A stretch of 58,571 bases of DNA, the filler included, from Sphacelaria rigidula (taxonomy: Eukaryota): the NCBI GenBank assembly GCA_964200075.2. It is 7 parts of 7 records of this genome, joined end to end, with 100 filler letters (N's around TTAATTAATTAA, not from the genome) between each part and the next. Parts side by side here need not be neighbours in the genome. Positions count along the whole stretch, not along the records: positions 41,910 to 50,190 come from CAXNAA020011664.1; 6 more parts are not named here. One strand, written 5' to 3'. The notes beneath the pieces are model-generated. The model was not told where the DNA came from. It saw only the letters and a list, made by a program, of their open reading frames with translations, and did not search any database. Shown in pieces: positions 1-58,571 of the stretch. How positions within the stretch are numbered: the first letter of the stretch is position 1; every line of letters starts with the position of its first letter. Position numbers and translations under genes: made by a program.

Positions 1-141
1 TCAACGACGATCTGACTCGAAACTTCGAGCAACAAATGCCCCAAAATACCCCCACCCCTATCGTAGGATGGCTCTTTAGCAGATGCGCCTGCTCGCCTTC
101 TAGATCTTACGGATAGTGATAGTGACAATTCGGCTCGCCCA

Positions 142-1626
142 TTGCCTTCTACCTCGGCTCGGTCACTAGCTGCCGTCGCCACAGCCAAACAACATGCTGC
201 CGCTGATAAAGCCGCTTCCGATACTCGTAGAGAAGCATCTCGTGTCGCTGCAATCAAGCGTGAGTACTTACAGGTGGATGTTAAGAAACTATGGCATATC
301 AAAACCATGCCTGCTGCAGACAATGAGGACTCTGGTTAGTTTACATCCGCTCTCATTTGCTCAATGCGTCGAACTATGCGCAACATCCTCGAGTTGGCCG
401 ACGCAACTGGACAACAACGTTTCGAAGACTCTGACTGGATTGATGGATGGCAAACCCCGTTACAAAAGTCTTTGCATCGCTTAATCAGCCGCCGCCCCCC
501 TGGCATCGCTGCCTCCTTGACGCAGATTCTCGACTCCTTCTTCCAAGCCATGGATCAAGATTGTGCCGGCGGGCAAACAGCGCCGCTACTATTCGGCAAT
601 TTGGAAAGGCGTATCATAAGTCATTTTGATAAGTTCGACCAGGCCGGCGCGATCAAGCACCTCAGCTCCTTCGCTGTGACAACGGATGTACCCGTCGCTG
701 ACTACCTACGCGAATTCAAGCTTTTGGTGTCTAGTGTAACTGGTACTGGCCGACAGAATGACCCTAGTGATGCTATGTGTCAGACGTATATTCGCAATAG
801 TATCGCTCAGCAACTTCCGACGCTGATGCCGTCTCTGTTTCCGGGCGCTTTGGCGCACAAAGAGTTGCCTTGCGCCTCCGTAGACGCGATGTGGACTGCG
901 TTTGTAGATCAAGAACATAATTTAACGCCTGCCATTCGTAGCACACAGTGTTCTTCTGGGTCTTCGCAGACCTTACATGCCGCATCCACGAGTACCTCCG
1001 GGTCGCGTGGACGCACTCACACTTTGTCCGGCAATACTTGGACACCCAACACTGTCGGTGGATCGGTCATGTCTGTTCATAGCTAAAAAGGCCCGTTCCG
1101 AGCAAGCTTCGACGCTTGGTCTTGTTCGGCAGACACTTTTGATGACGTTTATGTCGTTTCCACAACTGCTTTCATCACGGATGACCCACATTTGTGGACC
1201 CCCTTGCTTTCGCCTTCGGCTCGCAAGGACGCTTTTCGTCGCTATGCTAACACATGCATCAACTGCAATGGCACTGGCCACAGTATGCGTGACTGCCCTG
1301 AACCTTGCATCAATACGTTTTCGCTCGTGAACCCTAAACTTCAGAGCAACGGGCCGGCGTGGCGCCGATGGCAAAAATGCATGCGCGAGTATCGTACACC
1401 ATCTCGCCACCATCACCAGCCTCACCACAATCATAGTGACTCTCGCTCACATCGCGACCGTCGCCACGCCACCAACACCATCTCAGGTACTCCCCATCGA
1501 GATACTTCTTTCCGCGCTTCTCAGTCTTCGCATGGTCATCACCAGCGAACGGGGCGGACTCACGACAACTCAAACCCCAATGCCAGAAACCCTGGCTTTT
1601 TCATGACGGATCGCAACAACCCATGA
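142..1626 (+). pseudogene. gag: gag-like polyprotein (disrupted) with CX2CX4HX4C zinc knuckle
   Basis: ORFs 142-339, 364-1086 and 1192-1626 share one frame, separated by stops. CINCNGTGHSMRDC at 1255-1296. Confidence 0.8.
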
Positions 1627-2699
1627 CACGCCGATGACGGCGTGAAGTCTTCGGCGCCGCCGATAGCAGAATCGAAGACTCATCCAACACACACCGCCGC
1701 TTGGGTGACAAAACGTTCTCACCCAAACTTTTCGACTGTATGTAGGAGATCTAAGGACGGCCGTTCTTCTCGACCCCCGTCTCTGTCTTCTCACACACAG
1801 CGTAACCGCTGTGTTGACCCACCACCTAGCTCTATGCTTGGCTCCAGAATTGGTCCTCCGGAACCAAGTATATATCTGAGGTGTGGAAAGACCGACCGCG
1901 GACCCTTGAGGCACAGGCTTCCCTCAACGACCGCACACACCGGTTGTAGCAGAATTTCTTCAAGTGATTCTGGTGTTGATGATTTGAAACTGACCACTTC
2001 AAATCCTTCGACTCCTACCCAGCCTGATCGCAGTCATTCGTCGCGCCACCCTTCTGCCGCGAAACTACCCCAACATACAACGGAGAGCACTCGTCCCCTC
2101 TCACATTTAGCAGTGCCCTTTGTACCGAGCTTGCCAGCGTACAGTCCACAAGTTTCGGCCGAGCATGCTCCGATGCTGACAATATCACCTCAACTGGACG
2201 CAGTTGCAGTTTCTCAAGAAGTCTTGGAAGTTCCCAACCATTTTTCACGGCACGAGAGGAAGCCTCGTCGTCATGCCACCAGAAAAGCGCGAGCATCGAT
2301 ACCCCTCCCGCCAGCGGAAAATTCCGACCTCATTCTCCCCCAAAAGCGGCGACTTTGAGCTTGATGACATTGCCAGGCATCCAAGAGGAATCCGAATCGA
2401 ACCTTTCAGACGGTACCGCATCCACAACTGATGACCCCCGTGGCACTTCGCAGCAATCTCTCTTCAATGACAACCCTTGTGTTTCCAAGCCAGTCATCTA
2501 CGAGATTGATCAACATCCTGATTCACGCTGCTCCTCACGATCGGATCATATCCCCAGGCTGTCTACTGATACCTTTGAACCCCCCGCGGATCACCTACCA
2601 TCCGTCTTCACGGTCAGTCCGACAAATCCTGACCAATTCACGTTATCTGAACATGGCCCTGACCTCGTTGGTGGTAAGGTGTCCGTTGACCCTGCCACC

Positions 2700-3060
2700 T
2701 TCACTACCCACGTAGTATTGCACTGCGGCCCTTACGCCACCGCGCGCGCCAAGTGCGTCTCGTTATTAGATAGCGGTAGTGCACAGACATTCATAAAAAA
2801 ATCCATGTGGAATCATATGAAGCAGACTAGCGCTGCTTCCGATGTCTGCGAAATCACCACCCAACCTCGCGTTTGGGGCTGTTTCGGCGACTCCAAAACA
2901 CCCTTGACGACACGAAAATCTGTTTGTCTTAGTGTGCAATTTTTTCCCAGTGATACACGTTCGGCTAGTCTCGCAGTCTGGGCTTACATCGTCCCTGGCA
3001 GCACCATGCATCATGCTCTCCTTATTGGCAGAGATAGCTACATGCGATCGACCAACGTAC
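2700..3060 (+). pseudogene. Retropepsin-type aspartic protease domain
   Basis: VSLLDSGSAQTFI active-site motif and downstream LLIGRD motif in ORF 2355-3119. Confidence 0.85.
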
Positions 3061-3806
3061 GTACCGCACCCTCCCACCATTATCGCCTCAGTCGGCGCTT
3101 CGTGGAAAACTCCGACTAGAACACTTTGGTACCCTCAGTGGTGCCTTAGCCTACAAAAAGAAAGAGCAGGCTACCGGAGCGGCTTACCACCTTCGGGACA
3201 ATGGCAGTTCTGGTGTCACCCTTTCCGACGAGCCTCAACTCTCGGAAGTTTTGCTTGTTCGCAACGGTATGCCTGCCCTCATCGGCCTCTACCTTGCGGA
3301 ATTTCTACCTAAAGTTGGTGCGCCCGCTGGCACTGAGAATTTTGTCTCGGACGGCGAACAACATCTGCCTCTCACAGTGGCCATGCTAATTTGGAACCTG
3401 GCGATGTCTTGGGCATCGACGCGGCTCCTCTTATGCACATTCCTCTGGATACCTGTGTAGCCGACCCTCCGGCGCCCAGTCCCACACCGCCGACTGATGG
3501 TTATGTTCACTGCGTTGATGAGCAATACTTTAATCTATCCCCCTCACCCCCGACTCGGATTTCTGCGGTGGAATCCGACCGACCACCTGCTAAACCTCCT
3601 GATAAAGTGCTTCAACGCTTATCAGTCGAGTCTCGGGAACACTTCCTGCAAATGTAGCACCAACTTCCACCTCGTTTGCGTGATCTCCATTTCGATCTAC
3701 ATGGTCCGGGCTGGGAGCCCACATCATTCAAGAGTTACAAGATGTTCACCTGAAATACCAGGAAAGGGTTTTCCCATCCAAAACAGATGTCGGGCATTGT
3801 AAAACG

Positions 3807-5130
3807 TTGCCATTCGAGATAACCCTGCAATCTGGCGTTTCGCCAACGTCGTCTCGACCATATCGAACGAATCCCCTCCTCACCAAAAAAGTCAATGCTA
3901 TTTTGGATGCATACTTAGGAGCTGGTCTGATTTTACACTCGTCTCTCCCATGGGCCTCACCCCTCGTGGTCGTGCCCAAAAAAGATGGCAACATACGCAT
4001 CACAGTGAATTACAAACGGCTGAATCGCGTCACTGTCGTGGGAAAACTCCCCATACCTCGCATCGGCGAAGTCTTCCACTCTCTTGGCGAAGGAAAAATA
4101 TTTAGCACGTTCGACCTGGAATCTGGATTTTTCCAAAATGCAATTCACCCCGATACAGTTCCATTGACAGCGTTCTGTACATCTTCAGGGCTTCATGAAT
4201 GGCTTCGTATGCCACAAGGCGCTGCCACAGCACCTGACTGCTTTCAACGCCTCATGTAATGCGTTACTGACGGTCTCAAGCATGTTATCATGTATCTAGA
4301 CGATGCTATCGCTTTTGATGCCTCCCCCAAGGCGCATGTTTGCACTCTACGGGATTTCCTCTCCCGCTTGCATACACACGACTTGAAATTGTCTCCATCC
4401 GAAGCTCGACGAGGAGCTCGACGAGGAGCGACTGGATTAGATTTTTTGGGACACTCTATCTCCCCTGCTGGATTGCACCCAGACACGAACAAGGTCAAGG
4501 CTATGACTGACATGCCCATGCCCACCAATATTCTGAAGCTTCGCTCGCTGTTGGGCGGACTTTCTTATTATCGTAAATTTTTTCCCAACTTGTCCACGCG
4601 CATCCGGCCCATCACCGATTTATTGAAGAAACACGTCCCGTTTGTCTTCACTAAAGAAATGGAAGCTACCGTCCGCGAATTGCCCAAAATACTGACCGAA
4701 AAACCGGTTCTTTGTTTCCCGGAGGGGGATGCGGTACAAGACGGCTCACGTCTTTTCCAACTACACACCGATGCTAGCACAGATGGATTCGGCGCCGTTT
4801 TGAATCAGCCTCAACTGGATGGCTCTGTCCGATCTATTTTGTACATCAGCAGCGCAACCCTCCCAAACGAGGCAAACTGGAGCCCACTCGAACTAGAAGG
4901 CGGAGTCATAACTTGAGCTATTAAATGGCTTCGACAGTATTTGTTCCACGTGCCTTTCCACATCTGTACAGATCACGGAGCTCTTGAACAACTCGCTAAG
5001 GTTGGAGAACATGACCCCCGCGTACAACGGTGGGTGGAGTTCTCGACTGCTTATCAGTACACTGTTAAACACTTTCCGGGCGAAACCAACGGCAATGCTG
5101 ACCTTCTTTCGCGATTGCCTCTGCTCCCTA
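3807..5130 (+). pseudogene. pol: Reverse transcriptase + RNase H (disrupted)
   Basis: PWASPLVVVPKKDG, FSTFDLESGFFQ, MPQG, YLDD, FLGH, LHTDASTDGFGAVL, TDH, NGNADLLSR. Stops at 4257 and 4914. In-frame 12-bp duplication (ARRG x2) near 4404-4427. Confidence 0.92.
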
Positions 5131-6089
5131 CAGCGGTAGATTTCAGGACCGCTTGCCGCTTGATTGAACCTGATGAACCAGGCGTCTATCCCATTCCGCG
5201 TTTTTCTACGCCCATTTACGCGCTTGATCTTCAATACCCTGGAACAGGTCTGCACATGCCCCCCCCCCAGCCCTCTGCCCCTTGATACAGTTTTGGATGG
5301 CTTAGCTCCCACAGCTGCTCATTTCGTTGACTTCCGCACGTTCGGCCCTCGCGCGAACATCTCGGCGCCGCCACCACCAACTGTTTATCTCATCTCCGAC
5401 AACACGCGTTCTCGGTCGGCAGCGCGTGCAAATTCTTCGCGTGCCGTGCTACCACCGCCGCCGTCGGCCGCTTCTAGCAATGCGTCGCCGCCGCCGCCTC
5501 GCGCCCCGTACAACACCTACCACAACCGGCCGCGTGTCCGTGTTGTACCGACAACGTCCGCGCCCCTTGTGCACCCCACGCGCCGCTCACGTTCACCAGT
5601 TCGCGCTACCCCCACGCCGCCTTCTGGGAATCTCCCTGCACCTGCGCCTCTGACTTGCGCTACGCATGCGTCAGATCCGCTTTAGGATCAAAATGTCGAC
5701 GTCGGTACCCCTGCTTCCTCACCTGTGCCACCCCTTCCTGAGCCACCATTTTTGGCTGGCTCTCCGGCTGAAGGAAAACTTCGAAAATTTCTCGCTAGTT
5801 ACTCTCACCGCGACTGGGCTCGCGACCAACAACAGGAACCGCTCTGTCGCGCGACAATGCGGTACTTACGGCTTAACTGCCCCACCCGTTTCCCGGCTGA
5901 GATCCTGATCCCCGTGGGAACTCTACCCGCCCCCACCGCCTCTGAAGTGCTCGAGCTTGCACGCAAAGGTACCATCTTCACGACTGACGACGATGTCCAT
6001 TATTTGTTTGTTCGCCGATCCAACTCCCATTTGGGCACGGCTGCCGCAGTAACAACTGCCACTCCGGCACATATGCGTCATGACGCCCC

Positions 6090-7300
6090 TATCCGCATCT
6101 ATGTCCCCATCATGATGCGTCCGTGGGTCATGAAGGGCTGCCACTCTGATTTATCCTGCCACTTAGGCGTCACGCGCACGTTAGCGCTCCTTGAACCCCT
6201 TTTATTAGTGGATCGGCATGGAAGCATCCACGCGTTTTTGGATCCGACGATGTTTCAAATGTTAGGCTCGCAAACCCTCTCGATAGACTATACGATGGCC
6301 GGTGATCTCCATGGAACTTCCGAACACTCCTGGTCACTTCGTATCGTTTGACTACTTCGGCCCTTTACCCACCACTGACCGTGGTAATACCTACATTCTG
6401 CTTTTCACCGATCGCTTCAGCCGTCACGTGTCAATGTACGCTGTTACTGCTAGCGATTTCACTGCTGCCGGCACAGTGGACATTCTCGTCCATGACTACA
6501 TCAAGCACTATGGCTGCCCGAAACGGCTCCTCTCCGACAATGGTCAACAATTTTGCTCCGAACTCTCGGATGCTTTGTACAAGCTCCTTGGCATTCGTAA
6601 AATTGCCACGAGCGCCTACCACCCTAACGGTGACGATGGGACTGGACGTGTGAATCACCCTATGGCTCAAATGTTCTCCATGGTCGTAGACGACCGCCAG
6701 AATGACTGGGATCTTCATCTTTCGCATGTCATGCTGTCTTACAACAATTCGGTTAACGCGGCTACAGGCCTCTCGCCCAACGAGCTGCATCTTGGACGCT
6801 ACCCCCGTCTGCCCGTCACCGTTTTCGAAAGACATACCTTCGATGGTCACCAAGGTCTGGAACAGGATCAGGTGTCCTACCATGACCTCGCCAGGGCTCG
6901 TCAGCGCAAGGCCTTCACTTTGGTGCGCGAACAACACGCTATCAACGCCTCACGCCTTCAAAGATCCAATACCGCCCTCTACAACTTGATGCACAAACGC
7001 TCTACTTGGAAGATCGGCGATTGGGTCTGGATCTACAACAGGTTGTCCACCATCCGTCAAGGCGCGGACCGCACTGCCCATGCAACAGTCTTTGAAGACC
7101 AAACTGTTCCTTAATTGGACGGGTCCGTTCAAGATTCTCATAGTAGGACCCTCGCCAACGTCTCCTGACGGCAAGCCTGGTGGCGACAAACTCCTCTACC
7201 TGGATTTACCTCGTGACCTCCAGGGACATGACCCTAAATCTCGCGTCTCTGTACATCGTTGCAAGCCTTACACAAGCCCGCATGACACTACTGACATGCC
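6090..7300 (+). pseudogene. Integrase (HHCC, DDE core, GPF motif), disrupted
   Basis: HSDLSCHLG...CFKC (frameshifted), SFDYFGP, LLSDNG, WTGPFKIL. The expected catalytic Glu reads G (DGTGRVN). Confidence 0.92.
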
Positions 7301-7406
7301 TCAATACCTGCCTGCAGGTCTCACTCAATACGTGCTCAACAGCTACTCAACAAAATCTCCACCGTACCACGTTACCACCGATGACGTGACTGAACAACCT
7401 CTCCGC

Positions 7407-7562
7407 TTGGCCGTGTCCCACATTTCCGGCCATCAAACCACTCGAGGTTCTGGCGGCAAAACTGCTGTTATGTACAAGACACACTGGCAAAGTCTTCGGC
7501 GTGCGTCTTGGGAACGCGAGTCCGACCTTCAACTGCACCGTCGTGCTATCCTTCTTTATTGG
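7407..7562 (+). other. Integrase C-terminal chromodomain
   Basis: LAVSHISGHQTTRG...MYKTHWQSLRRASWERESDL matches chromodomain pattern VExI..HR...Y.V.W.G....WE.E..L. Confidence 0.75.
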
Positions 7563-7735
7563 ACGCAATCCCCACAGGAACAGCTCGCCGACAAAACAAA
7601 GGATATCGCAACAAGAGACGCGGTGCTGCAGCCCGCGAACTCCACCGCGACAAAGGGCTACGGTTTGTAGCCGATGGTTACAAACTCGTACCCACCAAAC
7701 AATGGGACGAGAAGATTCGCGCAAAACAACAACCG

Positions 7736-7940
7736 CTCCCTAAAGGTGCCTATTTGTGGTATGAAGGCAGCGATTACCTCTGGTGGCTAGGTCAGATCCA
7801 CTCCGTCGATACCCTCACGGCCGACACGTACATCGTGCGTTTCCTCGACGACCCTGAGCCCGTTCAGCTCAAGCTTCGCCCCGATTTATACATGACTAGC
7901 CCCTCCGCACCCCGCGGTTCCTGGTGCCTACAACGCTTCA
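7736..7940 (+). other. PWWP/Tudor-like (Royal family) domain after the chromodomain
   Basis: LPKGAYLWYEGSDYLWWLGQIHSVDTLTADTYIVRFLDD resembles PWWP consensus G.lVW.K..GyPWWP..I...Y.V.F. Confidence 0.6.
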
Positions 7941-8283
7941 AGTCACACGGCCTACGCCAAGGCCTTCAGCGCAATATCGGTCGTACACACTAATAGGAAG
8001 CCTCATGCACCGGGTGCATTGTCGCGGGAAGTTGTAGGCCTGCCATGGCCAGTTGAGACCAGGTATCATTTATGTAATTATTTCACTCTCGCATTTGCCC
8101 ACTCACACATAACACACACATGCTTAAACCACCACTGAATCAGAACTGACACACAACTACAACACCACTGAATCAAGTGGGGCGGGAAACCGTTCATAGA
8201 AAATCACACGTAACAACAAATTGTGCGAATTGGGGTTTAACTCCAAGATGAGGTCCAAGCCTAAACCAGTGCTTTCCCCACAC

Positions 8284-8383
8284 NNNNNNNNNNNNNNNNN
8301 NNNNNNNNNNNNNNNNNNNNNNNNNNNTTAATTAATTAANNNNNNNNNNNNNNNNNNNNNNNNNNNNNNNNNNNNNNNNNNNN
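8284..8383. other. Artificial contig linker (44N-TTAATTAATTAA-44N)
   Basis: Identical linkers at 8284-8383, 16666-16765, 25048-25147, 33429-33528, 41810-41909 and 50191-50290. The 12-mer puts stop codons in all six frames. Confidence 0.97.
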
Positions 8384-11300
8384 AAGTTTCAATGGGTGTG
8401 TTTGGGGGATGCAGATGTGGACACCTTTGGTGGAAGGGGGGTTTGGGGGGGGGGGGGGGGGGGAGGGGGCTCGATGGTAGGAGAGCAGAGAAAGTGTGCA
8501 TGCAATGAGTCAAAAGCGCTGAAAGGTTTCGACGTCTGTACCGTTGATAGCGTTTTCGTGCACATCATCACAATGAGTCAGAGTTGCGGAAGAGTTGAAT
8601 GGGAACAGAACAGGGTGGGGGGGGGGGGGGGAGGGTTACTTCGCGAACGTCCCTAAAGTGTCGTGCCGTCACGGTACAAGGTGCCGAACGGCATGTTTGG
8701 GTCGTTCAGCTCGACTCAACGCCTCTTGTGCGCCAGACCTCTTTCAGAACAACATCGCCGGCTGACCTTCAATGTTGGTAACCCGGACATTGTCATCGAG
8801 TATCCCCCTTCTGCGAGGAACACCCCCACTGCTAACATACCGTATATTCCGCGCTCTCGAACCCCTGCGTCATGTATAGTGTCCAACCAAAGCAAATTGC
8901 TCACGTACTGCCGACGGTTCACCTAGGGTCAATCTGAGGACGGGTTGGCGCCGGAGGGGTTGAGCAAAAGTCTACGACGAAAATGATGTGCACAGCAAGT
9001 CGCTATTTTGCAACCCGTCCACAAAGCAACGCCGGCGAAAAACCCTTCTATATGCCTCCCCCGTCGAGTAAGTACCTATTGATGATATTCTGTGACACAT
9101 GAATGAAATCCTGGCGGGGGAGGAGGTCTGAGTGCATTTTTGAGACCCTTTGATGTGCTCTCAATTAGTCCAAGAATCTCACGAAAAATCGTCAAGTTCT
9201 ACGAGCGTACGTATGGCACGAAGAAAAGAAAGTGGCAAAAGAGACCAGGTGCTCTTCAGCCCCCCCTCCTCCCCCCGCCCGCCCCCCTCCCCAAAGAAGC
9301 TCTTATGGGAAAGTGGGGGGAAGAAGGAGAAAAAAACAAGACGGGTCGATGTTCAGCAAGCATTTCTTGAGAACTACACACCACCAGCGAGGCAACCGTA
9401 GTCCGTACTAACGTGCCAACACTGCACCTGTCGATCAATATCACCTACTTGGGACAGGGCAATGAATCTAGGCAGAATTTCCGCGACAGTGCACCGAATC
9501 ACCCGTATTTTGAACAATCCAAAAATGCGGCGCATGTGGCGATCAGACACTTCCAACAGCTCAACGAATCTCCTATGGAGCCACCTCCCGTCGAAGATGA
9601 CCATCGAAAAGCTAGGGACCTTGATCTTTCACATGAAGCCACCATGGGGATGATTCTGACATGCACCAGGCCCAAGCAGCACCCTGAAAAACGGATGCTA
9701 CAATAGGTCCATCATAAAATAGCCGAAAAGGTGCCAAAGAAACGTACACGAAATTCAGATGAAATAGGTATCGAATCACGACATCTGGACGCTTGAATCG
9801 ACCTTGTCTGGGAATATTTGAATCTGTATTAGAAGCCCTCAGTGGATACTCTCAGACCTGGAGATACGGCAAGTCAAACCTAAAGATGAATTAATTACTG
9901 GACGGAGGTGGTATGAACACAACAGCAGACCAGTATCCTGCCTACAGCATTCAGCAGCCATTTGTTCATCATCGGCGGTCTGCGTTATCACCGTTCCCAG
10001 CATTAGCTCACGGCATACAGCCGCAGCATCAATTCACAGCATCAGCTTCGCGGCATGCAGCAGCAGCAGCAGCAGCGACGGCGACAGGAAAAAGGGTGGT
10101 TACTGAGGCGCTGCTCCCACCAACCTTCATTACTCCTGCATACTTGCCGACGTATGCACAATAGTGTATGTGTGAGTGTCTTGAGAAAGGTGTCGACTAC
10201 TATTTGGGGGGGGGGGGGGGGGGTGGCCGGAGAGCTCCTCTCAACTAAGCTACCGTTGGGTGACAACTATAGATAGAGGCGAAGGTTTTGTTGGAGGACA
10301 GCTAGGGTTTCGAAATGATACCACTGTATATGCGCAATTTGATTACGAAATGTACATGTTGTCCGCGTTTCTGCTCTTGCAACGGCCGCCTTTGAAAATC
10401 AACACGTTCATTCCATCTCAAGAACTCATCAGACGAAAACAGACGACAGAGCGGGCCGGTAGAGCCTAGCCGGGTGATCTCTACAGACAGTACAGCACGC
10501 AGTGCCTCGCTCATGTCGTTCGTGTTCGTGTTCGTCGTTCCTCTCAAGAAGCTTACATTACATAATGTCTCGAACACGTTCTGGGGCACTTGTGATGGGG
10601 ATAAATACACCCAACGTACGACAGGTACAGGAACTTACCGCTTAGGCAGTGCGTTCAACCGTACTACCCCGCTGGAGCATTGGTTCGACAGAGCACACAG
10701 TGGGATCGTATCGTGCGAGCAAGTACCAAGAGCAAGTGACTTTTTACTCATAGCTCGTTAGGGCATTTGCATGACTTTACCGGTGTTTCCAAAAACATGG
10801 TTTCATCGTGAAGAAAAAGAGAGCTGAAAAAAAATGATGGCACGAAAAACCCTTGTAAAAAAGTACCAACTATAATACAGAGAAGTGGGGTCCCCACGCT
10901 TCAGGTAGTATAGAGCACGGCAAAAGTCGATCGCTCTGTCGCTGGACTGAGCCTCGAAGTGGATCGGGACGTACTTAGCGAAGAAGTAGTGATGCAAGCA
11001 TATTTCCAATGCCGTCAAACGGGGTCCCGCCTTGAAATAGATCCAACATTAAGTGGTTATACCACTGTACAGTATAATACCGACCAGGGCCACCTTCGAA
11101 CAACTCCACATGAGAAACAATAACATAGCTGTTTTGCTGACAATCTTCTCCAGAAACAACGCGTGAGCGTCCCCGACTCGGCAAGCAGCATCGCTCAACA
11201 TCTTGACCTTGCAGGTGCGTTCAACAGAGCACACGTAGAGAACACGCACGGGTGCTGCAGCATACACCTGGTCTGCAGCGGTACTCGCCGCCAAAGCCAG

Positions 11301-12112
11301 ATATTTATCTTTTTCCACACAGTACTCTCCAACCGAAAAACAGGCAAAGCCGCATGACAACGATTTCGCGTCATGCCACGCCCACAAAAGGTGGAAGACG
11401 TCATTAACCCTATCGGGACGGCAGAGCAGCACCGCTCCTGCGCCGTACACCACGAATCGCTCGCCCCGTCTTTTTCCGACTGCATTCACGCGAAACTGAG
11501 AACGGTGACGAGCTGCACCCCAAGGCAACGCCTTCGTGCCCATCGAGCCCTTCAATGTAACGCAGAGAAACCAAACGAAGGCTGTCACCATGGCGGCGGC
11601 AGGGAGATCGCAGGTCTGCGATGTCAATCTCTGCTACCTCGAGCCTGGTCCATTGTAATGAAGATGAAAGTTGTGAGGGATGTCCCACGTTTCTTGTTAC
11701 GGGTGTGTTGGTTTGTAAATTGGCTGTGACAGCTGCGGTGGGTGCAATTCATGCTTCTCTTCGCTATGCTGAGTTCCGAAGCGACACTTGATACTTCAGG
11801 ATTAAGGTCTCAAATCAGGGCTCTGAACCTGACAAGTTTATCCTGAGTATGTTTCCAGCATCCGATGTGTGCCGCTACCGGCTTTTTGTCCTTGCATCCT
11901 GATTCTGACAATAATGAAATAAAAAACAGTTCTACGAAATTCTCTGATGTCTTCGGTCTGTACTGTACGAACACCTTTGTGTGCTACTTCAGAGATGACT
12001 ATGAAACAGCGGGTATTGAATAAACGCCCCGGTATTGGAGCGTGGCTAGGAATGAGCCAGGTCTAGGCAAGGTAGTTTAGGCCAAAAGCGTCGTTGTTTT
12101 ATGTCGCGATAA

Positions 12113-12716
12113 ACGAGCTGAGCCAGCTTGAAGCATTTTTTGGCACTTGACCAGCTTTGCACGGCTTGTTTTCAAGGGTCAAGAACTGGAATGTTGACAC
12201 AAAGTTTACATTATCAAGACGCAAAAACTGACCGACTTAGCAGGAGAAAAAAAAACCCAGCAAGATAGAGCCACTTTTAGATTCTGACAAAACCTTCAAT
12301 GTCGTACCTCAATAAAATTATATTTCGGCACAGCGGTCAGTTTTTGCTATCGACGTGTAGAACGTACACAAAAATTTCAGTTCAGCTCAACACTCTCGAA
12401 AAGGGGCCGTCCTTTCGACTTTTTGTGTGACACCGTTGCACCCTGCTGTCTAACTGGAGTAAGAGACTTCCACAAGGGCGGAAGGTGATGACTTCGAATC
12501 CCGACATATACCTTTTTTTGTGCATAATCTGGTTCCATCGTTGACGCCATATATTATGCAGTACATTTTCTTCATTTTATATTTTTGCCGGGAGAGCTTG
12601 CATCAGCTGGTTGTTGTGCACTTCACAGCGATATACTAACATCGGGTTCATTCGGGAGACTGGAAAAGTTATCGTGTGGTGGAGAAAATGTGACCTTTTC
12701 GGCTGGCCCAGCTCGT
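12113..12716. mobile_element. ~600-bp MITE-like element with ACGAGCTGGGCCAGC-type terminal inverted repeats
   Basis: acgagctgagccagc (12113-12127) is inverted to gctggcccagctcgt (12702-12716). Internal similarity to 20677-21292. Confidence 0.55.
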
Positions 12717-13419
12717 ATAACAGTCCAGTGCGTAGCCACACATGCAACTGCTTGTAAGCCACACGGTCATGTTGAAGTCATACAGTAAACAGCCTCAGCG
12801 TTACAGTGCCGATCCGCGCATAAGAAGCAGCTATTTTGAGCGAGACCCGAAACCTTACTTGGGCGGCCGATATGATCGTCACGTTATATTTCGCCATTTC
12901 TCATGTCTTGCCAAGAAAAGTGTATCTGTTCCTTACTTTGGTCACTGCAGAACGATATTTGACGTACAACAAGTTGAATGATGTTCCGACAGGAGGGGCA
13001 GCATTGAGCGTAATCATCGGTTCAACCCACCGAGGGCAAAGACGCCTTGGGTCGCTGATAATGTTGCGTCTACATCTCCCTGCGGCCTCAACCTACACAT
13101 GCGTAGAGTTTCAGCATCATCAGACGTCAGGTGCGCCTTGTCTAGGCGTCCAACCTCCCAAAATACCGCCTCCATATTATTGAACGGGAACAACCTTGAC
13201 TTCTGTCACAACCGTCGTCCTCGTGACAGGAGCACAAAGATCCTGTACAGACTCAAAAGTGCGTGACACCCAATCGACTGATTCGGAGAAACCTCTTTTA
13301 CCCGAATCAACCGTTGAACTCCTATTACCTGGGATTCTCACACCCAGAATACCGCCCAAAAGTCGGCCTCAGTTGCCACCCTACTCGCTACTCGCAGTTT
13401 TCAGCCATGGGAGTATCGG

Positions 13420-14560
13420 CTCGACCAATTTGCACGTGGGGTATGCAAATAAGAGTGCGCAGGTCGCGAACGCCTCCAGAACCAACTCCACGATAAACCC
13501 ACTTTCAGTTCGAAGTGCTGCACACACGAAATAACGCTCAGTCGCGCTCCACAGCAGTCCACAACAGGGAAGGCAAGAAAGGCTCTTGTCGTAGGGCAGG
13601 CTCTTGTCGTAGGGCAGGCTCTTGTCGTAGGGCAGGAGATCACATACGTCGGCGGCGATGAGCTAGTTCTCTACTCGATATTGACGAGCCAACAGTCGTG
13701 TGGGTTCTTGGCCAACCGAGCACCACACATGCGCGATTGAATGGATGCTCTGAACACACCGACTGTATACGCATCAGCTGCTTGATATCGAGAATACCGT
13801 CTGTTGTACTGCTGTTGTACAAGATACCACGCTATGTGTACGCTGTGCAGGCTATCGAGGCGGCAGCACGAGTAGTAGGACTGTTCCTGTATCGTACTAT
13901 TTGTCACCTGTGTACAGAACACTACAAGCCCTGTAACAGTACAATACTCCGGCGTACTACAGTACTGTCCTAATGTTGCATGCTGTCCGCTGTACAGAGT
14001 GTACAGTCCGCATAGGAGGCAACAGGCAGCGTTACTTGTAGCACAAGGAGGGTGTGATTTCACAAGTTCACTGCCCTTCTTGCGTGCATACGGCCGTGTA
14101 TCATATACAAAAGTACTCAGCGTACCGCAGTCTCCATCAACATGTCATCATCTGCCCGGATACACTGTTTTCCCGCGCACAGGCTGCGGCAGGTGTGGAC
14201 AGTTGTGGCTACGTAATCGCACACACACATGATAGGATGACGCCACAGCATCAACATTCTTTTTGTTCTTCGAGAAATTGTCTCGAAGTGGTGCTTCAAG
14301 AAAAAACGATTCACTCACGTAACAACAATGATTCCCGGTGATGTCGAGCAGAGAACTCATCGCCGCCCACGTTTGCGGTATCCTGCCCTACAAGAAAAAT
14401 GTGTTGGGTGTTACTGCCCTGCTGTGAGCAGAGTGAGCCGCTGTGGAGTACGAATGTTGTTTCGTGTGTTCAGCACCTGAGATTGGGTTTCTTGCGGATT
14501 TGGCTCTGGAGGCGTTCGCGACCTGCTCGCTCTTATTGCATACCCCACGGCACGTCGGGA
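13420..14560. mobile_element. Non-autonomous long-TIR (Mutator/foldback-like) element
   Basis: ~13420-13682 is a degenerate reverse complement of ~14340-14560 (e.g. gtggggtatgcaaataagagtgcgcaggtcgcgaacgcctccaga vs tctggaggcgttcgcgacctgctcgctcttattgcataccccac). Confidence 0.6.
13580..13636 (+). repeat. 18-bp tandem repeat x3
   Basis: aggctcttgtcgtagggc repeated three times perfectly. Confidence 0.95.
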
Positions 14561-15827
14561 GTATCTCTCAAATACTATTCCGAAACGAGGCATACCAAGA
14601 ACCCACCCATGATCCGCAAGTTTGGAATGTATCACAGTAGTGTGGAGGCCTAGATTATTGCCCTTTGATGCCACTCAGCGTTGTTATACCTGAAATTTAC
14701 GGCGCTACGCTATAGTTGCACGGGGTCGAGGCACCAATTTCTTCTGCGGATGGTATGGCATGTTTTCAAATCGAGGGGTAACTAGCTGCAGAGACCACGA
14801 CCATGTCCACGGGAACAATGCTGCGAGCGACATGAGTTTCAATAAGGAGAACTGCGCCCCTTGATATGCATTGCAGTTATACATGCATGCATCATATGCG
14901 GACATACATACATACCTCATTGTATAGTCAATCCACCGTGCAAGATAGGGCCACTTTGATGCGGATGCAGTCGGCTGCGGCTCTCCTGTCTTCTGCTGAA
15001 GCACCCGTCTCTTGTCGTATTTTAATTTTGACTGCTAACGCTTCCGTCATTATCTTGGATAATACATGATATTTGACGTACGCATCTGACGTTGCTATTC
15101 AAACTGCAGCACCTTCCTGTATCACATCAAGCCTCCATATATCAACATCCATCTCTCAGAGTCCGAAAATTCACCATTTTTTCTTGCGATAGGTACTTCT
15201 TGTTTTCAGCCGACGACTATCTGCACTGGACGGCCTGTGGTACCAAAGTGCCCCACACAGGTCAGGAACACTAAGTCCGAAAAACAGAGAAGGGCAACAT
15301 GCAACATGAACTTCTTGAGTTTGTAGTATACACCTGACCAATTCCTTCGTCGCTGGCTCTTGCAATGACCCACCCGCATCTACCTTTCGTTGGTGCTATG
15401 CGCAGCACGGTGCAGTACCGCCAGTGCAGTGGAAAATGTAAGAGCTTTACTGCTGCTTCATGCGGGTGAAACAAAGCTGGGTGTGCCTTTCGTTCTTCTT
15501 CCTGTTCGCACAACGAATCTTGAATCTTCATGGCTCCCTCTCGTGTCCTGCGCTGCAGTGTGGATCGAATAAAGTCACAAGGTCATCCAACAAACGCATA
15601 TTTCAGCATACGTCATATTCCGACTCTCAGATAACAACTCATGCTGCACCAAGTGCGAGATGGCTGTAATGCGGACCGCGTGCTTTTTGGATTCCATCGG
15701 AGTTCAACCCTTGGACCGCAAGGGAGTCCATTTGGATCATGCATACTTTTTTTCAAGTGAAATTGATGCCGATTCAGCAGATGTCCTTCTCTTTACGTCT
15801 GAGGGTTCAACACCCCTATGGTCCGTG

Positions 15828-15875
15828 TTAGGGTTGGGGTTAGGGTTAGGGTTAGGGTTAGGGTTAGGGTTAGGG
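15828..15875 (+). repeat. Interstitial telomere-like (TTAGGG)n tract
   Basis: About 8 units including one TTGGGG variant. A shorter CCCTAA tract lies at ~17506-17523. Confidence 0.85.
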
Positions 15876-16918
15876 GCGCGGTCCTTGCAGGGACTGTTCC
15901 GAGCGGTCTTGAAAAATATCGGTCCCTGGGTATTTTCAACTCCGATGTGGTCCAATAAGCACGCGATCCGCTCACGCACTACAATGACAACCCAAATCTC
16001 GCTCCACGCGGCCGACAACAGTCAGGGAGGCTGTAGCGCGAGCACCGTATCATACGAAGTACAAGTAGATGGCCCGAAGTGGGCTATGGCCGCACAGGCA
16101 AAACTTCCCTCACAATGCAGCAAGTCAAGGGCAAACAGCGCGCTACTCGGCCATGCTCGACCAGCAACATAGTCAGTCGGGGTTATGCCGTCGGCCCTGG
16201 AGCAGCGGTCTGTTGAAAATCCGTATGTACCGGTGTTGTAGTCTATGGTACAAACGAGTTTCGCCACACGTCATAAAGGTGCCAAATCTACCCTTGTTGT
16301 GGCACCCCCGTTCGCAGCGACGGAAACAACCTTCATACTCGTAACGTCGTCGTACTATCCAATCTTCGAACGAACACAATGCGGGGGAACCCTGGCATGC
16401 AGTGAATCGCCAAAACAATTGCGGGTCAACCGTAGCACTCTCTGCGGAGAAACAGGAAAGGAAGGTAGCGTATATCATTTTCTCCTGTGGGAATCTCTCG
16501 GACCTTGCCAGGCTCCCATTTTCGGTGCCTGGTCATTAGGCTGAATGACGGAGCCATGGGATGTTTTCAAGGCGATATATTCGACGCCAGTACGAGCTGG
16601 GCCAGCCTAAAAACGGATTTAAGCTCTAAAAGCAATATCTCATCGACACAGACGAGTTGGGCCGTNNNNNNNNNNNNNNNNNNNNNNNNNNNNNNNNNNN
16701 NNNNNNNNNTTAATTAATTAANNNNNNNNNNNNNNNNNNNNNNNNNNNNNNNNNNNNNNNNNNNNGAGTCAGGGGGATTCAGTCAGCACGAGTCAACTTC
16801 TTATACTAAAACCAAGTACTTTCCTGACGAATCATTATTTGTTCTAACCGTGAATACTTTTAAATGGCATGCGGTAGGATGGTGGTCGTCCATGTTCCAG
16901 AGGTCATATCAAACCTTT

Positions 16919-17180
16919 CAAGGGTCGGACAAATCAATCATTTGTCTGGAAATTACTTTGGCTTAGTGAAATTGATTCGAATCGTACGAATCAATCTCTA
17001 GGCCTTGTTTTCAGCGTTGCAACCCAGGTACACGCAGCCCAGACACATGGAACGGCGCAAAAGTTGCGTGGATACATACCCCTTGGACCAGCGGTCAACG
17101 TTTTTCTCCCTTTTGAGCAATCAGATCGAAGAAATCGTGGTTTGGTGATCCGAGCCCATGATGATTCGTCCTAACCGTCA
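16919..17180. mobile_element. ~260-bp MITE family copy
   Basis: Ends agggtcggacaaatc / gattcgtcctaaccgt form imperfect TIRs. A reverse copy lies at ~25455-25712 and partial copies at ~16775-16852, ~50585-50731 and ~58498-58571. Confidence 0.7.
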
Positions 17181-20100
17181 AACCTTTTGGAACCGTTGAT
17201 GGAAAAGTGACGATTTACAAATTCCCATATGCGAGAGCTTCCGTCACCGGGGAAATCGTCACTCCGAGCTCGGTGCTGCGCATGAATTTGTCACATCGAT
17301 ATACTTGAACTTGGAGTGGTGCACCGTTTGTTAATGGGCTGCTTCATCAACAGTTAGCTGCAGAAAAATAATCAAATCTTCACCAACAAAACGTCGATGG
17401 TAGATCGTCACTTTTCCATCAACGGTTCCAGAAGGGTCAATAACACTCGGTAGTAGAACGGAAATTTCTGAGAAATTTCATGATTTTGAGATGATGCTGA
17501 TCCAAACCCTAACCCTAACCCCAACCAAGACATACGAGAACTCTCGGGCAAGTGGGGTTCAAAGGGTTTCCTGCACAAAGTATGGCATTGAGAAGAAGTC
17601 AAATCAGCGCCTTTGACGAACAAGCGCTTTCTGCGAACGCTAGGAACACTCGGCTCTGTTGGCCTCCACCAAAGATCCGAATTTTCGAGCTCACACTCAA
17701 ACCAAGTAATAATATCCCGCGAAGGTCATCTTTCACCAAGTGGTAATATCTACCGATGATTTGAGGAAGACCATCGCTGATATTTCTAGGGCGTCAATAC
17801 ATACTCCGGGTGCTCCCCGGGTGCTCCCCGGATGCTCCGGAGTCTTCATTTACCTTGGGCAGTCGATACTCCAGATATATATTTATACCTTGGTGGAAAC
17901 ATCCTAACTCCGCATCTCAGGGGTGTCAGTCGACACTCAACGTATTCACTCTGGATTGTTAAGTGCAGTACTCTACTGCAAATTAGTATCTCTGGAAACT
18001 CTGGAACACCTGCACTCCCGTGTACCCGTGGGCGCAAACCACTCTTTAGATTTCTCGGAACACTTTTCACATGTGTTTCTCTTTCCTAACCTTCATATCC
18101 TCGGGATCCCATCTCCACCTCGCCCCGGACGGCACTACTGCTGCCCTTCTTACTGAGTTTAGGGTGGGCCTCGCCGCCGCCGCTGCTCGAGCGCCTACTG
18201 CTGCTGCCGCCGCCGGCATCGCCGACCGGAAACATGACTGCCGGTGGCACGCAGACACACACACACACACCCGTCCCGTCCCGTCCCGTCCCGTCCAGCT
18301 CCGCGCGCGCTCGCCCTTCGCTGCGTTATTCGAGGTGTTCGCGGGCGCGGGACATTATTGTTGTATTGATCCATTTTTATTTTCATCTTTATTTTACCAT
18401 GGTCACGTCATCGTACATCGTGCATTTAGTGAGCAAGTCGAACTTTTTTTTTTCAATTCCAATCATTTACTGATCGTTATCATCATCATCGTGTACCACA
18501 GTATTCGGATCCTCAAGGGGATGATGATTCCTCGTGCTCGGCCTGCGTGCGCAGCACGTGCTTTTCCCCAAATCGATGCCCGCCGTGCCGATTTCGGATC
18601 TGGTATCACATTTTTACCTAGGATGTCTGAGCCGGTCGCCCCGGTTGCCCGATCGGTAACCTTTCGGACGTGTTGTACGAACTTTGAGGCGCACCTATGG
18701 TCGTGTTGCCTTCGCGTCAGGATTGGATTTAGATGGAATTGAGAGGAGCCCCGGGAATCGACTTGCACGAACTTTCGGACGCGATTATGGGCCAAACAGT
18801 ACCGGGGACAACAAGGACTGCGCAGGAGACCCTCTTTTGTCCGAGCACCGGTTGGGGCGACCCACTTCAATCTACTATTTTCATCCCTCCCCCCCTCTCC
18901 CTCATCCATTTTCACACCCCTTTTTGCCCGAAACATGCTCTCTGTTGACCACTCTCTGCCCCACGGAAGTCACCCTCCACGCCACCGCACGGCAGGACAT
19001 CGGAGGACCTAAAATGTCTCAACTGCCTCTCTCTGCGGCCTGGAGGAACCCACCGCACAAACCCCAGACCCGATCGGAGTGTCTAGCTGGCTGCTAGATC
19101 ACCGCACAACAGCAGCAACGGCCAAAAACGATCTCTCACGTAGGATTGATCTACAACACTTGCAAACCCGAACGGAACTCAACGGGGCTTGGTCCAAAAA
19201 ATACGGTCAGAAGATTTTGTAGGGGCGAATAGGATCCTTGCATCACTTCTCTGTGCGGAGAGTTGGCCTTTGCGCTGCCGCTGCTGCTGCATACATGATA
19301 TAAACGTAACTTACTGGAGATATAGCACAATCGAGGTTCCTGGTACATTTTACAGCAATCTACTGTTATATCGAGGATCTCGAGCTTGAGATACCTCCAC
19401 TATTTAATAGGGGGTATTATAGACAGGACTTTCTTTCAGACAAGATCTCGGATATTTTCGGACAGTTTCTGTTTTTCCGGACAAATGTGGGGACAGGTTT
19501 TTCACCTAATTGAGGCAATAAGGAATGAATCAATGTTGAGTCTCCGCCAACTCGGGATGATCCGAAGTTTGCCGGGCAAAGGGAACGCTCGTCAGGTACC
19601 ACAGCGGCCCTGGGCACTCTGTCGACAGCAGAACCGTCCAAGTAGCGTAGGAGATTACAAGAACGCAGTCCAGAATACCGGCAGATGCGCGAACCGGTCC
19701 AATAGCTGTTCAATGCCGCCGAAGCACTGCCTGGGCACGCTCTCTCTCCCTCACACACACAGGCGCACAGTGGCAGTAGTACATCAACACAGCAGCGCTT
19801 TATTTTGGACCCATAAAGCGCTTCTACACATACCATTTTCTTTTGCGGTGGCAACTCGTTGGGTTTCGTCAGAGTGTGTAACTACGTTGCAAAAAAAATA
19901 ATCTCGTTACGACAGATCGTTACCGGCCTTTATTTTTGTTGTGCGGTGAAGTAGGGACCTTACACCCAAGCCGAAAGGGTCTGGTTTGTGCGCGGCGGAC
20001 TTCTCCAGGCAGAAAAAACAAGTGGTGGAGACGTTTTAGGTCCTCCGATGTTCTGCCGCAGAGCCCGTGCCTGTGTTTTCGCCACTGCCTCCTTTCGACT

Positions 20101-20676
20101 GAAAGGGTGTGTGGTCGACTCACTCTCGTCTATTTCCCCCCAAGACTCCTGTGTCGACCATCCTCCTGTGTAAGCCTGGACAACATGCCCACATTATTCC
20201 TAGGGTGTAGAATGGCGTCCAGAATAGATTGTGGGTGATGGTATGGCGATACACACACACCGTCGTGCGCGCGCGCACTAGCTCTCACGTGCTCCGTCTA
20301 CCTTGAGTATGGGTTTGGGCTAGGGTCAGGCTCACCATTTGTCAAAACACAAAAGGGTGCTTTCCGACGTATTTGGGGATAAACAAACTCGCCTCTCGCT
20401 TGTGAAGAGCACGATTAGTGCATGCCACATATGGGCGAGAAGAAAAAAAATGTAACATTTGAAATGCACAACGTCTGCCCGATTACACGGTGATGACGGA
20501 GCTCCCGCCGAGAAAGGGTACATTACCTTCTTGGTTGCATGTACCCGGGTTTTGAGGGCGGTATGTGTGCGCACGTCCTCACTCACTTTTGTGCACTGTC
20601 GAACAGCAACACACCGCGGTGGGGTATCGCGCACAACAGTAGGAGCCAGGCAAATTGCCCGCCTGTCCCACTGTAT

Positions 20677-21292
20677 TGTACGAGCCGGGCCAGCTGACAG
20701 TGATTTGTGAATGTATCCGGACCGGGCGGTGGGTAATCCGAAGCGTTGGGTGCTGAAATTTTGACACAACATTTTGATCATCAGTACGCACAGCCTTCTC
20801 GGGGATCCTGAGAAGAAGAAAAAAACAGAAAGTTAGAGCGATTTGAAGCTTTTGGCGAAAACTAGAAAAATGCTACAACTCCGTGAAAATAAATAAATAC
20901 GGGGGAATCCCTACTGTAGTTGTGCGTCCTTGTGTGGAGGAGACCCTGGTACAATTTCGGTAAAAAATTCCAGAAATTTGGCGCAGCATCCAACTTTTCG
21001 TGTGGCACGGCTGCGCTCCTTTAATCCAAGGGGTGCAGTTGACTCCAGTTATGGAGGTCACGAGCTCGAATCCCGACGGGTTCCTTTTTTTTTCTTTTGT
21101 TCCGTCGGTTAGGTGATACATTATGCGGTACATTTTTCTTCATTTTTTTTTCTTCATTCAGCGGCAGTCCCGTGCGTTACCACGTTGGTCTGCAAGTCAC
21201 ACTGATTTACCCAAGTCGGGCTCATTTGGTAAACTTGATAAGTTATTGTGTGACATGCAAATGCGGGATTCACTGCTGGCCCAGCTCGTACA
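20677..21292. mobile_element. ~615-bp MITE-like element, same family as 12113-12716
   Basis: tgtacgagccgggccagc (20677-20694) is inverted to gctggcccagctcgtaca (21275-21292). Confidence 0.6.
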
Positions 21293-21711
21293 CCAGGTTT
21301 TTCTGCCAATGCTCGTACATTTGGTGATACTTTGCGCATGGTAATTTAGAGAAAAGTGTGAAAACAGCAAACGTTTCGACTATTTCGATATGCAATCACA
21401 AGTTTTTGAGTCGTGAAACTGGTTGTGCTCGTCCTGTTCGGTTGGCTGTGGGGAGATGAGGGGGTCAATTTCCGTTAACCTCGCGCGCAAAATCACAACA
21501 TTGCTAGACTACACCCGCGCGCGCCTCCCACAGCACGCATCCCCTCCCCCCCTTTTCAGCAAATACATAGCGCCTTTCAGATGTCCACAACAACAATGTG
21601 TGTTGACCACTTACACGTACCACTATTGGCGACATCACGGCTGCTGTGATGTTCCAAGTTCCGGCCGTTGCTGAGACGACAAAGCGCTGTTGTTCGTCGT
21701 GTACATCGTGG

Positions 21712-22074
21712 TGTGTGTGTGTGTGCTGTCGTCCCATTTATTCTGGGCGCCAGTCTACACGTTTCGGTGTCTGTGGGTGCACTAGCCGGGGTCACACAAG
21801 AGGAAGGCCAACACAGGAGTTTTGTCTTTTTCTTTTAATTTGTTTTTAGTACCCCGCCTTCCTTCTGCGGTGCTTGCCTTTATATTTTATCGCGAGCGGG
21901 GTTCAGCAGTTTCTTTCCCTCGTCGACCGTTGAACCGAATTTTGTGTACCCACGACACAGTCGCTCTCCACTATTGGGCATGGTGTGAGAAAAAATCCCA
22001 GATCGATCCGGGAATTGAACCCACCACCCAATCGTCAGAAGGTTTCGAGGTTACCAACTGAGCCACCGGGGCGA
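21712..22074 (-). mobile_element. tRNA-derived SINE (family A)
   Basis: Minus-strand A box TGGCTCAGTTGG (22054-22065), B box GGTTCAATTCC (22011-22021) and (CA)n tail. Homologous copy at 35177-35533. Head fragments at ~18632-18668 and ~41985-42041. Confidence 0.85.
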
Positions 22075-25000
22075 TCGGCATGACCGACCGGCGTGGCCTA
22101 CACACGAATAAAAAAGGACGGGCTTGTTATGCGTGGCGAATGCCTGTTCCTGTGTGCAGACGTTGTTTCTGCACCAAAAAAAACTATTCCGATCCCATCT
22201 TCCTGCCCCTCGACAAGATAACCCGGTCAAATAGCGGCCACTTACGTAAAGGGTTGGGTGCCTACAAGGGCCACCTTCGGAACACCCGGATCCGTACGTG
22301 GACCCGTGTTGGACGCTAAGCGGGTGGGTTGTTTCGAGGGGTTCGAAACAACTGTTCGTTGCGGAGAAACAACTTCTGGACATAAAATACCGTTGCCACG
22401 CATATGAAGCGTGTCATATTTATGTGTGCACTAGCAGCGCGGCCAGGAGCGTATAACCCGTCGGAGATCAGCGAAGCATCAGCAGCGATCGCGCCAGCCC
22501 AAAGCGTATGGTACCAGACCAGTAGGAAGGGTAGATATGAGACAAGACTGTATCATACAAAACCTTGTCACGAGCTGTATATGGGCATGTGTACGAAGGT
22601 GTCAGCATGGATAACGGGCAAAATAGTTCATGAGCACACATACGCGTATAACAACAAAAACATGCACCGTCGTCCCTTAACTGTTGCAGAAGAAATATGA
22701 CGCTGCATGTCCATTGATAAGTCAAGATTGTTCAATGTCGCAACATTCCTGTGGAGAGCCCATGTCCTTCTGGCGTCATCTACGCTACGCTTACAAAAAT
22801 ACCATCCTCCAGGAAAGCTCGCCGCACTTCCAGCGAAAAAAACTCTTGGGAGCGAAAATCACAGATGTTTGAAGGGTTAATCCCTCTGATGGCAAAGCAA
22901 ATCTATTCGAGCCAAAGCACACCACGGCGGACGATTCGTGTCTCGGTGTTGAACGTATAGTTCGTCGGTAGCTAAGACCTACGAATGCCTCAATCAAGGG
23001 GTTACCTCTTTGAAATATACCTTTCGGTCACTACCCCCACCCAGATTGCCGAATAGATTGCCCATATGGCCAACTTAGCGTCGGAACTCATGTTTTTCAA
23101 GCCGCACACAAACGCCAATTTACGCAAACACGTAGTGTTGAGCGTTCGTATGGTTAAAAACTGAGCACGGGAGAACACCTAACCGGCTTTGGGCCACATG
23201 CCAAGTAGGGTGCTGTACACAGTCTTCACTGAGCCATGATCGTGGGGTACATGGCTCCTCCCATGCCTTGCAAGTGGTGCACGCTGGCAGGCGCCGCTGC
23301 TACTCGCTTGGCACGGGCAAAACTATAGGCTGTCTGGTTATGCATATGCTTTCGTGGGTTTGACACTGTCCGGGCAGTGCTCATCACCTCGCACATGTTT
23401 TGATCCTGCACGCGTGTCATATCGTCTCAGCTGTACTGTTTCACTGCTTGAATTGTTTCGACTGTACTATATATATACAAACCTTTTCATCAGCGGCCGA
23501 ATACCACAACAGTGCAAAACAATCCGCGTGATACGGATTTCTACCGAATGCAGGCTCCAACACACTGGTTTCATCTCTGCCCACGTAGCGTTCCACAACA
23601 GCACTGCAGACAGTGTGGAGCTGTGTTGACAGCACAAGAGGGGCGAGACAGGTAATAACGGCTGTACCCAGAGTAAAACAAGAATATCCATTTACCGTGT
23701 GCTTCAGTGATTCAGTGGACGTTGCAGAAATGGTCAGGACTGCCTTGACCGCCAAGTGGGGTAGTATTGGGCAATGTGCAAGATAATACAACATCCAGTT
23801 TGACCAATCAGCATAATGAAAAGGTCACGCCACCTCACTCTAGACCTGTTGTCCGACGTCAAAGCCCTGAAAACACGCATGGTTGATGTAGTAAGCTTCC
23901 TCCAATGATCTGGGAACACCCCCCACCTCCCTCCCTCCTGTCGTGAAAAAAATACGCCCCTGGAAACCCCTGGATCCCCCTGGACTATCCGCCGACGATA
24001 ATGTTCCCGGACAAGGCTGTATGTCAAGGAATGAACCCTTCGCCGCGCCCATTTTCAGAATAATATTGCCGGTTGACAGTCCCAGGTAACAACTTTCCGA
24101 GGATAGAGCGAAGGGAGCGGGGTTATAGTATTGCGGGGGTGTTTCGGTGATACGGGAAGCATCTAGAATTTAAACTGCCATAGATAAACCTTGTTTTGAT
24201 CCTGCACGTGTATGTCACATTGTCTCAACTGTCTGTACTGCCGCTGATGGTTCTGTAACCGTGCAAGCAGTTTTCTTTCATCAGTTGCTGAATACAGTTG
24301 TCTATACAGCGGCATGAAACAAAACAGCATACCATCGCTCGTCGCGGCAGCCTACCTACTGCACGTTGTTTCCATCCCCCTAGAACTATTAGAACAACAA
24401 AACTTGAGACAGTGAATGTGCAGCTTTCTTGACAGCACACAATTGAGGCAAGGCAAAGGGCAGGAAGTACGTACAGAGAAAAATTACCTCCTCTATTGCG
24501 TGCTTCAGTGTTTGAGTGGTCGGTTCGTAAATGGCCAAACATACCTAGGGCGTAGGGCGCGTAGCGGCGCCATACACCAAATATTCGTGCATTAGCAAGG
24601 CTTTGTACGTGCAAGACAAGCTCTCACATGACCACATCTGAGCCAGGCACAAGTCTCTTACAGATGACCATCTTTGAATCGGAAGGCGAAAGTGGAAATC
24701 TCACACGACCATACCTGAACGGGACGGCAAAAGTGGAGATCTTACATGACCATCGTCGAACAGGTTCAGGAACATGGTGGATCAAAAGACACGTGTAAAG
24801 CTAGCCGTGTCAAGAACGGCAGCCAATCAACGATTCTACCACCCGTCGGGCCTTGTGCTCGACTAAGAATTGTCCTCTGGGAACTCACCAACACGCATGC
24901 TAGACTTCGCAAGCTTTTCCGGTTGGTCTGGAGACAGGTACCCATTCCACCCTCAAAAACCACCCCCCCCGCGTTCCGAAAGAAGTCGAGAAAGTGTGGA

Positions 25001-25147
25001 AGGAGATAGGCGGAGAGCAAGACGAAATACTACCCATAGATGAAGACNNNNNNNNNNNNNNNNNNNNNNNNNNNNNNNNNNNNNNNNNNNNTTAATTAAT
25101 TAANNNNNNNNNNNNNNNNNNNNNNNNNNNNNNNNNNNNNNNNNNNN

Positions 25148-25322
25148 CGGGCTGTGTTATGGTAGGGTAAGTAAAAGGAGGGTTAGCTTCTCTATTCCCT
25201 GTCTATGTCCGGGGTGTGTTATGGTAGGGTAAATAAAAAGGGGGGTTAGCTTTTCTATTTCCTGTCCATGTCTGGGCTGTGTTATAGTAAATTAAATAAG
25301 AAGGAGGTCAGCTTTTCTATTT
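25148..25322 (+). repeat. ~63-bp tandem repeat, ~3 copies
   Basis: gggctgtgttatggtagggtaa...ggttagcttttctatt recurs three times at the contig start. Confidence 0.8.
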
Positions 25323-25454
25323 CGTGACAGTCTCTACATTTGTCTAGGTTTTGGTGGCTTGTTTTACAGCGCCGTTGCCACTCGACGCCAACCCAAGAGT
25401 CTATAGGTGAGGGGGGGTGGGGGGGCGGGGCACCAACTAGGGATGCAATAAAGC

Positions 25455-25712
25455 ACGGTTAGGACAAATCATCACGACTCAAAATCACCAAATTCATGAT
25501 TTCCTCGGCCTGATTGCCTGAAAGAGAGAAAACAGTTGGTCGCTGATCCAGGAGGTATCCACGCAACGTTTGCGCCATTCCACGTGTCTGGGCTGCGTGT
25601 ACCTGGGTTGCAACGAGCGCTGAAATAAAGTTCAGGAATTGATTCATCACGAGTCGACTCATCACACTAAAACCAAGTAATTTTCGGACGAATCATTATT
25701 TGTCCGACCCTT
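25455..25712. mobile_element. MITE copy (family of 16919-17180)
   Basis: Reverse-complement similarity to 16919-17180. Abuts the copia fragment. Confidence 0.7.
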
Positions 25713-25722
25713 AATAAAGTAA

Positions 25723-26349
25723 GGTGACCCGTGTGTGTACAAACAGGAGGAAGGGGGGAATGTGTGTGCCATACTCGTTGTGCATGTAGACATTCTAATT
25801 GCAGGTAAAACAAAGACAGTGGAGAAGGTATGCGATATCCTAAGCAAAAGATTTCGGACGGACAACCTAGGTGAAATCCAGTGGTATATGGGATGTGCCA
25901 TGGAGAGGAATTGGGAGAGAGGTACCATGCACGTGAACTAGACGACCCTTATCGACACCATGCTGAAGCGCTTTGAAGTTACGGATTTTTCTGATATTCC
26001 CGCCTGAGTATCAGCAGACTTAGGACCGGTGAAGCAAGGAGACACGGTTGTGGATAAACCATACCGGAGTGCTGTGGGAGAGTTGATGTGGTTGGCTGGG
26101 CTAACCAGGCCCGACATTGCAAAGGCAGCCCGAGACCTGGCCCGTCAATCACATGACCCATGTGAAAGACACTGGCGAGGGGTGTTGAAAGTTATGGCGT
26201 ACCTCGACACAACCAGAAATTACGGTCTGTCTTTCAGTTGACGGGAAAGTATGCTCTCAGTCTGTTGTGATGACAACTACGCCAAGAAAGATACAGAGAG
26301 GCGATCAGTTTCCGGGGTAGCGGTCATGTACGGGAAGATAGCAGTATAG
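25723..26349 (+). pseudogene. Ty1/copia reverse transcriptase C-terminus and RNase H start (fragment)
   Basis: DPCVY, VVHVD(D lost)IL, DNLGEIQWYMGC, PYRSAVGELMWL...TRPDIA, ERRSVSG. One frame with stops at 25939, ~26005 and 26239. Confidence 0.9.
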
Positions 26350-29300
26350 ATGGTCCTGTGTTCAGGTGTATTGGTTGCGGCTCGACTGCAAGACGTGTTC
26401 GTTCCAAGTGTGACGGTTTCATGCGGCGGGATTGTTGGGTCATGATTATTGAGTATAGGTCATGCGATGCGTTGTTTTTCCTTCGACGAGGTCGCCAACC
26501 TCCTCACTCTGCTTGTCTGCCCAAGGCTCCACAGCCACAAGCTCTACCGGTTAATACAATAACTGTCCAACCATCACCGGGTGTCTGGTTCATCCAACAT
26601 ACTACTATCAATCTTCAGTGAAGACTGATGATGACGCGGAGTGGTGGTATGCAACAATCTGCAGACCATGCGTCAGAGAGGGATCTAGAAGACAATGTGC
26701 AGGATAGGTTGATGACCATGAGCACAGGAGGAGCAAGGGAGTCCGGCGGTATGGGAGAGGGCGACACCGTCGTTAGTAGCGGTCTACAAGAGGGGTTGGG
26801 CGCTGTAAATAGGTCGTCAACTGCGGCAGGGCGAGACGCTTCACCGCAGCAGCACGGGGTCTGCAGTAGAGGGCTGTAAGGCGCGGCATTGGGGGCTGCG
26901 TACGACACATCAAGAGGCATGGATCCCAGAAGTAAGTTGGACTACAAGTACACTGTTCAGTATGGTGTTGGGTATGACCTCGGAAGCGGGGTCAGTGGTG
27001 TGCATGACCGACGTGAGTTCGATAGCTCTTGCAGCAGTGTGACGGCGGATATCAGTCGTCTATATAGAAGGCGTTCTCGATGTGCGTGATATGGGCGATA
27101 GGTCGTACTCCAGCTGTGCATTAGTGTGGTTATACTTCAGTCGGGTTTTGCAGTATCACCCCAACCTGGTCACTCGTGTTTAGCTACCTAGCCAAGACTA
27201 ATAACAGAGCTATCAGCCACCACTTGGAGACATCTCATTTGCAAGCAAGTCAAGAGCACCTCTCTGCACACGGAAGTGAGTCCCTGCTTAGCCTTACGAT
27301 GCAGTGCTGACCGGACTCGAGGGTCTGTTACTCACGAGTTCAAGGGTCATTCCTCTCGACTGCAGTTGTTTATCATAGCCAGCCGCTGACCCCGTGTCAC
27401 CCCTGGCCTAGCATGTTCTTCGAGAGTGAAACCAGTATCACCTCGTGATCAGACCACGACATGGTGACCAATCGAGAAGATAACCAGTACTGCTTAGTCG
27501 CATCACCGTAGAGCTGTCCTGTTTTGCGTTGTGTTTGCATACAGTGTAGAATCAGACTTTCTGTTCAGGCTTGGAGTCGGCCAAGCACCGGCCAGTGTCT
27601 TTCGGGCCAAATATTGTCATGCCGTTTCATTTCTAGAAGCAACCACCGAGCCGGCCAGATCGCAGCTGTCTTGTGCTTCGATATTTCCCACGCCAAAGTG
27701 GCACTGTATGTACATCCTGTCGTGCACCCTCATACACGGCCCTGCGTGTTCAAGGCGTGGTGACTCGCGCACACCATCGCTACGACAGAATGCTGCAGAC
27801 AGCTTGCGTTCGCCTGTGCACGAGCTTGCGCTGGGAAACGAGCGAATTTTGAAAATTCTGTTCACGCATCTCAGGGCAGTACATCTTCTTTAATAGGAAG
27901 TCTGGATGTTACTGTACAGTACACCGTGTGCATTGTGTACTCAGTGCTTTGTAGGCTGCAGATGAGTGCTGTTGTCCCACTACTAGAGAGTGAAGTGAAG
28001 TGGCCCGAGACGGTAACCGGCGAACATGCGGGCGCAGAGTGCACATAGCCAGCAGTTGGGGGTGAAATCCACCTGGAGGTAGGTATATATACAGGCTGTT
28101 GATTGCTTGCGAACAGTCAGATATTGGGAGACCGCACTTCGCGTGCAATATGCGCGGTACAGATGTGTCTTCGATGTCACGCTCCCATTAGATCTGGTGC
28201 CGCGGTACCTACCATGTTAGCCAGGTACGTGATCACGTTGTGTGTACACTGTACTCTGTGCTGTGGCAACGTGTTTGCACCGTGCAACTTTGTACCAAAC
28301 AGGACTGCTCGAGCAGTTGTTCGGATCATTCTGTGTGAGTCCGAATGAATTTCTGACCAACATACGGGGCATCTATGCTGGAGTCATCTTGGGGGCGAAA
28401 CATGTTCAACGCCCGGCAAATGACGAGTGGCCCCTAGTATGATTGATTGATGTGCGGCATTGTGAAACGTCATTGCGCGGGTCAAGTCGTATGGATTCGT
28501 TTCCGCTCCACGCCACAACATATCGCCACTGCATTGTCATTGTGTCGCCACTACAGTGGGATCTTCTCATCGGCCTGCCTTTCGACACATCATATCGTCA
28601 CTTCACTACATGGGACGATCACTTCAGAGGACCGTCACTACATGGGTTTCTTCACGCCGGGAAATCGGGGGCAACCAGTGCCGTTGCTCGGCAGCGGTAG
28701 ATACACCGATAAAATAAGTGATTATACGCGGGGCTCATGCCTTGATTTTGTATTGTCCACCCTTTCACTACTGTAGTGCTTCGTCGCGCCCGGTCCTTCC
28801 CTTTGCAGTGACTTATGGTTCGATTTTAGTTATAGTTTTTCTACTTTTGATTTGTTGAGTTTGTTTTTGGGAATAATTTCATGTATCTCATTTGTTTTGG
28901 GCACAACGGCCCTTATTTACTTGATTGATGGGATATTTGATTTGTTACACCAGGTAATAGTTTTTCGTTTTTTCCCACTACTGTCACCCTAGTGTCTCAT
29001 ATATCTGTGTCTTTTCTTTTTTTCACTCCAGTCCTTTCGAAAGCAGCAACTTCCATGCGGCACAAATGAACATCAGACGATCTCATACTAACAGCACGTT
29101 CCCCTATCCGCTCCTGCCGCTTTCGCTGTTCGCTTTTGCTCGTCCCGTACACACCTGCGCAATGCTACGACTCATATCATGGTCGTCGGTGTCGCACCAT
29201 ACCGTATCAATGACTGGGACCTCCTCCGTTGTCGCCATCTCGCATGTGCGAACACCCATGCGTGTCTTTTACCATTCTTATTATGATTGTTTCCCGCACA

Positions 29301-29797
29301 ACTTACTCATGTCCCGCTACCTCCGCCCGTTATCGCATGCCGCTCTTCGACGATTGATAGAGATATCTGCCCCCAACAGCCACTACGATAACCACGGTAG
29401 CAGCACCAACGCCGCCTCTGCAAACAACCTGCAGGGCAGCGACTCCCACCGCCCATAAGCAGGTCGAGCAGGTGATCTAGGGGCTGTTGCGCCCAGCCAC
29501 CCCTATCACCTACGCAGCGGCGTGCCCCCCGACATCCAGGAGAGCGACAGTGCCGGTGGTACTGCCGGGGACCTCGACCCCCGGGCGTCTCCCTCCAGCA
29601 AACCTCGTCCGTTGCTCCCCATCGACGCACCACTGGTAGGATAACGAGGATACTAGACCCTCGACTTCCCGCTCTCGGAGCCGCCACCGCTCTCGCTCCC
29701 GGTCACGGGCAGAGCGCCGTTCTCGCTCTCGCCGCCGCCGCTACCGCCGAAACTCTCGCTCGCCCTCCCGCGGCAGGCGTCAACACTATGCCACTAG

Positions 29798-32700
29798 GTG
29801 AGGATCCCGGGAACGTCGCCACTACCGGGAGGAGCACAGGGCGTACCAGCAGCAGGCGGATGCCGGATGGCTAAGCGCTGGGATTGTGATGCACCAGGAG
29901 CAGCAGCTGGAGCTGCGGTCCAAGGTCTGGAATCGAACCAGTTGGCGAAGGTGCGCGAACGGGTACGTGGGCGTATTTCGCGTGGTCGACCATGCCCAGT
30001 GTACGCAGGACCAAGTGCGGGGGAATTATCGGTTGTCAACAGCACTGTCGTGCTGCAACACCAGATATGGTCGACGCTGCGTGCAATGGACCAAGGAGTT
30101 TTGAAAATGCCGGGAGATGAATACGTCAACGGTAAGAGGGTTACACAAACAGATCAGTACTCCGCCCGCCGGCGCGACCTCCTGATCGAGTTGCTGGCAG
30201 AAACCAGCGGTACTCATACGTCCTTAACCGCAGCGGATCGGGTAGACGTCTATCGAATCACGGGCGAAACCGATACCGTCCCACATGAATCCGTTACTAT
30301 GACCGACTGGCTACGGATCCTCGTCCGTGAAGAAGTGATGACGAACGGAGCTACTAAGTTTATACACGCTGCACTAGACGCCATCACCTTAGGTCCCAAC
30401 GAGTCGTGAAGTGCGGGGGCGCAACGGGTGTTGCTAGCATTTCGCGCGAGTTTAGCTAACCCAGACCGACCATACAGTACCGAAGCCACGTACTTCTGGC
30501 GATTTGTCACTGCCCGGCAGCTAAGTGAGCTTTACGACCGTATTATCCGAGTCATTCTGCCTAACCCGGTTGATAGGCTAGGTCTACAGTCGATCCTCCA
30601 CGAAAAAACACACGCAATCTGGGCCAGGCTGCAGCCTCTGAAAAACGAGTGGCACAATCCTGTGGGGTTGGCAATGCAAAGAAGGGGGGACGTAGCCAAG
30701 AGTCTTTACGAGGATTTCATCCGTATCGTGTGCGCCCGCAACGTAGTATACAGCGACGACAGTCACGCCCGCTCCCAACCGCGGACTAGCAACCGCGGCG
30801 CGGGACCTGATAGATTATTTTCACTCGAGGAAGTAAGGAACTTGCTACAGTCGCCCCCGGAGGTGGCCGCAATGCTCCAGCAAACTAACCCGGGGTCACC
30901 TCTCTTCCCCGAAATGCCGCCCGCCCTGTCAGCCCCTGCTGCGTCCTTTAGTTCTCAGGCGTTAGCCGGCCACCACTCGGCACCTTCCGTCGCGGCGTTC
31001 AACAACCACCTGGCGGTCTCACCGGGCTCATACGGCGTGCCCTTCATGCAGAAAAATTCGACACCCATCAACCCCGGTCCCCGCACCACGACTCCGGGTC
31101 ATGCCGTCCCACCCCGCGCGGCAGATTTGCAGCACAAACCCCCGGCACCGCCGTCTGGCAGCGCTTCGCCTACACCGACACCCGCCACATCCGCCCAACC
31201 AGTCGGTCCGGCCTCTGCTCCCGAACCATCCGCACCGCCGATTTCCGCGGGACGCGACGCAGTGGTTACCTTCTGACATGATAGTAAAATCCGTTTTGGT
31301 TACGCATTCACCGGCTCGTGCCGTCACCGTGGCAACACCCCCTGCCCTTGGACGCACGGTATCATCCCCGCTGCACACTACAGCGGCCTACCGGCCCACC
31401 GCAAGACGGCCATTCCCCAACGCCGCCTAGCCGTGCTCACGGAGGCGCAATACATGGCGGCAATCGACCTGGGTCTCATCGGCGAAGGCGACGACGATGA
31501 CGGCGAGGAAATGCTGAGCGCATCCGTAAGCGAGGCTGACGCTGGAGACACACGAGCTGACGCGTGAAGGCGCGCCCCAGGTACAATTGACCTGGGGAAC
31601 CTCCGCCAACCCAGCGCCACCACAATATCCCAGCGTCGAGGAAGCCAACTTTGGGTGACAGGCGAGATCTGGCATCGACGGCGTCTCCGTCGGCCGTGGC
31701 CGATAGAAGTCTTGCTGGACACGGGAGCGGGAGGGGGCAACTATATGTCAGGAGCGTTATGGCGCAGCTTACACAAGGCCAACATCCTGGACGATACGCC
31801 AAACCCTGAGGCGGCAGGTGTTCTCTGTGCAGCTAACCCATCCCAGAGTAAGGTTCCCCCAATGCGCATAATCGGTTCCGTAACTGTGCCCTTGCTTTTG
31901 ACCTCCGACTCACGGGTCCGTAATGTACCAGTGCGAGTAGTGGAGGGCCTGTCGTACGGCTTCATTTTAGGTGCAGATTATTTCCGGTACACTAACAGTA
32001 TCCTAGATTTCGCCCCAGGAAAAGGGTTCCGCCCCTCGCCAGCGGCACCGTGGATCCTGTTCCTGACGAGCGAAAATCCTACGTACCACATTCAAGATAT
32101 ATTAGTAGCCCTGTACACCGCGACGGAAACCACCGCCTCCCTAGCTGCGCTCGCTTGTCCGTCCACCCCCAACTACCCCAGCTATCGCGACATAGCTCGG
32201 GAAGACGACACTACCCTAGAATGAAAGCTGCGCTTGGTCGGACAAACGATCACGCTCAGCGGCTTCGTCAGCGCCGCGGTAGAAACAGCCGCAATCGGTC
32301 CTCAACCGCAGGATAAGCAGCTTGTGCTTGTATTCCCACAAACAAAGTTCGACCTGGACACGGGGGCAGAGGTGGGGATCGCGAAGGGAGTATCGTGGTG
32401 GCAGCCGGGGTCGCCGGTGTACTGTAAACTTGTAAATAGAAGTAAGGAGCAGGTGGCGGTAAAACCTACTGGCATGGTCGCGCGTATGATAGCACTGAAC
32501 GTACGCGATCCCACCAGGTTTCACTCACTGTTTGATCCCCACCCGTCTATAACAGACCCCCCCGTGGACCCCCCACCCCGCGCCTCACGTTCAGACAGTA
32601 GTTGCTCGGCCCAACCAAATCCTAAGGTCAACGTGAAGGACGCCAACACGGGCCAGCTTGGAGCAGCGGAAGAGAGGGAGCTGGTAAACACGTTGCTGAG

Positions 32701-33428
32701 CTTCATCGAAGCTGGCTTGTTCCCCACAGACCCCAAGCGGGTTCCCGCTTGTATCAATGGTGAGCTCGAACTCCCCCTAACTAACGAATCATGTACGCCA
32801 TTCGCAGCTAAGCAGCGTCGATTTTCCCCGGAGGAACGTCACATGATCTGCGAAGAGATACACAAGCTTCTTGATCGCGGGATCATTCGACCCTCAACCA
32901 TTTCCCGTGGGCAGCCCAATCCCTATGCGTGAAGAAAAAAGACGGCACCCTGCACTTGTGCATTGATTGGCGTGAACTGAACAAACTGTTAGTGTCGGAC
33001 AGCGGGGGTCTCGGGAATATGCAATCCATTTTCGACGTCCTCAACGGTGAGCGTTACTTCACCCAACTCGACCTGGCCTCCGGTTTCCACCAAATCGAGA
33101 TCGCGGAGAAAGATCGCTTCAAAACGGCGTTCTGAGATGCAGATCGCCTCTTATACGAGTTTACACGAGCAGACTTTGGTCCAACAGTCCTACCCGCCGC
33201 GTTCACCCGTCGGGTGAAAGGTACGGTAGGACAGTTGGGTGGAGTGTTCACTTGGCTTGACGATATTCTTATCGTGACCACATTCTGGGACGAGCATCAA
33301 GCCCTACTCGTGATCGTGTTACAACGCTTGTTGGTCGCGGGATTCTCGGTGAACTTCGCCAAGTGCATTTTTGCATCGGCGTCGCAAGAGTTTCTGGGCA
33401 TGCTGGAGTCATCCTACGATAGGGGGGG
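29798..33428 (+). mobile_element. Second decayed Ty3/gypsy element (gag-like, protease, RT), truncated at contig end
   Basis: Gag-like ORFs 29798-30409 and 30428-31276 in one frame. Protease VLLDTGAG...FILGAD. RT motifs KKKDGTLHLCIDWRELN, FTQLDLASGFHQI, WLDD, FLG. Stops and frameshift present. Confidence 0.9.
31655..33428 (+). pseudogene. pol: pol (protease + RT, disrupted)
   Basis: ORFs 31655-32224 and 32234-32932 in one frame, then a frameshift to 32929-33135 and 33214 onward, carrying RT motifs. Confidence 0.88.
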
Positions 33429-34015
33429 NNNNNNNNNNNNNNNNNNNNNNNNNNNNNNNNNNNNNNNNNNNNTTAATTAATTAANNNNNNNNNNNNNNNN
33501 NNNNNNNNNNNNNNNNNNNNNNNNNNNNGGTGTGTGGGGGTGGGGGGGTGGGGGGGGGGGGGGGCTATTTCTCACTTTTGAGACGTTAGTGGCACAGGTT
33601 TTGCCCCCCAAATTGGGAATATCGTCGTCACGTGTTGGAAACTTAACTTCAACCCACCGAGAGGAGTCTAGCCTACCTTTTCCGATACGATTGGCTCCGA
33701 GGTTTCGAGAATGACCTCTGAACAAAGATACAGCTGGAAAAGAGAATGCGGCGTCCGCGTTTTTTGTCCAGCCCTATTTGGGGGCCAAAGACCGCATCAA
33801 ATGTTCTACAACGTGGCCCAAAATGCGAACCGTGAGAAACGGTCTATCTTTTTTTTTTCTGCATTAAATTGTCCGTTCATTATTTCTTATATGTTGATAG
33901 TTAGTGTTTTCGTGTCTCCATCTCCAGTTGTTCGTTGTTTCTGTATTCTGCCCAGCCTTTCATTCCCGTCCTTATTGTTCTTTCCACCCCCCCAAAAGAA
34001 TCCGCTGTTCGTTGG

Positions 34016-34589
34016 TTCAACTCAAAAGCAGTGTTTTCCCTGACCTAAAGTCACGACAAATGACTTTCATCTTTCATATGGACGACCTCATCCCTCCCGA
34101 CCTCCCTAAAACTATTGCGGAGGGCTCCCAGCCTTCCGTTCGCCCAGAGGAAGGGTAGCTCTTTGTCGAAAGCACGATTTTTGGGCCATAAAAACGTCCC
34201 TTTTTTTCACCCAGATATCGAGGCAAAAATGTGCCTTCGCACATACCCTTCGGGGGAACGAAGGCTAGGAATCCCCCGAAATAGTTTTTTGGGGGTCGGG
34301 AGGGATGCGGTCGTCTATATAGAGGTGTCTTAAACTCGGTTCCCGGTATCCTGGTCTATTTTCTTCTATTTTTTCAATTGAAAGTAATGGCGATTCATCA
34401 GGTGATGAGACCCTTTCACCGCCAGGTCAAGCCCTCCTATGAATCGCGATCATTTTCACTTGAAAAAATAGTACACAGCTCAGAGCCAGCGAATAAACCA
34501 GGATACCGGGAGCCGAGTTTGAGATACCTCTTACGTGAAAGTAAATCGTCATGAGTTTAGGCCAGGGAAAGCACTGCTTTTGAGTTGAA
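34016..34589. mobile_element. TIR element with an inner inverted repeat
   Basis: ttcaactcaaaagcagtgttttccctgacctaaa is inverted to tttaggccagggaaagcactgcttttgagttgaa. Inner IR at ~34321-34360 / ~34492-34530. Confidence 0.65.
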
Positions 34590-35176
34590 TCTCATTTTTT
34601 TGTTCAACCCCATTTTTGAGAATCCGCTGTTAATCGATGAAAATCAAATCACGTAGGAGTGGCGTGCGGGCGTTGCATCTCAGCTGGCCGTATCTTGAGC
34701 GTAACAATGGTGGGTCTGATTCAACCGCATCGGTGACAAACCGCGATCCACTCAAGAACGACCCTAAGATATGTGTGTGTGTATGTGTGTCTGTTTATTG
34801 CCATAAAAACACCGACTCACAGGACCTGAGGTGTGTCAGGCGACCTAACATGGTTTGGTGGGCTGGATCATCAACAGCTACGGAAAACGAACGATAATAT
34901 CTTGACCAAGGAAACGTCAATTGTGAATCGTTATTTTTCCATTAACGGTTCCAAAAGGGTGAACAATGACGATTTTGAGTGAAACTTATTTTCGTTGAAA
35001 AAGTGGCCCAAAATCCCTCCGCACCTCATCATTTTGGAATTTTGCTCCCCCCCCCTCCCCCCCCCCTCCTCAGATGACACTTGACTGAAATTCTAGGATC
35101 TCACCACCATGTATGGATTATATATATGTAGCTTTCCACACGTCGGACGAGTCATTACTCGTCGAAACAAGTGCAC

Positions 35177-35533
35177 TGTGTGTTGTGTGTGTTGTCGTCC
35201 CATCTATTCTGGACGCCGGTCTACACCTTTCGGTATATATGGACGCACCAGCCGTGGTCACACAGTAGGAAGGTCAACACAGGAGCTTTTTCTTTTTTCT
35301 TGTTTTGATACTCCACTTTCCTTCTGCGGTGCTTGCCTTAATTTCTTTATCGCGAGAGGGGCTCAGCAGTCCCTTTCCCTCGTCGACCGTGAAGTCGAAA
35401 TGTGTGTACTCACGACACAGGGTCTCTCCACTGTTGGGCATGATGTGAGAAAAATCCCAGATCGCTCCGAGATTGGAACCCACGACCGAACCGTCAGAAG
35501 ATTTCGAGGTTACCAACTGAGCCACCGGGGAGA
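35177..35533 (-). mobile_element. tRNA-derived SINE (family A)
   Basis: A box at 35513-35524, degenerate B box, full-length similarity to 21712-22074. Confidence 0.85.
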
Positions 35534-35561
35534 CCGGTTCTCGTGGATGTTTTTGAAAACG

Positions 35562-36135
35562 CAACGAGCATGACTCGAGTGCTCGCCCTACATTTTTTTT
35601 CCACAACGAGCAATGACTCGAGTGCTCTCGCCCTATTATTTTTTTCCACAACAACGAGAAATGACTCGAGTGCTCGCCTTACTATTTTTTTGACACAACG
35701 AGCAATGACTCGAGTGCTCGCCCTACTACTGTTCTCCACAGCAAGCTATGACTCGAGTGCTCGCCCTGTTGATTTTTTCCACAACGAGCAATGAATGACT
35801 CAAGTGCTCGCCCTATTGACTTTTTCCACAACGGGCAATGACTCGAGTGCTCGCCCTATTGATTTTTTCCACAATGGGCAATGACTCGTCGAGTGCTCGC
35901 CCTACTAACTTTTTCCACAACGAGCGATGCCTCGAGTGCTCGCCCTGTTGATTTTTTCCGCAACGAACAATGACTCGAGTCCTCGCCCTGTTGATTTTTT
36001 CCACAACGAGCAATGAATCACTCAAGTGCTCGCCCCATTGATTTTTCCCACAACAACGGGCAATGACTCGAGTGCTCGCCCTACTAACTTTTTCCACAAC
36101 AAGCAATGACTCGAGCACTCGCCCTATTAATTTTC
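35562..36135 (+). repeat. ~43-bp minisatellite, 13 copies
   Basis: Unit approximately caacgagcaatgactcgagtgctcgccctattgattttttcca. Each unit has an internal CGAGCA/TGCTCG inverted repeat. Confidence 0.95.
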
Positions 36136-36746
36136 ACGGCCAACGAGTAGCCCAACGAGTGCGAGTGCCACGAGTCATACTCGTGCTCGTCCGACGTGCG
36201 AAATTTTCCTTGAGAGCAAATGCCAAGGAAGTAGCGTTTTTCGATATAATAATGTAAACCACATACATGTTGTTGTCTGCTATATATAGTTGCATATGTA
36301 AAACCCCTGCCTGTACTGTATATTTTCGGAGGATGTACGGCACATGTATACATGTGTATACTTGACAGATGAACCTGCACTATCAGATTTCTGTCTAAAT
36401 ACAAAAAAAATGGACTCATTTCCACTTGACATTTTTTGCAGTGAATTTTTATTCGCCCGTTCCTCAGGTATGTTTTGTATCGATAGACCGCGGGTTATAA
36501 AATTAAAAAAAGATCTAGTGTTGGTATGAAAATCAACAAAACATTCCCCAGATCGCTCGTGTTGATCATAAATCACACGATCGTTGGGTGGTACTCTGCA
36601 ACAACCCAGGAGCTGAGCACAGTGGGCGATACGAAGGGAGGAGCAAGCTGTCACATATTCTAAATCGAAAAAGGTCTTCTGCTTTGATCGGAGCTGTAAC
36701 ACCAAAACGCAAAGCAGTTATCCCCAGCACACGCCACGTCCCAACA

Positions 36747-36848
36747 ATGATCCCAGCAGGGCTTTCATGCTTGGTGCTCTTGGCGGGGGCAGGTGCCGCA
36801 CGCGCGGCCGTGGACTCTGTTAGCTCCTACCACATGAGCTGCCAAGGG
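36747..36848 (+). CDS. Possible first exon of a secreted protein (signal-peptide-like)
   Basis: caacaATG, MIPAGLSCLVLLAGAGAARA-AVDSVSSYHMSCQG, then a GTGAGC donor. Downstream exons not identified. Confidence 0.3.
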
Positions 36849-38621
36849 GTGAGCAATGACTTAGAGTCGCAAATTAGAGCTAATATTCGTGGTATTTAGT
36901 CACTGCGGTTCATGCTCAATGCAATAGTGTGGCAGTTCGTGGGTCGGGGTGAGTGGGTTTGGGTAGTTTGTTTGGTGTTACGGTGTGCTTTCATGGGCGC
37001 CGCCACGTGCTGCTAGTAGGAGGTGTCGTGAGCGGCTATGAAGATGCCTGCGTGTTGCACTTCAATAACGTTATAGAGCAGCACACATGTGCACACAACA
37101 GAGTTGTAGATGAAGGGCATTTATAGCCTTTGGTGACATGAAAGTGTGGGCACTGGGTTTATCCATTTGTCGCTTGATTTTCAGCGGGGTGCTCGGGGGT
37201 GCTGTTGCCACATGTGGGTGCAACGGGCTGTCCTTGTATGGAGCAACTGCAAGTGGATGGAGCACAAGACACGGTGTAGATGGCGCCGACGTGAAGCACA
37301 AGGGTTTGAGACAATGTCCACATCGCGCTACTGTTGACTTTACGGTTGCACCGTGATGTAGGAGGTGTTGCATCGTGAGTGCTATAATAGTGCCTTTGCG
37401 GGTCGCTTTGTTTCGGCACTGTCTGTCCAGTATCGTACTGAGCTCACACATGTTTTGCCCTCTCTTCTTGACCCAAGACAAGAAAAGGGGAGTTGTGTCG
37501 TTGCTATTACTGTATCTCGCTACCTGAAGGTTTCTGTTCTCTGTCTTACAGAAACGCTGTCTCCTCCCTCCCTCCATACACACTCATTTATAATCATTGA
37601 GGGCCGTTCTTGAAATCATGATCGTTGACTTAGCGTAACCCAAATCCCCTACAGTATCCAAGTCACGTCCTCTGGTGCCCCCCGCCTCGTGAGCATCACG
37701 TTTTTCACCACCCCCAAAAGGGAGATGCAGCGGAAATCACAAAATTACTGGAACGCAGCCGCAGACCACCTGTGCACGTACGTTCTAAAAAAATCCGACT
37801 AGGCTGCGCCCACAACAGCGCTGAAATCGCCACGGATACTTTGCCAAACCTTGTACAGCAAGCCCACTTCCTCAGGGCATGATAGAAAACCTCACACTCG
37901 CTCCCGATTGTGGCCTTCACTAGGAACAGTCGCATGAAACATGCTCTGCACCAAGTGGTGGCACGTAAGTGAAGACTTACCCAATACCCCAAGATTTTAC
38001 TGAAGCCCAACTTCGGCGGGGAAGGTTACTTTAAACCAAGTGATGAAGTTGGTTCACGTGATGAGAGTATGCATGCCACTGGACGCGTTGCATGGCTGCT
38101 ATTTTCGAGAGGTTAGTACGAGCTGTCGCCATTCAAAAAGATCGAAATGCTCGTATGTCGACTGAGTTTTGGAGTTGTCTGGAAACCGCGCCCATCCTCT
38201 ACAGGGCATGATGTGTGGAGAAAACACTGAACCTAACTATAATAGTTGCCCGTGGAAATAGAACGAGGCCAAAACATCAATAGGATTGTCTGTGTGCGTG
38301 TGTGTTCTGGAAAAAGAAAACCTCGCTCAACCCTTACCACGCGAGCGGGTTAGTGCTCCGATTACCTGGAGGCTTGGCTAGACCGCCTCGCGGCAGTCAT
38401 GTGGAGTTGGCGCCTCGAGCGTTCGGAAAGCTTCGCTCAAGGCAGTGTGAAAAATATGGTTGATTTGATAGATTGATTGTCGCACTTCAACTGACCAACC
38501 ATGGGTCCAGCCGTAGTCGCGTGATGGATGTACGAAAAAAAAAAAGCAAAACTACAAAACTCGCTCAAGAAGAAAAAAGAACAAAAAAAAAGTCGAACAA
38601 AACGACATGGTAAAGTGATGA

Positions 38622-39310
38622 GGCCGCTCCTTTTAGGCCGCTCCTTATAACAGGCAAAAATAATAAACTGGAAAAGGTGCCTTTTTTTTACCTTTTACAT
38701 TGCTTCACTCCCCAAAAACAACCTGGGAAGAGTTTGACACCGTGGAATGACTTGCTCCACTAGTTGAGACGGTTCCTGGACATCTTCCCGTTCTCTGGTG
38801 GCCGCGGTTTTCATTTTGGCCGAACAAGAATTTTCGTCCAAGAACGGTTAAAAACAGTCAAGTCCGAAGAAGAGTGGGGTGTCAAACTCCACCTAGCTCT
38901 CTTGTGGGGCGTGAAACGACGTGAAATCCCCCAAAAGGCATTTTTCCAGATTTTTTTTCTGTCTGTTATAAGAAGCGGCCTTGTAACGGACAAAAATAAA
39001 TATATTCGGAAGTGCCGATTTGGAGCTTTCACGTCATTTTACGCCCTAAAAAAGAGCTTGGCGGAGTTTGACACCTTGAAATGACTTGCTCTACTCGTCG
39101 AGGCGGTTCCAGGACATCTTCCCGTTATCGGGTGGCCGCAGTTTTTATTTCGGCTAAACAAGAATTTTGGTCCAAGAAAAGTAAAAAACGGTCAAATTAC
39201 GAAAAAAAATCGTCATTTTCATCTGGACTTGGCCATTCTTGGACAAAAGTGCTTATTTGGCCAAATGAAAACTGCGGCCACCGGAAAACGGCAAGGGTTA
39301 TAAGGAGCGA
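38622..39310. mobile_element. Nested PIF/Harbinger (Tourist-like) MITE pair
   Basis: Inner copy 38636-38980 (GGCCGCTCCTTATAACAG...CTGTTATAAGAAGCGGCC, flanked TTA/TTG) sits inside the left TIR of a related copy ending ttataaggagcgac at ~39311. Confidence 0.65.
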
Positions 39311-39610
39311 CATAAGACGTGGAAAAAAAAAGGAAGAAGAACAAATTCAATAAAAGCGAATGTAGGAGCTGAACCCACTAAAACCCCATGTCACCTTGAC
39401 GCAGTGTGTGTGTGTGTGTGTGTGCAAGGATGAAAAGGTGGGCCACCCGTTGCTGTACCGATGAACTTGCACTGGTGCAAGCAGCCGTGGTTTCAAGCTC
39501 CAAGACTCTGCTCTTAGTCCTACGAAATAATGCGACATGCTGGTTGCGGTTGGGTCTCCACCTCACTGAGCTTTTGATGCACGGGGAGGGTGCATCGCGT
39601 TCGGACGGAA

Positions 39611-40030
39611 CTGGTAGCTACGGGCAAAACCGGATAGAGGATATGACCCACATTTGATGTGTACTCGTTTCGTTGACGTGCGTCCTTATACGTGGGATGT
39701 CACAATGATTCTGGACGCTTGCGAGGTGATACGCCGAAACATTTTTGACATGACGATTTTGGACATGAAGATAGCCGCTGTGGAGCTGTTCCTCGCCCTC
39801 CAACCTTCTACATTCCCATGCTGGTAGCTACGGGCAAAAACGGATAGAGAATATGAACCACATTTGATGTGTACTCGTTTCGTTGACGTGCGTCCTGATA
39901 CCTGGGATGTCGCAATGATTGGGGACGCTTGCAAGGTGATACGCCGCAATATTTTTGACATGACGATTTTGGATATGAAGATAGCCGCTGTGGAGCTGTT
40001 TCTCACCCTCCAACCTTCTACATTCCCATG
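39611..40030 (+). repeat. 210-bp tandem duplication (2 copies)
   Basis: 39611-39820 vs 39821-40030, about 14 substitutions by eye and no indels. Confidence 0.95.
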
Positions 40031-40494
40031 CTTCCTACCCTCTGCTCTTGTCCGCCGACAGACGGTCCCGCGAGTCGCTGAAGGATCTTTAACTGTAGAC
40101 ATGACATGGGGCGGTCAGCAAGAGTTATATTCAAGCAAAAAGATTTCGCCAGTTATTCACACATTAGTTTGCTCAAGCATCATTCTTGTACGCTGATATC
40201 TCCATATGCTGGCGCGGTCTCAGCTTCTTCTCTGCTGAAAAAACCCGACAAAATGCCGATGGCTGTGACACATACCCACAAACGGCCTTTTTCTGTATAG
40301 GTGTTGCCTCACCACCGGCCACGACTATTCTGACCACCCCACCCCTACCCTCGACCACCCCTGAAGAAAAAACGAGCGCTCGCGTTCGTTCAGCGTCTGG
40401 TTAGGGGACCGGGACCTGAGCAGCACAAGTGGTAACCGCCAATACTCTCATGTTCCGTATGCCGCATGTGTGTTACCTTGTGTTGGGGTTCTAA

Positions 40495-40974
40495 GGCCGG
40501 ATGTTATGGCAAACAGATTTCTGGCTCACGGATTGTTCACTTTTGGGACGTTCGACCCACGTTTTGACCCCCACACAGGAGACATCGTCGACACACGTCT
40601 CGGACACTTTGCATCGCCCCACAGAGAGGAGCCTAGCCTACTTTTCAGATTCGCTTGGCTCCGAGGATTCGAGATTGGTCGCTGAACAAAAATTCGTGTA
40701 CAATAATCTGTGCTTGCCAACATACGGCCGTTTGCCCAAAAATCTGTGGAGATCGCCGTAGATTTTATTGCACACGAATTATTATCCAGTGGCCACTCTC
40801 GAAACCTTAGAGCCAAGCGAATCTGAAAAGTGGGCCAGGCTCCTCTCTGTGGGGCGATGCAAAGAGTTCAAGACGTGTTGGCGATTTTACCTGTTTGGGG
40901 GTCGAAAAGTGGGGTAAATGTCTTGAAAGTAAAGAATCCGTGGGCCAAAAATCTGTGTGCCATTGCATCCGGCC
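40495..40974. mobile_element. Tourist-like foldback MITE with TAA target-site duplication
   Basis: TAA|GGCCGGATG...CATCCGGCC|TAA with ~180-bp inverted arms. Related arm fragment at ~33570-33710. Confidence 0.85.
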
Positions 40975-41737
40975 TAACCCAGAGGAATTCTTCCGCGGAC
41001 ACCCAGTTGTTGATTAAAAGATGCAGGGAGGAAGTTTTTTTTTTCCTCGTGCTGTCCCTTTTTTGCGGTAGAGTTTACCGGCTTTGGGCTACAAATGTTC
41101 ACGGTTGACACATTACTTGATTTGAGTGTGTACAGCGTTAATCAGATCTCCAGTTGGGCTGATAGTCCCGTGTGCTCCTCGCGTGCGCAGAACGTGTTTT
41201 CGTTGAAATCAGCGCCACAGGCGCCGAATGGGGGTCCACCAAGGCCGCGCTTTGCCTAGGGACTGCTATGTACCACCCTTGCCCGAGGGTTCTCGGTATG
41301 CGTTGGGTTGGGGTAAGGGGTAGGGGTACAGCAGCGATACTTGTAAAATGTGTCAACCATCGACATTTGTAACCCAACGCCGGTTAACTAGTCTACCTTT
41401 TTTGGATCAGAGAAAGAGCCGCGGGGGCTAGCCGCATAGAGCTCGCAAAGGGAGAAGATCCAGTCACGGTCCACCATATTTTTTCGATGTGTGTGTGTGT
41501 GCGTTTGTGTTTTGCACCCTCTTGGTCGGGATTTTGAAAGACAGCCGGCCTGCCAGGTGTTTCTTGTTTGAGGACCGGCTGTTGTTGCATCTGGAAGGCC
41601 TTTCATTAGCGACAGGACTAATGTAGCCCATACGCGACGTCTGTGCTACTGCACTGTAATGTACCGTGGAGTGGTTGCAGCTGATTGGCTGCCTTTCAGC
41701 TGAACCTGTAAACTACCGTCCGGGGCTGCCTTCCAGC

Positions 41738-41774
<37 letters not shown>
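41738..41774 (+). repeat. (TTG)n microsatellite
   Basis: About 12 perfect units. Confidence 0.95.
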
Positions 41775-43994
41775 CTTCACATTAAAAACCGTTTCGATAT
41801 CTGCGCGGTNNNNNNNNNNNNNNNNNNNNNNNNNNNNNNNNNNNNNNNNNNNNTTAATTAATTAANNNNNNNNNNNNNNNNNNNNNNNNNNNNNNNNNNN
41901 NNNNNNNNNTTCCTTCCTGTGCCATGAGGTCATGAACCTCTCCGTTCCCTGCAGCACTTCCGCGTGCCACGGCAACCCCCCCTCGTGTGAGAAAAAATCC
42001 GTCAGACGGTTTTGAGGTTACCGACTGAGCCACCGGGGCGACTGAAACCCCCAAACTAGTGTCCATTCCATATCAGGCACTGCCGCGCGAATTTTGGTTA
42101 GCAAGAAATTTTCACTCGGAGAGTGCAGAGAGGACCGTGTGTGTGCGTGAGTGAATCGTCATGGTTTCTTTCAAAATTTACGTGTGATCTTGGTCATGAG
42201 TGAGCGAACGGTAAACGAACGCTAGTTGACACCGTTATGCCTACAGGCCGTCCGGGGAATGGACGGGTCCTCTTGCGCCTCTTCCGATGTTCAGGGGGTA
42301 ACACGTATCGTACGTCCTCGGTAGATGTGTCTCAAGAGTTCCAATCCAAGACGTTGACCTTGACGCTTCGCACCTCCATCGTATTGCACGAATCAGGATC
42401 TCTGTGATACACATCCTCTCGAAAGCCAACCACGAATTGGAGGAAATGATCGTACTCAGCCGGAAAGTGTGAAGTGCTTGTGCGACCTAAACGTTCATCT
42501 CCTCGACCCCTCGAGTTCAATAGTCTCATGGCCATGGTCTGCATGAACATGAGTACAACCCCCTCGAGTTCCAAGAGGCATCACTTCCTCGTGTCGGATA
42601 TTGTCCTCACACACATCAACATTTTCCCCAAATTTCGCAAGACCAACGTGTTGGATGTCTGTTCACAACAAGTACTTGCTTCCATGAACACCACACGCGG
42701 ATCACAAACTGGAACAAGGGCTCAACTGTAACCTCGAGACATTACACGGGTTAAGAGTGGTACTCCTAACCGGTAGTCACCGATCCAGGGTTTTCATGTA
42801 GTATGTCCGATAGGGGACAGCAGGAGAACCATGGATGCATAATTTTCATCAATAACACTAGGGTATTTTCATGTCTCGCTCCATCACGTTTCGTGGACAT
42901 GATCTTGGTCCAAGACAATATCCAAGAGGTCAAAGACACGACACCTGTAGTATGACTTCACAAGTTCGACCATTCATCCAGATTGACATTTACCGCCTCC
43001 ACGGTTCACACCATACCGCTGTGTGGGTGTAGTGTCGTGCGGTTTAACCAGGGCACCAGTGTGAAAAATATATATTGCATACCGTTGCTGTTCATGTCTC
43101 TGTTCCATCTCTTTTTTTCTCTCTGTTGTGCTCGGGGAGGGCTCCCTCTCACCATTCTCGTCGTGTATTTCCCATTTTTGTGGTAATGTGTCTCGTGAGA
43201 GGTCAGGATACGGTGCTGGAAAGGCGAGCTTGAGTCCCACGTACGGAAATGATGGTGACAAAATAATTATAGTCGTGCCCCGACAATGTAACCTACATCC
43301 CATCTCTCGAAGACGTGTTGGAGTGGTAGAGAAATGACACTGCTTAGCCCTGGACTGCGGGATGAGTCTTTCTGGATCATGCCTATTTTCTTCACTTCTA
43401 GTTGATGCGGGTCGTCGTCATCATCATGTATCCGAATGGCGGGCGTAGTATCTCATGTTGGAGCGAAGGACTATAATAGAACGACGCTGGGCCGGGAACC
43501 GGTACCAGTTGTTGACCACCCCGAAGTGGCTCTTGTTCCAACATCGCGGGTGGGGATCATCAACTCACGACGCGAGGCTCAGACATCACTTCGAGACTCT
43601 CGGCCATGAGGCGTGCTGGCTGAGCTCGTGATGAGGAGTCTCCGACACGTAACGAATGTGTCACGCCCTTACTCGGACGAGATCGTGGATCTACTCCGGA
43701 GTGAATGGAGCAGTACAGTTGCCAACCCCACGACCACCAGATGTGAGCGCACGCACCGCACCATATTTTTCAAGTGCGAGTATGTCGCCACTTGAAAAGC
43801 TGGATAGGGTTGGTCGACCATGATCAAAAACAGCAGTCGAATATAATTCGTCGTTCATTCTTCCCCGTACAGAGCAAGCCTCACGCAGCGCACAACAGGT
43901 CCAACACCCGAACACCCTCTTTGTACAAGTCTACCACCGCGGCCACGCACTCTTTCGTTCTCTACCCGTCAGCAACTGGACCAAGTCAGGCGTC

Positions 43995-44043
43995 CTACAT
44001 GCTTCCTGCCACATGCCAGGCACGGATGATGCCATCAGTGTAC
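43995..44043 (-). CDS. RACK1: RACK1 exon 8 (terminal)
   Basis: [15 protein letters not shown] then TAG. Confidence 0.92.
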
Positions 44044-47000
44044 CTTTGGAAGCGGGCGAGATACGGCACATAGTGGGGGGGGGGGGGGGGGGGGGGGGGA
44101 AAGGAAGGAGGTTTTTTTTTGGATTTTTGTTTTGGGGTTTTTTTTGGAAGAAAATCCCAACAGGAATTCCNNNNNNNNNNGGGGTGGGGGGGGGGGGGGG
44201 GGGGGGGGGGGGGGTGGGGGGGGGGGGGGGGGGGGGGGGGGGCGGAAGTGATCGATGTTATGTTTTGGAATTTTGATCTCGGGATATTTCGTGACGTGAA
44301 TGCCATCAGGACTTCCGCTTCAAGAACTATATGGAAACCTCACTGGGCGTTCATTTGGAATGATCTACTCAGGCGCTATACTCAAATAGCATGTGATTGC
44401 CCGTAAGCGCGACATCGCTCGCGTGACCTCCAAACGGGAAACAATTTTTTTTTCCTTCCGAATCGCGATGGGCCAACGCCAGCTGGTACTCACCCGGAGT
44501 AGAGGATGCTGCCGTTGTTGGACCAGCAGAGGCAAGTGCAGTACGGCACGATCGCCTTTGGAGACAAGAGCTCGGGGAACTCAGGTCGGAGCTCGTCCAC
44601 CACCACCTTCGACTCGAGGTCCCAGATCTGGTTCAAAGCGTCGTGCACAGAATAATCAGAGGAATTTCATCGAACCAAGAGCGAGTCAAATTTCGGCGTC
44701 ATGCATGTAACGTGTGGATTCGTCGCACGAAGAACCCAAACAACTCAAGCTTTATCATGATGCTGCGGACAGTGGAACAGTGTAGCAGATTTCTCATGGC
44801 ATTCTCCCAGCAACTCCACCCGTTAGATCCACAGACAACATTGGACACAAATGGGGTTGGGGTTGGGGTTGGGGTTTCTTCATGTTGCGGTACTCCTCAG
44901 GCACACACCTTGATGCCTACAGTGGTGGCTGCGCACAGCCAGTAGCGGTTCGGCGAGAAGACGAGCGAGTGGATGATATCACCAGCATCGAGCGAGTACA
45001 GACGTTTGCCCTCCTTGAGATCCCACAACATGGCCGTGCCATCCTTGCCACCGGAGGCGCACAGAGACCCATCAGGCGACACCGTCACGGTGTTCAAGTA
45101 TCTGCTCGAACCACGTAACACGCGTCACAGCGAGAAAATTGTCAGATTTGATTCTTGATATTGGAAAACCAAAATGAACGTGCTGATTGAGGGCGAAAAA
45201 CGAAAAATGGTCGTTCCACAGGATGTTGTTCAGAGACGGAATATTTTGCAAAAGTTCAACAGTAACCATGACCAACACCAACGGAATTATCCTGCTGTGA
45301 CAATATATTTCTCATATGCACGACAGAATACTTTTTCCGAGGCGGCTCGGCTTCCAGACTGTATCAGTCGACAGGTCATACCACGCACGGAATCCTTTGC
45401 CAATTGTACGCAATTTTCTTGCGTCCAACAGACCAGGAGCGTGGCAGGCTTTTAAAACTGATTTTGTTTTTTTTCTTCGGGCTCATGACACCCCTCGTCA
45501 ATTTCACGCTCTCCCCTTTTTGGGCCGTGCGCGTACGAATCGAGGGGCAACGCCTGCTGACACCCGGGCATCCTTTACATCACAAAAAATAGGTCACTAT
45601 CATATCGCAATTGAGTAAGGTATCATCCTCACACGACCAAAATACCTCAGCGACCACTCATACCCATGTAGAAATGGGGTCACGAACCTACCAAATACTG
45701 GAGGCGATGCTGATGGGGCTACGATCATACTCGCTCACCCGGTATGGCCGATGAGGTTCGTGTGCAGCTTGCAGTTCGATAAAGCCCAGACCTTCACCAG
45801 CTTGTCCCATCCCGCGGACACGATTACCGGCGCAGACGGCGAAGGCGAGAATCGTACACAGGATACCCACTCGGTGTGACCCTGAATCCACGACACGAGA
45901 AGATCGAGTCGGGCATCAATGAGGACCGTACAAGGGCATATGGAATTGTTCGAACGCTTGCTCCCGCAGAGGACAAACGGAGATTTCTCTGGTGAGTCAA
46001 CCGTAGTAGTGCAGTTGCATGCAAGTTGAGCAGAATTCATGATAAAGCTCACAAAATGTCGGCTGCAGCGGTGTTTGTTCGCTCAAATAAAGTCCCAGAC
46101 ATCGATACAACCGGACTTGTACACAAACCGAAGGATGGAATCACACGTGCCAAGGGCATGCAAAAAAATCATGTATCAGTCGACAGGTCTTACCACGTAC
46201 GGAATCCTTTGCCAATTGTACGCAATTTTCTCGCGTCCAACAGACCGGGAGCGTGGCAGGCTTTTAAAACTGATTTTGTTTTTATTCTTCGGGCTCATGA
46301 CACCCCTCGTCAATTTCACGCTCTCCCCTTTTTGGGCCGTGCGCGTACGAATCGAGGGGCAACGCCTGCTGACACCCGGGCATCCTATACGTAACAAAAA
46401 GACTGATGGCAACAAGAGAGTAAGGTACTACCCTCATACGACCACAAAACACCCTCCCGTGGACGGGGTTTGGTGAAAATCTTGAGGGTTTGCACGTGCT
46501 CATATGTGAAATTGGCAACATGAGCGGTGGGAATTAACTCGTATTTGAAATTTGTGTTGGGAAATCATGTTTCGTCTCCGCGGTGAAGGATTCAAAACGA
46601 ACAATAATGGCCAACAAGCCATGGTAGTCTTCCATGCCAGGACTGGAAGATGCAGATTTCGTCATGACAGATACGCGAACCCCGAGACACTTAGTTGAAT
46701 GACGAATTTTGATATAGCCACGAGCAGTCTGTCGTCATGGACGTCGCCTTTGTGGCTCTACCTAGTTCAGATTCGTCACGACTGTGGGGGAAAGGGGATC
46801 TTTCAAATACGAGTCCGCCTTCCTTTTCGTGAAGAAACGAAGAGCCAGTCTCATTACTCACATCTTCCTGAATAGTATACTTGCACTCGCCGAGGGTGTT
46901 CCACAACTTGATGGTTTTATCGCGAGATCCGGACACGATTTGCCTGAAGACGAGACAAAGGATGGAAGCCAAGTTGCAAATCGGTGTGAACACGGGGCCT

Positions 47001-48423
47001 ATATACTAGCTTTTCGGCATAGTAACGGGACCTCTTGCCAAAACAGCGCAGTGCGCCGGATTCCCATGCTTTTTATACAGACACATGTACTAGCTTTTCG
47101 GCATGGTAACGGGACCTCTTGCCTACAGCGCAGTGCGCTGGCATCCCGTGCTATTTATACAGAGCGATCCTTCGCGACCTGCAAATTCTGTATATACTAC
47201 ACGAGATGTTGATATCTGATGCGGGTCAACTTGAATGTCATGCGCAGCCACCGGAGAGCGAACGTCCATCTTCAACCTTTACCGGTTATCGGCGGAGAAG
47301 GCGACGGAAAGCACGTCCTTGGCATGGCCAACGAACCGCCGGGTGGTGCGGCCAGACTGTATCTCCCACAACCGCAGCGTTCCATCCCATGATCCGGACC
47401 TATACAGCGGTTATATGTGCGCGAGGGAGGTGGGTAAGAATGCATCAGACAACTTCGTATCAAGTCGCGATGTACCTTCGCCGCGGGGCCTTCACATTAT
47501 GACAAGCGACGAGCAACTCTTTCTTTCAGCGAGTTGAATGTAAGAATCGCACATGCCCCTAGCCAGCGATTCGTCCCCAGACAATCAAGCTCGCAGTGTG
47601 TGACAGCGTCATCAAGCGCGGTACAACTCTGCTGGCTTGCACGGCCCGATCACGCAATGCCACATTACTCACAGGGCAAACTGTCCGTCTGAAGAGATGA
47701 CCACCTCAGACACAAAGTGGGAGTGTCCGGTGAGAGATCTGTGAGGGTAACCGTACTGGTCCTCGCCACGCTGGAGCTTCCACACGATGATGCTCTTGTC
47801 GCGAGACGAGGACACGATCATGTCGGGGTTCTGGTTCCGTTTAAATCAAAAATTTCAACAACAAAAAAGTTCAGAGTGGACAGTGAGGGGAATGGTCAAA
47901 ATAATCACCCTGACACGCGCATGCTGTACTTCCTGCAGCAAGGTGACAAAACAGTTGTTTTGCACAGAAAATCTTGGTGTTTACACAAGTGGAAGGTTCT
48001 GTTGCAAGGTTACGGCAGCAGCGTCTTACGTTCCGTCATGCTCAGGGTCTCGGATGTGGATAGACAGGCACTTCCCCGTCGAAAGGCACGAGCCTGGCTG
48101 GTGCACACATGGAAAAGGTACCAGGCGGGCATGAACCGGACGGGATACACAGGTGTCTCCGAAACTCGCGAAGAACACAGTTCACGACAGAGGTGATCAG
48201 CATGGTCCAAGACACGAGAAGCTGCGGACACGCTACTCAGCCCAACAACCCCTCTAGCAATACAGACGCGCAACACCACCCATCGATGAGGTTTCTGGTG
48301 CACAACTTCGAATTCAAATTCTTCGCAAACTCTAATGATCTTCACCTCCGAGGTTGCGGCGATAGAGGTGACCCAATCCTCATGCGCCACCAGCTGGCCG
48401 CGGAACTTGAGCTGGTCTCCCAT
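43995..48423 (-). CDS. RACK1: Receptor for activated C kinase 1 (40S WD40 protein), 8 exons, 317 aa
   Basis: Exons 48346-48423, 47673-47830, 47283-47399, 46862-46943, 45739-45881, 44909-45101, 44494-44627 and 43995-44043. All introns are GT-AG with consistent phases; total 954 nt. Peptides [47 protein letters not shown] and [21 protein letters not shown] are characteristic of RACK1. Confidence 0.97.
44494..44627 (-). CDS. RACK1: RACK1 exon 7
   Basis: [17 protein letters not shown]...[11 protein letters not shown] with AG/GT borders. Not in the supplied ORF track. Confidence 0.93.
44909..45101 (-). CDS. RACK1: RACK1 exon 6
   Basis: [11 protein letters not shown]...[12 protein letters not shown] with AG/GT borders. 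Confidence 0.95.
45357..45574 (-). ncRNA. Intronic box H/ACA snoRNA candidate, copy 1 (RACK1 intron 5); predicted guide for the LSU site equivalent to yeast 25S Psi2975
   Basis: Two hairpins, H box AGAAAA (45471-45476) and ACA (45360-45362). 3' pocket ACCUGUC / UAAAA is complementary to LSU GACAGGU-U-AG-UUUUA, 14 nt from ACA. Confidence 0.75.
45739..45881 (-). CDS. RACK1: RACK1 exon 5
   Basis: [13 protein letters not shown]...LIGHT with AG/GT borders. Confidence 0.95.
46169..46386 (-). ncRNA. Intronic box H/ACA snoRNA candidate, copy 2 (RACK1 intron 4)
   Basis: Near-identical to copy 1. H box AGAATA, ACA at 46172-46174. Similarity between the copies stops right after ACA. Confidence 0.75.
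46862..46943 (-). CDS. RACK1: RACK1 exon 4
   Basis: [27 protein letters not shown] with AG/GT borders. Confidence 0.95.
47004..47163. repeat. ~84-bp tandem duplication in RACK1 intron 3
   Basis: tactagcttttcggcatrgtaacgggacctcttgcc...cagcgcagtgcgc...tttatacaga present twice. Confidence 0.9.
47283..47399 (-). CDS. RACK1: RACK1 exon 3
   Basis: [38 protein letters not shown] with AG/GT borders. Confidence 0.95.
47673..47830 (-). CDS. RACK1: RACK1 exon 2
   Basis: [19 protein letters not shown]...SDGQFA|GTGAGT. Confidence 0.95.
48346..48423 (-). CDS. RACK1: RACK1 exon 1
   Basis: [26 protein letters not shown] then GT. Confidence 0.93.
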
Positions 48424-48814
48424 GATTGCAGAGTAAAGTACAAGGAAAAGCGACGAAGGGCTGCGTGAGACTTGTGTGGTCACGTGGGGTTATCGAAGGC
48501 GGCGAGATAAAAGTAAAGGGGGGGTGCAATTTGAACGCAGGGGGGGGTGCTGAAGAAGGGGGTACCATGAAAATGTGAGGGGGGCTTGGGCGCACCAGAG
48601 GAAGGCCAAGCCCGTGAACGAGTCCAGCTGCCGGTGTGGGCAACCCTGACTTTTTCGGTCTCGCTGGTGGTCCCTACATCGCTGCACCGTCTACTGCTAA
48701 TCGCATTAGGTCTTGAGTCCCTTCGTAAACGCCACTTTCTATCAAGAAGCACCTCAGATCGTGTCATCCGAAGACAGCTGGTAGGCCCACGGGCAGCAGG
48801 CTCACACGATAGCA
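48424..48814. promoter_or_regulatory. Putative bidirectional promoter (RACK1/NMD3)
   Basis: 391 bp between divergent start codons. Both 5' UTRs and promoters must lie here unless there are non-coding upstream exons. Confidence 0.6.
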
Positions 48815-49132
48815 ATGAGCACGGCGATGACAATGGATGTTGTGCCGCCTGCTGCCGCCACAGCGGCGCCGACAGATGGCCTGGCAGCGCCCCCGGCACC
48901 CAAGACTGAAAAGCAGATGCCTACGGTGCTATGCTGCATGTGCTCGCTACCTATCCCGCCCAATCCGACCAGTATGTGTGTTCTTTGCATCAGGACACAA
49001 GTGGATATCACGGAAGGTATAGCGACAAATCTAACCATTCATCAATGCCGTGGCTGCCAGAGGTACCTCCGACCGCCCTGGGTAGAGGCGAAGCTTGAGA
49101 GTCGGGAGCTAATGGCTGTGTGTTTGAGGAAG
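48815..49132 (+). CDS. NMD3: 60S ribosomal export adaptor NMD3, first coding exon (rest of gene beyond the contig)
   Basis: VLCCMCSLPIPPNPTSMCVLCIRTQVDITEGI...CRGCQRYLRPPWVEAKLESRELMAVCLRK followed by a GTGGGT donor. The start Met is uncertain (several in-frame ATGs). Confidence 0.92.
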
Positions 49133-50108
49133 GTGGGTGCCGGAGATTTTCCATGGTTTCCAATTGTTCAGGGCGTGTGGTGTATGGTGGTGCCGTTTTG
49201 GCATGCTGCTTTTGTTTCCAGAGTGGGAAGTACTGCACTGTCTGGATGGTCTGTACCTGCTGGCCGGGCGGATTTTACTCGTGTTCGTCGTCAACAGTCA
49301 TGGTTTATTTTTGTGCACACTGTACTGCAGCCTCCGTCAAAAATCTCCCTGTCTCCTTGCCAAAATCAATCTAAGGGCATACAGAAAATCCGTCGGGCGA
49401 TGGAGATGCACAGGGCGCTGGAGGTTATCTGTGCGTTGGCACAGTTTATTTCGATGGCCAGTTGAGCAAAAACTGCTGCGCCCGCGGAGGGGTTCTTCGG
49501 GACTGTCACCACTGTCCGCCGCACTCGTATCTTTGTGGTTCCACGGTCGTGCTCATGGTGAACCACAACGTGCGCTGCCAGAACAGACCAGCAGAACGCA
49601 GAGCAATGCAGGATCAACATGTCTCACGCTGATGCCAGCGGCTGGAGCGTAACCGTGTGGATCAAGCATCGCGTTTGTTTCATCTCGTTTACGTGACATG
49701 TTGTCGAGGAATGCTAGTTGTGCCGCAAAATCACTTATACGGTCAACACGTTGCGGGGTACTGCATGTTTTGAAGATGCAGGCGCTCCTGGTTTCGGCGC
49801 CGCTTCAAAGAAGACGACGCGGTCGAGTTTTAGTGAACGCATTTTATCAAGCGTTTTTTCTTCACACCCTGCCTCATTCAGTCTCGCGGCCTGGTTAGCC
49901 TTGCTTGTCTTCCTCATGTTCACTCGGATCCTTCTCTGTCACAATTTCGGGCTTGCCACGTCTTCAGCCTAGCACATGTATTGGACAAAGTTTCACGTAA
50001 CATGGAGCATTACCGGTGAAATCGGCTACCCGTGGAACTACGCAATATACTTCGAGTTCGCTACCCGGTGATGGTACCGCTCATGCGCGCGACTTTTCTT
50101 CTCCTTCC

Positions 50109-50168
<60 letters not shown>

Positions 50169-50944
50169 CTGGGCTGCGAGGGGGGGGGGGNNNNNNNNNN
50201 NNNNNNNNNNNNNNNNNNNNNNNNNNNNNNNNNNTTAATTAATTAANNNNNNNNNNNNNNNNNNNNNNNNNNNNNNNNNNNNNNNNNNNNTTATTTTTTT
50301 CTCTGCTGCTCCCGTGATCTTCTGCATTTCAATCATAAACAGCTGCTGTCAAAATTTCAGCGTCCAACTCCCGATATCTCGCCGTGTGGCGCCTAAGCGA
50401 GGCTCGCGCCTACTCTTGGCTGGCCTAGCTCGTAGAGTGTCGGGAGTCGCACCCGAAAAATAACTGGAAAGCAGTCCCTAAAACCCTACCCCCAATTTGC
50501 GTACTTCAAGCGCGACTTTCAAAATACCTCGCGATTGAGTATACTCTACTCGACATGCCCTTAAAACATTCTCTATGCATTTCTTGCGCTGTTCCACGTG
50601 CCTGGGGTTGCGCGTACTTGGGGTGTAACGCTGATAACAGAGCCTAAGGATTGATTCGTACGGTACGGTACGAATCAATTACACTAAAAACAGGTAATTA
50701 TCAGATGAATCAGTATTCGTCCGACCCTTGAAAACGTGTACCCTCGACGGTGTTACGCACGAATCACGAACCCAAAACATGCACGAATCACAACTTGCGT
50801 ACGAATCGAATGATTGAGAACCGCAAAATTATCGTACGAGTAGTAGACCATTAAACTGATCTTGCGGGAAACGATACGCTATCCTGATGTAGGATAGAGC
50901 AAGACACAACTCGAGCACTCGCTTCATTGTTCTCTTTTTCATTG

Positions 50945-51188
50945 TTTTTCCTCACACTTTGAATCCCCGGTATGTGCCTTTCATTTTGATCTCGCGGATT
51001 GGATAAGCACTTCCGCACCGGGTCAACTCACCTCACACAAACCCAGTCGACTACTTCGTTTACTCACGCTTTCTACGGTGGAAATCATACATTACGAAGA
51101 AAAAACTCAACGCATCGGGAATCGAACCCCCGTTCTCTCCATCCTAATCGCGACAGTCGAACCCTTACACCGCCGGGGCGCGGCGGCT
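50945..51188 (-). mobile_element. tRNA-derived SINE (family B)
   Basis: Minus-strand B box GGTTCGATTCC and degenerate A box. Homologous to 55495-55803. Confidence 0.8.
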
Positions 51189-52589
51189 ACTTACATGTGC
51201 AATAATCTCTTGCGCGACAGGCTTCGTGTGCCTTGTAAGATGGTGTTGAAATATTTTTTTACCGCACACCTTTCGTAGTCGTCCGACCCCGCACTGTCTG
51301 TTGTGCGTTGCCGTTGTTTTTGAAAACCGCATACCGCATCTTGTGTGCACCACACCAGATAGATACAACATGCTGTAGAGATAATCCCACACAAAAAATG
51401 TCTTGCTGCCCCCCATAATGTACTGCATATTACAGGTGGCGCAAATCGAACTCGGCAGCGATACCGAGGAAATCCAGTTCTATACTGTGCAGTGATCCCA
51501 AATACTACTTCCGAGTACAGCCTTGCTTAGAGTCACAGTCACGGCGGCGAACGGGATGTTCTGGAATTTTGGTCGCGATCAAGCCGCAAACCCTTGCTGG
51601 ACACTGGACAGGATACAGTCGTCTACTACTAGTATCATGATTTCCCCAATATCTAAGAATGTACCACCAGTCTATCAAGCGTCCTAAGCAGCGCTTAGGA
51701 GTTTTATTTCTCGAGAGAAATCGATGCGGGAAACCCATCCATCATGAAGCATGTACAGAAACATACCTACAGCAGCTGAAGCACCGTCGTGTTTATGTCC
51801 AAGAATAGCAGCAGTCTCAAGCACAACGATTACTGTCGACCTCAATACCTGAGGGTGCGTATGCGCAAGTGGATAGTGGAATGAACCGCACAGTACTAGC
51901 TGGGTACAAGGGACACCGATCAGACCCGCGATCGAAAGTGCAGCGTTAGCGTGGCTTCATTCATGAAGGGTGCCTACTGACCGAACCGCTTACCACTTGA
52001 AAGAAAAAAAAAGATATGCTTAAAATGTGATCTGGAGTGAAAACCACGAAGCATCCACCTTCTAACCCTGTCCACGAAGCACTATAGCCACATTTGTATG
52101 CTGTAAATTTTTCAGTCCCGTGGTCCAAACATGGGCGTCTGTATTCTAAATAAGATCAAGATTGATTGTAGCACAAAAGATGACAGATACAACAAACCCC
52201 TGAATCTCAACTAGAAAACTGCAGAAGGTACGACATTTCGTACTTTCCATGAAATATATGCAGTCAGTGGTCAGTACAACAGTAGTGCAATGTCCATTGT
52301 GAGCAGTGAAGCTTCGAAGCATGATTGTTTTGTTATTTTTCATTTTCCATCGCATATCATTTTCCATTTTGGCGGTTGGTAATTTTGAACATCAAACAAG
52401 CCAATAATTGTCTCAAACAGTGCACAGTAACACATACAGCGCGGTGCTGCGTGTAGGGTTGTGTCGGCAACTAGTCTCACAGGGCGGGGCGTAGTACGGT
52501 ACAGTTTGGTGTGTTTGAAAAGTATCTTCGCTGCAGACAATCGACTCAAAACGTCCACTTCAGATATGGCGCTCCGACTAAGCACAGGC

Positions 52590-55480
52590 TTACACATTGC
52601 GAGCTCCCTCATAGCGGACACACCAGAGAAGGACAAAGAGAACGCGGAGCCTGGTGATGACGGTGGTGCGAATACTGTGAAACGCGATGGAATGCCAAGG
52701 TATGTTGGCCGATGCTGCCCATTTACGTAGCTGTACTGTACTGTACTGTTCAAGGAAAGCGAGTGCGGACTGACTGTTGTGGTGCATAGCAGGCCGTCGG
52801 GAAGGCGGCGGCATTTCGGAACAGTATCGTATCTGCTGCCACCTCGCTTTCATGTACAGCGCAATCGCCACGTGGGCTGTTGTGTGCTGTTTGCTATACC
52901 TTGCAATATTGTCTATATAGTGGAGTACAGACACTAGCATATTGCCCCATGTCCATACTTGTACAACGTGAGCAAATATTTTCCGGTGCCACTGTCTATT
53001 ACTGTTGATTCTATATGTCCCCCCGCGTATGAGACATTATGATAGTGATGGTGGGACAGACGGTACGAGAAGCACACGGGTGTGCAGTACGAGGCAGGAA
53101 AAGTAATCGAAACAGCTGCGGGAGGAGGTTGCGGCGATGAAGTCTCGTTGTATCATGCGGTCTTACTCTACTACATTACAGTATACTACAGCGCGGATTG
53201 CTTTGCCTTGTAGAGTAAAACGCGGAATCACGCACGTGTTCTCTTTTCATCTGCGACGTTTCTCTGTTCTCGAAGGACGAGGAAAAGCCTACTTCGGAAC
53301 CCGTCATTTGCACGTTATCAAAGTATTGTAGTGTTGTATACTAAACCACTAATCAGATCGATATGAGACACGAAGTGATCGATATCGATTTTGACATCCA
53401 CGGATTTCGGCGTATCGGCGAGCCCCAGTCACCCCCCTCCTCCCCCGGTTGGAGGTGCCGCCGGAGGAAAAAGGAATGGAGCTATTTGGCTTCATTCCTC
53501 ATCATAAGACCGCTTCTGCAAGACTGAAAAAAATCTCTCTGAGAACTGCCCCTTTGAACCTCTCTTCACCGATTATTGACGAAACACGGACCTTGGCGGA
53601 TTTGGCCTCCTCGGAAAGATTTGCTCTATTTTTCACAAGGATTCAAGCACGCTTATCCGATATTTCGTACTCCCAGTTTTACCCTTGGCCGGATTCTGGA
53701 TTTTTTCAGTCACCTGAAAAAACTTCGAGTTGTCGGCAAAAAGTACATGTTTTTCTCGACAACTGGACGATTTTCGCGGCGACTGAAAAAATTCAGAATC
53801 CGGCCACGAGTAGAACTAGGAGTACGAGGGATCGGACAAGCATGCTGGAATCCTCGTGAAAAATAGAGCAAATATTTCCGAGGGGGCCAAATCCGCCAAG
53901 GCACGTATTCCGCCAATAATCCGAGGTGAAATATTCAAAAGGGCAGTTCTCAGACATTTTTTATTTTAGTCTATAAGAAGCGGCCTAAGCTCCAAACTGC
54001 ACCGCTGAAACCTGGCAGTGTTGAACCTATTTATCAACAAAATGTCAGCAGAAAATATGAAAATAAACACGAAGTATAAATTAATCATCATGTTCGGATA
54101 TTAACCACATTAAGGATCTGCTCCAGCAGGCGGCGAAGAATGGTCGCTTACGATAATATTTTTGTTTTTGAAACCGGAAAATCGATGCGCTTTTCAGGGA
54201 GGGGATGGATAAGGCCAAAGCACACGTACACAGAAAGCAGGTTACAGCAGATATCACTGAGCACCCCCACTAATGCGGTAGGACGAGATTGAACACCAAG
54301 CAACTGCTGCAGGGCATGTCTAACGAGGGTATTGTACAGACATGGAGTCCCCAACTTGTCTTCCTTCTCGCTTAATTTCCAACCAAAATTATAGCGCGAT
54401 GTGGACATGAGTACTGCGGCTGTGACCTAGAGACAACATGCACTCTCAAACGGTATTGATAACAGAGGAGAATTTGCTGCTGTACGAACGGGGCGCAATG
54501 CCCGCCACGGGAAGTGGTGAAAAAAAAACGATTACTGCGTTAAACCCTAAGGTATTTACGGAAAGCTTATATTCCACGCCGTCTTCTTGTCTCGAGGCCT
54601 AATGTGAAATACTGAAGTCATCGGATCGAAAAACGCCACACATGTCACCAGGAACCCTATTTTCGGGTCGGTCCTAGGAGAGGGGATTTGATTTTTTCCT
54701 TGACGCTGGGTGAAGTGAAAGCTGGGCGTACGTATTCACCAACAGTGTATCAGTCAATAATATGCCCTGATTGACCTGGGGTATACGTGTTAGTCCCCCT
54801 ACGGGCGTTGGAGTGTGTGCGGGAGGGGGTTACCGGGACCCTGCATAAGCACATTTAACACGTGAGAAGAAGAGCTGCGGACTCCCTCCCAAAAGTCGAT
54901 GGCCCTAGTTCGCCGCTAGAGCCCCCACATAGCCTAGTTAGCCCTAGGGTGGGTTGTAGAACGCCGCAAACGTGCGCAAAGGTGAATCCACAACCCTGCT
55001 GCTGTGTGCTGATGTGTAGATGACTGCTGTTTCGCCGCTTTTTTTGGTAACATCCTGATTGACTTGCGCGGTGGACCAAGTCAGTCGACAGGCTTTTGCG
55101 ATACTGCCCTGAGGATACAATTCCCCTGCTTCATCTGCCATGTCTTCGGCCATGGGTCCGTTGTCCTGTGGTGCTGTACAATCAATGCTGTGAGACGACT
55201 CGAAATGCTGCTCAAAATGAAATTCGGTGGTTCCACAGCACTCGAAATGCAGCATGAAGGTGGTTGCGCCGCACTCTGCGAACCGTAACGTGACCGCAAT
55301 ATCAATGAGGAGGAGAAAGGCAAAGGAAAAAAAGCTATTCTGTACCCCGAACTGACCCAAAACGACAACGTGTAGCTGTTCGTCTTGCTTCTTTCTGGCG
55401 CCACCCTTTTCGCCCGTAATTTGCCGATTCTGGCAATTTTTGCATCTTTTTTGGCCATCTGTATACTCTTTGTGGAGAAA
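52590..55480 (-). pseudogene. Possible fragmented tyrosine recombinase (Crypton/DIRS-like) relic
   Basis: Motif-like pieces in correct minus-strand order: LLIDIAVTLRFAE (R at 55283-55285), LSEKEDKLG (~54349-54375), LRKWAASANIPWHSIAFHSIRTTVITRL (HxxR at 52668-52679). Catalytic Tyr not found. Confidence 0.35.
53508..53985. mobile_element. Tourist-like palindromic MITE with TAA target-site duplication
   Basis: TAA|GACCGCTTCT...AGAAGCGGCC|TAA with ~210-bp inverted arms. Confidence 0.85.
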
Positions 55481-55494
55481 AGGTGTTTTTTTGT

Positions 55495-55803
55495 TCGTTT
55501 TTTCCTCACACTTTGAACCCCTTCCCTTCCTCGGGATGAGTCCGTGGTCTCAAGGGATCAACCCATCTCTCCCCCGGTACGTGCCTTACATTTTGGTCTC
55601 GCGGATTGGGTCAGCACTTCCGCACCGTGTCAACTCACGTCATACAAACTCAGTCGACTACTTCGTTTACTCACGTTCTCACGCTTTCCATGGTGGAAAT
55701 CGTACATGACGAAGAAAAAATCCAACGCATCGGGAATCGAACCCTCGTTCTCTACACCCTAATGGCGACAGTCGGACCATTACACCACCGGGGCGCGGCG
55801 GCC
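55495..55803 (-). mobile_element. tRNA-derived SINE (family B)
   Basis: A box TGGTGTAATGG (55777-55787) and B box GGTTCGATTCC (55733-55743). Confidence 0.82.
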
Positions 55804-56903
55804 TAGGTATACCTTACCTTATCCTGCACCTGTCAAACCTCGCCGACGGCTGTGCCCTGAATTGACCTAAAATGGCATGTTACATTTTTTCTGGCCAGTG
55901 TTCGTTTCATAGTGTACTTACCTCCTCGCGTGTCCTTTTTATTGCCGTCGTGGTTGGTTATTGTCGCGGGTCTACGTCACTGCGAGCGAACTATTGTCCA
56001 TGACCGACACATGCTATACATTAGTACCCATTCAACAGACCGTTGGGACACCACGCGGATTTCATACATAGTCCACAATTGTCTGTATCCATGTGTCGCC
56101 TCGATAAGTCATATGATAATGGTCGTACTCCATTTACGGAGTCGCACGGCCCACGCATGATGTGACATGAGTTGCGAATGAATCATTGGGACCAAATCAC
56201 ACCGAGTACCGAACACAGAAGCATTTCATGCAAGCTTATAATCTGGAATCCGTCGACGAAACCCTTCATCGGTCGAGGAAAATACTCAAATGCATCGTGG
56301 AGTATGTTGTGTAAGGTGGCGCAAGTGGGAAATGGAAGACTTGTGTCTGTTGCACCTTACGAGCTACCGTTTCTAGATTCTACTGTATCGATAATAAGAT
56401 GCGAACCGTACGTGTGGATTATGCCAGTTGACAGTGTTCCATCGCGGTGTCTAAGTTCAGTAGTGCTGTAGACGTGCCGTGTGTTCCGACCGGTGGTTAT
56501 TCGAGACAGAAGAGTGTGATGCCAGGTGCCAATTCTTACCGTTTACAAAGGAAGGTGGGCTCGCGATTATTCTTGTCCCAAATGTGGCGCTGGGGATGCT
56601 AGATCGCAGGAGAAGTACATATAATAACATAAGGTGCCGCGGGTTTTTCACACGATGCATACGAAAACGCACATTTTGCCACGTGAACCTCGAATTGCAT
56701 TATTTTTCTACAATCTAAATTTGTACAAGTACGCTTTTTATTTCCCCCCCCTTTTTTTTAATATTTTCTTCAGCGGATGATTCCATTTTATTTCATCTCC
56801 GCTGTGTTCATCATTTGATCACGGGTGTATCTCTGGGAGATCGGTTAAAGTGTGACAAGCAAATCAGTCAAATGCGCTCTTTCTGGTGGTGTGTCAAAAC
56901 CAG

Positions 56904-57415
56904 CAAGGTTGAATTCCGTAGGGTACGGGTATGTTCGGTAGGGTATGAAATTTCTTGCAAAACTTGCACAACTATCGGGTACCGGTTTGAAAGTGTCACA
57001 GGACTTACAGAACCTGTCGGGTAGGATATGGGAGTCTTACAGAACTTACAGAACTTGTCGGGTAGGATATGAAGGCTGCGCAGAAATCCGAACCCGGAAC
57101 AGGGCATTTCTACACGGGTATAGCCGCGCCCCGGATAAGGGCAAAAATTGCGTACAGAACTTACAGGGTTATCGGGTAAGGGGATGGGAAACTTACAGAA
57201 GTTACGTACCCATCGGATTCCGGTACGAAATTTTTACAGAAATCACAGAACTATCGGGTATGGGTGTGGAAGCCTCACAGAATTTCCAGAACTTTCAGAA
57301 CTATCGGGTATTGATATGGAAGTCTTACAGAAGTCACAGAACTGTCGAGTATCGGTAATACCCGAAAAAATATCCCGGGTATACAAAAAAACGCACCCTA
57401 CAGAGCAAAATCTTG
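56904..57415. mobile_element. MITE with CAAGGTT...TAGGGT TIRs and internal subrepeats
   Basis: caaggttgaattccgtagggt is inverted to accctacagagcaaaatcttg. Internal ttacagaac..tcgggta units. No TSD recognised. Confidence 0.6.
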
Positions 57416-58571
57416 TACACGACCGCCATTAACGTAGATGACCTGCACTTCGCTACTTGATGCCCCTGGTGGCTCAGATGAACCACCCCCACTCGAACCA
57501 CCACTTGAATCTGGGGGTGCTTCATCCTGACGGTTTGCCTTGCGGCTTGTGTTCGTGTTTCCACTCAACGGTACCCCGTAGCCCGTCAGTGTACGAGATT
57601 CACGAACTTGATCATGGTGTAGAGTAAACAAGGGGGGTTTGATTGATGGAGATTGGGGGTACAAGTTGAGGTCATCATAGTATTATAGAGAGTTTCGAAT
57701 GCAAGATTCATTTCAAATCAGAGGACAAGTTCGGAGTGGAAACCTATGAAAGCTTAGTGTGGACGCTGGAAACTTCAGAACAGAAGCTACTGTGAAGTGG
57801 CGTGACGTTGATTTTTTTGTCGCAGTGATTGGCCGCAGTTTCCCCCGCCAAATGTGCGATCGAGCTGTTTCCGGTTTGGAAATGCAAACGAGTAGGTCAA
57901 CACAGCAGTGTACAACTTTAGCGAGTCTGTATTGCGTCGAACCCTGCGACACCTTACCGTATGGTACACTACGCTTTACTGCACTTGCACTACTTCACTT
58001 CACTACAGCGCACCACAGGGCACTGTCCTGCTATACAATACACAGTACAGACAGTGCAATGTAGTGCAATGCAGAGCCGTACAGTACATCGTGGCACGGT
58101 AAAGTACACCGATACCGCAGAAACGGCACGGGAGCATTTGTAAAGAACAGACAAAGCCCCGTTGCGACGATCTTGCAACATGCCACCCATCACGGTAGTG
58201 CAAGACGTCATGACCCCTAACAGAATGGCGGTGCAGCCAGGTGCAGCACTGGTTGTGCGCTGTAGACTACGACTCGTCCACACCGTCTTCATCCGACTGA
58301 GGCTGGCAAGAGTGAGGAGCTGTACCCGAGGCAACGTCCTGAACGCGCCGAGCTTTTATTTTAAACTTTACGCAACACAACCAAGCGAATGCTGGTGCCA
58401 CCGCGGCAACAGGGAGGCCCTCTGTTTGCGATGCCAAGCATTGCTACTTCATGACTCGTCCATTGTGACGAGGATGACGCTTGTGATGAATGTTCCACGG
58501 TTAGGACGAATCGTCACGGGTTCCAATCACCAAATCCACGATTCCTTCGGCCTGATTGCCCAAAAGGGAGA

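Follow-up and report, generated by a model that had tools for sequence, protein, structure and literature searches.

The window analysed here is a stretch of 58,571 nucleotides of Sphacelaria rigidula DNA (assembly GCA_964200075.2), joined from seven parts, and its first part (positions 1–8283) holds a dead copy of a Ty3/gypsy retrotransposon of the brown-alga type. The features of this copy are collected in Table 1. Its pol carries seven frame changes and two in-frame stops, the stops lying in the reverse transcriptase part at 4257–4259 and 4914–4916. Pfam matches in order, taken together with collinearity, give the arrangement PR–RT–RNase H–IN of a Ty3/gypsy pol, and positions 2640–7978 are collinear with intact polyproteins. 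No Pfam match was found in the protease region. The integrase core is 55–57% identical to intact polyproteins and changes frame near 6180–6200. A PDB search with a family profile returned the Ty3 Gag-Pol structure (PDB code 7q5b) with an E-value of 1.7e-117; RT and IN matches dominate this result, which carries no information on the C-terminus.

At the 3′ end of the part, a peak in contig depth begins at 7996, and in each DNA run 20–25 contigs carry dissimilar sequence ahead of 7991. From this depth and these loose ends, the 3′ LTR probably begins near 7991–8000. No direct-repeat (LTR) pair was found within 1–8283, a piece that is cut at both ends.

Table 1. Features of the Ty3/gypsy copy at positions 1–8283 of the window
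Feature	Positions	Strand	Basis
Gag-like ORF piece with CCHC zinc knuckle	1087–1626	+	Pfam zf-CCHC, E 4.5e-4, 20.6 bits against a cut-off of 20.8; 5′ of pol, same element
Protease region of pol, contains LLDSGSAQ	2553–3119	+	Collinear from 2553/2583 onward with the N-terminal pol of intact relatives
Reverse transcriptase	3684–4916	+	Pfam RVT_1, E 5e-11; intact polyproteins 52–60% identical
RNase H	4647–5285	+	Pfam RT_RNaseH_2, E 2.6e-12; RT_RNaseH, E 2.6e-9 and 2.5e-6
Integrase zinc-binding region and catalytic core, in two frames	5686–7114	+	Pfam Integrase_H2C2, E 0.018 (weak); rve, E 1.7e-9
Integrase C-terminal region, WTGPF motif up to the chromodomain	7116–7397	+	WTGPF at 7116–7130
Chromodomain with only the middle cage aromatic (W) left	7398–7574	+	Family profile against PDB; relative P0244 against Pfam; cage columns
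Frame break, two extra letters (7593–7594) in an A-rich run	7590–7597	+	Frames meet at 7592/7595; relatives and contigs
Arginine-rich linker and N-terminal extension of the tail, conserved	7595–7735	+	YR.MR.GAA.REL.R..G.RF..GY.LV...W; conserved columns
Tail core, putative Tudor-like β-barrel	7736–7891	+	LP.GA..WYK..D.LWWLGKI...Y.VRFLDDPGP...L....Y; PHF19/PHF1 Tudor matches align here
C-terminal extension, conserved, and stop codon (7991–7993)	7892–7993	+	A..GSWCLQ.H...G..RN.D; residue counts
Probable polypurine tract and beginning of the 3′ LTR, truncated where the piece ends	7994–8283	+	Inferred from contig depth and loose ends

The 3′ end of pol and its conserved tail

The WTGPF motif shares the frame of the ORF at 6990–7670 and is followed by the chromodomain. 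The order given in the initial annotation, an integrase GPF motif and then a chromodomain, is borne out, as is the identification as a Ty3/gypsy integrase C-terminus. The frame of 6990 ends ...YWTQSPQEQLAD at 7592, and a second frame begins at 7595 with NKGYRNKRRGAAARE.... No break occurs at this site in the two intact relatives closest to the window copy: P0259, whose tail is 86% identical, and P0349, which belongs to the cluster formed around P0259 at 90% identity or more. Both read ...SPQQQLADNKGYRNMRRGAAARE..., so that two letters, 7593–7594, are additional in the window copy. Contigs of related copies with two letters fewer at 7590–7593 were found in three of four runs (X1, X4 and X5, not X2). 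The frameshift noticed earlier near 7590 is thus a lesion of this copy, through which intact relatives read. The second frame stays open for 132 codons up to the stop codon and contains KGAYLWYEGSDYLWWLGQI...YIVRFLDD, matching the continuation of about 130 residues described initially.

This tail is a real domain under purifying selection. A search of 1.84 billion representatives gave 264 related proteins with E-values of 1e-3 or better, 88 of them at 1e-10 or better, and 550 proteins were found at E ≤ 1e-3 in the 68–371-residue length class. Mean pairwise identity among 16 intact proteins is 0.44 for the linker part and 0.52 for the core. Over 227 unique tails, the core residues W57, F85 and D87 are kept in 207, 196 and 208 sequences, respectively, and W66 in 215 of 226; in the C-terminal extension W112 is found in 195 of 216 tails, C113 in 198 of 214 and H117 in 170 of 208, the window copy having phenylalanine at position 117. 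The window copy retains every one of the 15 residues that are almost invariant in an alignment of 145 sequences. At the level of DNA, the fractions of variable sites at the first, second and third codon positions of four copies are 0.55, 0.51 and 0.91, and comparison among three metagenome loci (L001, L002 and L003) gives a rough dN/dS of 0.09–0.20 for the tail (pN 0.24–0.28 against pS 0.68–0.74). The Gypsy lineage that bears the tail is large and recently active, with 197 members at 90% identity or more in one cluster and with matching contigs that number from the hundreds to about a thousand in a sequencing run; no RNA run was listed as containing it. Standard Pfam annotation gives this conserved domain no name.

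Architecture and distribution in relatives

Integrase, chromodomain and tail in one ORF is the architecture of intact copies. It is found in P0259, P0349, P0161, P0174 (the last two from the clade of the window copy itself), P0008 and P0003, in the full polyproteins P0156, P0157, P0165, P0167, P0171 and P0173 and, at the DNA level, in the three metagenome loci, with ORFs of 1636 (L001, pol), 2386 (L002) and 598 (L003) residues. Among the 50 collected proteins with a GPF motif, 36 contain all three motifs; 29 of these 36 have exactly the same 132/89 spacing, and in 35 of them WTGPF lies 130–132 residues before the WE motif of the chromodomain. The segment is thus neither absent from nor out of frame in intact members of the family, a point on which the initial annotation had made its proposal depend.

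Many database proteins start with a methionine at query residue 9–10 (P0007, P0009, P0012 and P0016, for example) and the tail and integrase lie in different frames in the window, which might suggest that a small gene of its own, located downstream of pol and starting at a conserved internal methionine, encodes the tail, or that the tail is an open frame left in decayed DNA. We consider this extremely improbable. Every long relative, like L001–L003, has this methionine inside an unbroken ORF, and the short gene models come from broken copies, whose upstream stretches can be read as chromodomains out of frame. In the window the frames differ because of the two extra letters, which close relatives lack, and selection together with the presence of at least 264 relatives excludes a chance open frame.

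In the integrase tree, a split with 98% SH-aLRT support separates the window copy, P0161, P0173 and P0174 from 51 rows that include all known NADAR-bearing rows, and this four-row clade containing the window copy is sister to the NADAR-bearing relatives. The tail is present on either side of this split, the deepest in the sampled lineage. It occurs within the NADAR-bearing polyproteins P0175 (Ectocarpus), P0188, P0194, P0197, P0201, P0202, P0208, P0218 and L002; in L001 NADAR is encoded in a separate ORF upstream of pol, and P0228 has NADAR in a gene model that ends before the tail. Neither tblastn with five NADAR-bearing N-termini nor Pfam gave a NADAR match in the window.

The tail is also carried by the Ectocarpus proteins CAB1106230.1 and CAB1104650.1, the latter together with NADAR, which raises the question of its relation to published elements. 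A 2025 Genome Biol paper describes Gypsy integrases of Ectocarpus to which a chromodomain or a Tudor domain is fused, with domains called by InterProScan or HHpred (PMC12477816). One of these elements, Gypsy-10_Ec32 (11.5 kb, with 636-bp LTRs), has a C-terminal Tudor domain, reported as the first in a transposable element, and a homologue in Tribonema (PMC12477816). Fusions of reader domains, Tudor included, to Gypsy integrases of brown algae have thus already been in print since 2025. That the tail is itself the Tudor domain of Gypsy-10_Ec32, and hence already known, is nevertheless very unlikely. In the sections of the paper available, the Tudor lineage is kept apart from three chromodomain lineages and it is Gypsy-12_Ec32 that bears both NADAR and a chromodomain (PMC12477816), whereas the tail occurs in NADAR-bearing polyproteins, is always preceded by a chromodomain and is not matched above the cut-off by any Pfam Tudor model.

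Parts of the cassette are found outside integrases as well. P0068 combines chromodomain and tail; P0031, P0034 and P0153 have the tail alone and branch within the transposon tails in the tree. For P0031, P0034 and P0068, the N-terminus showed no similarity to gag or pol of the collected sequences, to the window or to PDB entries.

Chromodomain cage and fold of the tail

Taken alone, the chromodomain of the window copy has no match to Pfam Chromo (PF00385) and its PDB match is the cpSRP43 chromodomain at an E-value of 0.87. A family profile of 11 sequences with the window copy first (A6) gave 14 PDB sequences at E ≤ 10, of which the best nine are all chromodomains: MPP8 three times (E 0.0008–0.001), Swi6 (E 0.0012), cpSRP43 four times and CHD6. 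The similarity to MPP8 and Swi6 spans profile positions 6–57. Against Pfam, one of eight relatives (P0244, 26.8 bits) passes the curated Chromo cut-off of 25.1 bits and five of the eight are sub-threshold, as are eight of 32 in another set.

The aromatic cage of the HP1 chromodomain is formed by Y24, W45 and Y48 (PMC3350952). One of these three aromatics is kept here, the tryptophan being invariant in the 11 rows. The first cage column has L, I or M in ten of 11 rows (L in eight) and F in one; the leucine of the window copy bears out the loss of the first cage aromatic that had been noticed initially. The third cage aromatic, on which the initial annotation was silent, is absent from the window copy too. 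Leucine occupies this third column in the window copy and in seven of 11 rows (two of them one column off through a local alignment shift), with I, D and F once each, and the column is non-aromatic in ten of 11 rows.

The tail had been labelled PWWP/Tudor-like. Its core is weakly suggested by sequence profiles to be a barrel of the Tudor/SH3-like (Royal-family) kind. The Tudor domains of the Polycomb-like proteins PHF19 and PHF1 are the only recurrent solved match, coming from three of four tail profiles: PHF19 Tudor was matched at E-values of 0.004–0.006 with profiles A1 (0.0047) and A5 (0.0043) and of 0.03–0.04 with A8 (0.032), and 12 of the 15 PDB matches of A1 are PHF1/PHF19 Tudor constructs. 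With A7, the cleanest small profile (nine sequences), the PDB signal drops to the Drosophila PCL Tudor domain at E 1.3. None of 150 members of the family scores above the curated cut-off of a Royal-family model of Pfam (Tudor, Agenet, MBT, PWWP and similar models); the sub-threshold matches, to small barrels of the SH3-like type, are SH3_VIII-1_N in 17, Agenet in 13 (best E 0.0018), PWWP in three (best E 0.12) and Tudor_2 in one. The window tail alone matches an SH3 domain at E 1.1. The homologues P0016 and P0245 have protein language-model neighbours with scores below 0.9 only; used as a lead, these neighbours include Spin/Ssty, Agenet, PTM_DIR17_Tudor, PHF20L1 Tudor and Tudor-knot clusters. 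A direct-coupling analysis over 209 tails (Meff 88.7) was too noisy, its top pairs giving no consistent strand ladder.

The PWWP half of the initial label found no support. None of the 15, 10, 2 and 4 PDB matches at E ≤ 10 of the four tail profiles is a PWWP chain, and the few Pfam matches are those given above. The LWWLG motif of the tail sits where PWWP domains have their name-giving motif, and was treated as a lead only. Two further relationships were rejected: hhalign gave a probability of at most 3.6% for the barrel as an internal duplicate of the integrase C-terminal domain or of the chromodomain, and a match between profiles A7 and A6 (97%), which might be read as homology between barrel and chromodomain, stems from the end of the chromodomain in three A7 rows.

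The cage of the PHF1 Tudor domain consists of W41, Y47, F65 and F71 (PMC7492083). The positions of the tail that align with Y47 and F65 are aromatic in 216 of 226 (position 66) and 198 of 227 (position 85) sequences, and those that align with W41 (position 60) and with F71 (position 91, by ungapped extrapolation) are aromatic in none of 227. Further invariant aromatics (W57, Y58, W65 and Y81) lie near the cage-aligned positions. In MTF2, a Tudor domain with three of the four cage residues already binds weakly (PMC7492083). To speak of two readers, as was done initially, is therefore an overstatement, with one of three cage aromatics in the chromodomain and two of four PHF1-cage-aligned aromatics in the barrel.

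These incomplete canonical cages would fit a tail that is a conserved extension of the integrase and does not read histone marks, a small domain that would instead bind DNA or RNA, another integrase subunit or a specific host protein acting as the tether. The same can be said of the SH3 matches, SH3_VIII-1_N being the commonest sub-threshold model and an SH3 domain the match of the window tail alone, and of the arginine-rich linker; elements of the Ty type are tethered via host factors. We hold this alternative to be possible but doubtful. Among solved domains, only Tudor domains that read methyl-lysine recur in the matches; 181–216 of about 227 tails preserve the DD pair and six aromatic positions; and the tail always follows a chromodomain at a fixed spacing.

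Proposed role and relation to known systems

The region represents the 3′ end of pol in a dead brown-alga-type Ty3/gypsy copy. In this family four parts in a single frame follow the catalytic core and the GPF-motif C-terminal domain of the integrase. The first is a chromodomain that has retained only the central tryptophan of its methyl-lysine cage, and the second a conserved arginine-rich linker. The third is predicted to be a barrel some 55 residues long, with many invariant aromatic and acidic residues and most likely Tudor/SH3-like (Royal family), and the fourth is a conserved extension of about 30 residues (GSWCLQ.H). Such a module may tether the integrase–cDNA complex to chromatin and so bias where new copies insert, by analogy with chromovirus chromodomains and, via the host protein LEDGF, with HIV. 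To this overall reading, an integrase whose degenerate chromodomain and Tudor-like tail form a chromatin-tethering module, we assign a probability of about 60%.

In brown algae, DNA methylation and H3K27 methylation are reported to be absent and H3K9 methylation to be little detectable, and repeats carry H4K20me3 and H3K79me2 (PMC7784034, PMC13076208). A bolder interpretation would make the chromodomain and barrel a true bipartite reader of H4K20me3, perhaps also of H3K79me2; reading of these repeat-associated marks would direct new copies into chromatin that is silent already and rich in transposons, and the cassette in non-integrase proteins would reflect module exchange or domestication. 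We regard this interpretation as unlikely.

The insertion site of a retrotransposon decides both the harm to the host and how long the element survives, and the clearest known means by which elements choose chromatin is the fusion of a reader domain to the integrase. If the tethering reading is correct, the tandem may steer the landing sites of new copies. An integrase that combines a chromodomain without its usual cage and a second conserved, putative barrel provides a specific protein for studying how targeting is rewired where the usual heterochromatin marks are lacking, and the tail-bearing integrase may serve as a natural probe of brown-algal chromatin marks.

A literature search for a published tandem of chromodomain and Tudor or PWWP domain on an integrase gave, in the texts available, only PMC12477816 and general surveys, and the tandem of chromodomain and tail is unmentioned in the available text and supplementary table of that paper. 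The Gypsy-12_Ec32 lineage resembles the window family in having a `putative' chromodomain at the integrase C-terminus and, like relatives of the window copy, NADAR upstream of RT. It differs in being described with a chromodomain only, without a domain of 130 residues after it (PMC12477816), and it bears NADAR, of which the window copy has no match. Gypsy-10_Ec32 resembles the family in that a Royal-family reader, putative in the window family, lies at the C-terminus of a brown-algal Gypsy pol, but by its description is a separate lineage without a chromodomain, which sets it apart.

In chromoviruses (MAGGY, Tf1, plant Tekay/CRM and others) and in oomycete Chronos, the integrase is followed by a chromodomain, as in the window family, but this is a single reader, in contrast to the chromodomain and tail found here. 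The chromodomain lineages of brown algae are reported to be unrelated to either (PMC12477816). Integration of chromoviruses is directed by the chromodomain (Gao 2008, as cited in PMC5053271 and PMC3350952), which in MAGGY leads to H3K9-methylated chromatin (PMC3350952; bioRxiv 10.1101/2021.11.30.470311). The cage pattern of the window family is that of the Group II chromodomains of plant chromoviruses, in which the first cage aromatic is missing, the third is usually missing too, and W45 is retained (PMC3350952). Group II is described there as known from plant elements only. Unlike the chromodomain of the window family, it is not followed by a second domain.

The Tudor domains of PHF1, PHF19 and PCL align with the tail over about 40 residues, with a glycine, an LG pair and an F.DD motif common to both and with marginal E-values. 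Opposite W41 and F71 of the PHF1 cage the tail has no aromatic residue, and its conserved N- and C-terminal extensions are absent from these 55-residue domains. In its proposed action, the module recalls LEDGF/p75, whose PWWP domain reads H3K36me3 and tethers lentiviral integrase (PMC5053271), and in both cases a Royal-family reader would bring an integrase to marked chromatin. In LEDGF/p75, however, the reader is the PWWP domain of a host protein, whereas the domain of the window family, for which PWWP membership is unsupported, is part of the integrase itself.

A decayed Ty3/gypsy copy and its surroundings

The window comprises seven pieces of ∼8.3 kb joined by spacers of the form N(44)-ttaattaattaa-N(44), so sequences on either side of a spacer may be non-adjacent in the genome. 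Read along its plus strand, the first piece (1–8283) contains a gag-like ORF, whose match to a CCHC knuckle is borderline, then a protease region, reverse transcriptase (RT), RNase H and finally the zinc-binding and core domains of integrase. Pfam matches in the piece (RVT_1, E 5e-11; RT_RNaseH_2, E 2.6e-12; rve, E 1.7e-9), the match of the element-family profile to the Ty3 Gag-Pol structure (E 1.7e-117), two in-frame stops in the RT frame and a collinear alignment with intact relatives that spans 2640–7978 but is broken into eight segments, and hence by seven frame changes, identify it as the remains of a dead Ty3/gypsy element. The 58,571-base window showed no further DNA copy of this element, and piece 1–8283 no internal LTR pair. 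Contig depth and loose contig ends place the probable start of the 3′ LTR near 7991–8000, just past the stop codon, and the C-terminal domain following the chromodomain (the tail) would thus extend right up to where the internal region ends. The family is abundant, with clusters at ≥90% identity that number 185 and 197 members and 832–1070 contigs per DNA run aligning to the region. Other features of the window are included in the table.

Features of the window (mean pairwise identities are among 16 intact proteins)
Feature	Position	Strand	Remarks
Region without NADAR similarity or Pfam match	1627–2552		∼900 bases
In-frame stops, RT frame	4257–4259, 4914–4916	+	
Integrase WTGPF motif	7116–7130	+	
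Integrase CTD		+	Identity 0.72
Chromodomain	7398–7574	+	PLRLAVSHISGHQTTRGSGGKTAVMYKTHWQSLRRASWERESDLQLHRRAILLYWTQSP; identity 0.65
Tail linker	7595–7735	+	Identity 0.44
Tail barrel (putative)	7736–7891	+	Identity 0.52
Tail C-terminal extension	7892–7993	+	Identity 0.49; includes stop codon 7991–7993
Spacers	8284–8383, 16666–16765, 25048–25147, 33429–33528, 41810–41909, 50191–50290		
GTTAGG ×8	15827–15875		Permutation of telomere unit TTAGGG; within a piece
Second, unrelated retroelement remnant	29798–33426	+	Four long ORFs without Pfam matches precede the RT fragments; cut by piece end
RT fragments of this remnant	32875–33132, 33136–33426	+	RVT_1 E 1.9e-6 and 1e-7; 27–31% identical to family RT
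43-base satellite	35562–36134		12.9 copies
210-base unit	39611–40032		Two copies
Run of 62 G	44181–44242		Adjoins 10-N gap
Open frame, start of NMD3 domain	48785–49462	+	Pfam E 6.3e-16; the gene is probably that of a ribosome-export factor, this being one exon
Run of 57 C	50110–50166		A short way before spacer

Chromodomain, frame break and a selected tail

The chromodomain stretch of the window copy alone gave no Pfam match and, in PDB, a cpSRP43 chromodomain at an E value of only 0.87. An 11-row family profile matched the chromodomains of MPP8 (E 0.0008–0.001) and Swi6 (E 0.0012), chromodomains being the best nine of 14 PDB matches, and the relative P0244 passes the curated Pfam Chromo cut-off. 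The cage residues in HP1 are given as Y24, W45 and Y48 (PMC3350952). Only the tryptophan is kept here: position 1 has an aliphatic residue (L, I or M) in 10 of the 11 rows, bearing out the initial annotation of a chromodomain after the GPF motif that lacks the first cage aromatic, and at position 3 the residue, mostly leucine, is not aromatic in 10 of the 11. The same pattern of cage loss is described for plant 'group II' chromodomains (PMC3350952).

The frameshift that had been placed near 7590 is real: the integrase frame ends ...SPQEQLAD at 7592 and the other frame begins NKGYRNKRRGAAARE... at 7595. Across this junction the nearest relatives read ...SPQQQLADNKGYRNMRRGAAARE... in a single frame: P0259, which shares 86% identity with 99% of the tail, and P0349, from the same ≥90% cluster. 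The run gacaaaacaaagg of the window copy thus contains two additional letters. Two letters are absent at 7590–7593 from contigs of three public sequencing runs, X1 (one contig, depth 49.2 of 49.2), X4 (two contigs) and X5 (one contig, depth 118.7 of 128.1); no contig of run X2 omits them (0 of 1241.7 depth). At the conserved tail codons 7614, 7763 and 7857 the family majority in the contigs also differs from the window copy, which is the pattern that decay of a copy should produce.

The tail is a genuine domain under selection. Its 134-residue translation retrieved 264 proteins at E ≤ 1e-3 (88 at E ≤ 1e-10), and a nine-row profile retrieved 550 in the 68–371-residue class. Many short matches begin at a methionine that is internal in long proteins, and any sequence upstream of such a match is often a chromodomain read out of frame, which marks these matches as gene calls on broken copies. 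Long proteins contain a fixed-spacing series of the GPF motif, the chromodomain WE motif and a WWLG motif; all three occur in 36 of the 50 GPF-bearing proteins collected, with spacings of exactly 132 and 89 in 29. The initial annotation asked whether integrase, chromodomain and tail form a single ORF in intact copies; this ORF is unbroken in P0259, P0349 and the three metagenome loci, of five found, long enough to judge: L001 (pol ORF of 1636 residues), L002 (2386 residues, 3′ end open) and L003 (598 residues). Of the other two loci, L004 copies L003 at 99.3% and L005 has decayed. Among L001–L003 the tail has a pN of 0.24–0.28 versus a pS of 0.68–0.74, giving a dN/dS of 0.09–0.20 (a rough value, as dS is saturated). 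Across four copies, the variable fractions at codon positions 1, 2 and 3 are 0.55, 0.51 and 0.91, respectively.

Fold of the tail

No Pfam model passed its cut-off on the tail in 150 members scanned. Sub-threshold matches were to SH3_VIII-1_N (17 members), Agenet (13; best E 0.0018), PWWP (three; best 0.12) and Tudor_2 (one); those to Chromo (three) fell in the chromodomain part. The one family to recur in PDB profile searches was the Polycomb-like Tudor domain. Family profile A1 (61 rows) matched the Tudor domains of PHF19 (E 0.0047–0.0058) and PHF1 (E 0.062–0.44), which made up 12 of its 15 matches; A5 (150 rows) gave PHF19 at 0.0043–0.0059, PHF1 at 0.98–1.2 and mL86 at 0.15–0.17; A8 (145 rows) gave PHF19 at 0.032–0.043, PHF1 at 2.2 and no others; and A7 (nine rows) matched neither, giving a PCL Tudor at 1.3 and biotin carboxylase at 0.27. 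PWWP, SH3 and chromodomain chains were absent from the match lists of all four profiles. These comparisons lend no support to a PWWP domain proper, one of the two alternatives in the proposed PWWP/Tudor-like assignment.

The Tudor alignment spans ∼40 residues, from LP.GA to FLDDP. PHF1 is a five-stranded barrel with a trimethyl-lysine cage of W41, Y47, F65 and F71 (PMC7492083). Y47 aligns to tail W66 (W in 215 of 226 tails) and F65 to F85 (F in 196 of 227); W41 aligns to a small residue (aromatic in 0 of 227) and F71 would align to P91. The near-invariant aromatics W57, Y58, W65, Y81, Y101 and W112, together with D87/D88, lie near the cage-aligned positions. Language-model neighbours of a tail-only homologue included several Tudor-like families, with scores below 0.9, and the barrel was not detectable as a duplicate of the integrase CTD or chromodomain. 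We consider a Tudor/SH3-like barrel with family-specific extensions the most likely fold, with a probability of about two in three. The initial annotation is confirmed in its observation and partly supported in its interpretation.

Distribution, possible role and known systems

Relatives with a named source come only from brown algae: Ectocarpus sp. CCAP 1310/34 (CAB1106230.1, CAB1104650.1), Nemacystus decipiens and Undaria pinnatifida. A NADAR domain (Pfam E 1e-38 to 1e-52) precedes RT in L001 (region 1382–2998), in L002 (region 190–7347) and in each of the seven collected polyproteins that reach 1900 residues. The window copy gave no NADAR match, and relatives align to it only from 2553 on. 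The integrase-core tree separates the window copy, P0161, P0173 and P0174 from 51 rows (98% SH-aLRT), all known NADAR rows falling among the 51. Chromodomain and tail occur on both sides, so the tandem is older than that split. Upstream of the NADAR ORF, at L001:886–1272, a GC-rich unit of 78 bases is repeated in tandem, with four to five copies, and at the C-terminus of P0162 (Ectocarpus CAB1106230.1) a stretch of ∼88 residues, from the chromodomain end to the WW motif, occurs twice in tandem.

Some proteins that lack an integrase also have the tail. Among them, P0068 (626 residues) joins an unrelated N-terminus to chromodomain and tail, and P0031, P0153 and P0034 join a coiled-coil-like, Ser/Arg-rich N-terminus to the tail alone; none of these N-termini had a match among the sequences compared. 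In the tail tree the latter three and P0016 form a set of four (98%) nested in a set of eight (95%) with transposon tails. The integrase-free proteins may represent domesticated genes, derivatives that arose by deletion, or gene models of chimeric make-up. Three further gene models, P0004 (Nemacystus; TIMP and WSC domains plus tail), P0177 (Undaria; protein kinase plus integrase C-terminus and chromodomain) and P0188 (Nemacystus; Copia-type integrase plus NADAR Gypsy pol), are probably chimeric predictions across insertions.

If chromovirus chromodomains and the LEDGF tether are a guide, the chromodomain–tail module would most likely anchor the integration complex on chromatin. In Ectocarpus, transposons are marked by H4K20me3 (94.6% of peaks), repressed blocks by H3K79me2 and gene bodies by H3K36me3, and H3K9me2/3 can hardly be detected (PMC7784034); brown algae are described as lacking DNA methylation and H3K27 methylation (PMC13076208). 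A cage-less chromodomain beside a second, putative barrel would be consistent with a rewired reader, although both cages are incomplete.

Capture of chromatin readers by transposable elements is established, Chromo and PHD accounting for most cases (bioRxiv 10.1101/2021.11.30.470311). A lone chromodomain is found in chromoviruses and in oomycete Chronos elements (PMC5348765); the present family carries chromodomain and tail. Literature searches turned up no other report of an integrase with chromodomain and Tudor/PWWP. Four Gypsy lineages with reader domains are described in Ectocarpus, three with putative C-terminal chromodomains, of which one has NADAR (e.g. Gypsy-12_Ec32), and a fourth, Gypsy-10_Ec32, with a C-terminal Tudor, termed the first transposable element with a Tudor domain (PMC12477816). 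The tail is not mentioned in the text and supplementary table of that study as accessed. Unlike Gypsy-10_Ec32 as described there, the elements bearing the tail carry NADAR and a chromodomain, and the tail is therefore probably distinct from the Gypsy-10 Tudor.

What the first reader, a model, noticed from the sequence alone, without database searches (positions are those of the whole stretch)
45357..46386. Duplicated, unusually long H/ACA snoRNA in RACK1 introns 4 and 5, predicted to pseudouridylate LSU rRNA next to the peptidyl-transferase centre
Seen: a ~218-nt segment is near-identical in two different introns, on the RACK1 sense strand, and identity ends exactly after an ACA triplet. It folds as hairpin 1 (CGGGU/GCCCG, GCCCCUCG/CGAGGGGU), then H box (AGAAAA or AGAAUA), hairpin 2 (AUCAGU/ACUGAU, UGCCACG/CGUGGUA) and ACA. 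One inter-copy change keeps pairing (A-U to G-U in CGCAA/UUGCG). The 3' pocket strands ACCUGUC and UAAAA give 7+5 bp with the conserved eukaryotic LSU sequence GACAGGU-U-AG-UUUUA, and the pocket top is 14 nt from ACA. One G opposite G is non-canonical. Established: this U is yeast 25S Psi2975 (snR42 target; vertebrate ACA27/SNORA27 is assigned the equivalent site). RACK1/ASC1 introns host box C/D snoRNAs in yeast (snR24) and human (SNORD95, SNORD96A). Inference: here the same host gene carries a different, H/ACA-class cargo that was recently cis-duplicated or homogenised.
Basis: partly seen in the sequence, partly recalled or inferred. Interest (0 to 1): 0.85.

Follow-up and report, generated by a model that had tools for sequence, protein, structure and literature searches.

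The report
Twin H/ACA snoRNA genes in RACK1 introns
Two neighbouring introns of the ribosome-associated RACK1 gene each carry a copy of a textbook pseudouridine-guide RNA (box H/ACA snoRNA) aimed at two conserved spots of large-subunit ribosomal RNA; it is a well-built but ordinary new member of a very well-known RNA class.

Summary
A 215-nt block (window 45360-45574 and 46172-46386, minus strand) is 97.7% identical between introns 5 and 4 of a minus-strand RACK1 gene. Identity stops exactly at an ACA triplet. The 5' flank has decayed to 67% identity and the 3' flank to none.

Each copy has the full box H/ACA layout:
- hairpin, H box (AGAAAA or AGAAUA), hairpin, ACA;
- open pockets 13-14 nt from the boxes.

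New here: the 5' pocket is the stronger guide. It makes 7+7 contiguous pairs with a conserved LSU loop 137 nt further 3', which by register equals human 28S Psi4659.

Only 2 copies lie in the window, and a DNA-like run suggests about two genome-wide.

Not shown: a mature RNA, pseudouridine at either site, or conservation in relatives. No related genome was reachable, the RNA contigs showed only spliced mRNA and low-level intron, and one metagenome scan found 0 homologues. Rfam gives only a weak sub-threshold match to plant snoR137.

Verdict: very probably a real, duplicated H/ACA snoRNA. It is a new member of a known kind, of modest interest.

The parts
45357..45574 (-). snoRNA copy A in RACK1 intron 5. 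Predicted RNA of about 215 nt: a 5' leader of about 8 nt, hairpin 1, H box, hairpin 2, ACA plus 3 nt.
   Evidence: Identity block 45360-45574. Two-hairpin minimum-energy fold. The 3' end at 45357 is inferred from the ACA+3 rule and was not observed.
46169..46386 (-). snoRNA copy B in RACK1 intron 4.
   Evidence: Identity block 46172-46386. Both halves fold as in copy A. The full-length minimum-energy fold differs.
45478..45566 (-). Copy A hairpin 1. Its pocket strands are GUCAGCAGGCGUU (45549-45561) and GUCAUGA (45483-45489). Copy B equivalents: 46290-46378, 46361-46373 and 46295-46301.
   Evidence: There are 13 nt between the upper stem and the H box. No difference between the copies in this hairpin.
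45471..45476 (-). H box: AGAAAA in copy A, AGAAUA in copy B (46283-46288). Both fit ANANNA.
45363..45462 (-). Copy A hairpin 2. Its pocket strands are UUAAAAG (45449-45455) and ACCUGUC (45370-45376). Copy B equivalents: 46175-46274, 46261-46267 and 46182-46188.
   Evidence: There are 14 nt from the pocket-closing G to the ACA.
45360..45362 (-). ACA box of copy A (copy B: 46172-46174). The identity between the copies ends here.
45102..45738 (-). RACK1 intron 5, the host of copy A.
   Evidence: A spliced joint 45101->45739 (skips 637, CT..AC on the + strand) in contigs of 3 of 3 RNA-like runs.
45882..46861 (-). RACK1 intron 4, the host of copy B.
   Evidence: Loose ends at 45881 read on into the sequence at 46862 in 3 of 3 RNA-like runs. 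GUGAGUA at the 5' end and UCUUCAG-type AG ends are seen in the sequence.
44000..48420 (-). RACK1 host gene, about 8 exons. The outer bounds are approximate.
   Evidence: Exon translations. Exon 6 matches RACK1 structures at E 1.1e-39. Exon contig depth is 13,000-17,000 in RNA-like runs.

Best explanation
Each copy is an intron-encoded box H/ACA small nucleolar RNA of about 215 nt.

Inferred from the known pathway of intronic H/ACA RNAs: the RNA is transcribed as part of the very highly expressed RACK1 pre-mRNA. It is bound co-transcriptionally by the dyskerin/Cbf5-Nop10-Nhp2 core. It is freed by splicing and debranching, then trimmed by exonucleases to a few nt 5' of hairpin 1 and 3 nt after the ACA.

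Each hairpin holds one pseudouridylation pocket.
- The 3' pocket (UUAAAAG / ACCUGUC) pairs with LSU rRNA GACAGGU-[U]-AG-UUUUA. It places under the synthase the U at the base of the helix that carries the A2602-equivalent bulge. That helix abuts the central loop of the peptidyl-transferase centre. The U equals yeast 25S Psi2975 and human 28S Psi4522.
- The 5' pocket (..AGGCGUU / GUCAUGA) pairs with UUAUGAC-[U]-G-AACGCCU. This is a conserved loop about 80 nt 3' of the sarcin-ricin loop, and the U equals human 28S Psi4659.

The two copies arose by a DNA-level copy of the unit plus some 5' flank into the neighbouring intron. Since then the RNA body has been held constant, by selection or by local homogenisation, while the flanks decayed.

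Shown: sequence, fold, geometry, complementarity, copy number in the window, host gene, splicing. Inferred: processing, RNP assembly, both pseudouridines.
For: 1. Architecture. Hairpin, ANANNA, hairpin, ACA. Copy A's minimum-energy fold is exactly this. Both halves of both copies fold alike.

2. Geometry. There are 13 nt between the upper stem and the H box, and 14 nt between the pocket closure and the ACA. That puts the target 14-15 nt from each box.

3. The 3' pocket. Its best site is the predicted U in 4 of 4 full rDNA units (12 pairs; next best 9-10). Register checks:
- The Rfam LSU consensus places it 52 nt 3' of the A-loop UGU.
- Yeast Um2921/Gm2922/Psi2923 then give 2975. Positions 2944, 2946, 2948 and 2959 also fall on the right letters (table seen).
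- Human 4468-4470 give 4522, which is Psi at 98%.

4. The 5' pocket. It has 7+7 contiguous pairs in 46 of 99 eukaryotic LSU loci. It is the top site in 2 of 4 full units. The target U lies 137 nt after the first site in 28 of 89 loci (range 134-155). In the 3 of 89 loci that fit all 21 human modified letters between 4468 and 4659 without gaps, +137 is this U. That equals 4659, which is Psi at 87%.

5. Strict contiguous scoring against shuffled pockets, on one unit:
- 5' pocket: 23 of 2000 (with G-U allowed), 1 of 2000 (Watson-Crick only).
- 3' pocket: 30 of 2000 (with G-U allowed), 1 of 2000 (Watson-Crick only).

6. Known sites. By my count of the table, human rRNAs carry 106 Psi. The unit used has 1414 U. 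A random best site would therefore fall on a known Psi position at most about 7.5% of the time, yet both pockets do.

7. Constraint. The body is 206 of 211 identical, against 67 of 100 in the 5' flank and none in the 3' flank, and the identity ends at ACA. The 5 differences fall as follows:
- the free fifth position of the H box;
- a 1x1 internal loop;
- one A-U to G-U change;
- two helix ends.
None touches a pocket, a box-defining letter or hairpin 1.

8. Orientation and host. The unit is in sense orientation, one per intron, in a translation-machinery gene with exon contig depth 13,000-17,000.

9. Rfam. The only family with any similarity is a plant H/ACA snoRNA, snoR137. Its consensus 3' hairpin has pocket strands UUaAAC / ACCUGUC (18.6 bits, E 0.47 on 246 bases).
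Against: - No RNA with the predicted ends was seen. Contigs over the copies in the RNA-like runs are long intron pieces (558-1039 nt) at depth 2.5-7.5.
- No Rfam family reaches its gathering score: 0 matches in the whole window. snoR137 scores 18.6 against a threshold of 44. SNORA27 and snR42 give nothing up to E 10.
- With a permissive score (G-U counted as a full pair, one mismatch per arm), shuffled pockets do as well in 40 of 500 (5' pocket) and in 67 and 102 of 500 (3' pocket, two rDNA units). Complementarity alone is not decisive.
- My strict scheme for the 3' pocket (3 unpaired letters) was chosen after seeing the site.
- The 3' pocket has a G opposite G next to the target, or else needs the pocket-closing C-G pair to open.
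- The 5' pocket's site is not its best site in 2 of 4 units (absent from the top five in L058, second in L107). The full 7+7 match fails in 53 of 99 LSU loci, mostly through changes in the upstream arm.
- The organism's own rRNA was not available.
- Copy B's full-length minimum-energy fold is not the H/ACA fold.
- No relative could be examined, so there is no covariation evidence beyond one G-U change.
Confidence: 0.8

Rival explanations
1. A young, neutral copy of intron sequence, made by intragenic duplication or by a gene-conversion tract between introns 4 and 5. It folds like an H/ACA RNA by accident and makes no stable RNA.
For: There are only two copies to compare. No mature RNA was seen. 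There is no Rfam match at threshold. Permissive shuffles reach the pocket scores in 8-20% of trials. A conversion tract could also give high identity inside diverged flanks.
Against: A chance fold would have to supply all of the following at once:
- ANANNA and ACA at the right places;
- two open pockets 13-14 nt from the boxes;
- two best rRNA sites that both fall on positions that are pseudouridine in human rRNA.
The identity also ends exactly at the ACA. None of the 5 differences touches a pocket or a box-defining letter.
Confidence: 0.08
2. A real H/ACA-class RNA whose work is not what the pockets suggest. Only one pocket may be active, or it may be an orphan or Cajal-body guide, or it may act as a pre-rRNA chaperone without modifying either predicted U.
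For: The 3' pocket carries a G-G mismatch next to the target. Yeast has no listed pseudouridine 3' of 2975 in the table seen, so the second site is not universal. The organism's own rRNA and its modifications are unknown.
Against: There is no UGAG (CAB-type) motif in either apical loop. The one UGAG lies at the junction of the pocket and the lower stem. Both pockets have their best or near-best sites in rRNA at known human Psi positions.
Confidence: 0.09
3. A fragment of a dispersed repeat or mobile element that happens to lie in two introns.
For: It is a repeated sequence in non-coding DNA, and the whole genome could not be searched.
Against: A sensitive blastn of the unit against the 58,571-nt window finds the 2 copies and nothing else above 16 nt. 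In the DNA-like run X5, contigs over the shared part have depth 34-58 against 23-27 for the single-copy flanks. That suggests about two copies; the tool warns that depth is not a copy number. No inverted repeats of 40 nt or more lie within 43000-49000. The copies have the same orientation as the host gene.
Confidence: 0.03

Closest known systems
Yeast snR42 and human SNORA27 (ACA27), the H/ACA guides for 25S Psi2975 and 28S Psi4522
   Same: Same RNA class and the same predicted target U for one pocket. snR42 is listed for Psi2975 (table seen). SNORA27 is listed for 28S-4522 (table seen). The register was checked. SNORA27 is also intronic in a ribosome-related gene, RPL21.
   Different: No detectable sequence or structure similarity to either Rfam family up to E 10. 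SNORA27's second target is 28S-3694, whereas here the second pocket points to the equivalent of 28S-4659. The host gene is different.
Plant snoR137 (Rfam RF01433)
   Same: The only Rfam family with any match. Its consensus 3' hairpin has the same 3' pocket strand, ACCUGUC, a near-identical 5' strand (UUaAAC against UUAAAAG), and the same stem/box layout.
   Different: 18.6 bits against a gathering score of 44. The 5' hairpin does not align (61 model positions against 11 nt). snoR137 is 146 nt, intergenic, and in print has only an 18S target for pocket 1 (Psi1208) and none for pocket 2 (table seen). Shared descent and convergence on one rRNA site cannot be told apart here.
snoRNAs hosted by RACK1/ASC1 elsewhere: yeast snR24 and human SNORD95
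   Same: Same host gene and the same intronic, sense-strand arrangement. snR24 lies in the ASC1 intron (passages read). SNORD95 is listed with host RACK1 (table seen).
   Different: Those are box C/D methylation guides with other LSU targets. Here the cargo is box H/ACA, and it is present twice, in consecutive introns.

Membership tests
Box H/ACA snoRNA (pseudouridylation guide) | Hairpin-hinge-hairpin-tail secondary structure | tested here: met
   Copy A's minimum-energy fold. Both halves of both copies give the same hairpins. Copy B's full-length minimum-energy fold differs.
Box H/ACA snoRNA (pseudouridylation guide) | H box ANANNA in the single-stranded hinge | tested here: met
   AGAAAA (copy A) and AGAAUA (copy B), directly after hairpin 1.
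Box H/ACA snoRNA (pseudouridylation guide) | ACA directly after hairpin 2 and 3 nt from the mature 3' end | tested here: inconclusive
   ACA follows the lower stem with no spacer, and the inter-copy identity ends on it. The mature 3' end was not observable.
Box H/ACA snoRNA (pseudouridylation guide) | Internal pocket whose top lies 14-16 nt from the H or ACA box | tested here: met
   13 nt (hairpin 1) and 14 nt (hairpin 2) lie between the pocket top and the box, so the target sits at 14-15.
Box H/ACA snoRNA (pseudouridylation guide) | Two-part complementarity of the pocket strands to rRNA or snRNA around an unpaired U | tested here: met
   The 3' pocket makes 7+5 pairs and is the best site in 4 of 4 rDNA units. 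The 5' pocket makes 7+7 pairs in 46 of 99 LSU loci. Strict shuffles reach these scores in 30 and 23 of 2000; permissive shuffles in 67-102 and 40 of 500. The test used rRNA of other eukaryotes, not the organism's own.
Box H/ACA snoRNA (pseudouridylation guide) | Stable RNA bound by dyskerin/Cbf5, Nop10, Nhp2 and Gar1 | not testable with these tools
   Only assembled contigs of 3 RNA-like runs were available. They show intron-length pieces, not a mature RNA.
Box H/ACA snoRNA (pseudouridylation guide) | Pseudouridine present at the predicted target | not testable with these tools
   No modification data exist here for this organism. The equivalent human positions 4522 and 4659 are Psi, and so is yeast 2975.
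SNORA27 / snR42 sequence families (Rfam) | Match to the family covariance model at its gathering score | tested here: not met
   0 matches at gathering in the window. Neither family is listed up to E 10.
snoR137 (Rfam RF01433) | Match to the family covariance model at its gathering score (44 bits) | tested here: not met
   18.6 bits, and only the 3' hairpin aligns.
Cajal-body H/ACA RNA (scaRNA) | CAB box (UGAG) in an apical loop | tested here: not met
   The apical loops are A-rich (AAAAA, GAAAA). The single UGAG lies at the junction of the pocket and the lower stem.

The most novel reading that the evidence does not exclude
RACK1 may be a deep-time snoRNA host whose cargo has turned over between classes: C/D in yeast and human, H/ACA here. 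This one RNA would then join two guide functions that are not combined in human SNORA27, the Psi2975/Psi4522-equivalent next to the peptidyl-transferase centre and the Psi4659-equivalent 3' of the sarcin-ricin loop. If both pseudouridines exist in this lineage, the second would be an old eukaryotic modification that budding yeast lost. The two near-identical copies in consecutive introns would be a dosage device tied to one of the most highly expressed genes.
Probability: 0.45. Interest if true: 0.35.

Novelty: new member of a known kind. Interest (0 to 1): 0.25.

Why it matters
- It gives a concrete, testable prediction of two rRNA pseudouridines, one beside the peptidyl-transferase centre. 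I found no description of individual snoRNAs for such algae. The one paper seen only says that Ectocarpus snoRNA loci were predicted by program (passages read).
- It adds a clean example of a snoRNA copied into a neighbouring intron, with a sharp contrast between the conserved RNA body and the decayed flanks.
- It shows that the same host gene can carry different snoRNA classes in different eukaryotes.
- For annotation, it marks two conserved intron blocks that should not be taken for repeats or exons.
- None of this changes what is known about how H/ACA RNAs work.

Tried and rejected
- Whole-genome copy count: no genome is held for this window.
- Sequencing runs: 8 runs of 2 studies hold intron 5, and no RNA holder is listed.
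- Reads laid on 44880-46140 for 4 of those 8 runs. Three runs carry spliced RACK1 contigs, so they contain RNA. The intron parts, including the copies, are covered only by low-depth contigs that are not bounded by the snoRNA ends. This says nothing either way about a mature, non-polyadenylated RNA.
- Homologues elsewhere: a gapped pattern of both 3'-pocket strands plus the top of the lower stem found 0 matches in metagenome contigs. No collection of related eukaryotic genomes was reachable, so conservation and covariation could not be tested. A RACK1-protein scan of metagenomes was considered.
- Viral contigs as a source of rRNA: 57 matches to the 15-letter target motif. Only 2 (L020, L030) are LSU fragments, and both lack a normal 5'-pocket site.
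- A literature search for the target motif as a word found 0 papers. A search for '28S-4659' found 0 papers, so the human guide for Psi4659 was not identified.
- A search combining 'ACA snoRNA' with brown-alga terms was badly designed. None of its 15 listed papers held the snoRNA term.
- 'RACK1' + 'ACA snoRNA' + 'intron' gave 10 papers. I read passages from 2 of them. Neither describes an H/ACA RNA in a RACK1 intron. I made no fuller check of print, and supplementary tables of snoRNA catalogues could not be seen.
- Other snoRNAs in the gene: a crude C/D-box scan of the minus strand gave 0 candidates. The tandem pair in intron 3 has no Rfam match and no better-than-shuffle fold.
- Reading the repeat as protein-coding: only short frames without start-to-stop sense cross it. 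Not pursued.
Full report
**What is in the sequence**

The window holds one direct repeat family in 43000-49000: 2 copies of 229 nt at 45360-45588 and 46172-46400, 97% identical, 812 nt apart. No inverted repeats of 40 nt or more were found.

Read on the minus strand in a 223-nt frame, the copies differ at positions 2, 6, 109, 146, 161, 195, 203, 222 and 223. This leaves a single block, positions 7-221, with 5 differences in 215 letters. In window coordinates the block is 45360-45574 and 46172-46386. Its last three letters are ACA, after which the copies share nothing.

Global alignments against 200 shuffles give:

| Segment | Identical letters | Score | Shuffles |
|---|---|---|---|
| Body | 206 of 211 | 201 | mean -9.5, max 6.5 |
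| First 100 nt of 5' flank | 67 of 100 | 16 | mean -3.6, max 10 |
| Next 67 nt of 5' flank | 40 of 67 | -5 | mean -6.2 |
| First 100 nt of 3' flank | 54 of 100 | -11.5 | mean -6.1 |

So the copying event took some 5' flank along. That flank has since decayed, while the body has not.

A sensitive blastn of the unit against all 58,571 bases finds these 2 copies and otherwise only matches of 16 nt or less at E 0.43 or worse.

**The host gene**

Stop-to-stop frames on the minus strand give a run of WD-repeat exons. The 64-aa exon at 44909-45100 matches RACK1 chains of solved ribosomes at E 1.1e-39, aligned to residues 194-257 of 317.

I laid contigs of four public runs on 44880-46140.
- Three runs (X1-X3) carry a joint 45101->45739 that skips 637 nt, with CT..AC on the + strand. 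That is GT..AG on the minus strand.
- Those runs also have loose ends at 45881 that continue into the sequence at 46862, and loose ends at 44909 that continue into the next exon.
- Exon contigs have depth 13,000-17,000. Intron contigs have depth 2.5-7.5.

So intron 5 is 45102-45738 and holds copy A. Intron 4 is 45882-46861 and holds copy B. Both copies are in the sense orientation, about 255 and 290 nt upstream of the 3' splice sites.

The fourth run (X5) covers exon and intron evenly at depth 23-27 and has no spliced joint, so it behaves like DNA. Over the shared part its depth is 34-58. This fits about two copies and not a high-copy repeat, although the tool warns that depth is not a copy number.

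**Is it an H/ACA RNA?**

Copy A's minimum-energy fold is hairpin, single-stranded hinge, hairpin, tail (-77.8 kcal/mol, z -2.99, 0 of 200 shuffles as stable). Copy B's full-length minimum-energy fold is a different long-range fold (-74.6, z -2.70, 3 of 200). Folded half by half, both copies give the same two hairpins.

The geometry is as follows.

| Feature | Hairpin 1 | Hairpin 2 |
|---|---|---|
| Lower stem | CGGGU/GCCCG | AUCAGUU/GACUGAU |
| Upper stem | GCCCCUCG/CGAGGGGU | UGCCACG/CGUGGUA |
| Pocket strands | GUCAGCAGGCGUU and GUCAUGA | UUAAAAG and ACCUGUC, closed by one C-G pair |
| Gap from pocket top to box | 13 nt to the H box | 14 nt to the ACA |

- The H box is AGAAAA in copy A and AGAAUA in copy B. 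Both fit ANANNA.
- The ACA follows the lower stem of hairpin 2 directly.
- These spacings place a target U 14-15 nt from each box, as the family rule asks.
- There is no UGAG in an apical loop, so nothing points to a Cajal-body RNA.

The five inter-copy differences fall as follows:
- the free fifth letter of the H box;
- a 1x1 internal loop;
- an A-U to G-U change;
- two helix ends.

None lies in hairpin 1, in a pocket strand or in a box-defining letter.

The predicted length is about 215 nt. By my recollection that is long for plant and animal H/ACA RNAs but within the yeast range. I did not test this.

**Database families**

Rfam gives 0 matches at gathering score in the whole window. With relaxed thresholds the only H/ACA family is plant snoR137, at 18.6 bits against a gathering score of 44 (E 8.9 on 4.7 kb; E 0.47 on 246 bases).

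Only the 3' hairpin aligns. The family consensus there has pocket strands UUaAAC and ACCUGUC, nearly the same as here. In print, snoR137 has only an 18S target for pocket 1 and none for pocket 2 (table seen). SNORA27 and snR42 do not appear up to E 10.

This is a lead for shared or convergent guide function. It is not membership.

**The 3' pocket target**

The organism's rRNA is not in the window and no genome is held, so I fetched eukaryotic rRNA from other sources.
Two of these (L020, L030) are LSU fragments.
- The Rfam LSU consensus printed shows the motif in fully conserved letters.
- The target U closes the helix that carries the bulged A. That helix directly abuts the multi-branch loop of the peptidyl-transferase centre.

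Register against published tables:
- The target U lies 52 nt 3' of the last U of the A-loop UGU.
- The yeast table lists Um2921, Gm2922 and Psi2923, so the target is 2975. That is listed as Psi, guided by snR42.
- In the same register, positions 2944, 2946, 2948 and 2959 fall on U, A, C and C, as the table requires.
- The human table lists Um4468, Gm4469 and Psi4470, so the target is 4522, which is Psi at 98%.
- SNORA27 is listed for 28S-3694 and 28S-4522, with host RPL21.

Four of them hold complete SSU, 5.8S and LSU. In 4 of 4, the best site for the 3' pocket over all three rRNAs is this U (7+5 pairs; next best 9-10).

One weakness is a G opposite G next to the two unpaired letters. An alternative register avoids it: the closing C-G pair opens, and the C pairs with that G. 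This also gives 7+5 pairs, one of them G-U.

**The 5' pocket target (not in the finding)**

The same loci show that the 5' pocket is complementary to GAUUAUGRC-[U]-G-AACGCCU. The 3' strand makes 7 pairs and the last 7 letters of the 5' strand make 7 more, all contiguous, with two letters left unpaired as the rule asks.
- The full 7+7 match (G-U allowed) is present in 46 of the 99 loci that have at least 250 nt after the motif.
- Of the other 53, 49 keep the site. Among the variants listed, nearly all keep the downstream arm and differ in the upstream arm. That arm is one strand of a covarying rRNA helix. The remaining 4 lack a recognisable site.
- It is the top site in 2 of 4 complete units, second in one, and not in the top five of one.

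The target U lies 134-155 nt after the first target. The mode is 137, seen in 28 of 89 usable loci. Human 4659 minus 4522 is 137, and 28S Psi4659 is listed at 87%.

As a register check, I asked which loci carry the right letter at all 21 human modified positions from 4468 to 4659 without gaps. Three of 89 do, and in all three the letter at +137 is this U. Yeast has no listed Psi beyond 2975.

The site lies about 80 nt 3' of the sarcin-ricin loop motif (sequence printed).

**How much could be chance**

| Scoring | 5' pocket | 3' pocket |
|---|---|---|
| Permissive (G-U counted as full pair, one mismatch per arm) | 40 of 500 | 67 and 102 of 500 (two rDNA units) |
| Strict contiguous, G-U allowed | 23 of 2000 | 30 of 2000 |
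| Strict contiguous, Watson-Crick only | 1 of 2000 | 1 of 2000 |

The figures are the numbers of shuffled pockets that reach the observed score. The permissive result is weak. The layout used for the 3' pocket in the strict test was chosen after seeing the site.

Independently of these scores, at most 106 of the 1414 U in the test unit can be equivalent to a human Psi (my count of the table; U count). That is about 7.5%, yet both best sites are such positions.

Taken with the boxes, the spacing and the conserved body between decayed flanks, an accidental look-alike is unlikely. These are rough figures, not a formal test.

**What was not shown**

- No run on record as RNA holds the stretch.
- The contigs that do cover the copies are intron-length pieces. 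This is what poly(A)-type libraries would give whether or not a mature snoRNA exists.
- A gapped pattern for the 3' hairpin found nothing in metagenome contigs.
- No related eukaryotic genome could be searched, so there is no conservation or covariation evidence beyond the single G-U change.

**Comparison and verdict**

It works like, and meets the testable defining features of, a box H/ACA pseudouridylation guide.
- One pocket shares its target with yeast snR42 and human SNORA27, without detectable sequence kinship.
- The other pocket points to a site that is modified in human but not listed in yeast.
- RACK1 as host is shared with yeast snR24 (passages read) and human SNORD95 (table seen), which are box C/D RNAs.
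- Copies of one snoRNA in neighbouring introns of one host gene are, by my recollection, a common pattern. I did not test this.

I file it as a new member of a known kind, with confidence 0.8 that it is a functional H/ACA snoRNA pair. By my estimate, each individual target assignment has roughly two-in-three odds. Interest is modest, at 0.25.

Noticed in passing
window 47004-47163 (RACK1 intron 3): Two head-to-tail units of about 78 nt, with 69 of 76 aligned letters alike and one 2-nt gap. There is no Rfam match. The fold is not better than shuffles (z -1.8). Tandem Repeats Finder did not report it. Function unknown.
   Followed up: partly
window 45625-45655 and 46425-46455 (minus strand, 45-75 nt upstream of each snoRNA copy): A block of about 32 nt of residual similarity (GGUCGUnUGAGG..UACCUUACUC) survives in the otherwise decayed 5' flank of both copies. 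It may be only a remnant of the duplicated segment.
   Followed up: no
window 44075-44243: Long poly-G runs around a 10-N gap inside the last RACK1 intron. It looks like an assembly gap or a low-quality stretch.
   Followed up: no
window 44852-44876: (TGGGGT) repeated 4.2 times in RACK1 intron 6.
   Followed up: no
L020 and L030 (viral-collection contigs): Two contigs filed as viral carry 3' fragments of a eukaryote-type LSU rRNA gene in an AT-rich setting. L020 scores 126.8 bits and is cut at its 5' end; L030 scores 57.4 bits. This could be contamination or a host fragment.
   Followed up: no
Rfam snoR137 consensus: The plant family's second pocket (UUaAAC / ACCUGUC) is complementary to the same LSU site (equivalent to yeast Psi2975). 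The 2009 table seen lists no target for that pocket, so a target assignment for the plant RNA may have been missed there.
   Followed up: partly
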